From Heptranchias perlo (lineage: Eukaryota): a DNA stretch of 63,228 bases. The stretch lies in NCBI RefSeq assembly GCF_035084215.1, contig NW_027138261.1, positions 1-63,228 of the forward strand, given 5' to 3'. Below are positions 1 through 63,228 of this stretch, piece by piece (position 1 is the first letter of the stretch; the number at the start of each line of letters is the position of its first letter). A program made the translations under genes and the position numbers. The notes under the pieces were generated by a model. That model made no database searches, was not told the DNA's origin, and saw only the letters and a list, made by a program, of their open reading frames with translations.

Positions 1-351
1 TGGAACATTTCCCTCTTGTCTTAAATAGGCTACCGTTAACCTCCCTTGATGGTCGAGTGTGGAAAGGAGCCATCTGGACCAGGATGCTCCCGGCTTCAGT
101 TCCCCAGTCTCCGTGCTGAGTTATCTGATCTTAGCCAGCCCGCCGGAGGGCTGCTCAATTGGCCTCAGCAGCTCTAAAGTAAGCAGAAGGTTCCCATCCC
201 TCAGTTATTACCACTGGAGAACGTGCGTACGTGGATGTTGGCTGAGGATAGCATCGGGCTCTGCTGCAATGCCCTGCAAAGTTGAATAGCCTTGCTGGAA
301 TTCACTTTCTAGTCTCACACATGAAGAATGGCCAGTTGGACAAGTGGATAC

Positions 352-1259
352 TAGGAACATAGGAACAGGAGTAGGCCATTCAGCCCCTCGTGCTTGCTCC
401 ACCATTTGATAAGATCATGGCTGATCTGTGATCTAACTCCAAATACCTGCCTTTGGCCCATATCCCTTAATACCTTTGGTTGCCAAAAAGCAATCTATCT
501 CAGATTTAAATTTAGCAATTGAGCTAGTATCAATTGCCGTTTGCGGAAGCGAGTTCCAAACTTCTACCACCCTTTGTGTGTAGAAATGTTTTCTAATCTC
601 ACTCCTGAAAGGTCTGGCTCTAATTTTTAGACTGTGCCCCCTACTCCTGGAATCCCCAACCAGCGGAAATAGTTCTCTCTATCCACCCTATCCGTTCCCC
701 TTAATATCTTATAAACTTCGATCAGATCACCCCTTAACCTTCGAAACTCCTGGAGAATACAATCCCAATTTGTGTAATCTCTCCTCGTAACTTAATCCCT
801 TGAAGTCCGGGTATCATTCTAGTAAACCTACGCTGCACTCCCTCCAAGGCCAATATGTCCTTCCGAAGGTGCGGTGCCCAGAACTGCTCACAGTACTCCA
901 GGTGCGGTCTAACCAGGGTTTTGTATAGCTGCAGCATAACTTCTGCCTCCTTGTACTCTAGTCCTCTAGATAGAAAGACCAGCGTTACATTAGCCTTATT
1001 GATTATTGTCTGCACCTGTTCATGACACGTCAATGATCAATGGACCTGAACCCCAAGGTCCCTTTGGACATCCACTGTTTTGAACTTTTTACCATTTAGA
1101 AAGTACCCTGTTCTATCCTTTTTTGATCCAAAGTGGATGGCCTCACATTTGTCTACATTGAATTCCATTTGCCACAGTTTTGCCCATTCACCTAATCTAT
1201 CAATATCGCTTTGTAATTTTATGTTTTCATCCACACTGCTTACAATGCCACCAATCTTT
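352..1259 (-). mobile_element. CR1 LINE 3' fragment (ORF2 C-terminus + 3' UTR)
   Basis: ...WQMEFNVDKC...RDLGVQV...[41 protein letters not shown], with frameshifts and stops. Confidence 0.9.
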
Positions 1260-3159
1260 NNNNNNNNNNNNNNNNNNNNNNNNNNNNNNNNNNNNNNNNN
1301 NNNNNNNNNNNNNNNNNNNNNNNNNNNNNNNNNNNNNNNNNNNNNNNNNNNNNNNNNNNNNNNNNNNNNNNNNNNNNNNNNNNNNNNNNNNNNNNNNNGA
1401 ATGGAGAGAGGAAGGAAAGGAGAGAAAGGAGGAATGGAGAGAAGGAAGGAAAGGAGAGAAAGGAAGGAAAGGAGAGAAGGAAGGAAAGGAGAGAAAGGAA
1501 GGAATGGAGAGAAGGAAGGAAAGGAGAGAAAGGAGGAATGGAGAGAAAGGAAGAAAGGAGGAATGGAGAGACGGAAGGAAAGGAGAGAAAGGAAGAAAGG
1601 AGGATGGAGAGAAGGAAGGAAAGNNNNNNNNNNNNNNNNNNNNNNNNNNNNNNNNNNNNNNNNNNNNNNNNNNNNNNNNNNNNNNNNNNNNNNNNNNNNN
1701 NNNNNNNNNNNNNNNNNNNNNNNNNNNNNNNNNNNNNNNNNNNNNNNNNNNNNNNNNNNNNNNNNNNNNNNNNNNNNNNNNNNNNNNNNNNNNNNNNNNN
1801 NNNNNNNNNNNNNNNNNNNNNNNNNNNNNNNNNNNNNNNNNNNNNNAAAGAGAGAAGGAAGGAAAGGAGAGAAAGGAAGGAAAGGAGAGAAGGAAGGAAA
1901 GGAGAGAAAGGAAGGAATGGAGAGAAGGAAGGAAAGGAGAGAAAGGAGGAATGGAGAGACGGAAGGAAAGGAGAGAAAGGAGGAATGGAGAGAAGGAAGG
2001 AAAGGAGAGAAAGGAAGGAATGGAGAGAAGGAAGGAAAGGAGAGAAAGGAAGGAAAAGAGAGAAGGAAGGAAAGGAGAGAAAGGAAGGAAAGGAGAGAAG
2101 GAAGGAAAGGAGAGAAAGGAGGAAAGGAGAGAAGGAAGGAAAGGAGAGAAAGGAGGAATGGAGAGAAGGAAGGAAAGTAGAGAAAGGAGGAATGGAGAGA
2201 AGGAAGNNNNNNNNNNNNNNNNNNNNNNNNNNNNNNNNNNNNNNNNNNNNNNNNNNNNNNNNNNNNNNNNNNNNNNNNNNNNNNNNNNNNNNNNNNNNNN
2301 NNNNNNNNNNNNNNNNNNNNNNNNNNNNNNNNNNNNNNNNNNNNNNNNNNNNNNNNNNNNNNNNNNNNNNNNNNNNNNNNNNNNNNNNNNNNNNNNNNNN
2401 NNNNNNNNNNNNNNNNNNNNNNNNNNNNNNNNNNNNNNNNNNNNNNNNNNNNNNNNNNNNNNNNNNNNNNNNNNNNNNNNNNNNNNNNNNNNNNNNNNNT
2501 GGAGNNNNNNNNNNNNNNNNNNNNNNNNNNNNNNNNNNNNNNNNNNNNNNNNNNNNNNNNNNNNNNNNNNNNNNNNNNNNNNNNNNNNNNNNNNNNNNNN
2601 NNNNNNNNNNNNNNNNNNNNNNNNNNNNNNNNNNNNNNAGGAGAGAAGGAAGGANNNNNNNNNNNNNNNNNNNNNNNNNNNNNNNNNNNNNNNNNNNNNN
2701 NNNNNNNNNNNNNNNNNNNNNNNNNNNNNNNNNNNNNNNNNNNNNNNNNNNNNNNNNNNNNNNNNNNNNNNNNNNNNNNNNNNNNNNNNNNNNNNNNNNN
2801 NNNNNNNNNNNNNNNNNNNNNNNNNNNNNNNNNNNNNNNNNNGAATGAAGAGAAGGAAGGAAAGGAGAGAAAGGAGGAATGGAGAGAAGGAAGGAAAGGA
2901 GAGAAGGAAGGAAAGGAGAGAAAGGAGGAAAGGAGAGAAGGAAGGAAAGGAGAGAAAGGAGGAATGGAGAGAAGGAAGGAAAGGAGAGAAAGGAGGAATG
3001 NNNNNNNNNNNNNNNNNNNNNNNNNNNNNNNNNNNNNNNNNNNNNNNNNNNNNNNNNNNNNNNNNNNNNNNNNNNNNNNNNNNNNNNNNNNNNNNNNNNN
3101 NNNNNNNNNNNNNNNNNNNNNNNNNNNNNNNNNNNNNNNNNNNNNNNNNNNNNNNNNNN
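1260..3159. repeat. GA-rich low-complexity repeat (GGAAGGAAAGGAGAGAAA-like), partly N-masked
   Basis: Nearly pure purine tandem units visible between N runs. Confidence 0.9.
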
Positions 3160-3219
3160 ATCTGCAAAATGCCCCAGCAACGTCGCACAGCTCCCCAAAC
3201 AGCCACCTCTCTTTGCACT

Positions 3220-3495
3220 GAGACACCAGGTGCTCGGGCTCAGGTACAGTTGTCGGGGGTCTGTGCATCACCCGGGGAGCAAAGAGCTCGATCAGTCGGG
3301 GCCTCCGAAACCCCAGGCCAGGATGCGTCCCCATCGAGCAGCGCTGCTGCCTTAAACCGCAGAAACGAAAGCAGGGCACAGCATGACCTACTTTAGAAAC
3401 TGCCAGGGACGCGTCACAGTGGAAAGACAAACAGCAACCCTCTGATAACTCCAGCTCTCACCACATCCGCCCGACCTCTTTCTGTGCAGCTGCAA
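3220..3495. promoter_or_regulatory. Candidate TCR-beta 3' enhancer (E-beta-like)
   Basis: Unique island with ETS-RUNX composite CGGATGTGGT (minus, 3460-3469), a second RUNX site TGCGGTT (3355-3361), TGATAA (3443-3448), E-boxes CAGGTG (3227) and CAGCTG (3487), and CRE half-site CGTCA (3412). Confidence 0.5.
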
Positions 3496-3569
3496 AACGC
3501 GATCAGTTCAAGTCTCCGTTTTGAGTCAGAGATGTTTGCTCAACCCACTGAGCTTGAATTCTAAAGTCC

Positions 3570-4220
3570 CAACACACTTGGAGCACTGTGCACAGTTCTG
3601 TTCTCCATATACCTGGGTTAGACCACACTTGGAGCACTGTGCTCAGTTCTGGTCTCCATATACCTGGGTTAGACCACACTCGGAGCACTGTGCACAGTTC
3701 TGGTCTCCATATACCTTGGTTAGACCACACTTGGAGCACTGTGCACAGTTCTGGTCTCCATATACCTTGGTTAGACCACACTTGGAGCACTGTGCACAGT
3801 TCTGGTCTCCATATACCTTGGTTAGACCACACTTGGAGCACTGTGCACAGTTCTGGTCTCCATATACCTTGGTTAGACCACACTTGGAGCACTGTGCACA
3901 GTTCTGGTCTCCATATACCTTGGGTAGGCCACACTTGGAACACTGTGCACAGTTCTGGTCTCCATATACCTTGGTTAGACCACACTTGGAGCACTGTGCA
4001 CAGTTCTGGTCTCCATATACCTTGGTTAGACCACACTTGGAGCACTGTGCACAGTTCTGGTCTCCATATACCTTGGTTAGACCACACTTGGAGCACTGTG
4101 CTCAGTTCTGGTCTCCATATACCTTGGTTAGACCACACTCGGAGCACTGTGCTCAGTTCTGGTCTCCATATACCTTGGTTAGTCCACACTCGGAGCACTG
4201 TGCACGGTTCTGGTCTCCAT
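3570..4220 (+). repeat. 51-bp CR1-derived minisatellite (~13 units)
   Basis: Unit ATACCTTGGTTAGACCACACTTGGAGCACTGTGCACAGTTCTGGTCTCCAT = CR1 ORF2 [17 protein letters not shown]. Confidence 0.95.
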
Positions 4221-4869
4221 TGGCCAGAAACTTAACTGGACCAGCCACATAAATACAGTGGCTACAAGAGCAGGTCAGAGGCTGGATATTCTGCGGCGAG
4301 TGACTCACCTCCTGACTCCCCAAAGCCTTTCCACCATCTACAAGGCACAAGTCAGGAGTGTGATGGAATACTCTCCACTTGCCTGGATGAGTGCAGCTCC
4401 AACAACACTCGAGAAGCTCGACACCATCCAGGGCAAAGCAGCCCCGCTTGATTGGCACCCTAAACATTCACTCCCTTCACCACCGGCGCACCGCGGCCGC
4501 AGTGTGGACCATCCACAGGATGCACTGCAGCAACTCGCCAAGGCTTCTTCGACAGCACCTCCCAAACCCGCGACCTCTCCCACCTAGAAGGACGAGGGCA
4601 GCAGGCACATGGGAACAACCCCCACCCGCACGTTCCCCTCCGAGTCACACACCATCCCGACTTGGAAATATATCGGCCGTTCCTTCATCGTCGCTGGGTC
4701 AAAATCCTGGAACTCCCTCCCGAACAGCACTGTGGGAGAACCTTCACCACACGGACTGCAGCGGTTCAAGAAGGCGGCTCACCACCACCTTCTCAAGGGC
4801 AATTAGGGATGGGCAATAAATGCTGGCCTTGCCAGCGACGCCCACATCCCACGAATGAATAAAAAAAAA
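4221..4869 (+). mobile_element. 5'-truncated LINE (same family as 37093-40029) with A-tail
   Basis: Near-identical to 39369-40029; ends ...acgaatgaataaaaaaaaa. Confidence 0.9.
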
Positions 4870-5770
4870 TACCTTGGTTAGACCACACTTGGAGCACTGT
4901 GCACAGTTCTGGTCTCCATATACCTGGGTTAGACCACACTTGGAGCACTGTACTCAGTTCTGGTCTCCATATACCTTGGTTAGACCACACTTGGAGCACT
5001 GTGCACAGTTCAGGTCTCCATATACCTTGGTTAGACCACACTTGGAGCACTGTGCACAGTTCTGGTCTCCATATACCTTGGTTAGACCACACTTGGAGCA
5101 CTGTGCACAGTTCTGGTCTCCATATACCTTGGTTAGACCACACTCGGAGCACTGTGCACAGTTCTGGTCTCCGTATACCTGGGTTAGACCACACTCGGAG
5201 CACTGGGCACAGTTCTGGTCTCCATATACCTGGGTTAGACCACACTTGGAGCACTGTGCACAGTTCTGGTCTCCATACACCTTGGTTGGACCACACTTGG
5301 AGCACTGTGCACAGTTCTGGTCTCCATATACCTTGGTTAGACCACACTTGGAGCACTGTGCACAGTTCTGGTCTCCATATTATAAGAAGGATATAGAGGC
5401 ACTGAAGAAGGTGCAAAAAAGATTTACAAGGATGATACCAGAACTGAGAGGTTTCTAACTATCAGGAAAGACTGAACAGACTGGGGCTCTTTTCTCCGGA
5501 AAAGAGAAGACTGAGGGGTGACCTGATGGAGGTCTTTAAGATTATGAAGGGGTTCGATAGGGTAGACGTAGAGAAGATGTCTCCACTTGTGGGGGGAGAG
5601 ACCAGAACTAGGCGGGGGGGCCATAAATATAAGAGAGTCACCAATAAATCCAATCGGGGAATTCAGGAGAAACTTCTTTCCCCAGAGAGCGGTGGGAATG
5701 GGGAACTCGCTCCCTCGAGGACTAGTCGAGGGGAATAGTGGAGATGGATTTAAGGGGGGAAGCTGTAGAG
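4870..5770 (+). mobile_element. 51-bp array (~10 units) running into CR1 3' end
   Basis: Array continues into [24 protein letters not shown]...LRGDLMEVFKIMKGFDRVD. Confidence 0.9.
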
Positions 5771-5955
5771 GGAGTGAGGGTAAATCCATATACCCTCAAC
5801 TCCCTCTACCGGCCTCTGGTCGATGACCCCTAACCCAATGACAAATCTATCAGAAGTTTACCCAGGTACGTTAAAATTGTTTAGAGATGCTTTGCCCGGG
5901 GAAAATAACTGAAATAACAGCGAAGAGAGCCAGTTTTCTTTGTGGGAATGCTCTG

Positions 5956-5961
5956 TTTATT
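5956..5961 (-). terminator. Candidate polyadenylation signal (AATAAA) for TRBC
   Basis: First AATAAA I could find on the minus strand downstream of the stop at 8072; lies in unique sequence. Confidence 0.4.
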
Positions 5962-6167
5962 CGTTAATCAACAAAGAAGTGCAGAAAAATATAAGGCGAT
6001 CACAAGCCAGTTTGCCGACACCCGATCGCCTGGGAGACTTACTCGTGGGCGATCCGCATCTCGGTCCCCAGTCCACAATCTATGAGCTGAATCCCGCAGC
6101 TAGGTTTGAACTGCGCCCGTTCATTGAGATTAAATTCGTAAGCATGCCAAACGGGGAGTTCGGTTAG

Positions 6168-7702
6168 CAGGGGACGAGGGGCTCCAGCTACGCAGGGAGA
6201 GCCTGGAGAAACTTGGGACGTTCTCCTGGAGAGGAGGTCAAGTGGAGATCTGCTAGGACCAGGGGACGAGTGGCTCCAGCCACGCGGAGAGCCTGGAGAA
6301 ACTTGGGACGTTCTCCTGCAGAGGAGGTCAAGTGGAGATCTGCTAGGACCAGGGGACGAGGGGCTCCAGCTACACTGAGAGCCTGGAGAAACTGGGGTTG
6401 ATCTCCTGGAGAGGAGGTCAAGTGGAGATCTGCTAGGACCAGGGGACGAGGGGCTCCAGCTACGCTGAGAGCCTGGAGAAACTTGGGACGTTCTCCTGCA
6501 GAGGAGATCAAGTGGAGATCTGCTAGGACCAGGGGACGAGGGGCTCCAGCTACGCTGAGAGCCTGGAGAAACTTGGGACGTTCTCCTGCAGAGGAGATCA
6601 AGTGGAGATCTGCTAGGACCAGGGGACGAGGGGCTCCATCTACGCTGAGAGCCTGGAGAAACTTGGGACTGTTCTCCTGCAGAGGGGATCAAGTGGAGAT
6701 CTGCTAGGACCAGGGGACGAGGGGCTCCAGCTACACGGAGAGCCTGGAGAAACTGGGGTTGATCTCCTGGAGAGGAGGTCAAGTGGAGATCTGCTAGGAC
6801 CAGGGGACGAGGGAGTCCATCTACGCTGAGAGCCTGGAGAAACTGGGGTTGTTCTCCTGGAGAGGGGGTCAAGTGGAGATCTGCTAGGACCAGGGGACGA
6901 GGGAGTCCATCTACGCTGAGAGCCTGGAGAAACTTGGGACTGTTCTCCTGCAGAGGAGATCAAGTGGAGATCTGCTAGGACCAGGGGACGAGGGGCTCCA
7001 GCTACGCTGAGAGCCTGGAGAAACTGGGGTTGTTCTCCTGGAGAGGAGGTCAAGTGGAGATCTGCTAGGACCAGGGGACGAGGGGCTCCAGCTACACGGA
7101 GAGAGCCTGGAGAAACTGGGGTTGTTCTCCTGGAGAGGAGGTCAAGGGGAGATCTGCTAGGACCAGGGGACGAGGGAGTCCATCTACGTGGAGATCCTGC
7201 AGAAACTGGGGTTGATCTCCTGGAGAGGAGGTCAAGGGGAGATCTGCTAGGACCAGGGGACGAGGGGCTCCAGCTACACGGAGAGCCTGGAGAAACTGGG
7301 GTTGTTCTCCTGGAGAGGAGATCAAGGGGAGATCTGCGAGGACCAGGGGACGAGGGGCTCCAGCTACACGGAGAGAGCCTGGAGAAACTGGGGTTGTTCT
7401 CCTGGAGAGGAGATCAAGGGGAGATCTGCTAGGACCAGGGGACGAGGGAGTCCATCTACGCAGGGAGCCTGGAGAAACTTGGGACGTTCTCCTGGAGAGG
7501 AGATCAAGGGGAGATCTGCTAGGACCAGGGGACGAGGGAGTCCATCTACGTGGAGAGCCTGGAGAAACTGGGGTTGTTCTCCTGGAGAGGAGATCAAGGG
7601 GAGATCTGCGAGGACCAGGGGACGAGGGGCTCCAGCCACGCTGAGAGCCTGAAGAAACTTGGGACGTTCTCCTGGAGAGGAGATCAAGGGGAGATCTGCG
7701 AG
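6168..7702 (+). repeat. ~90-bp minisatellite (~17 units) derived from a decayed CR1 ORF2 segment
   Basis: Unit GGGACGAGGGGCTCCAGCTACGCTGAGAGCCTGGAGAAACT...GTTCTCCTGGAGAGGAGGTCAAGTGGAGATCTGCTAGGACCAG resembles the CR1 'GLSY-ERLEKLGLFSLE-RRLRGDL' coding segment. Confidence 0.85.
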
Positions 7703-8071
7703 CACCTTGGGGTTTCTCGAAGGCCGGCCGACAATCAATGACGGAGAGCAGGCGAACCGCGGCCAGGCGTCGAAGCAAAGCACGTAATACTAACCCCCGC
7801 CCCCCCCTCAAAGCCTCAGACAACGGGAAACGTTCAAAGAGGAGCAGGAAAAGATTCATCCGCAAGGGAAGAGACAGGCCGGAGAGCAAAAGTTCGAAAC
7901 GCTCAGCCAGTGGAGGTCCAGGTGGCTCTGACGTATTTACACGGCGAGGGAGAAGGGGCAACGGGAGGCGTTCGGACGGGAGTCGCGAAACTCTCATTTT
8001 CTCTCGCCTTCCCATCCGACGGGGTCCGTCCGACCCCACCCCACCCCGTCCTCCGACGTTTTTTCCGACGG

Positions 8072-8098
8072 TCAGTCGAATCTCTTGCAGTGAGATGC
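8072..8098 (-). CDS. TRBC: TCR beta constant exon 4 (cytoplasmic tail, coding part)
   Basis: tttacgcacaag|GCATCTCACTGCAAGAGATTCGACTGA = ASHCKRFD*. Phase 0 matches exon 3. A short basic tail is typical of TCR beta. Confidence 0.82.
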   Translation of the reverse strand, partial: ASHCKRFD

Positions 8099-8244
8099 CT
8101 TGTGCGTAAATTGAAACAGAATCAGCACGGCCCGTGTCCCCGCGGGAAATTATCTCCCCTTCAAATATTCACCCGATTTTTTGGAAAGTTACGTCCCCCC
8201 ACCCACCCCCCAGCCCCCGCCGCCGCCGCGTAAAATAACCCTCC

Positions 8245-9295
8245 TCATCTCTCCGTCCCTCCTCTGGTTCTCTTCCCGATTATCTTAAATCCGCGCCCTC
8301 TGGTGACCGACCCTCCTGGAAACGATTCCCACCCTCCCGTCCAACGCGACCGAAACCCCCTCGTGACCGTGAACCCCTCCATCAAATCCCACCCCCCACC
8401 CCCACAGCTCCGAGGAGAACAACCCCGGTCTCTCCACATTAACGGAAGTCCCTCGTCTCCGGCCCGGTCCCGTTTCTGTTAAATCTCCTCGGCCCGCCCT
8501 CCGAGGCACTGACGGGACAGAGGCAATCGGCGAGCTCTCATTTGTTCATTCTTGGCCGTTCATCCCTAACCTTAACGGGGATGGATTTAAGGGGGGAGGC
8601 TGGATGGACACACGAGGGAGAAAGGAATGGAAGCAGATGGGGAGAGGGGGGGAGATGGAGGAGGGGAGGGAGGAAGCTCGTGTGGAGCATGAGCACGATG
8701 GGCCGATGGAAGGGCAGGTTGAGAAAGTGGTTAAAAAGCAGACGGGGCTTTACAAAAGCAAGGAAGTCATGATGGACCTTGATAAAACACTGGTTCGGCC
8801 ACAACTGGAGCATCGTGTCCAGTTCTGGGCCCTGGACTTTAGGGAAGGAGTGAAGGCCCTTAGAGAGGGTGCAGAGGAGATGAGGAACTTTAGTCACCTG
8901 GACAGACTGGAGAAGCTGGGGTTGTTCTCCTTGGGGGCAGAGGCGGTCGCGAGGAGATTTGATCGAGGGGGTTCAAAATCAGGAAGGGTCCAGACAGAGC
9001 AGATGGAGAGAAACCGTCCCCCCCAATTGGCAGAAGGGTCGAGGACCAGAGGGACACGGATTTGAGGTGAGAGGAGCAAAGACGACATGAGGGGGGAAAA
9101 CCTTTCTCAACCCAGCGAGCGGTCGGGTTCTGCCCGAGGGGGGTGCTGGAGGCAGATTCAATCGCGGCCTTCAAAAGGGAACTGGATAGACAATTGAAGG
9201 GAAAAAAGCGCAGGGGGGCTACGGGGGACTTGCTCGTGCATGGGGCCAGCACGGCCTCGATGGGCCGAGTGGTCCTCCTTCCGCGCTGTGACCTT
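8245..9295. mobile_element. Cluster of decayed CR1 3' fragments (minus ~8245-8510; plus ~8575-9295)
   Basis: KTLVRPQLEHRVQFWA...LDRLEKLGLFSL and AAFKRELD remnants. Confidence 0.75.
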
Positions 9296-9464
9296 TCCAT
9301 CGGCGTTGGGTCGTTGCGGAGAGGAGTATTTGCATTCGGGAATCCAGAGGGCGGGCAGGAGGTGCTGGGAGGCAAGGTGTTTAACGAAGGCAATGATTGC
9401 ACATTCCCGGGTTTTCTTGTGGCTGTAAAAAAGGGAGCTTAATTTTAAGAGAGTTTAATCTTAC

Positions 9465-9571
9465 CTTAGCCCTCCAAGCGATGATTGAGATGATAATCGC
9501 GTACAGGAGGCTTTTACAGATCAGGATCGTATATGATAACTTTGCCACCCCCATGCTCTGGATTTTTTCCT
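9465..9571 (-). CDS. TRBC: TCR beta constant exon 3 (transmembrane)
   Basis: ctcaacag|AG...GCTAAG|gtaaga. Encodes EKIQSMGVAKLSYTILICKSLLYAIIISIIAWRAK, with the intramembrane Lys and Y..IL..K..LY antigen-receptor TM motif of TCR beta. Confidence 0.93.
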
Positions 9572-9689
9572 CTGTTGAGTGGAGAAGATGAGAAAATGTT
9601 AGACGTCTCCATCTCTCAAGGCCGAGAAACACTTACTCTTCGATTTCAGCGGCCCAGCGTCAACCGTCCGAGGAGGCCCACTCCAAGGA

Positions 9690-10600
9690 CTCGAGCTCCA
9701 GGCCGACACTCCCAGTGCCCAGTACTGAGGGAGCGCCGCACCGTCGGAGGGTCGGTACTGAGGGAGCACCGCACTGTCGGAGGGTCGGTACTGAGGGAGC
9801 CCCGCACTGTGGGAGGGTCAGTACTGAGGGAGCGCCGCACTGTCGGAGGGTCGGTACTGAGGGAGCCCCGCACTGTCGGAGGGTCGGTACTGAGGGAGGG
9901 CCGCACTGTCGGAGGGTCAGTACTGAGGGAGGGCCGCACTGTCGGAGGGTCAGTACTGAGGGAGCGCCGCACTGTCGGAGGGTCGGTACTGAGGGAGCGC
10001 CGCACTGTCGGAGGGTCGGTACTGAGGGAGCCCCGCACTGTGGGAGGGTCAGTACTGAGGGAGCGCCGCACTGTCGGAGGGTCGGTACTGAGGGAGCGCC
10101 GCACTGTCGGAGGGTCAGTACTGAGGGAGGGCCGCACTGTCGGAGGGTCGGTACCGAGGGAGCCCCGCACTGTGGGAGGGTCAGTACTGAGGGAGCGCCG
10201 CACTGTCGGAGGGTCGGTACTGAGGGAGCCCCGCACTGTCGGAGGGGCCGTCTTTCGGACGAGACGTTAAACCGAGGGCCCCGTCTGCCCCTCTCGGGCG
10301 GGTGTAAAAGATCCCACGGCCCACTATTGGAAGAAGAGCAGGGGGAGGGGAGTTCTCCCCGGGGGTCCTGGGCCCCGATATTTATCCCTCGACCAACATC
10401 ACTAAAAAAAAAACAGACGATCTGGGTCATTTATCACATCGGCTGTTTGTGGGATCTTGCTGTGTGTAAATTGGCCGCCTCGTTTCCCCACATTACAGCA
10501 GTGACCGCACTCCAAAAGAAAAATACTCTGTTGGCTACAAAGCGGTTCTGGACGTCCTGAGGTGGTGAGAGGGGGGCGAGAGAAATGGGAGATCCTTCTT
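9690..10600 (+). mobile_element. Deu-domain SINE with internal 33-bp tandem expansion (~9721-10245)
   Basis: GCACTGTCGGAGGGGCCGTCTTTCGGACGAGACGTTAAACCGAGG resembles the Deu-SINE core. Unit TACTGAGGGAGCGCCGCACTGTCGGAGGGTCGG x ~16. Confidence 0.75.
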
Positions 10601-10739
10601 TCCCTCGAGAGGGGGACTCCATCTCTGAACCCTGCACGAGATCCAAACCAAGATCTCGCAGGATAAAGTCCACAGTTTAAGATAGATCTAGCCCCCCCCC
10701 GACCTCCACCCGCCCCCCCCACAACAGATGCCGCTCACA

Positions 10740-11495
10740 AACATGAGAACAGTAAGAAATAGGAGCGGGAGAAGGCCATTCGGCCCCTCGAGCCCGCTCC
10801 GCCATCCAATCAGATCATGGCTGATCTTGGAAATCATCTCCGCTTTCCCGCCCGATCCCCTCGAGTCCAGAAATCCATCCGTCTCAGCCTTGAATACACT
10901 CAACGACTCAGCCCTCTGGGGTAGGGAACTCCAGAGATTCTGAGTGAAGAAATCCCTCCTCATCTCAATCTTGGATGGCCGACCCCCTCATCCTGCGACT
11001 GCGCCCCCTCGTTCTAGACTCTCCGCCCAGGGAGAAATCCCTCCTCATCTCAGTCTTGGATGGCCGACCCCCTCATCCTGCGACTGCGCCCCCTCATTCT
11101 GGACTCTCCGCCCAGGGAGAAATTCCTCCTCATCTCAGTCTTGGATGGCCGACCCCCTCATCCTGCGACTGCGCCCCCCTCATTCTGGACTCTCCGCCCA
11201 GGGAGAAATTCCTCCTCATCTCAGTCTTGGATGGCCGACCCCCTCATCCTGCGACTGCGGCCCCCTCATTCTGGACTCTCCAGCCAGGGAGAAATCCCTC
11301 CCCATCTCAGTCTTGGATGGCCGACCCCCTCATCCTGAGACTGCGCCCCCTCGTTCTAGACTCTCCGCCCAGGGAGAAATCCCTCCTCATCTCAGTCTTG
11401 GATGGCCGACCCCCTCATCGTGCGACTGCGCCCCCTCGTTCTGGACTCTCCGCCCAGGGGGGAAACAGCCTCTCAGCATCGACCCTGTGAAGCCC
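10740..11495 (-). mobile_element. CR1 3' end with internal ~85-bp tandem expansion (~6 units, 10948-11460)
   Basis: RRDFFTQ.LWSSLPQRA..VFKAETDGFL plus CR1 3' UTR. Repeated unit GAAATCCCTCCTCATCTCAGTCTTGGATGGCCGACCCCCTCATCCTGCGACTGCG... Confidence 0.85.
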
Positions 11496-11650
11496 CCCGC
11501 ACCCACCGCACTCTCAGAATCTCACAAGACGGTGCAAACGGGTTGCTGAATTTCGCAGATCTTGTAACGAGGGACTACTCGAGACGATAACAAGTCCACG
11601 ATAATTACACGTGCACCAAGAGCGTTTGATGAAAGCAGTTGTAAACTCAC

Positions 11651-11671
11651 CTTTGCTCAGGCTGCAGCGTT
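11651..11671 (-). CDS. TRBC: TCR beta constant exon 2 (connecting peptide with interchain Cys)
   Basis: 21-nt micro-exon tttttatttcag|AACGCTGCAGCCTGAGCAAAG|gtgagt = (E)RCSLSK(E). Phase 1/1, compatible with the flanking exons. Confidence 0.9.
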
Positions 11672-11734
11672 CTGAAATAAAAAAAATAAATAAATGAAGA
11701 GTTAGCATCAGACTATTTTATGAAATCTTGGCCC

Positions 11735-12453
11735 AGGTTCAGATTATCACTTTAAGGATGTGACGGCCTCGGAGAGGTGGCGGAGGAGATTTACCAGAGC
11801 GGTCCCCGGTCGGTGGGGGGGGACGAGGGTCTTCAGCTAACGTGGAGAGACTGGGGTCGTTCTCAGAGCGGAGAAGGTTAAGAGGGGGGACTTGATCGAG
11901 GCGTTCACAATCGCGAGGGGGTTTCGACAGAGTAAATAAGGAGGGAGTGTCTCCCCCAGTGGGGCAGGAGGGTCAGTCACCAGAGGACGGGGATTTAAGA
12001 TAATCGGGGAAAGAGCCAGAGGGAGGAAGGAGACGAGGAGATGTTTATTTTACGCAGGGAGTTGTTCCGATCTGGACCGCGCTGCCTGAAAGGGGGGAAC
12101 GGGAGAAGGTTCAATCGTAACTTTCAAAGGGGAATTGGATAAATACTTTGAAGGGGAAAAATTCACAGGGGTGATTATGAATTTGGCGCCTGGGGCGGAC
12201 GAGACGTTAAACCGAGGGCCCCGTCTGCCCCTCTCGGGCGGGTGTAAAAGACCCCACGGCCCACTATCGGAAGAAGAGCAGGGGGGGGAGTTCTCCCTGG
12301 GGTCCTGGGGCCAATTTCTATCCCGTTAGCTGAAATCATTTAAAAAAAAACCCAGATGATCTGGGTCATTTATCACATCGGCTGTTTGTGGGATCTTGCT
12401 GTGCGCAGATCGGCTGCCGCGTTTCCCACATTACAACAGTGAGCACACTTCAA
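11735..12453 (+). mobile_element. Decayed CR1 fragment followed by Deu-SINE fragment (~12198-12453)
   Basis: Similar to the other CR1 tails and to 10258-10515. Confidence 0.7.
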
Positions 12454-13860
12454 ANNNNNNNNNNNNNNNNNNNNNNNNNNNNNNNNNNNNNNNNNNNNNN
12501 NNNNNNNNNNNNNNNNNNNNNNNNNNNNNNNNNNNNNNNNNNNNNNNNNNNNNNNNNNNNNNNNNNNNNNNNNNNNNNNNNNNNNNNNNNNNNNNNNNNN
12601 NNNNNNNNNNNNNNNNNNNNNNNNNNNNNNNNNNNNNNNNNNNNNNNNNNNNNNNNNNNNNNNNNNNNNNNNNNNNNNNNNNNNNNNNNNNNNNNNNNNN
12701 NNNNNNNNNNNNNNNNNNNNNNNNNNNNNNNNNNNNNNNNNNNNNNNNNNNNNNNNNNNNNNNNNNNNNNNNNNNNNNNNNNNNNNNNNNNNNNNNNNNN
12801 NNNNNNNNNNNNNNNNNNNNNNNNNNNNNNNNNNNNNNNNNNNNNNNNNNNNNNNNNNNNNNNNNNNNNNNNNNNNNNNNNNNNNNNNNNNNNNNNNNNN
12901 NNNNNNNNNNNNNNNNNNNNNNNNNNNNNNNNNNNNNNNNNNNNNNNNATCCCTTTCTTTCTTTCTCTATTTCTCTCTTTCTTTCTGTCTTTCTATCTTT
13001 CTNNNNNNNNNNNNNNNNNNNNNNNNNNNNNNNNNNNNNNNNNNNNNNNNNNNNNNNNNNNNNNNNNNNNNNNNNNNNNNNNNNNNNNNNNNNNNNNNNN
13101 NNNNNNNNNNNNNNNNNNNNNNNNNNNNNNNNNNNNNNNNNNNNNNNNNNNNNNNNNNNNNNNNNNNNNNNNNNNNNNNNNNNNNNNNNNNNNNNNNNNN
13201 NNNNNNNNNNNNNNNNNNNNNNNNNNNNNNNNNNNNNNNNNNNNNNNNNNNNNNNNNNNNNNNNNNNNNNNNNNNNNNNNNNNNNNNNNNNNNNNNNNNN
13301 NNNNNNNNNNNNNNNNNTTTCTGCCTCTCTTTCTTTCTGTCTGTCTCTCTCTTTCTTTCTTTCTTTCTGTCTCTCTTTCCTTCTTTCTTCCTGTCTTTCT
13401 TTCTTTCTCTTGTCTGTATTTTTTTCTCNNNNNNNNNNNNNNNNNNNNNNNNNNNNNNNNNNNNNNNNNNNNNNNNNNNNNNNNNNNNNNNNNNNNNNNN
13501 NNNNNNNNNNNNNNNNNNNNNNNNNNNNNNNNNNNNNNNNNNNNNNNNNNNNNNNNNNNNNNNNNNNNNNNNNNNNNNNNNNNNNNNNNNNNNNNNNNNN
13601 NNNNNNNNNNNNNNNNNNNNNNNNNNNNNNNNNNNTCTTTTCTTTTCTCTCTTCCTTTCTTTCCCCTCTCTCACTCTCCTTCTTCCTCTCTCTCTCTTTC
13701 TATCTTTCTTTCTGTCTCTCTCTCTCTCTCTCTTTCTGCCATTCTTTCTTTTCTCTGTCTTTTCTTTTCTCTCTTCCTTTCTTTCCCCCTCCCACTCTCC
13801 TTCTTTCTGTCTCCCTCCTTCCTTCTCTCTTTCATTCCTCCCTTTCCCTCTCTCTCTCTC
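12454..13860. repeat. CT-rich low-complexity tract, mostly masked
   Basis: Visible parts are TC/TTTC repeats. Confidence 0.85.
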
Positions 13861-13929
13861 GCTCCGTTGTTTTTCCCTTTGCCAGCTGAAATGAAAGCTC
13901 AGAGTCACGATCTTTGCCAGCGTGCCTAC

Positions 13930-14274
13930 CAGCCATGATGGTTATCTCGTCGGTGAAGTTCACGGCTTGCGATCCGTTTTGATAGTGGCTCACGTGGCAA
14001 AGGACTTTCTGGGGCTGGACCAGCGCCTGGCCGTCGATCCTTAGCCGACTGCTGATGCTGTAGCTTTTTCCCCTTTCCCCTGCGATAGACCTCAGGTCGG
14101 TTTGAACCTTGCTCTCGGTTGGTGCCTGCTCCTGGCCATTAATGAACCAGTAGATCGCGATGTTGTCCGGGTTGAACCCAGACACCAGACAGACCACGGT
14201 CGCTCGCTGCTTTGCCCTGATCTCTTGCGGGGAGGGCTTGAAGACGACGACTGTTGGACTCCTGATCCCGTGTT
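13930..14274 (-). CDS. TRBC: TCR beta constant region exon 1 (Ig C1-set domain)
   Basis: Encodes (E)HGIRSPTVVVFKPSPQEIRAKQRATVVCLVSGFNPDNIAIYWFING...SYSISSRLRI...VLCHVSHY...ITIMA. Has both C1 Cys, the core Trp and TCR-beta-like motifs (PS-x-E...KATxVCL, YSISSRLR). Acceptor ...cccctggcag|AA and donor GCTG|gtaggc. 345 nt, phase 1/1, open. Confidence 0.93.
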
Positions 14275-14409
14275 CTGCCAGGGGGGCGATTTCGAACAGT
14301 GAAAGAAACAATTAAATTCTTATTTTGTGCCGATCGACGACACCAACTGAGGTGGCCAATTGGCCCATCCACATTTTTTTAACGTGGACTCTCGTTAAGG
14401 CTACGACTC

Positions 14410-14786
14410 AGAAACAGGCCGTTCGGCCCATCATGCTCCATGCTGGTGCTCATGCTCCACACGAGCCTCCTCCCTCCCCTACTCCATCTCCCCCTCTCCC
14501 CCTCTCCTTCCATTCCTTTCTCCCTCATGTGTCTATCCAGCTTCCCCACTTAAATCCATCTCCACTATTCCCCTCGACTACTCCTCGAGGGAGCGAGTTC
14601 CGCATTCCCACCGCTCTCTGGGGAAAGAAGTTTCTCCTGAATTCCCCGATTGGATTTATTAGTGACTCTCTTATATTTATGGCCCCCCCTAGTTCTGGTC
14701 TCTCCCCCCATAAGTGGAGACATCTTCTCTATGTCTACCCTATCGAACCCTTTCATGAATCTTAAAGACCTCCATCAGGTCACCCA
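14410..14786 (-). mobile_element. CR1 3' end
   Basis: Reverse complement of the element at 5515-5770 and 41400-41770. Confidence 0.85.
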
Positions 14787-15866
14787 GAGTTTCTTTGAGG
14801 GTGTAACTAGCAGGGTCGATAAAGGGGAACCAGTAGATGTAGTATATTTAGATTTTCAAAAGGCAGTCGATAAGGTGCCACATAAAAGGTGGTTACACAA
14901 GATTAGGGCTCATGGTGTTGGGGGTAATATATTAGCATGGATAGAGGATTGGTTAATGGACAGAAAACAGAGAGTAGGGATAAACGGGTCATTCTCAGGT
15001 TGGCAGGCTGTAACTAGTGGGGTACCACAAGGATCAGTGCTCGGGCCTCAGCTATTTACAATCGATATTAATGACTTAGATGAAGGGACCGAGTGTAATG
15101 TCTCCAAGTTTGCTGACGATACAAAGCTAGGTGGGAAAGTGAGGAGGACACAAAGGGATGGAGACAGGTTAAGTGAGTGGGCAAGAAGGCGGCAGGTGGA
15201 GTATAATGTGGGGAAATGTGAGGTTATTCACTTTGGTAGGAAGAATAGAAAAACTGAAGGTTTTTTAAAAGGTGGGAGACTAAGAAATGTTGGTGCTCAG
15301 AGGGATTTGGGTGTCCTCGTACAAGAAACACAAAAAGTTAACCTGCAGGTACAGCGAGCAATTAGGAAGGCAAATGGTACGTTGGCCTTTATTGCAATGG
15401 GATTGGAGTACAAGAGTAAGGAAGTCTTGCTACAATTGTACAGGGGCTTTGGAGAGACCCTCACCTGGAGTACGGCGTCCAGTTTTGGTCTCCTTATCTA
15501 AGGAAGGAGATACTTGCCTTCGAGGCGGTGCAACAAAGGTTCACTAGATTGATTCCTGGCTTGAGAGGGTTGTCCTATGAGGAGAGGTTGAGTAGAATGG
15601 GCCTATACTCTCTGGAGTTTAGAAGAATGAGAGGTGATCTCATTGAAACATATAAGATTCTGAGGGGGAGCTTGACAGGGTAGATGCTGAGAGGCTGTTT
15701 CCTCCTGTCTGGAGAGTCTAGAACCAGGGGGCATAGTCTCAGGATAAGGGGTTGGCCATCCTAGATTGAGATGAGGAGGAATTTCTTCACTCAGAGGGTT
15801 GTGAATCTTTGGAATTCTCTACCCCAGAGGGCTGTGGATGCTCAGTCATTGGATATATTCAAGGCT
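14787..15866 (+). mobile_element. CR1 LINE RT fragment
   Basis: VDVVYLDFQKAVDKVPH...GVPQGSVLGPQLF...SKFADDTKLGG...YNVGKC, frameshifted. Confidence 0.92.
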
Positions 15867-15869
15867 AAA

Positions 15870-15965
15870 TGTAAGGAGTCTTACAACACCAGGTTATAGT
15901 CCAACAGTTTGATTTGAAAATCACAAGCTTTCGGAGCTAACCTCCTTCATCGGATGAGTGAGAGG
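15870..15965. mobile_element. Possible Penelope-like terminal repeat fragment
   Basis: ACAACACCAGGTTATAGTCCAACAG...GAAAATCACAAGCTTTCGGAG resembles a shark Penelope-like end. Recognised from memory only. Confidence 0.4.
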
Positions 15966-16371
15966 TTCTAAAAACGCATAGCTTGTGCTCTCTCCGAGCC
16001 CCCTCTGGCCCCTTTTTCTCGCACGGCGCAATCTTAAATTGTAATCAGTACGGTCGCGGCCACCTTTTCAAAGACGAGCAAGGGTGGGGGGGTGAGGGGG
16101 ATCTTCGTCCCCCCCCCCTGCCCACCGGTGTCCTGGGCCAATTTTTAATCCCACAGCCGACCAGAGGTTTGCAAGGGGGCACAAGATAATGGGGCCGGGT
16201 GGTCTACGGGGTCCAGAGAAGTGAGGAGAGATCGGACAAGGGTCCTGATCGACAGGAAAGAATTCGATTGTCTCATCGAGAAGATCGTATATCAACCAGC
16301 CAGTGTCGTGGTTAAAACATACGATGCGTTACAGCTCGCCAACCAATTTGGCGTCTTGCTACTGGCCTGTG

Positions 16372-16433
16372 ACAAATGTAGGCGGCCAACAGAGACCTTT
16401 ATTTAGGTGTTGGAACAAAGCCAACTGCTCTGG
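16372..16433 (+). pseudogene. Inverted J-like relic
   Basis: Plus strand *AANRDLYLGVGTKPTAL + G|gtgagt. Preceded by heptamer-like GCCTGTG (16365-16371) with a weak nonamer. Confidence 0.5.
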
Positions 16434-17524
16434 GTGAGTTTTGAAACCTTCGCAGTTTTAACATTCAATCTCCGCCCATGGTCTCGCCCATATCTATCTC
16501 AGCCTTGAATACATTCAACGATGCAGCATCCACACCACATGACCTCTGAGGTAGAGAATTCCAAAGATCCGCAACTCTCCGAGTGAAGAAACTTTTCCTC
16601 ATCTCAGTCTTGGATGGCCGACCCCCTTATCCTGAGACCGTGTCCCGCCCCCCCCCGCCCTGCCCCGGTTCTGGATTCTCCAGCCAGGGGGGGGGGGGAA
16701 ACAATCTCAGCATCGACCAGCTTATCGATCGCGTGGGATCTTGCTGTGCGCAGTGTAACCCCTACATCACAACAGTGACCGCACTCAAAATACAGCTCCC
16801 CGACTCAAAACTTGGTCTCAGATCCACGGGACCGCGGAACGATGCAGAACAGAACGAAACCATTCGGCCCATCGTGCCTGTGCCGGCTCTTTGAAAAAGA
16901 ACTATCCAATTGGTCCCGTCTCCCCCGTCCCTTTTCCCCGTAGCGAATGCTCGAGACGGTAGGGGGAGGAGCGGGGGTGGGGGGAGACCGCTGGGGTTGT
17001 CCTCCTCAGAGCAGGGAAGGTTAAGAGGGGGGACTTGATCGAGGGGTTCACAATCACGAGGGGGTTTCGACAGAGTGAATAAGGAGGGAGTGTTTCCCAG
17101 CGGGGCAGGAGGGTCGGCAGCCGGAGGACCTGCAGATTTAAGGCAATCGGGGAAAGAACCAGAGGAAGGGGGAGAGGTGGAGGATTATTTTAATGCGTTG
17201 AGTTTTTACGATCTGGAATCCGTAAGAGGGTGTGGGTTGTAACCTTCAAAAGGGAGATTGAATAAATATTTGAAGGGGAAAAGATTGGTAGGGCGACGGG
17301 GGGAGGGGGGGCAGTGGGACTAATTGGTGAGGTCTTCCAAGGAGCCTAGCATTGGCACGATGGGCGCAATGGCCTCCTTCTGTGCTGAGAGTTACCATGA
17401 TTCAAAATCCCAACCAGTCCAATCGGGGTCTTCCAAAAGCCTCCGCCATTCTGCAGTTATCAACAACGGCCTCAAACGATGGCAGGGTTCGAATATTAAT
17501 CGCGCACACGCGGATAAAGACGTA

Positions 17525-18287
17525 CGAGTTAAGAGCAGGAGGAGGCCACTCGGCCCCTCGAGCCTGCTCCGCCATTTGATAAGATCATGGCTGATCTGTG
17601 ATCTAACTCCATATACCTGCCTTTGGCCCATATCCCTTAAGACCTTTGGTTGCCAAAAAGCTATCGATCTCAGATTTAAATTTAGCGATTGAGCTAGTAT
17701 CAATTGCCGTTTGCGGAAGAGAATTCCAAACTTCTACCTCCCTTTGTGTGTAGAAATGTTTTCTAATCTCGCTCCTGAAAGGTCGGGCTCTAATTTTTAG
17801 ACTGTGCCCCCTACTCCTAGAATCCCCAACCAGCGGAAATAGTTTCTCTCTCTCCACCCTATCCGTTCCCCTTAATATCTTATAAACTTCGATCAGGTCA
17901 CCCCTTAACCTTCGAAACTCCAGAGAACACAACCCCAATTTGTGTAATCTCTCCTCGTAACTTAACCCTTGAAGTCCGGGTATCATTCCACGCTGCACTC
18001 CCTCCAAGGCCAGTATGTCCTTCCGAAGGTGCGGTGCCCAGAACTGCTCACAGTACTCCAGGTGCGGTCTAACCAGGGTTTTGTATAGCTGCAGCACAAC
18101 TTCTGCCCCCTTGTACTCTCGTCCTCTAGATATAAAGACCAGCGTTACATTAGCCTTATTGATTATTGTCTGCACCTGTTCATGACACGTCAATGATCGA
18201 TGGACCTGAACCCCGAAGTCCCTTTGGACGTCCACTGTTTTGAACTTTTTACCATTTAGAAAGTACCCTGTTCTATCCTTTTTTGAT
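17525..18287 (-). mobile_element. CR1 3' fragment, near-identical to 352-1128
   Basis: ORF 17603-18235 encodes the CR1 ORF2 C-terminus. Confidence 0.9.
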
Positions 18288-18316
18288 GAATGTAATATTT
18301 TGACAAGTCTACCTAC

Positions 18317-18367
18317 CTCGAATGACTAATTTAGTCCCATCACCAAATGCATAATCGTAGCTGCCTG
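18317..18367 (-). other. TRBJ: J-beta segment, ORF intact, defective heptamer
   Basis: GSYDYAFGDGTKLVIR + G|gtaggt. RSS AGCAGTG-12-ATTAAAACC (18368-18395) lacks the CAC. Confidence 0.85.
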
Positions 18368-19014
18368 AGCAGTGAAACAAATTAGGATTAAAACCGCCAA
18401 CCGGTTGACGACTTTTAAAACAGCACATCTTCAGAGAGGGCTCCTCTGCCAACATACCAGTTAAGGCAGGAATAATTCACTCGAAAGCATTAATTACTAC
18501 AGGCGTCGTTAACAAATTAAAGCCTGGAGTACTGAACCCGGCCGCCAGCCGTTAACTGATGTAATTCGGCCGACGTCTCACTCACCCAGGCGACCGTCAA
18601 CATCGAGACGTGGGAAAAAAATAGGAGCGGGGGAAGGCCATTCGGCCCTTCGAGCCTGCCCCGCCGTTCGATTTGATCCTGGCCGACCCTGTATCTCAAG
18701 ACCGTATTCCCGCTCTCTCCCCGTACCCCTCGATGCCTTTTGTGTCTAGAAATCTATCCAGCTCCTTCTTGAATATATTCAGGGAATTGGCCTCCACGGC
18801 CTTCTGGGGCAGAGAATTCTACCCTCTGAGTGAAGAAATTTCTCCTCATCTCAGTCCGAAACGTCCTAACCACCCCCCACCCCCCCGTATCCTGAGATTG
18901 TGACCCCCCTTCGAAACTCGAGGGAATACAGGCCGAGTCGACCCAATCTCTCCTCGTCCCAGGGATCAGTCTAGCGAACCTGCGATGCGCTCCCTCTGTG
19001 GCAAATCTCCTTTC

Positions 19015-19060
19015 TTAGTTCACTAACGCAGTGCCAGCTCCAACATACAAAGGTCGAGTC
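19015..19060 (-). pseudogene. TRBJ: Decayed J-beta relic
   Basis: TRPLYVGAGTALVN*: F>V, no donor, abuts a CR1 fragment. RSS-like CACATTA-13-ACAAAAATA at 19061-19089. Confidence 0.55.
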
Positions 19061-19374
19061 CACATTACGATAAACCCATCACAAAAATAATCCTCGCAGA
19101 TGTTATTATTTACGTTTGATATTGGTTATTGGCTCGTATCGGCTCGCCGTAAGCTAGCTCATAAACGAACCAGGAGGTTTCCAACTGAAGCAAACTGCAT
19201 TTCTCAACACCGTCTAATCTATCTATGTGTGAACCTATCTGTAGTTAATTCAGCTCAAGGCAGTGCGTCAACTGACCAGTTAGGACAGAGAACGCTGGAC
19301 GATTTTTGGAGTCCCTTCCCAATTATTAATTACGTGCGAGGTGAAACTAGTTATCCTGGCTTCGGTTAACTCGC

Positions 19375-19431
19375 CCAAAATCGCCAGCATCGACCCTCGT
19401 CCAAAATAGAAAGGGTCGTTATACCCGTCCG
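19375..19431 (-). other. TRBJ: J-beta segment with GC splice donor
   Basis: DGYNDPFYFGRGSMLAIL + G|gcgagt. 12-RSS CACTGCA-12-GCGAAAACA at 19432-19459. Confidence 0.85.
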
Positions 19432-19509
19432 CACTGCACCGAGTGACAGTGCGAAAACACAGAGATTGTCGATAGATACATAGACCAACAAGGAGATAAG
19501 TGGAGAGAC

Positions 19510-22500
19510 NNNNNNNNNNNNNNNNNNNNNNNNNNNNNNNNNNNNNNNNNNNNNNNNNNNNNNNNNNNNNNNNNNNNNNNNNNNNNNNNNNNNNNNNNNN
19601 NNNNNNNNNNNNNNNNNNNNNNNNNNNNNNNNNNNNNNNNNNNNNNNNNNNNNNNNNNNNNNNNNNNNNNNNNNNNNNNNNNNNNNNNNNNNNNNNNNNN
19701 NNNNNNNNNNNNNNNNNNNNNNNNNNNNNNNNNNNNNNNNNNNNNNNNNNNNNNNNNNNNNNNNNNNNNNNNNNNNNNNNNNNNNNNNNNNNNNNNNNNN
19801 NNNNNNNNNNNNNNNNNNNNNNNNNNNNNNNNNNNNNNNNNNNNNNNNNNNNNNNNNNNNNNNNNNNNNNNNNNNNNNNNNNNNNNNNNNNNNNNNNNNN
19901 NNNNNNNNNNNNNNNNNNNNNNNNNNNNNNNNNNNNNNNNNNNNNNNNNNNNNNNNNNNNNNNNNAGACAGATNNNNNNNNNNNNNNNNNNNNNNNNNNN
20001 NNNNNNNNNNNNNNNNNNNNNNNNNNNNNNNNNNNNNNNNNNNNNNNNNNNNNNNNNNNNNNNNNNNNNNNNNNNNNNNNNNNNNNNNNNNNNNNNNNNN
20101 NNNNNNNNNNNNNNNNNNNNNNNNNNNNNNNNNNNNNNNNNNNNNNNNNNNNNNNNNNNNNNNNNNNNNNNNNNNNNNNNNNNNNNNNNNNNNNNNNNNN
20201 NNNNNNNNNNNNNNNNNNNNNNNNNNNNNNNNNNNNNNNNNNNNNNNNNNNNNNNNNNNNNNNNNNNNNNNNNNNNNNNNNAGAGAGCCAGAGAGATAGA
20301 GAGAGAGACAGATAGAGAGACAGACNNNNNNNNNNNNNNNNNNNNNNNNNNNNNNNNNNNNNNNNNNNNNNNNNNNNNNNNNNNNNNNNNNNNNNNNNNN
20401 NNNNNNNNNNNNNNNNNNNNNNNNNNNNNNNNNNNNNNNNNNNNNNNNNNNNNNNNNNNNNNNNNNNNNNNNNNNNNNNNNNNNNNNNNNNNNNNNNNNN
20501 NNNNNNNNNNNNNNGACNNNNNNNNNNNNNNNNNNNNNNNNNNNNNNNNNNNNNNNNNNNNNNNNNNNNNNNNNNNNNNNNNNNNNNNNNNNNNNNNNNN
20601 NNNNNNNNNNNNNNNNNNNNNNNNNNNNNNNNNNNNNNNNNNNNNNNNNNNNNNNNNNNNNNNNNNNNNNNNNNNNNNNNNNNNNNNNNNNNNNNNNNNN
20701 NNNNNNNNNNNNNNNNNNNNTAGATAGAGAGACAGAGAGAGATAGATAGAGAGAGAGATAGAGAGATAGATAGAGAGACAGACAGAGAGATAGATAGAGA
20801 GACAGAGAGAGAGATAGATAGAGAGACAGAGAGAGAGNNNNNNNNNNNNNNNNNNNNNNNNNNNNNNNNNNNNNNNNNNNNNNNNNNNNNNNNNNNNNNN
20901 NNNNNNNNNNNNNNNNNNNNNNNNNNNNNNNNNNNNNNNNNNNNNNNNNNNNNNNNNNNNNNNNNAATGAGAGAGNNNNNNNNNNNNNNNNNNNNNNNNN
21001 NNNNNNNNNNNNNNNNNNNNNNNNNNNNNNNNNNNNNNNNNNNNNNNNNNNNNNNNNNNNNNNNNNNNNNNNNNNNNNNNNNNNNNNNNNNNNNNNNNNN
21101 NNNNNNNNNNNNNNNNNNNNNNNNNNNNNNNNNNNNNNNNNNNNNNNNNNNNNNNNNNNNNNNAGATAGAGAGACAGACAGAGAGATAGATAGAAAGATA
21201 GANNNNNNNNNNNNNNNNNNNNNNNNNNNNNNNNNNNNNNNNNNNNNNNNNNNNNNNNNNNNNNNNNNNNNNNNNNNNNNNNNNNNNNNNNNNNNNNNNN
21301 NNNNNNNNNNNNNNNNNNNNNNNNNNNNNNNNNNNNNGATAGATAGAGAGACAGACAAAGAGATAGATAGAGAGACAGACAGAGAGACAGACAGAGATAG
21401 ATAGAGAGACAGACAGAGAGAGAGACAGAGAGATAGAGAGAGAGACAGATAGAGAGNNNNNNNNNNNNNNNNNNNNNNNNNNNNNNNNNNNNNNNNNNNN
21501 NNNNNNNNNNNNNNNNNNNNNNNNNNNNNNNNNNNNNNNNNNNNNNNNNNNNNNNNNNNNNNNNNNNNNNNNNNNNNNNNNNNNNNNNNNNNNNNNAGAC
21601 AGAGAGATAGACAGAGAGACAGACAGAGATAGATAGAGAGACAGACAGAGAGACAGACAGAGAGATAGACAGAGAGACAGACAGAGATAGATAGAGAGAC
21701 AGACAGAGAGACAGACAGAGATAGATAGAGAGACAGACAGAGAGAGAGACAGAGAGATAGAGAGAGAGACAGATAGAGNNNNNNNNNNNNNNNNNNNNNN
21801 NNNNNNNNNNNNNNNNNNNNNNNNNNNNNNNNNNNNNNNNNNNNNNNNNNNNNNNNNNNNNNNNNNNNNNNNNNNNNNNNNNNNNNNNNNNNNNNNNNNN
21901 NNNNNNNNNNNNNNNNNNNNNNNNNNNNNNNNNNNNNNNNNNNNNNNNNNNNNNNNNNNNNNNNNNNNNNNNNNNNNNNNNNNNNNNNNNNNNNNNNNNN
22001 NNNNNNNNNNNNNNNNNNNNNNNNNNNNNNNNNNNNNNNNNNNNNNNNNNNNNNNNNNNNNNNNNNNNNNNNNNNNNNNNNNNNNNNNNNNNNNNNNNNN
22101 NNNNNNNNNNNNNNNNNNNNNNNNNNNNNNNNNNNNNNNNNNNNNNNNNNNNNNNNNNNNNNNNNNNNNNNNNNNNNNNNNNNNNNNNNNNNNNNNNNNN
22201 NNNNNNNTAGATAGAGAGACAGAGAGAGATAGATAGAGAGAGAGATAGAGAGATAGATAGAGAGACAGACAGAGAGATAGATAGAGAGACAGAGAGAGAG
22301 ATAGATAGAGAGACAGAGAGAGAGNNNNNNNNNNNNNNNNNNNNNNNNNNNNNNNNNNNNNNNNNNNNNNNNNNNNNNNNNNNNNNNNNNNNNNNNNNNN
22401 NNNNNNNNNNNNNNNNNNNNNNNNNNNNNNNNNNNNNNNNNNNNNNNNNNNNAATGAGAGAGNNNNNNNNNNNNNNNNNNNNNNNNNNNNNNNNNNNNNN

Positions 22501-25072
22501 NNNNNNNNNNNNNNNNNNNNNNNNNNNNNNNNNNNNNNNNNNNNNNNNNNNNNNNNNNNNNNNNNNNNNNNNNNNNNNNNNNNNNNNNNNNNNNNNNNNN
22601 NNNNNNNNNNNNNNNNNNNNNNNNNNNNNNNNNNNNNNNNNNNNNNNNNNAGATAGAGAGACAGACAGAGAGATAGATAGAAAGATAGANNNNNNNNNNN
22701 NNNNNNNNNNNNNNNNNNNNNNNNNNNNNNNNNNNNNNNNNNNNNNNNNNNNNNNNNNNNNNNNNNNNNNNNNNNNNNNNNNNNNNNNNNNNNNNNNNNN
22801 NNNNNNNNNNNNNNNNNNNNNNNNGATAGATAGAGAGACAGACAAAGAGATAGATAGAGAGACAGACAGAGAGACAGACAGAGATAGATAGAGAGACAGA
22901 CAGAGAGAGAGACAGAGAGATAGAGAGAGAGACAGATAGAGAGNNNNNNNNNNNNNNNNNNNNNNNNNNNNNNNNNNNNNNNNNNNNNNNNNNNNNNNNN
23001 NNNNNNNNNNNNNNNNNNNNNNNNNNNNNNNNNNNNNNNNNNNNNNNNNNNNNNNNNNNNNNNNNNNNNNNNNNNNNNNNNNNAGACAGAGAGATAGACA
23101 GAGAGACAGACAGAGATAGATAGAGAGACAGACAGAGAGACAGACAGAGAGATAGACAGAGAGACAGACAGAGATAGATAGAGAGACAGACAGAGAGACA
23201 GACAGAGATAGATAGAGAGACAGACAGAGAGAGAGACAGAGAGATAGAGAGAGAGACAGATAGAGNNNNNNNNNNNNNNNNNNNNNNNNNNNNNNNNNNN
23301 NNNNNNNNNNNNNNNNNNNNNNNNNNNNNNNNNNNNNNNNNNNNNNNNNNNNNNNNNNNNNNNNNNNNNNNNNNNNNNNNNNNNNNNNNNNNNNNNNNNN
23401 NNNNNNNNNNNNNNNNNNNNNNNNNNNNNNNNNNNNNNNNNNNNNNNNNNNNNNNNNNNNNNNNNNNNNNNNNNNNNNNNNNNNNNNNNNNNNNNNNNNN
23501 NNNNNNNNNNNNNNNNNNNNNNNNNNNNNNNNNNNNNNNNNNNNNNNNNNNNNNNNNNNNNNNNNNNNNNNNNNNNNNNNNNNNNNNNNNNNNNNNNNNN
23601 NNNNNNNNNNNNNNNNNNNNNNNNNNNNNNNNNNNNNNNNNNNNNNNNNNNNNNNNNNNNNNNNNNNNNNNNNNNNNNNNNNNNNNNNNNNNNNTAGATA
23701 GAGAGACAGAGAGAGATAGATAGAGAGAGAGATAGAGAGATAGATAGAGAGACAGACAGAGAGATAGATAGAGAGACAGAGAGAGAGATAGATAGAGAGA
23801 CAGAGAGAGAGNNNNNNNNNNNNNNNNNNNNNNNNNNNNNNNNNNNNNNNNNNNNNNNNNNNNNNNNNNNNNNNNNNNNNNNNNNNNNNNNNNNNNNNNN
23901 NNNNNNNNNNNNNNNNNNNNNNNNNNNNNNNNNNNNNNNAATGAGAGAGNNNNNNNNNNNNNNNNNNNNNNNNNNNNNNNNNNNNNNNNNNNNNNNNNNN
24001 NNNNNNNNNNNNNNNNNNNNNNNNNNNNNNNNNNNNNNNNNNNNNNNNNNNNNNNNNNNNNNNNNNNNNNNNNNNNNNNNNNNNNNNNNNNNNNNNNNNN
24101 NNNNNNNNNNNNNNNNNNNNNNNNNNNNNNNNNNNNNAGATAGAGAGACAGACAGAGAGATAGATAGAAAGATAGANNNNNNNNNNNNNNNNNNNNNNNN
24201 NNNNNNNNNNNNNNNNNNNNNNNNNNNNNNNNNNNNNNNNNNNNNNNNNNNNNNNNNNNNNNNNNNNNNNNNNNNNNNNNNNNNNNNNNNNNNNNNNNNN
24301 NNNNNNNNNNNGATAGATAGAGAGACAGACAAAGAGATAGATAGAGAGACAGACAGAGAGACAGACAGAGATAGATAGAGAGACAGACAGAGAGAGAGAC
24401 AGAGAGATAGAGAGAGAGACAGATAGAGAGNNNNNNNNNNNNNNNNNNNNNNNNNNNNNNNNNNNNNNNNNNNNNNNNNNNNNNNNNNNNNNNNNNNNNN
24501 NNNNNNNNNNNNNNNNNNNNNNNNNNNNNNNNNNNNNNNNNNNNNNNNNNNNNNNNNNNNNNNNNNNNNNAGACAGAGAGATAGACAGAGAGACAGACAG
24601 AGATAGATAGAGAGACAGACAGAGAGACAGACAGAGAGATAGACAGAGAGACAGACAGAGATAGATAGAGAGACAGACAGAGAGACAGACAGAGATAGAT
24701 AGAGAGACAGACAGAGAGAGAGACAGAGAGATAGAGAGAGAGACAGATAGAGNNNNNNNNNNNNNNNNNNNNNNNNNNNNNNNNNNNNNNNNNNNNNNNN
24801 NNNNNNNNNNNNNNNNNNNNNNNNNNNNNNNNNNNNNNNNNNNNNNNNNNNNNNNNNNNNNNNNNNNNNNNNNNNNNNNNNNNNNNNNNNNNNNNNNNNN
24901 NNNNNNNNNNNNNNNNNNNNNNNNNNNNNNNNNNNNNNNNNNNNNNNNNNNNNNNNNNNNNNNNNNNNNNNNNNNNNNNNNNNNNNNNNNNNNNNNNNNN
25001 NNNNNNNNNNNNNNNNNNNNNNNNNNNNNNNNNNNNNNNNNNNNNNNNNNNNNNNNNNNNNNNNNNNNNNNN
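19510..25072. repeat. GATA/GACA/GA microsatellite field with 1487-bp higher-order repeat, largely masked
   Basis: Identical blocks recur at 20967, 22454 and 23941. Confidence 0.85.
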
Positions 25073-25084
25073 ATGTAGCTTTAC

Positions 25085-37092: not shown

Positions 37093-40029
37093 ATAAAACC
37101 GGACGAACCACCCGGCATCGGACCACTAGGCACCAGACACGACAACGGCAAAACACCAAGCCCAGTCGACCCTGCAAGTTCCTCCTTACTAACATCTGGG
37201 GACTTGTGCCAAAATTGGGAGAGCTGTCCCACAGACTAGTCAAGCAACAGCCTGACATAGCCATACTCACAGAATCATATCTTTCAGCCAACGTCCCAGA
37301 CTCTTCCATCACCATCCCTGGGTATGTCCTGTCCCACCGGCAGGACAGACCCACCAGAGGTGGCGGTACAGTGATATACAGTCAGGAGGGAGTGGCCCTG
37401 GGAGTCCTCAACATTGACTCTGGACCCCATGAAATCTCATGGCATCAGGTCAAACATGGGCAAGGAAACCTCCTGCTGATTACCACCTACCGCCCTCCCT
37501 CAGCTGATGAATCAGTCCTCCTCCATGTTGAACACCACTTGGAGGAAGCACTGAGGGTAGCAAGAGCACAGAATGTACTCTGGGTGGGGGACTTCAATGT
37601 CCATCACCAAGAGTGGCTCGGTAGCACCACTACTGACCGAGCTGGCCGAGTCCTGAAGGACACAGCTGCTAGACTGGGCCTGCGGCAGGTGGTGAGCGAA
37701 CCAACATGAGGGAAAAACTTACTTGACCTCATCCTCACCAATCTCCCTGTCGCAAATGCATCTGTCCATGACAGTATTGGTAGGAGTGACCACCGCACAG
37801 TCCTCGTGGAGATGAAGACCCGTCTTCGCACTGAGGACACCATCCAACGTGTTGTGTGGCACTACCACCGTGCTAAATGGGATAGATTCAGAACAGATCT
37901 AGCAGCTCAAAATTGGGCATCCATGAGGCGCTGTGGGCCATCAGCAGCAGCAGAATTGTATTCCAGCACAATCTGTAACCTCATGGTCCGGCATATTCCT
38001 CACTCTACCATTACCAACAAGCCAGGGGATCAACCCTGGTTCAATGAGGAGTGTAGAAGAGCATGCCAGGAGCAGCACCAGGCGTACCTAAAAATGAGGT
38101 GCCAACCTGGTGAAGCTGCAACTCAGGACTACATGCATGCTAAACAGCGGAAGCAACATGCTATAGACAGAGCTAAGCAACGGATCAGATCAAAGCTCTG
38201 CAGTCCTGCCACATCCAGTCATGAATGGTGGTGGACAATTAAACAACTAACGGGAGGAGGAGGCTCTGCAAACATCCCCATTCTCAATGATGGCGGAGTC
38301 CAGCACGTGCGTGCAAAAGACAAGGCTGAAGCGTTTGCAACCATCTTCAGCCAGAAGTGCCAAGTGGATGATCCATCTCAGCCTCCTCCCGATATCCCCA
38401 CCATCACAGAAGCCAGTCTTCGGCCAATTCGATTCACTCCACGTGATATCAAGAAACGGCTGAGTGCACTGGATACAGCAAAGGCTATGGGCCCCGACAA
38501 CATCCCAGCTGTAGTGCTGAAGACTTGTGCTCCAGAACTAGCTGCGCCTCTCGCCAAGCTGTTCCAGTACAGCTACAACACTGGCATCTACCCGACAATG
38601 TGGAAAATTGCCCAGGTATGTCCTGTCCACAAAAAGCAGGACAAATCCAATCTGGCCAATTACCGCCCCATCAGTCTACTCTCAATCATCAGCAAAGTGA
38701 TGGAAGGTGTCGTCGACAGTGCTATCAAGCGGCACTTACTCACCAATAACCTGCTCACTGATGCTCAGTTTGGGTTCCGCCAGGACCACTCGGCTCCAGA
38801 CCTCATTACAGCCTTGGTCCAAACATGGACAAAAGAGCTGAATTCCAGAGGTGAGGTGAGAGTGACTGCCCTTGACATCAAGGCAGCATTTGACCGAGTG
38901 TGGCACCAAGGAGCCCTAGTAAAATTGAAGTCCATGGGAATCAGGGGGAAAACTCTCCAGTGGCTGGAGTCATACCGAGCACAAAGGAAGATGGTAGTGG
39001 TTGTTGGAGGCCAATCATCTCCGCCCCAGGACATTGCTGCAGGAGTTCCTCAGGGCAGTGTCCTAGGCCCAACCATCTTCAGCTGCTTCATCAATGACCT
39101 TCCCTCCATCATAAGGTCAGAAATGGGGATGTTCGCTGATGACTGCAGAGTGTTCAGTTCCATTCGCAACCCCTCAGATAATGAAGCAGTCCGAGCCCGC
39201 ATGCAGCAAGACCTGGACAACATCCAGGCTCGGGCTCATAAGTGGCAAGTAACATTCACGCCAGGCATTGACCATCTCCAACAAGAGAGAGTCTAACCAC
39301 CTCCCCTTGACATTCAACGGCATTACCATCGCCGAATCCCCCACCATCAACATCCTATGGGTCACCATTGACCAGAAACTTAACTGGACCAGCCATGTAA
39401 ATACTGTGGCTACAAGAGCAGGTCAGAGGCTGGGTATTCTGCGGCGAGTGACTCACCTCCTGACTCCCCAAAGCCTTTCCACCATCTACAAGGCACAAGT
39501 CAGGAGTGTGATGGAATACTCTCCACTTGCCTGGATGAGTGCAGCTCCAACAACACTCAAGAAGCTCGACACCATCCAGGGCAAAGCAGCCCCGCTCGAT
39601 CGGCACCCTAAACATTCACTCCCTTCACCACCGGCGCACCGCGGCCGCAGTGTGGACCATCCACAGGATGCACTGCAGCAACTCGCCAAGGCTTCTTCGA
39701 CAGCACCTCCCAAACCCGCGACCTCTCCCACCTAGAAGGACGAGGGCAGCGGGCACATGGGGACAACCCCCACCCGCACGTTCCCCTCCGAGTCGCACAC
39801 CGTCCTGACTTGGAAATATATCGGCCGTTCCCTCATCGTCGCTGGGTCAAAATCCTGGAGCTCCCTTCCCAACGGCACTGTGGGAGAACCGTCACCACAC
39901 GGACTGCAGCGGTTCAAGAAGGCGGCTCACCACCACCTTCTCAAGGGGCGATGAGGGATGGGCAATAAATGCCGGCCTGGCCAGCGACGCCCGCATCCCA
40001 CGAACGAATAAAAAAAAAAAAAAAAAAAA
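37093..40029 (+). mobile_element. Non-LTR retrotransposon (CR1/L2/Jockey-group LINE), near-complete ORF2 (APE endonuclease + RT), inactivated, poly(A) tail
   Basis: APE motifs TNIWGL, LTES, GDFN, LDLIL, SDH. RT motifs YRPISLL, QFGFR, LDIKAAFDRVWH, GVPQGSVLGP, FADD. In-frame TGA at 37707-37709, frameshift near 39265, A-tail of about 20 nt at 40010-40029. Confidence 0.93.
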
Positions 40030-41770
40030 TTCTGGTCTCCAGATACCTTGGTTAGACCACACTACGAGCACTGTTCACAGTTCTGGTCTCCATATACCTG
40101 GGTTCGACCACACTTGGAGCACTGTGCGCAGTTCTGGTCTCCATATACCTTGGTTAGACCACACTCGGAGCACTGTGCGCAGTTCTGGTCTCCATATACC
40201 TGGGTTAGACCACACTTGGAGCACTGTGCGCAGTTCTGGTCTCCATATACCTTGGTTAGACCACACTCGGAGCACTGTGCGCAGTTCTGGTCTCCATATA
40301 CCTGGGTTAGACCACACTCGGAGCACTGTGCGCAGTTCTGGTCTCCATATACCTGGGTTAGACCACACTCGGAGCACTGTGCGCAGTTCTGGTCTCCATA
40401 TACCTTGGTTAGACCACACTCGGAGCACTGTGCACAGTTCTGGTCTCCATATACCTTGGTTAGACCACACTTGGAGCACTGTGCACAGTTCTGGTCTCCA
40501 TATACCTTGGTTAGACCACACTACGAGCACTGTTCACAGTTCTGGTCTACATATACCTGGGATCGACCACACTTGGAGCACTGTGCGCAGTTCTGGTCTC
40601 CATATACCTTGGTTAGACCACACTCGGAGCACTGTGCGCAGTTCTGGTCTCCATATACCTGGGTTAGACCACACTTGGAGCACTGTGCGCAGTTCTGGTC
40701 TCCATATACCTTGGTTAGACCACACTCGGAGCACTGTGCGCAGTTCTGGTCTCCATATACCTGGGTTAGACCACACTCGGAGCACTGTGCGCAGTTCTGG
40801 TCTCCATATACCTGGGTTAGACCACACTCGGAGCACTGTGCGCAGTTCTGGTCTCCATATACCTTGGTTAGACCACACTCGGAGCACTGTGCACAGTTCT
40901 GGTCTCCATATACCTTGGTTAGACCACACTTGGAGCACTGTGCACAGTTCTGGTCTCCATATACCTTGGTTAGACCACACTTGGAGCACTGTGCACAGTT
41001 CTGGTCTCCATATACCTGGGTTAGACCACACTTGGAGCACTGTGCACAGTTCTGGTCTCCATATACCTTGGTTAGACCACACTTGGAGCACTGTGCACAG
41101 TTCTGGTCTCCATATACCTGGGTTAGACCACACTTGGAGCACTGTGCACAGTTCTGGTCTCCATATACCTTGGTTAGACCACACTTGGAGCACTGTGCAC
41201 AGTTCTGGTCTCCATATACCTTGGTTAGACCACACTTGGAGCACTGTGCACAGTTCTGGTCTCCATATTATAAAAAAGATATAGAGGCATTGGAGAAGGT
41301 GCAAAGAAAGATTTACAAGGATGACACCACAACTGAGAGGTTTCTAACTATCAGGAAAGACTGAACAGACTGGGGCTCTTTTCTAGAAAAGAGAAGACTG
41401 AGGGGTGACCTGATGGAGGTCTTTAAGATTATGAAAGGTTTCGATAGGGTAGACGTAGAGAAGATGTCTCCACTTGTGGGGGAGACCAGAACTAGGGGGG
41501 GGGGCATAAATATAAGAGAGTCACTAATAAATCCAATCGGGGAATTCAGGAGAAACTTCTTTCCCCAGAGAGCGGTGAGAATGTGGAACTCGCTCCCACA
41601 AGGAGTAGTCGAGGGGAATAGTGGAGATGGATTTAAGGGGGGGGAAGCTGGATAGACACATGAGGGAGAAAGGAATGGAAGGAGAGGGGGAGATGGAGGA
41701 GGGAGGGAGGGAGGAGGCTCGTGTGGAGCATGAGCACCAGCATGGAGCATGATGGGCCGAACGGCCTGTT
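40030..41770 (+). mobile_element. 51-bp array (~24 units, to ~41268) running into CR1 3' end
   Basis: Array then [13 protein letters not shown]...MEVFKIMKGFDRVD...FFPQRAVRMWNSLP. Confidence 0.92.
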
Positions 41771-41885
41771 TATGGGGCTGCAGAGGGACCTGACTCCTGG
41801 ACCTTGTGACTCAAAGGCACGTTTCTCCATCGGGGCCCACCGTCTCTCATTGCTTGAATTAATCTGTCGAGGGATGTTTGGAGAC

Positions 41886-41948
41886 GCACTGCCACTGGAG
41901 CACTGCCACTGGAGCACTGCCACTGGAGCACTGCCACTGGAGCACTGC
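41886..41948 (+). repeat. 14-bp tandem repeat (GCACTGCCACTGGA) x ~4.5
   Basis: Directly visible. Confidence 0.9.
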
Positions 41949-42104
41949 GGAGAGTTGGAGTTTTATAAACTTACTGATCCATTTAACATTTCCCCGTAAC
42001 TCAAGCCAATAAAAGGAGTTCGATGCAGTGGCGATGACTGGGCAGCAGCTGGCAATGTTGCTTCAAAATTGCTCGCTCTCCATCTCCAACACAACGCTCC
42101 CTCA

Positions 42105-44495
42105 TTATCTCTCTCTCTCTCAGCTTTATCCCCTCTCTCTTTATCTCCCTCCGGCTCTGTGTACTTATTTTACCCTCTACCTCTGCCTCCCTTTCGTTCC
42201 CCTCTCTCTCTATGTTAACTTTCATATTCTGACTCTCTCTCTCTGCTCTATCCTCTCTCTTTATCTCCCTCCCGCTCTGTGCCCTTATTTTACCCTCTAA
42301 ATCTGTCTCCCTTTCGTTCCCCTCTCTCTCTATGTTAACTTTCATATTCTGACTCTCTCTCTCTGCTCTATCCTCTCTCTTTATCTCCCTCCCGCTCTGT
42401 GCCCTTATTTTACCCTCTAAATCTGTCTCCCTTTCGTTCCCCTCTTTCTCTATGTTAACTTTCATATTCTGACTCTCTCTCTCTGCTCTATCCTCTCTCT
42501 TTATCTCCCTCCCGCTCTGTGTACTTATTTTACCCTCTACCTCTGCCTCCCTGTCGTTCCCCTCTCTCTCTATGTTAACTTTCATATTCTGACTCTCTCT
42601 CTCTGCTCTATCCTCTCTCTTTATCTCCCTCCCGCTCTGTGCCCTTATTTTACCCTCTAAATCTGTCTCCCTTTCATTCCCCTCTTTCTCTATGTTAACT
42701 TTCATATTCTGACTCTCTCTCTCTCTGCTTTATCCTCTCTCTTTATCTCCCTCCTGCTCTGTGCCCTTATTTTATCCTCTACCTCTGCCTCCCTTTCGTT
42801 CCCCTCTTTCTCTATGTTAATTTTCATATTCTATCTCTCTCTCTCTGCTTTATCCCCTCTCTCTCTATCTCCCTCTGGCTCTGTGCCCTTATTTTATCCT
42901 CTACCTCTGCCTCCCTTTCGTTCCCCTCTTTCTCTATGTTAATTTTCATATTCTATCTCTCTCTCTCTGCTTTATCCCCTCTCTCTCTATCTCCCTCTGG
43001 CTCTGTGCCCTTATTTTATCCTCTACCTCTGCCTCCCTTTCGTTCCCCTCTTTCTCTATGTTAATTTTCATATTCTATCTCTCTCTCTCTGCTTTACCCC
43101 CTCTCTCTTTATCTCCCTCCCGCTCTGTGTCCTTATTTTGCCCTCTACCTCTGCCTCCCTTTCATTCCCCTCTTTCTCTATGTTAACTTTCATATTCTGA
43201 CTCTCTCTCTCTGCTTTATCCTCTCTCTTTATCTCCCTCCTGCTCTGTGCCCTTATTTTACCCTCTACCTCTGCCTCCCTTTCGTTCCCCTCTTTCTCTA
43301 TGTTAATTTTCATATTCTCTCTCTCTCTGTGCTTTATCCCCTCTCCCTTTATCTCCCTCCTGCTCTGTGCCCTTATTTTGCCCTCTACCTCTGCCTCCAT
43401 TTCTCGTTCAGCCTATTTCTCCACTTTAACTTTCATATTATCTCTCTCTCTCTCAGCTTTTTATTCCCTCTCTCTTTATCTCCCTCTGGCTCTGTGCCTT
43501 TATTTTACCCTCTATCTCTGCCTCCCTTTCTCGTTCCCCTTTTTCTCCACATTAACTTTCATATTATCTCTCTCTCTCTCTCTGCTTTTTACTCCCTCTC
43601 TCTTTATCTCCCTCCTGCTCTGTGCCCTTATTTTGCCCTCTACCTCTGCCTCCCTTTCGTTCACCTCTTTCTCTCTGTTAACAATCATATTCTGTCTCTC
43701 TATCTCTGCTTTATCCCCTCTCTATCTCCCTCTGGCTCTGTGTCCTTATTTTACCCTCTACCTCTGTCTCCCTTTCGTTCCTCTCTTTCTCTAAATTAAT
43801 AATCATATTCTGTCTCTCTCTCTCTCTGCTTTATCCCCTCTCTATCTCCCTCTGGCTCTGTGCCCTTATTTTACCCTCTACCTCTGCCTCCCTTTCGTTC
43901 CTCTCTTTCTCTAAATTAATAATCATATTCTGTCTCTCTCTCTCTCTGCTTTATCCCCTCTCTATCTCCCTCTGGCTCTGTGCCCTTATTTTACCCTCTA
44001 CCTCTGCCTCCCTTTCGTTCCCCTCTTTCTCTATGTTAACTTTCATATTCTGTCTCTCTCTCTCTCTGCTTTATCCCCTCTCTCTTTATCTCCCTCTGGC
44101 TCCGTGTCCTTATTTTACCCTCTACCTCTGTCTCCCTTTCGTTCCTTTCTTTCTCTAAATTAACAATCATATTCTGTCTCTCTCTCTCTCTGCTTTATCC
44201 CCTCTCTCTTTATCTCCCTCCCGCTCTGTGCCCTTATTTTACCCTCTACCTCTGCCTCCCTTTCGTTCCCTTCTTTCTCTGTTTTAACTTTCATATTCCG
44301 TCTCTCTCTCTCTCTCTCTCTCTGCTTTATCCCCTCTCTCTTTATCTCCCTCTGGCTCCGTGTCCTTATTTTACCCTCTACCTCTGCCTCCCTTTCTTTC
44401 CCCTCTTTCTCTATGTTAACTTTCAAATTCTGTCTCTCTCTCTCTCTCTGCTTTATCTCCCTCCGGCTCCGTGTCCTTATTTTAACCTCTACCTC
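42105..44495. repeat. ~120-bp CT-rich minisatellite (~20 units)
   Basis: Lines 42241, 42361, 42481 and 42601 repeat at 120-bp period. Confidence 0.92.
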
Positions 44496-44519
44496 GTTCT
44501 CCCCTTTCCTTCCCCTCTT

Positions 44520-44735
44520 GAAACCTCCTCCAGCCCCGACAACCCTCCGAGATCTCTGCCCTCCTCCGATTCTGGCCTCTCGCGCATCCCCGCCCCCCCC
44601 CCGATTCCCATCGCTCCACCATTGGCGGCCGTGCATTCAGCTGCCTGGGCCCTAAGCTCTTGAATTCCCTCCCTAAACCTCTCCGCCTCTCTCTCTCTCC
44701 TCCTTTAAGACGCCTCTTAAAACCTCCCTCTTTGA
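44520..44735 (+). mobile_element. L2-type LINE 3' fragment
   Basis: IGGRAFSCLGPKL*NSLPKPLRLS...FKTPLKTSLF remnant. Confidence 0.65.
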
Positions 44736-44744
44736 AAAGAGTTG

Positions 44745-45722
44745 AGGGTCCCTGCCTCTACCACCAATTCGGGCCGCGAATTCCACACACCCACCGCCCT
44801 CTGGGCAAAAAAGTTTTTCCTCATGTCCCCTCTAATCCTTCAGCCAATCGGCTTAAATCTGTGTCCTCTAGTTCTTGAACTCTCCGCTAGGGGAGACAGG
44901 TACTTCCTGTCTACTCTATCTGGGCCCCTCCTAATTTTGTACGCCGCAATCAAGTCCCTCCTCAGCCTCCTCTGCTCCAAAGGAAAACAACCCCAGCCGA
45001 TCCAATCTCTCCTCGTAGCTGCAATTTTCAGCATTCTTGCAAATCTTCTCTGCGCTCTCTCCGGAGCAATGACGTCCTTCCGTGTAATGTGGTGAAGGTT
45101 CTCCCACAGTGCCGTTGGGAAGGGAGTTCCAGGATTTTGACCCAGCGACGATGAAGGAACGGCCGATATATTTCCAAGTCGGGACGGTGTGTGACTCGGA
45201 GGGGAACGTGCGGGTGGGGGTTGTCCCCATGCGCCCGCTGCCCTGGTCCTTCTAGGTGGTAGAGGTCGCGGGTTTGGGAGGTGCTGTCGAAGAAGCCTTG
45301 GCGAGTTGCCTGCAGGGCATCCTGTGGATGGTGCACACTGCGGCCGCGGTGGGCCGGTGGTGAAGGGAGTGAATGTTTAGGGTGCCGATCGAGCGGGGCT
45401 GCTTTGCCCTGGATGGTGTCGAGCTTCTCGAGTGTTGTTGGGAGCTGCACTCGTCCAGGCAAGTGGAGAGTATTCCATCACACTCCTGACTTGTGCCTTG
45501 TAGACGGTGGAAAGGCTTTGGGGAGTCAGGAGGTGAGTCACTCGCCGCAGAATACCCAGCCTCTGACCTGCTCTCGTAGCCACAGTATTTATATGGCTGG
45601 TCCAGTTAGGTTTCTGGTCAATGGAGACCCCCAGGATGTTGATGGTGGGGGATTCGGCGATGGTAATGCCGTTGAATGTCAAGGGGAGGTGGTTAGACTC
45701 CCTCTCTTGTTGGAGATGGTCA
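44745..45722 (-). mobile_element. Chimera: LINE fragment (~45088-45722) fused to CR1 3' fragment (~44745-45095)
   Basis: The minus strand switches from ...GEPSPH (LINE) to HY-RKDVIA...CSYEERLDRLGLFS (CR1). Confidence 0.8.
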
Positions 45723-46051
45723 GCGACTGGTGTGCAAGGACACCCAGGTCTCGTTGCACCTCCCCGTTTCCCAATCTCTCACCATTCAGATAACAATCCG
45801 CCTTTCTGCTTTTACAACCAAAGTGGAAAACCTCGCATTTATCCATCGCATGACGCATCAGCCATGTTCTGGCCCGCGACCGACTGGGAGCCTTGGGAAG
45901 CTTTTGGACCGGAGAGGACTCCGCCGTTTAACTCCGTGAACGCTGCTCGCAAGACGGTCAAAGATGCCTGCATCCTCCGAATGAGTGCCAGGGAAAAGCT
46001 TTGGATATTTTCTCCTGTCTTGTGGTGATCGGCAATCTTTTCTCCCTCTAC

Positions 46052-46648
46052 GTCGGAGGGTCAGTACCGAGGGAGCGCCGCACTGTGGGAGGGTCGGTAC
46101 TGAGGGAGCGCCGCACTGTCGGAGGGTCGGTACTGAGGGAGCGCCGCACTGTCGGAGGGTCAGTACTGAGGGAGCGCCGCACTGTCGGAGGGTCGGTACT
46201 GAGGGAGCGCCGCACTGTCGGAGGGTCAGTACTGAGGGAGCGCCGCACTGTCGGAGGGTCAGTACTGAGGGAGGGCCGCACTGTCGGAGGGTCGGTACTG
46301 AGGGAGCGCCGCACTGTCGGAGGGTCGGTACTGAGGGAGCGCCGCACTGTCGGAGGGTCGGTACTGAGGGAGCGCCGCACTGTCGGAGGGTCGGTACTGA
46401 GGGAGCGCCGCACTGTCGGAGGGTCAGTACTGAGGGAGCGCCGCACTGTCGGAGGGTCGGTACTGAGGGAGCGCCGCACTGTCGGAGGGTCGGTACTGAG
46501 GGAGGGCCGCACTGTCGGAGGGTCAGTACTGAGGGAGAGCCGCACTGTCGGAGGGTCGGTACTGAGGGAGCGCCGCACTGTCGGAGGGTCAGTACTGAGG
46601 GAGAGCCGCACTGTCGGAGGGTCGGTACTGAGGGAGCCCCGCACTGTC
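46052..46648 (+). repeat. 33-bp Deu-SINE-derived minisatellite (~18 units) without SINE body
   Basis: Same unit as 9721-10245. Confidence 0.9.
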
Positions 46649-49600
46649 GTCTCTCTCGCCCTCTCTCTCTTTCTTTCCTCCTCCATCTCTCTCGTTCTCT
46701 CTCTCTTTCTTTCCTCCTCCATCTCTCTCGTTCTCTCTCTCTTTCTTTCCTCCTCCATCTCTCTCGTCCTCTCTCTCTTTCTTCCCTCCTCCATCTCTCT
46801 CGTCCTCTCTCTCTTTCTCTCCGCCTCCATCTCTCTCGTCCTCTCTCTCTCACTTTCCTCCTCCATCTCTCTCATCCTCTCTCTCTTTCTTCCCTCCTCC
46901 ATCTCTCTCGTTCTCTCTCTCTCTCTTCCCTCCATCTCTCTCGTCCTCTCTCTCTCTCCCCTCCTCCATCTCTCTCGTCCTCTCTCTCTTTCTTCCCTCC
47001 TCCATCTCTCTCGTCCTCTCTCTCTTTCTTTCCTCCTCCATCTCTCTTGTCCTCTCTCTCTTTCTTTCCTCCTCCATCTCTCTCGTCCTCTCTCTCTTTC
47101 TTCCCTCCTCCATCTCTCTCGTCCTCTCTCTCTCTTTCTTCCCTCCTCCATCTCTCTCGTCCTCTCTCTTTCTTCCCTCCTCCATCTCTCTCGTCCTCTC
47201 TCGCTTTCTTTCCTCCTCCATCTCTCTCGTCCTCTCTCTCTCTTTCTTCCCTCCTCCATCTCTCTCGTCCTCTCTCTCTTTCTTCCCTCCTCCATCTCTC
47301 TCGTCCTCTCTCTCTCTTTCTTTCCTCCTCCATCTCTCTCCTCCTCTCTCTCTTTCTTCCCTCCTCCATCTCTCTCGTCCTCTCTCTCTTTCTTCCCTCC
47401 TCCATCTCTCTCGTCCTCTCTCTCTCTTTCTTCCCTCCTCCATCTCTCTCCTCCTCTCTCTCTTTCTTCCCTCCTCCATCTCTCTCGTCCTCTCTCTCTT
47501 TCTTTCCTCCTCCATCTCTCTCGACCTCTCTCTCTTTCTTCCCTTCTCCATCTCTCTCGTCCTCTCTCTCTTTCTTCCCTCCTCCATCTCTCCCGTCCTC
47601 TCTCTCTCTTTCTTTCCTCCTCCATCTCTCTCGTCCTCTCTCTCTCTCCCCTCCTCCATCTCTCTCATCCTCTCTCTCTTTCTTCCCTCCTCCATCTCTC
47701 TCATCCTCTCTCTCTTTCTTCCCTCCTCCGTCTCTCTCGTCCTCTCTCTCTCTTTCTTTCCTCCTCCATCTCTCTCGTCCTCTCTCTCTTTCTTCCCTCC
47801 TCCATCTCTCTCGTCCTCTCTCTCTTTCTTCCCTCCTCCATCTCTCTCGTCCTCTCTCTCTTTCTTCCCTCCTCCGTCTCTCTCGTCCTCTCTCTCTTTC
47901 TTCCCTCCTCCATCTCTCTCGTCCTCTCTCTCTTTCTGTCCTCCTCCATCTCTCTCGTCCTCTCTCTCTCTCTTTCCTCCTCCATCTCTCTCGTCCTCTC
48001 TCTCTTTCTTCCCTCCTCCGTCTCTCTCGTCCTCTCTCTCTCTCTCCCCTCCTCCATCTCTCTCGTCCTCTCTCTCTTTCTTCCCTCCTCCATCTCTCTT
48101 GTCCTCTCTCTCTTTCTTCCCTCCTCCATCTCTCTCGTCCTCTCTCTCTTTCTTCCCTCCTCCATCTCTCTCGTCCTCTCTCTCTTTCTTTCCCCCTCCA
48201 TCTCTCTCGTCCTCTCTCTCTTTCTTCCCTCCTCCATCTCTCTCGTCCTCTCTCTCTTTCTTCCTCCTCCATCTCTCTCGACCTCTCTCTCTTTCTTCCC
48301 TCCTCCATCTCTCTCGTCCTCTCTCTCTTTCTTCCCTCCTCCATCTCTCTCGTCCTCTCTCTCTCTTTCTCTCCTCCTCCATCTCTCTCGTCCTCTCTCT
48401 CTTTCTTCCCTCCTCCATCTCTCTCGTCCTCTCTCTCTTTCTTCCCTCCTCCATCTCTCTCGTCCTCTCTCTCTTCTTCCCTCCTCCATCTCTCTCGTCC
48501 TCTCTCTCTTTCTTCCCTCCTCCATCTCTCTCCGTCCTCTCTCTCTCTCTTCCCTCCTCCATCTCTCTCGTCCTCTCTCTCTTCCTTCCCTCCTCCATCT
48601 CTCTCGTCCTCTCTCTCTTTCTTCCCTCCTCCATCTCTCTCGTCCTCTCTCTCTTTCTTCCCTCCTCCATCTCTCTCGTCCTCTCTCTCTTTCTTCCCTC
48701 CTCCATCTCTCTCGTCCTCTCTCTCTCTCTTCCCTCCTCCATCTCTCTCGTCCTCTCTCTCTTTCTTCCTCCTCCATCTCTCTCGTCCTCTCTCTCTCTT
48801 TCTTCCCTCCTCCATCTCTCTCGTCCTCTCTCTCTTTCTTCCCTCCTCCATCTCTCTCGTCCTCTCTCTCATTCTTCCTCCTCCATCTCTCTCGTCCTCT
48901 CTCTCTTTCTTCCCTCCTCCATCTCTCTCGTCCTCTCTCTCTTTCTTCCCTCCTCCATCTCTCTCGTCCTCTCTCTCTTTCTTCCCTCCTCCATCTCTCT
49001 CGTCCTCTCTCTCTCTCTTCCCTCCTCCATCTCTCTCGTCCTCTCTCTCTCTCTTCCCTCCTCCATCTCTCTCGTCCTCTCTCTCTTTCTTCCCTCCTCC
49101 ATCTCTCTCGTCCTCTCTCTCTTTCTTCCCTCCTCCATCTCTCTCGTCCTCTCTCTCATTCTTCCCTCCTCCATCTCTCTCGTCCTCTCTCTCTTTCTTC
49201 CTCCTCCATCTCTCTCGTCCTCTCTCTCTTTCTTCCCTCCTCCATCTCTCTCGTCCTCTCTCTCTTTCTTCCCTCCTCCATCTCTCTCGTCCTCTCTCTC
49301 TTTCTTCCCTCCTCCATCTCTCTCGTCCTCTCTCTCTTCTTCCCTCCTCCATCTCTCTCGTCCTCTATCTCTTTCTTTCCTCCTCCATCTCTCTCGTCCT
49401 CTCTCTCTTTCTTCCCTCCTCCATCTCTCTCGTCCTCTCTCTCTTTCTTCCCTCCTCCATCTCTCTCGTCCTCTCTCTCTCTCTTCCCTCCTCCATCTCT
49501 CTCGTCCTCTCTCTCTTTCTTCCCTCCTCCATCTCTCTCCTCCTCTCTCGCTTTCTTCCTCCTCCATCTCTCTCGTCCTCTCTCTCTTTCTTCCCTCCTC

Positions 49601-52600
49601 CATCTCTCTCGTCCTCTCTCTCTTCCTTCCCTCCTCCATCTCTCTCGTCCTCTCTCTCTTTCTTCCCTCCTCCATCTCTCTCGTCCTCTCTCTCTTCTTC
49701 CCTCCTCCATCTCTCTCGTCCTCTCTCTCTTTCTGTCCTCCTCCATCTCTCTCGTTCTCTATCTCTTTCTTCCCTCCTCCATCTCTCTCGTTCTCTCTCT
49801 CTCTCTTCCCTCCATCTCTCTCGTCCTCTCTCTCTCTCCCCTCCTCCATCTCTCTCGTCCTCTCTCTCTTTCTTCCCTCCTCCATCTCTCTCGTCCTCTC
49901 TCTCTTCTTTCCTCCTCCATCTCTCTTGTCCTCTCTCTCTTTCTTTCCTCCTCCATCTCTCTCGTCCTCTCTCTCTTTCTTCCCTCCTCCATCTCTCTCG
50001 TCCTCTCTCTCTCTTCTTCCCTCCTCCATCTCTCTCGTCCTCTCTCTTTCTTCCCTCCTCCATCTCTCTCGTCCTCTCTCTCTTTCTTTCCTCCTCCATC
50101 TCTCTCGTCCTCTCTCTCTCTTTCTTCCCTCCTCCATCTCTCTCGTCCTCTCTCTCTTTCTTCCCTCCTCCATCTCTCTCGTCCTCTCTCTCTCTTTCTT
50201 CCTCCTCCATCTCTCTCCTCCTCTCTCTCTTTCTTCCCTCCTCCATCTCTCTCGTCCTCTCTCTCTTTCTTCCCTCCTCCATCTCTCTCGTCCTCTCTCT
50301 CTCTTTCTTCCCTCCTCCATCTCTCTCCTCCTCTCTCTCTTTCTTCCCTCCTCCATCTCTCTCGTCCTCTCTCTCTTTCTTTCCTCCTCCATCTCTCTCG
50401 ACCTCTCTCTCTTTCTTCCCTTCTCCATCTCTCTCGTCCTCTCTCTCTTTCTTCCCTCCTCCATCTCTCCCGTCCTCTCTCTCTCTTCTTTCCTCCTCCA
50501 TCTCTCTCGTCCTCTCTCTCTCTCCCTCCTCCATCTCTCTCATCCTCTCTCTCTTTCTTCCCTCCTCCATCTCTCTCATCCTCTCTCTCTTCTTCCCTCC
50601 TCCGTCTCTCTCGTCCTCTCTCTCTCTTTCTTTCCTCCTCCATCTCTCTCGTCCTCTCTCTCTTTCTTCCCTCCTCCATCTCTCTCGTCCTCTCTCTCTT
50701 TCTTCCCTCCTCCATCTCTCTCGTCCTCTCTCTCTTTCTTCCCTCCTCCGTCTCTCTCGTCCTCTCTCTCTTTCTTCCCTCCTCCATCTCTCTCGTCCTC
50801 TCTCTCTTCTGTCCTCCTCCATCTCTCTCGTCCTCTCTCTCTCTCTTTCCTCCTCCATCTCTCTCGTCCTCTCTCTCTTTCTTCCCTCCTCCGTCTCTCT
50901 CGTCCTCTCTCTCTCTCTCCCTCCTCCATCTCTCTCGTCCTCTCTCTCTTTCTTCCCTCCTCCATCTCTCTTGTCCTCTCTCTCTTTCTTCCCTCCTCCA
51001 TCTCTCTCGTCCTCTCTCTCTTTCTTCCCTCCTCCATCTCTCTCGTCCTCTCTCTCTTTCTTTCCCCTCCATCTCTCTCGTCCTCTCTCTCTTTCTTCCC
51101 TCCTCCATCTCTCGTCCTCTCTCTCTTTCTTTCCTCCTCCATCTCTCTCGACCTCTCTCTCTTCTTCCCTCCTCCATCTCTCTCGTCCTCTCTCTCTTTC
51201 TTCCCTCCTCCATCTCTCTCGTCCTCTCTCTCTCTTCTCTCCTCCTCCATCTCTCTCGTCCTCTCTCTCTTCTTCCCTCCTCCATCTCTCTCGTCCTCTC
51301 TCTCTTTCTTCCCTCCTCCATCTCTCTCGTCCTCTCTCTCTTTCTTCCCTCCTCATCTCTCTCGTCCTCTCTCTCTTTCTTCCCTCCTCCATCTCTCTCG
51401 TCCTCTCTCTCTCTCTTCCCTCCTCCATCTCTCTCGTCCTCTCTCTCTTCCTTCCCTCCTCCATCTCTCTCGTCCTCTCTCTCTTTCTTCCCTCCTCCAT
51501 CTCTCTCGTCCTCTCTCTCTTTCTTCCTCCTCCATCTCTCTCGTCCTCTCTCTCTTCTTCCCTCCTCCATCTCTCTCGTCCTCTCTCTCTCTCTTCCCTC
51601 CTCCATCTCTCTCGTCCTCTCTCTCTTCTTCCCTCCTCCATCTCTCTCGTCCTCTCTCTCTCTTTCTTCCTCCTCCATCTCTCTCGTCCTCTCTCTCTTT
51701 CTTCCCTCCTCCATCTCTCTCGTCCTCTCTCTCTCATTCTTCCCTCCTCCATCTCTCTCGTCCTCTCTCTCTTTCTTCCCTCCTCCATCTCTCTCGTCCT
51801 CTCTCTCTTTCTTCCCTCCTCCATCTCTCTCGTCCTCTCTCTCTTTCTTCCCTCCTCCATCTCTCTCGTCCTCTCTCTCTCTCTTCCCTCCTCCATCTCT
51901 CTCGTCCTCTCTCTCTCTCTTCCCTCCTCCATCTCTCTCGTCCTCTCTCTCTTTCTTCCCTCCTCCATCTCTCTCGTCCTCTCTCTCTTTCTTCCCTCCT
52001 CCATCTCTCTCGTCCTCTCTCTCATTCTTCCCTCCTCCATCTCTCTCGTCCTCTCTCTCTTCTTCCCTCCTCCATCTCTCTCGTCCTCTCTCTCTTTCTT
52101 CCTCCTCCATCTCTCTCGTCCTCTCTCTCTTTCTTCCTCCTCCATCTCTCTCGTCCTCTCTCTCTTTCTTCCCTCCTCCATCTCTCTCGTCCTCTCTCTC
52201 TTCTTCCCTCCTCCATCTCTCTCGTCCTCTATCTCTTTCTTCCTCCTCCATCTCTCTCGTCCTCTCTCTCTTTCTTCCCTCCTCCATCTCTCTCGTCCTC
52301 TCTCTCTTTCTTCCCTCCTCCATCTCTCTCGTCCTCTCTCTCTCTCTTCCCTCCTCCATCTCTCTCGTCCTCTCTCTCTTTCTTCCCTCCTCCATCTCTC
52401 TCCTCCTCTCTCGCTTTCTTTCCTCCTCCATCTCTCGTCCTCTCTCTCTTTCTTCCCTCCTCCATCTCTCTCGTCCTCTCTCTCTTCCTTCCCTCCTCCA
52501 TCTCTCTCGTCCTCTCTCTCTTTCTTCCCTCCTCCATCTCTCTCGTCCTCTCTCTCTTTCTTCCTCCTCCATCTCTCTCGTCCTCTCTCTCTTTCTGTCC

Positions 52601-55600
52601 TCCTCCATCTCTCTCGTTCTCTATCTCTTTCTTCCCTCCTCCATCTCTCTCGTCCTCTCTCTCTTTCTTCCTCCTCCATCTCTCTCGTCCTCTCTCTCTT
52701 TCTGTCCTCCTCCATCTCTCTCGTCCTCTCTCTCTTTCTGTCCTCCTCCATCTCTCTCGTTCTCTATCTCTTTCTTCCCTCCTCCATCTCTCTCGTCCTC
52801 TCTCTCTTTCTTCCCTCCTCCATCTCTCTCGTCCTCTCTCTCTTTCTTCCCTCCTCCATCTCTCTCGTCCTCTCTCTTTCTTCCCTCCTCCATCTCTCTC
52901 GTCCTCTCTCTCTCTCTTCCCTCCTCCATCTCTCTCGTCCTCTCTCTCTCTCTTCCCTCCTCCGTCTCTCTCGTCCTCTCTCTCTCTCTTCCCTCCTCCG
53001 TCTCTCTCGTCCTCTCTCTCTCTCTTCCCTCCTCCGTCTCTCTCGTCCTCTCTCTCTCTTTCTTCCTCCTCTATCTCTCTCGTCCTCTCTCTCTTTCTTC
53101 CCTCCTCCATCTCTCTCGTCCTCTCTCTTTCTTCCCTCCTCCATCTCTCTCGTCCTCTCTCTCTCTCTTCCCTCCTCCATCTCTCTCGTCCTCTCTCTCT
53201 CTCTTCCCTCCTCCGTCTCTCTCGTCCTCTCTCTCTCTCTTCCCTCCTCCGTCTCTCTCGTCCTCTCTCTCTCTCTTCCCTCCTCCGTCTCTCTCGTCCT
53301 CTCTCTCTCTTTCTTCCTCCTCCATCTCTCTCGTCCTCTCTCTTTCTTCCCTCCTCCATCTCTCTCGTCCTCTCTCTCTCTCTTCCCTCCTCCATCTCTC
53401 TCGTCCTCTCTCTCTTTCTTTCCTCCTCCATCTCTCTCGTCCTCTCTCTCTTTCTTCCTCCTCCATCTCTCTCGTCCTCTCTCTCTCTCTTCCCTCCTCC
53501 ATCTCTCTCGTCCTCTCCCTCTTTCTTCCCTCCTCCATCTCTCTCGTCCTCTCTCTCTTCTTCCCTCCTCCATCTCTCTCGTCCTCTCTCTCTTTCTTCC
53601 TCCTCCATCTCTCTCGTCCTCTCTCTCTCTCTTCCCTCCTCCATCTCTCTCGTCCTCTCTCTCTCTCTTCCCTCCTCCGTCTCTCTCGTCCTCTCTCTCT
53701 CTTTCTTTCCTCCTCTATCTCTCTCGTCCTCTCTCTCTTCCTTCCTCCTCCATCTCTCTCGTCCTCTCTCTCTTTCTTTCCCCTCCATCTCTCTCGTCCT
53801 CTCTCTCTCTCTTCCCTCCTCCATCTCTTGTCCTCTCTCTCTTTCTTCCCTCCTCCATCTCTCTCGTCCTCTCTCTCTCTCTTACCTCCTCCGTCTCTCT
53901 CGTCCTCTCTCTCTCTTTCTTTCCTCCTCTATCTCTCTCGTCCTCTCTCTCTCTTTCTTCCCTCCTCCATCTCTCTCGTCCTCTCTCTCTCTTTCTTCCA
54001 CCTCTATCTCTCTCGTCCTCTCTCTCTCTTCTTCCCTCCTCCGTCTCTCTCGTCCTCTCTCTCTCTCTTCCCTCCTCCGTCTCTCTCGTCCTCTCTCTCT
54101 CTATCTTCCCTCCTCCGTCTCTCTCGTCCTCTCTCTCTCTTTCTTTCCTCCTCTATCTCTCTCGTCCTCTCTCTCTCTTTCTTCCCTCCTCCATCTCTCT
54201 CGTCCTCTCTGTCTTCCTTCCCTCCTCCATCTCTCTCGTCCTCTCTCTCTTCCTTCCCTCCTCCATCTCTCTCATCCTCTCTCTCTTCCTTCCTCCTCCA
54301 TCTCTCTCGTCCTCTCTCTTTCTTCCCTCCTCCATCTCTCTCGTCCTCTCTCTCTCTCTTCCCTCCTCCATCTCTCTCGTCCTCTCTCTCTTCTTCCCTC
54401 CTCCATCTCTCTCGTCCTCTCTCTCTTTCTTTCCTCCTCCATCTCTCTCGTCCTCTCTCTCTCTTTCTTCCCTCCTCCATCTCTCTCGTCCTCTCTCTCT
54501 TTCTTCCCTCCTCCATCTCTCTCGTCCTCTCTCTCTTCCTTCCCTCCTCCATCTCTCTCGTCCTCTCTCTCTTTTTTCCCTCCTCCATCTCTCTCGTCCT
54601 CTCTCTCTTTCTTTACTCCTCCATCTCTCTCGTCCTCTCTCTCTTTCTTTCCTCGTGCGTCTCTCTCGTCCTCTCTCTCTCTCTTCCCTCCTCCATCTCT
54701 CTCGTCCTCTCTCTCTTTCTTTCCTCCTCCATCTCTCTTGTCCTCTCTCTCTCTCTTCCCTCCTCCACCTCTCTCGTCCTCTCTCTCTTTCTGTCCTCCT
54801 CCATCTCTCTCGTCCTCTCTCTCTCTCTTCCCTCCTCCATCTCTCTCGTCCTCTCTCTCTTTCTTTCCTCCTCCATCTCTCTCGTCCTCTCTCTCTCTCT
54901 TCCCTCCTCCATCTCTCTCGTCCTCTCTCTCTTTCTTCCCTCCTCCACCTCTCTCGTCCTCTCTCTCTTCCCTCCTCCATCTCTCTCGTCCTCTCTCTCT
55001 TTCTTCCCTCCTCCATCTCTCTCGTCCTCTCTCTCTTTCTTCCCTCCTCCATCTCTCTCGTCCTCTCTCTCTCTCTCTTCCCTCCTCCATCTCTCTCGTC
55101 CTCTCTCTCTTTCTTCCCTCCTCCATCTCTCTCGTCCTCTCTCTCTTTCTTCCCTCCTCCATCTCTCTCGTCCTCTCTCTCTTTCTTCCCTGCTCCATCT
55201 CTCTCGTCCTCTCTCTCTTCCCTCCTCCATCTCTCTCGTCCTCTCTCTCTTTCTTCCCTCCTCCATCTCTCTCGTCCTCTCTCTCTCTCTTCCCTCCTCC
55301 ATCTCTCTCGTCCTCTCTCTCTCCCTTCCCTCCTCCGTCTCTCTCGTCCTCTCTCTCTCTTTCTTTCCTCCTCTATCTCTCTCGTCCTCTCTCTCTTCCC
55401 TCCCTCCTCCATCTCTCTCGTCGTCTCTCTCTTTCTTTCCCCCTCCATCTCTCTCGTCCTCTCTCTATCTCTTCCCTCCTCCATCTCTCTTGTCCTCTCT
55501 CTCTTTCTTCCCTCCTCCATCTCTCTCGTCCTCTCTCTCTCTCTTCCCTCCTCCGTCTCTCTCGTCCTCTCTCTCTCTTTCTTTCCTCCTCTATCTCTCT

Positions 55601-58600
55601 CGTCCTCTCTCTCTCTTTCTTCCCTCCTCCATCTCTCTCGTCCTCTCTCTCTCTTTCTTTCCACCTCTATCTCTCGTCCTCTCTCTCTCTTTCTTCCCTC
55701 CTCCGTCTCTCTCGTCCTCTCTCTCTCTCTTCCCTCCTCCGTCTCTCTCGTCCTCTCTCTCTCTCTCTTCCTCCTCCGTCTCTCTCGTCCTCTCTCTCTC
55801 TTTCTTTCCTCCTCTATCTCTCTCGTCCTCTCTGTCTTCCTTCCCTCCTCCATCTCTCTCGTCCTCTCTCTCTTCCTTCCCTCCTCCATCTCTCTCATCC
55901 TCTCTCTCTTCCTTCCCTCCTCCATCTCTCTCGTCCTCTCTCTTTCTTCCCTCCTCCATCTCTCTCGTCCTCTCTCTCTCTCTTCCCTCCTCCATCTCTC
56001 TCGTCCTCTCTCTCTTCTTCCCTCCTCCATCTCTCTCGTCCTCTCTCTCTTCTTTCCTCCTCCATCTCTCTCGTCCTCTCTCTCTCTTTCTTCCCTCCTC
56101 CATCTCTCTCGTCCTCTCTCTCTTTCTTCCTCCTCCACCTCTCTCGTCCTCTCTCTCTTCTTCCTCCTCCATCTCTCTCGTCCTCTCTCTCTTCCTTCCC
56201 TCCTCCATCTCTCTCGTCCTCTCTCTCTTTTTCCCTCCTCCATCTCTCTCGTCCTCTCTCTCTTCTTTACTCCTCCATCTCTCTCGTCCTCTCTCTCTTT
56301 CTTTCCTCCTGCGTCTCTCTCGTCCTCTCTCTCTCTCTTCCCTCCTCCATCTCTCTCGTCCTCTCTCTCTTTCTTTCCTCCTCCATCTCTCTTGTCCTCT
56401 CTCTCTCTCTTCCCTCCTCCACCTCTCTCGTCCTCTCTCTCTTTCTGTCCTCCTCCATCTCTCTCGTCCTCTCTCTCTCTCTTCCCTCCTCCATCTCTCT
56501 CGTCCTCTCTCTCTTTCTTTCCTCCTCCATCTCTCTCGTCCTCTCTCTCTCTCTTCCCTCCTCCATCTCTCTCGTCCTCTCTCTCTTTCTTCCCTCCTCC
56601 ACCTCTCTCGTCCTCTCTCTCTTCCCTCCTCCATCTCTCTCGTCCTCTCTCTCTTTCTTCCCTCCTCCATCTCTCTCGTCCTCTCTCTCTTTCTTCCCTC
56701 CTCCATCTCTCTCGTCCTCTCTCTCTTTCTTCCTCCTCCATCTCTCTCGTCCTCTCTCTCTTTCTTCCCTGCTCCATCTCTCTCGTCCTCTCTCTCTTCC
56801 CTCCTCCATCTCTCTCGTCCTCTCTCTCTTTCTTCCCTCCTCCATCTCTCTCGTCCTCTCTCTCTTTCTTCCCTGCTCCATCTCTCTCGTCCTCTCTCTC
56901 TTCCCTCCTCCATCTCTCTCGTCCTCTCTCTCTCTCTCTTCCCTCCTCCATCTCTCTCGTCCTCTCTCTCTCTCTTCCCTCCTCCATCTCTCTCGTCCTC
57001 TCTCTCTTTCTTCCCTGCTCCATCTCTCTCGTCCTCTCTCTCTTCCCTCCTCCATCTCTCTCGTCCTCTCTCTCTTTCTTTCCTCCTCCATCTCTCTCGT
57101 CCTCTCTCTCTTTCTTCCCTCCTCCATCTCTCTCGTCCTCTCTCTCTTCCTTCCCTCCTCCATCTCTCTCGTCCTCTCTCTCTTTTTTCCCTCCTCCATC
57201 TCTCTCATCCTCTCTCTCTTTCTTTACTCCTCCATCTCTCTCGTCCTCTCTCTCTTTCTTTCCTCCTGCGTCTCTCTCGTCCTCTCTCTCTCTCTTCCCT
57301 CCTCCATCTCTCTCGTCCTCTCTCTCTTTCTTTCCTCCTCCATCTCTCTTGTCCTCTCTCTCTCTCTTCCCTCCTCCACCTCTCTCGTCCTCTCTCTCTT
57401 TCTGTCCTCCTCCATCTCTCTCGTCCTCTCTCTCTCTCTTCCCTCCTCCATCTCTCTCGTCCTCTCTCTCTCTCTTCCCTCCTCCATCTCTCTCGTCCTC
57501 TCTCTCTTTCTTTCCTCCTCCATCTCTCTCGTCCTCTCTCTCTTTCTTCTCTCCTCCATCTCTCTCGTCCTCTCTCTCTCTCTTCCCTCCTCCGTCTCTC
57601 TCGTCCTCTCTCTCCCTTTCTTCCCTCCTCCATCTCTCTCGTCCTCTCTCTCTTTCTTTCCTCCTCCATCTCTCTCGTCCTCTCTCTCTTTCTTCCCTCC
57701 TCCATCTCTCTCGTCTCTCTCTCTTTCTTCCCTCCTCCATCTCTCTCGTCCTCTCTCTCTTTCTTCCCTCCTCCATCTCTCTCGTCCTCTCTCTCTCTCT
57801 TCCCTCCTCCATCTCTCTCGTCCTCTCTCTCTTTCTTCCCTCCTCCATCTCTCTCGTCCTCTCTCTCTTTCTTCCCTCCTCCATCTCTCTCGTCCTCTCT
57901 CTCTTTCTTCCCTCCTCCATCTCTCTCGTCCTCTCTCTCTTCTTTCCTCCTCCATCTCTCTCGTCCTCTCTCTCTTTCTTCCTCCTCCATCTCTCTCGTC
58001 CTCTCTCTCTCTCTTCCCTCCTCCATCTCTCTCGTCCTCTCTCTCTTTCTTTCCCCCTCTATCTCTCTCGTCCTCTCTCTCTCTCTTCCCTCCTCCATCT
58101 CTCTCGTCCTCTCTCTCTTTCTTCCCTCCTCCATCTCTCTCGTCCTCTCTCTCTTTCTTCCCTCCTCCATCTCTCTCGTCCTCTCTCTCTTTCTTTCCTC
58201 CTCCATCTCTCTCGTCCTCTCTCTCTCTCTTCCCTCCTCCATCTCTCTCGTCCTCTCTCTCTTTCTTCCTCCTGCGTCTCTCTCGTCCTCTCTCTCTCTC
58301 TTCCCTCCTCCGTCTCTCTCGTCCTCTCTCTCTCTTTCTTTCCTCCTCCGTCTCTCTCGTCCTCTCTCTCTCTTTCTTCCTCCTCCATCTCTCTCGTCCT
58401 CTATCTCTTTCTGTCCTCCTCCATCTCTCTCGTCCTCTCTCTTTCTGTCCTCCTCCATCTCTCTTGTCCTCTCTCCCTTTCTTCCCTCCTCCATCTCTCT
58501 CGTCCTCTCTCTCTCTTTCTTCCCTCCTCCATCTCTCTCGTCCTCTCTCTCTTTCTTCCTCCTCCATCTCTCTCGTCCTCTCTCTCTCTCTTCCCTCCTC

Positions 58601-61600
58601 CATCTCTCTCGTCCTCTCTCTCTTCTTTCCTCCTCCATCTCTCTCGTCCTCTCTCTCTCTCTTCCCTCCTCCATCTCTCTCGTCCTCTCTCTCTTTCTTC
58701 CCTCCTCCATCTCTCTCGTTCTCTCTCTCTTCTTCCTCCTCCATCTCTCTCGTCCTCTCTCTCTTTCTTTCCTCCTCCATCTATCTCATCCTCTCTCTCT
58801 TTCTTCCCTCCTCCATCTCTCTCGTCCTCTCTCTCTTTCTTCCTCCTCCATCTCTCTCGTCCTCTCTCTCTTTCTTCCCTTCTCCATCTCTCTCGTCTCT
58901 CTCTCTTTCTTCCCTCCTCCATCTCTCTCGTCCTCTCTCTTTCTTCCCTCCTCCATCTCTCTCGTCCTCTCTCTCTCTTTCTTTCCCCCTCCATCTCTCT
59001 CGTCCTCTCTCTCTTTCTTCCCTCCTCCATCTCTCTCGTTCTCTCTCTCTTTCTTCCCTCCTCCATCTCTCTCGTCCTCTCTCTCTTTCTTCCTCCTCCA
59101 TCTCTCTCGTTCTCTCTCTCTTTCTTCCCTCCTCCATCTCTCTCGTCCTCTCTCTCTTTCTCCCTCCTCCATCTCTCTCGTCCTCTATCTCTTTCTTTCC
59201 TCCTCCATCTCTCTCGTCCTCTCTCTCTTTCTTTCCTCCTCCATCTCTCTCGTCCTCTCTCTCTTTCTTTACTCTCCATCTCTCTCGTCCTCTCTCTCTT
59301 CTTTCCTCCTGCGTCTCTCTCGTCCTCTCTCTCTTCCTTCCCTCCTCCATCTCTCTCGTCCTCTCTCTCTTTCTTCCTCCTGCGTCTCTCTCGTCCTCTC
59401 TCTCTCTCTTCCCTCCTCCATCTGTCTTGTCCTCTCTCTCTCTCTCCCCTCCTCCACCTCTCTCGTCCTCTCTCTCTCTTTCCTCCTCCATCTCTCTCGT
59501 CCTCTCTCTCTCTTCTTTCCTTCTCCATCTCTCTCGTCCTCTCTCTCTCTCTTCCTCCTCCATCTCTCTCGTCCTCTCTCTCTTTCTTTCCTTCTCCATC
59601 TCTCTCGTCCTCTATCTCTTCTTCCCTCCTCCATCTCTCTCGTCTCTCTCTCTTTCTTTCCTCCTCATCTCTCTCGTCCTCTCTCTCTCTTCCCTCCTCC
59701 ATCTCTCTCGTCCTCTCTCTTTCTTCCCTCCTCCATCTCTCTCGTCCTCTCTCTCTTTCTTCCCTCCTCCATCTCTCTCGTCCTCTCTCTTTCTTCCCTC
59801 CTCCATCTCTCTCGTCCTCTCTCTCTTTCTTCCCTCCTCCATCTCTCTCGTCCTCTCTCTTTCTTCCTCCTCCATCTCTCTCATCCTCTCTCTCTTTCTT
59901 TCCTCCTCCATCTCTCTCGTCCTCTCTCTCTCTTCCCTCCTCCATCTCTCTCGTCCTCTCTCTCTTTCTTCCCTCCTCCATCTCTCTCATCCTCTCTCTC
60001 TTTCTTCCTTCTCCATCTCTCTCATCCTCTCTCTCTTCTCCTTCTCCATCTCTCTCGGCCTCTCTCTCTTTCTTCCCTTCTCCATCTCTCTCGTCCTCTC
60101 TCTCTCTTCCCTCCTCCATCTCTCTCATCCTCTCTCTCTTTCTTCCTCTCCATCTCTCTCATCCTCTCTCTCTTTCTTCCTTCTCCATCTCTCTCGGCCT
60201 CTCTCTCTTTCTTCCCTTCTCCATCTCTCTCGTCCTCTCTCTCTCTTCCCTCCTCCATCTCTCTCGTCCTCTCTCTCTCTCTTTCCCCCTCCATCTCTCT
60301 CGTCCTCTCTCTCTCTCTTCCCTCCTCCATCTCTCTCGTCCTCTCTCTCTTTCTTCCCTCCTCCATCTCTCTCGTCCTCTCTCTCTCTTCCTCCTCCATC
60401 TCTCTCGTCCTCTCTCTTTCTTCCCTTCTCCATCTCTCTCATCCTCTCTCTCTTTCTTCCCTCCTCCATCTCTCTCGTCCTCTCTCTTTCTTCCCTCCTC
60501 CATCTCTCTCGTCCTCTCTCTCTTTCTTCCCTTCTCCATCTCTCTCGTCCTCTCTCTCTTCTTCCTCTCCATCTCTCTCATCCTCTCTCTCTTTCTTCCC
60601 TCCTCCATCTCTCTCGTCCTCTCTCTCTCTCTTCCCTCCTCCATCTCTCTCGTCCTCTCTCTCTTTCTTCCCTTCTCCATCTCTCTCATCCTCTCTCTCT
60701 TTCTTCCCTCCTCCATCTCTCTCGTCCTCTCTCTCTCTTCCTCCTCCATCTCTCTCATCCTCTCTCTCTTCTTCCCTTCTCCATCTCTCTCATCCTCTCT
60801 CTCTTTCTTCCCTTCTCCATCTCTCTCGGCCTCTCTCTCTTCTTCCCTTCTCCATCTCTCTCGTCCTCTCTCTCTCTTCCCTCTCCATCTCTCTCGTCCT
60901 CTCTCTCTTTCTTCCCTCCTCCATCTCTCTCATCCTCTCTCTCTTTCTTCCCTTCTCCATCTCTCTCATCCTCTCTCTCTTTCTTCCCTTCTCCATCTCT
61001 CTCGGCCTCTCTCTCTTTCTTCCTTCTCCATCTCTCTCGTCCTCTCTCTCTCTTCCCTCCTCCATCTCTCTCATCCTCTCTCTCTTTCTTCCCTTCTCCA
61101 TCTCTCTCATCCTCTCTCTCTTTCTTCCTTCTCCATCTCTCGCCTCTCTCTCTTTCTTCCCTTCTCCATCTCTCTCGTCCTCTCTCTCTCTTCCTCCTCC
61201 ATCTCTCTCGTCCTCTCTCTCTCTCTTTCCCCTCCATCTCTCTCGTCCTCTCTCTCTCTCTTCCCTCCTCCATCTCTCTCGTCCTCTCTCTCTCTTCCTC
61301 CTCCATCTCTCTCGTCCTCTCTCTCTCTTCCCTCCTCCATCTCTCTCGTCCTCTCTCTCTCTCTTCCCTCCTCCACCTCTCTCGTCCTCTCTCTCTTCTT
61401 CCCTCCTCCATCTCTCTCGTCCTCTCTCTCTCTCTTCCCTCCCTCCCCATCTCTCTCGTCCTCTCTCTCTTTCTCCCTCCTCCATCTCTCTCGTCCTCTC
61501 TCTCTCTCTTCTTTCCTCCTCACCTCTCTCGTCCTCTCTCTCTTTCTTCCTCCTCCATCTCTCTCGTCCTCTCTCTCTTTCTTCCCTCCTCCATCTCTCT

Positions 61601-63228
61601 CGTCTCTCTCTCTTCTTCCCCCTCCATCTCTCTCGTCCTCTCTCTCTCTCTTCCCTCCTCCATCTCTCTCGTCCTCTCTCTCTCTTTCTTTCCTCCTCCA
61701 TCTCTCCCGTCCTCTCTCTCTCTCTTCCCTCCTCCATCTCTCTCGTCCTCTCTCTCTCTCTTCCTCCTCCATCTCTCTCGTCCTCTCTCTCTCTCTCTTC
61801 CCTCCTCCATCTCTCTCGTCCTCTCTCTCTTTCTTCCCTCCTCCATCTCTCTCGTCCTCTCTCTCTTTCTTCCTCCTCCATCTCTCTCGTCCTCTCCTCT
61901 TTCTTCCCTCCTCCGTCTCTCTCGTCCTCTCTCTCTTCTTTCCTCCTCCATCTCTCTCGTCCTCTCTCTCTCTCTTCCCTCCTCCATCTCTCTCGTCCTC
62001 TCTCTCTTTCTTCCCTCCTCCATCTCTCTCGTCCTCTCTCTCTTTCTTCCTCCTCCATCTCTCTCGTCCTCTCTCTCTTTCTTCCCTCCTCCATCTCTCT
62101 CGTCCTCTCTCTCTTCCTTCCCTCCTCCATCTCTCTCGTCCTCTCTCTCTCTCTTCCTCCTCCATCTCTCTCGTCCTCTCTCTCTTTCTTCCCTCCTCCA
62201 TCTCTCCCGTCCTCTCTCTCTTTCTTCCCTCCTCCATCTCTCTCGTCCTCTCTCTCTCTCTTTCCTCCTCCATCTCTCTCGTCCTCTCTCTCTTCTTCCC
62301 TCCTCCATCTCTCTCCGTCCTCTCTCTCTTCTTCCCTCCTCCATCTCTCTCGTCCTCTCTCTCTCTTCTTTCCTCCTCCATCTCTCTCGTCCTCTCTCTC
62401 TCTTCCCTCCTCCATCTCTCTCGTCCTCTCTCTCTCTCTTCCCTCCTCCATCTCTCTCGTCCTCTCTCTCATTCTTCCCTCCTCCATCTCTCTCGTCCTC
62501 TCTCTCTTTCTTCCCTCCTCCATCTCTCTCGTCCTCTCTCTCTTTCTTTCCTCCTCCATCTCTCTCGTCCTCTCTCTCTCTCTCTTCCCTCCTCCATCTC
62601 TCTCGTCCTCTCTCTCTTTCTTCCTCCTCCATCTCTCTCGTCCTCTCTCTCTCTCTTCCCTCCTCCATCTCTCTCGTCCTCTCTCTCTCTTTCTTCCCTC
62701 CTCCATCTCTCTCGTCCTCTCTCTCTTTCTTTCCTCCTCCATCTCTCTCGTCCTCTCTCTCTTCTCTTCCCTCCTCCATCTCTCTCGTCCTCTCTCTCTC
62801 TCTTCCCTCCTCCATCTCTCTCGTCCTCTCTCTCTCATTCTTCCCTCCTCCATCTCTCTCGTCCTCTCTCTCTTTCTTCCCTCCTCCGTCTCTCTCGTCC
62901 TCTCTCTCTTCTCCCCTCTCTCATCTCTCTCGTCCTCTCTCTCTTCTTCCTCCTCCATCTCTCTCGTCCTCTCTCTCTTTCTTTCCTCCTCCATCTCTCT
63001 CGTCCTCTCTCTCTTTCTTCCCTCCTCCATCTCTCTCGTCCTCTCTCTCTTTCTTCCCTCCTCCATCTCTCTCGTCCTCTCTCTCTTTCTTCCCTCCTCC
63101 GTCTCTCTCGTCCTCTCTCTCTTCCTCCCCTCCTCCATCTCTCTCGTCCTCTCTCTCTTTCTTCCTCCTCCATCTCTCTCGTCCTCTCTCTCTTTCTTCC
63201 CTCCTCCATCTCTCTCGTCCTCTCTCTA
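46649..63228. repeat. >16.5-kb polypyrimidine/polypurine satellite, ~36-bp unit
   Basis: Consensus CTCCATCTCTCTCGTCCTCTCTCTCTTTCTTCCCTC with variable CT lengths; runs off the window end. Confidence 0.97.

Follow-up and report, generated by a model that had tools for sequence, protein, structure and literature searches.

We consider it likely that a 413-bp island in the genome of the shark Heptranchias perlo (positions 3160 to 3572 of the 63,228-nucleotide stretch of DNA analyzed here, which we refer to as the window) is a T-cell enhancer of the TCR-beta D-J-C cluster carried by the same DNA, built on two facing ETS-RUNX composite sites. By analogy, the island probably works like E-beta, which mice require for TCR-beta rearrangement and for the development of alpha-beta T cells (PMC5288706, PMC13639285). 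The first-pass annotation of this DNA had placed a candidate TCR-beta enhancer 3' of the constant gene. The TCR-beta identity of the locus was upheld by our analysis, and the enhancer-like reading was supported and further strengthened by a second composite, which is perfect in the allele found in sequencing run X2.

The TCR-beta cluster on the minus strand

The minus strand of the window, which consists of repeat-rich shark DNA, carries one TCR-beta D-J-C cluster. Its assignment to TRB follows from a D segment with 12/23 signals, J segments with the FGxG motif and a four-exon C gene with a TRB-type transmembrane region and tail. The D segment GGGGACAGCAGTAC (27863-27876, minus strand, as for all segments and exons of the cluster) is flanked at its 5' end by a 12-spacer signal and at its 3' end by a 23-spacer signal. 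Downstream of it lie four J segments, the ends of which are approximate: HFGQGTKLPVLG at 27217-27268, YFGNGTRLAVLG at 26907-26954, YFGRGSMLAILG at 19370-19440 and YAFGDGTKLVIRG at 18316-18372. The third of these terminates in GCGAGT, that is, in a GC rather than a GT splice donor. The constant gene begins with an Ig C1-set exon (13930-14274; Pfam C1-set E-value, 2e-15), followed by a hinge exon containing a cysteine (11651-11671), the transmembrane exon KLSYTILICKSLLY (9465-9571; KLTYLILICKSILY in the homologues) and the cytoplasmic exon ASHCKRFD* (8072-8098), which ends at the TGA stop codon at 8072-8074. The Ig exon is 51 to 53% identical to two Pristiophorus TCR-beta-like chains, the only 2 matches from 100 candidates. 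The phases of the four exons are compatible, and the transmembrane region and tail of the Pristiophorus chains, the latter ending in ASYSKRFD, match closely. Pristiophorus japonicus has two distinct TCR-beta-like constant regions (P0002 and P0003), and some sharks may thus possess more than one TRB cluster.

From the C stop to the start of the window, the minus strand contains a single AATAAA, the likely poly(A) signal, at 5956-5961; the island therefore lies outside the likely mRNA. A 90-bp tandem array (6168-7706, 17 copies) is located between the stop codon and this AATAAA and would thus fall inside a 3' UTR of ∼2.1 kb. Between the J segments and the C gene, we further observed an inverted J-like stretch on the plus strand (16375-16442, approximate ends) that reads NRDLYLGVGTKPTALG and then GTGAGT. 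No good recombination signal was found for it, and it is therefore possibly a decayed inverted J segment. In those parts of the window that were read, we noticed no V segment.

Upstream of the D segment, a pyrimidine-rich unit of 36 bp is repeated 463 times in a 16.5-kb array over 46650-63227, and a non-repeated island ∼5 kb upstream of D (32872-33121), with a GATA site, two E2A boxes and TGACG, is a possible D-promoter or upstream element. Simple-repeat blocks at approximately 21000-24750, largely masked, recur three times with a spacing of 1,487 bp, which reflects either a higher-order repeat or an assembly artefact. A 51-bp unit forms five arrays (3573-4220, 4869-5380, 26247-26622, 33944-37092 and 40030-41268). 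These pass directly into LINE-like sequence at 5380 and 41268, and this continuity suggests that the 51-bp unit arose from a LINE segment. A long LINE-like copy also sits between 51-bp arrays on the plus strand (37093-40000, approximate); its endonuclease and reverse-transcriptase motifs appeared by eye to be broken over several frames.

A single-copy island 3' of the constant gene and its motifs

The island is bounded by a run of N on its left edge and by a 51-bp tandem array on the other side. Its single-copy nature, proposed in the first-pass annotation, was confirmed, and the extent given there (3220-3495) proved to be too narrow. Within the window the island has no self-match, the best other match covering 12 to 22 bp at an E-value of 3.1. 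It gave no Rfam match at E-values of up to 1 and no Pfam family in the six open frames scanned, and a search for homologues of near length returned no match. Neither the island nor positions 1-346 yielded an exon, a V segment or a 12/23 signal. A potential recombination signal at 3415-3439 (plus strand) was rejected, since the perfect heptamer CACAGTG is followed only 9 bp on by a nonamer that matches at 7 of 9 positions; this heptamer is altered in the run X2 contig. No function has been assigned to several further non-repeated islands of the window, and uniqueness is thus weak evidence of function. The placement of the island is as expected for an E-beta-like element: its main composite (composite 1) lies 4,604 bp past the C stop and ∼2.5 kb past the sole AATAAA.

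All of the motifs reported by the first-pass annotation were found. Composite 1, CGGATGTGGT at 3460-3469 on the minus strand, is in the orientation of the locus, has no other exact copy in the window and is unchanged in the X2 contig. Its last nine bases equal the human E-beta site, and positions 3460-3468 match perfectly the published composite consensus GGATGYGGY (PMC10681739). Its ETS half reads GCGGAT, compared to the ETS1-selective CAGGAT, and the site contains a CpG; both features count against the enhancer reading. The accessory motifs comprise a free-standing RUNX site TGCGGT (3356-3361, minus strand), a GATA site TGATAA (3443-3448, plus strand), a CRE half-site TGACG (3412-3416, minus strand) and two E2A-type E-boxes, namely, CAGCTG at 3487-3492, 18 bp upstream of composite 1 in the direction of the locus, and CAGGTG/CACCTG at 3227-3232. 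A third CANNTG, the E-box or MYB-like CAACTG, is present at 3247-3252. Two elements had not featured in the earlier reading of the sequence. The first, composite 2, CAGGATGCGTC at 3319-3329 on the plus strand, faces composite 1 and has the ETS1-selective CAGGAT form of the ETS half; its positions 3321-3329 differ from GGATGYGGY by one mismatch, at 3328. The second is an AP-1 consensus, TGACTCA, at 3522-3528, beyond the extent of the earlier annotation, with a shuffle P value of 0.088. The TCF/LEF consensus (WWCAAAG or CTTTGWW) is absent from the island.

We assessed the chance level of these motifs by dinucleotide shuffling of the island (20,000 shuffles). For the exact composite 9-mer GGATGTGGT, the P value was 0.003, compared to 0.015 for MGGAWGYGGY and 0.034 for GGAWGYGGY. 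In the non-repeated DNA 3' of the stop codon (1,526 bases), the values were 0.009 for the exact 9-mer and 0.11 for GGAWGYGGY, and over all 11,373 non-repeated bases the exact 9-mer reached 0.11. In the whole window GGATGYGGY occurs twice, against 0.79 expected occurrences, and 18 of 100 shuffles reach two; the second perfect composite is GGATGTGGC at 38208-38216, inside the reading frame of the LINE-like copy. Composite 1 beats chance only given a prior expectation of its position. Individually, the GATA (P = 0.16), E-box (two E2A boxes, 0.16) and TGACG (0.53) sites are at the chance level, and the presence of two RUNX sites gave 0.078. Taken jointly, GATA, E-boxes, TGACG and RUNX gave a P value of 0.006 for a set that was picked after the fact. 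Composite 1 alone thus constitutes modest evidence, and on the evidence of the first reading an enhancer call is plausible, not strong. The pairing of composites is rarer, with two perfect copies in 3 of 60,000 shuffles and one perfect plus one near copy in 50 of 15,000.

These results bear on a chance origin, in which the island would be unique DNA evolving neutrally, or an old repeat that has decayed, and its motifs would form a post-hoc pattern; we regard this as unlikely. Several observations would fit such an origin: a loose composite (GGAWGYGGY) is found in 59% of the shuffles of the non-repeated DNA, a one-mismatch composite arises in 29% of the island shuffles, the LINE in the window carries a perfect composite, the accessory sites do not exceed chance, and composite 2 is broken in the window allele. 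Moreover, the left part of the island resembles another sequence, with a 38-bp piece (3171-3208) being alike at 31 of 38 positions in sequencing runs X1 and X4. However, the exact 9-mer was set in advance by E-beta and was found where predicted. There are also no terminal repeats, which leaves a terminal-repeat element unsupported, no AATAAA on the minus strand of the island and no multi-copy contigs over its core, which is covered by one contig at an 80% threshold with a filter that may drop records. The island therefore shows no sign of being an interspersed repeat of the LTR, MITE or LINE type, although it may conceivably be a very old one. A further argument against chance comes from the second sequenced allele.

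A second allele and position 3328

A search of sequencing runs, in which near identity was needed for a match, identified four runs from one sample with one organism label. At 80% likeness, a single 461-base contig of run X2 spans the whole island and is ∼99% identical to it, with five differences, four of which are listed (3273 C>T, 3328 T>G, 3420 T>C and 3515 T>C). Runs X1 and X4 yielded only the 38-bp side match and X3 yielded nothing, possibly an effect of the filter. The X2 DNA may come from another individual or from a sister species. With G at 3328, composite 2 becomes a perfect match to GGATGYGGY, so that the X2 allele carries two facing perfect composites and the window allele carries only one. 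None of the four X2 differences breaks a listed motif, which is uninformative by itself.

Of all single-base changes that the island could undergo (1,239), only 3328 T>G adds a perfect composite, and the observation of precisely this change stands against a chance origin of the motifs. Its probability of occurring among four to five differences is 0.003 to 0.004 under uniform change, for a test that was conceived after the reads had been seen and when other gains of motifs would have drawn notice too. The G was seen directly in one contig, at a depth of 2.6, and the difference is flagged as a possible error. If it were an error private to X2, the other runs would be expected to hold ∼3 words more, and the chance of there being none is 0.03. 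The share of 41 sampled words held was 0.54 to 0.56 in all four runs, and this near equality argues that the differences are shared, all runs being from one sample; the four X2 differences predict a share of 0.64 to 0.68, somewhat above that observed. The T of the window may itself be an assembly error.

An ancestral state with both sites and the subsequent loss of one would be a more economical explanation than a gain. The existence of a window allele with one perfect composite argues against strict selection on composite 2. The T at 3328 would be expected to weaken the RUNX half of composite 2, and this weakness is perhaps tolerated, with the ETS half intact and the free RUNX site at 3356-3361 partly covering for the broken half. 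Such cover is conceivable because ETS1-RUNX1 cooperation tolerates many spacings (PMC10681739).

Relation to mammalian E-beta and proposed function

The first-pass annotation took as its premise that mammalian E-beta lies several kb 3' of C-beta and has an ETS-RUNX composite as its core. This holds, except that mouse E-beta is described as having two composites, not one (PMC7696796, PMC13639285). Like mouse and human E-beta (elements betaE1-6 / Tbeta2-4), the shark island is located several kb 3' of TRBC. Mouse E-beta lies ∼6 kb past the end of the DJC2 transcript (PMC8016127), and the bovine element, which is 76 to 78% alike to that of mouse or human, lies 8.7 kb 3' of TRBC3 (PMC2685407). Human E-beta carries CAGGATGTGGT (PMC2787013), with which composite 1 shares the 9-mer given above. 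The RUNX halves of mouse E-beta are printed as TGTGGTT and TGCCACA (PMC4291525); if these are written on one strand and in order, they would face each other, GGT and then GGC. On that reading, the arrangement would be shared by the X2 allele, in which the RUNX halves of the two composites are opposite (3468 to 3460 on the minus strand and 3321 to 3329 on the plus strand), again GGT and then GGC. In mice, mutation of one RUNX site causes a partial block in which alpha-beta T cells are still made, and mutation of both causes a full block (PMC5288706).

GATA, CRE and kappaE2 sites are present in bovine E-beta (PMC2685407), and GATA, CRE-like and E-box sites likewise lie near the shark composites, each at the chance level and with only half of a CRE. 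The two elements also differ. Composite 1 of the shark has the GCGGAT form of the ETS half, and composite 2 is broken in the window allele. Bovine E-beta fits betaE1-6 into 187 bp (PMC2685407), whereas in the shark the two composites extend over 148 bp and the motifs as a whole over ∼300 bp. The order of the sites differs as well, since the shark GATA site and CRE half-site lie between the two composites. In E-beta, GATA and CRE belong to betaE1/betaE2 and, provided that the elements are numbered from 5' to 3', precede betaE4.

ETS-RUNX composites are not confined to E-beta and mark many T-cell enhancers genome-wide, including E-alpha, which has GAGGATGTGGC (PMC2787013). Like E-alpha, the shark island lies 3' of a TCR constant gene and contains such a composite; unlike it, the island belongs to a different locus, has more than a single composite in the X2 allele and lacks a TCF/LEF consensus. 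E-alpha uses a LEF/TCF site. The shark composite also has the preferred cooperative spacing and orientation of the generic enhancers cobound by ETS1 and RUNX (Hollenhorst 2009, PMC2787013). Those enhancers are not homologous to each other, and a shared motif therefore indicates a shared logic, not descent.

The generic nature of the motif leaves room for a real lymphoid or haematopoietic element that mainly serves another target: a TRB cluster located further downstream, a V gene in inverted orientation or a neighbouring gene past the start of the window. Such a target would be compatible with the two Pristiophorus chains, given that more than one cluster may exist, with the mouse V gene located 3 kb past E-beta (PMC8016127) and with the window extending only ∼3 kb beyond the island, but it is very unlikely: no identified gene is closer than the C gene, the search of the island and of positions 1-346 for exons, V segments and 12/23 signals was negative, and the placement matches that of E-beta.

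In the likely case, the island would act as an enhancer of the D-J-C cluster itself. By inference from mouse and human E-beta, an ETS factor and RUNX1 or RUNX3 with CBFbeta would cooperate in thymocytes in binding to 3460-3468 and 3321-3329, and E-protein, GATA and AP-1/CREB factors may assist. The Runt domain of the elephant shark is nearly invariant compared to that of human, and Runx3 is expressed in the elephant shark thymus (PMC3974841). Through looping, the bound island is predicted to contact a promoter close to the D segment at a distance of ∼24 kb, to make the D-J region accessible to RAG and, at a later stage, to maintain transcription of the rearranged gene.

A more far-reaching proposal is that the island is a true orthologue of mammalian E-beta, with facing composites 3' of C-beta having activated TCR-beta rearrangement ever since sharks and mammals last shared an ancestor, the spacing and accessory sites having been reshuffled and a natural shark variant knocking out one RUNX half. 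We regard this as possible and put it forward tentatively. A generic motif can evolve twice at a site where it is expected, and descent from a common element is therefore not shown by the motif; the terms "ancient" and "conserved across jawed vertebrates," which the first-pass annotation had applied to the candidate enhancer and to its cis-regulatory logic, respectively, are hypotheses. A precedent is offered by "indirectly conserved" enhancers, in which the position is kept, the binding sites are shuffled and the sequence cannot be aligned (PMC12165850). That work compared mouse and chicken hearts by chromatin data and reporters, whereas the shark case is a proposal from sequence over a far larger distance.

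Searches of metagenome contigs gave 539 pattern matches for relatives of the shark TRBC, none of which was confirmed, and three loci (L001 to L003) for a pattern designed to retrieve mammalian E-beta. By eye none of the three resembles E-beta; L002 and L003 appear to represent a single transposase-like stretch of bacterial DNA. In the literature, covering open-licence papers and preprints, we found no description of such an enhancer in cartilaginous fish, and the word "enhancer" is absent from PMC10322711. The presence of an enhancer at this position is expected rather than surprising. If the twin-site design of the shark element is true, this regulatory switch would go back to the beginnings of V(D)J immunity.
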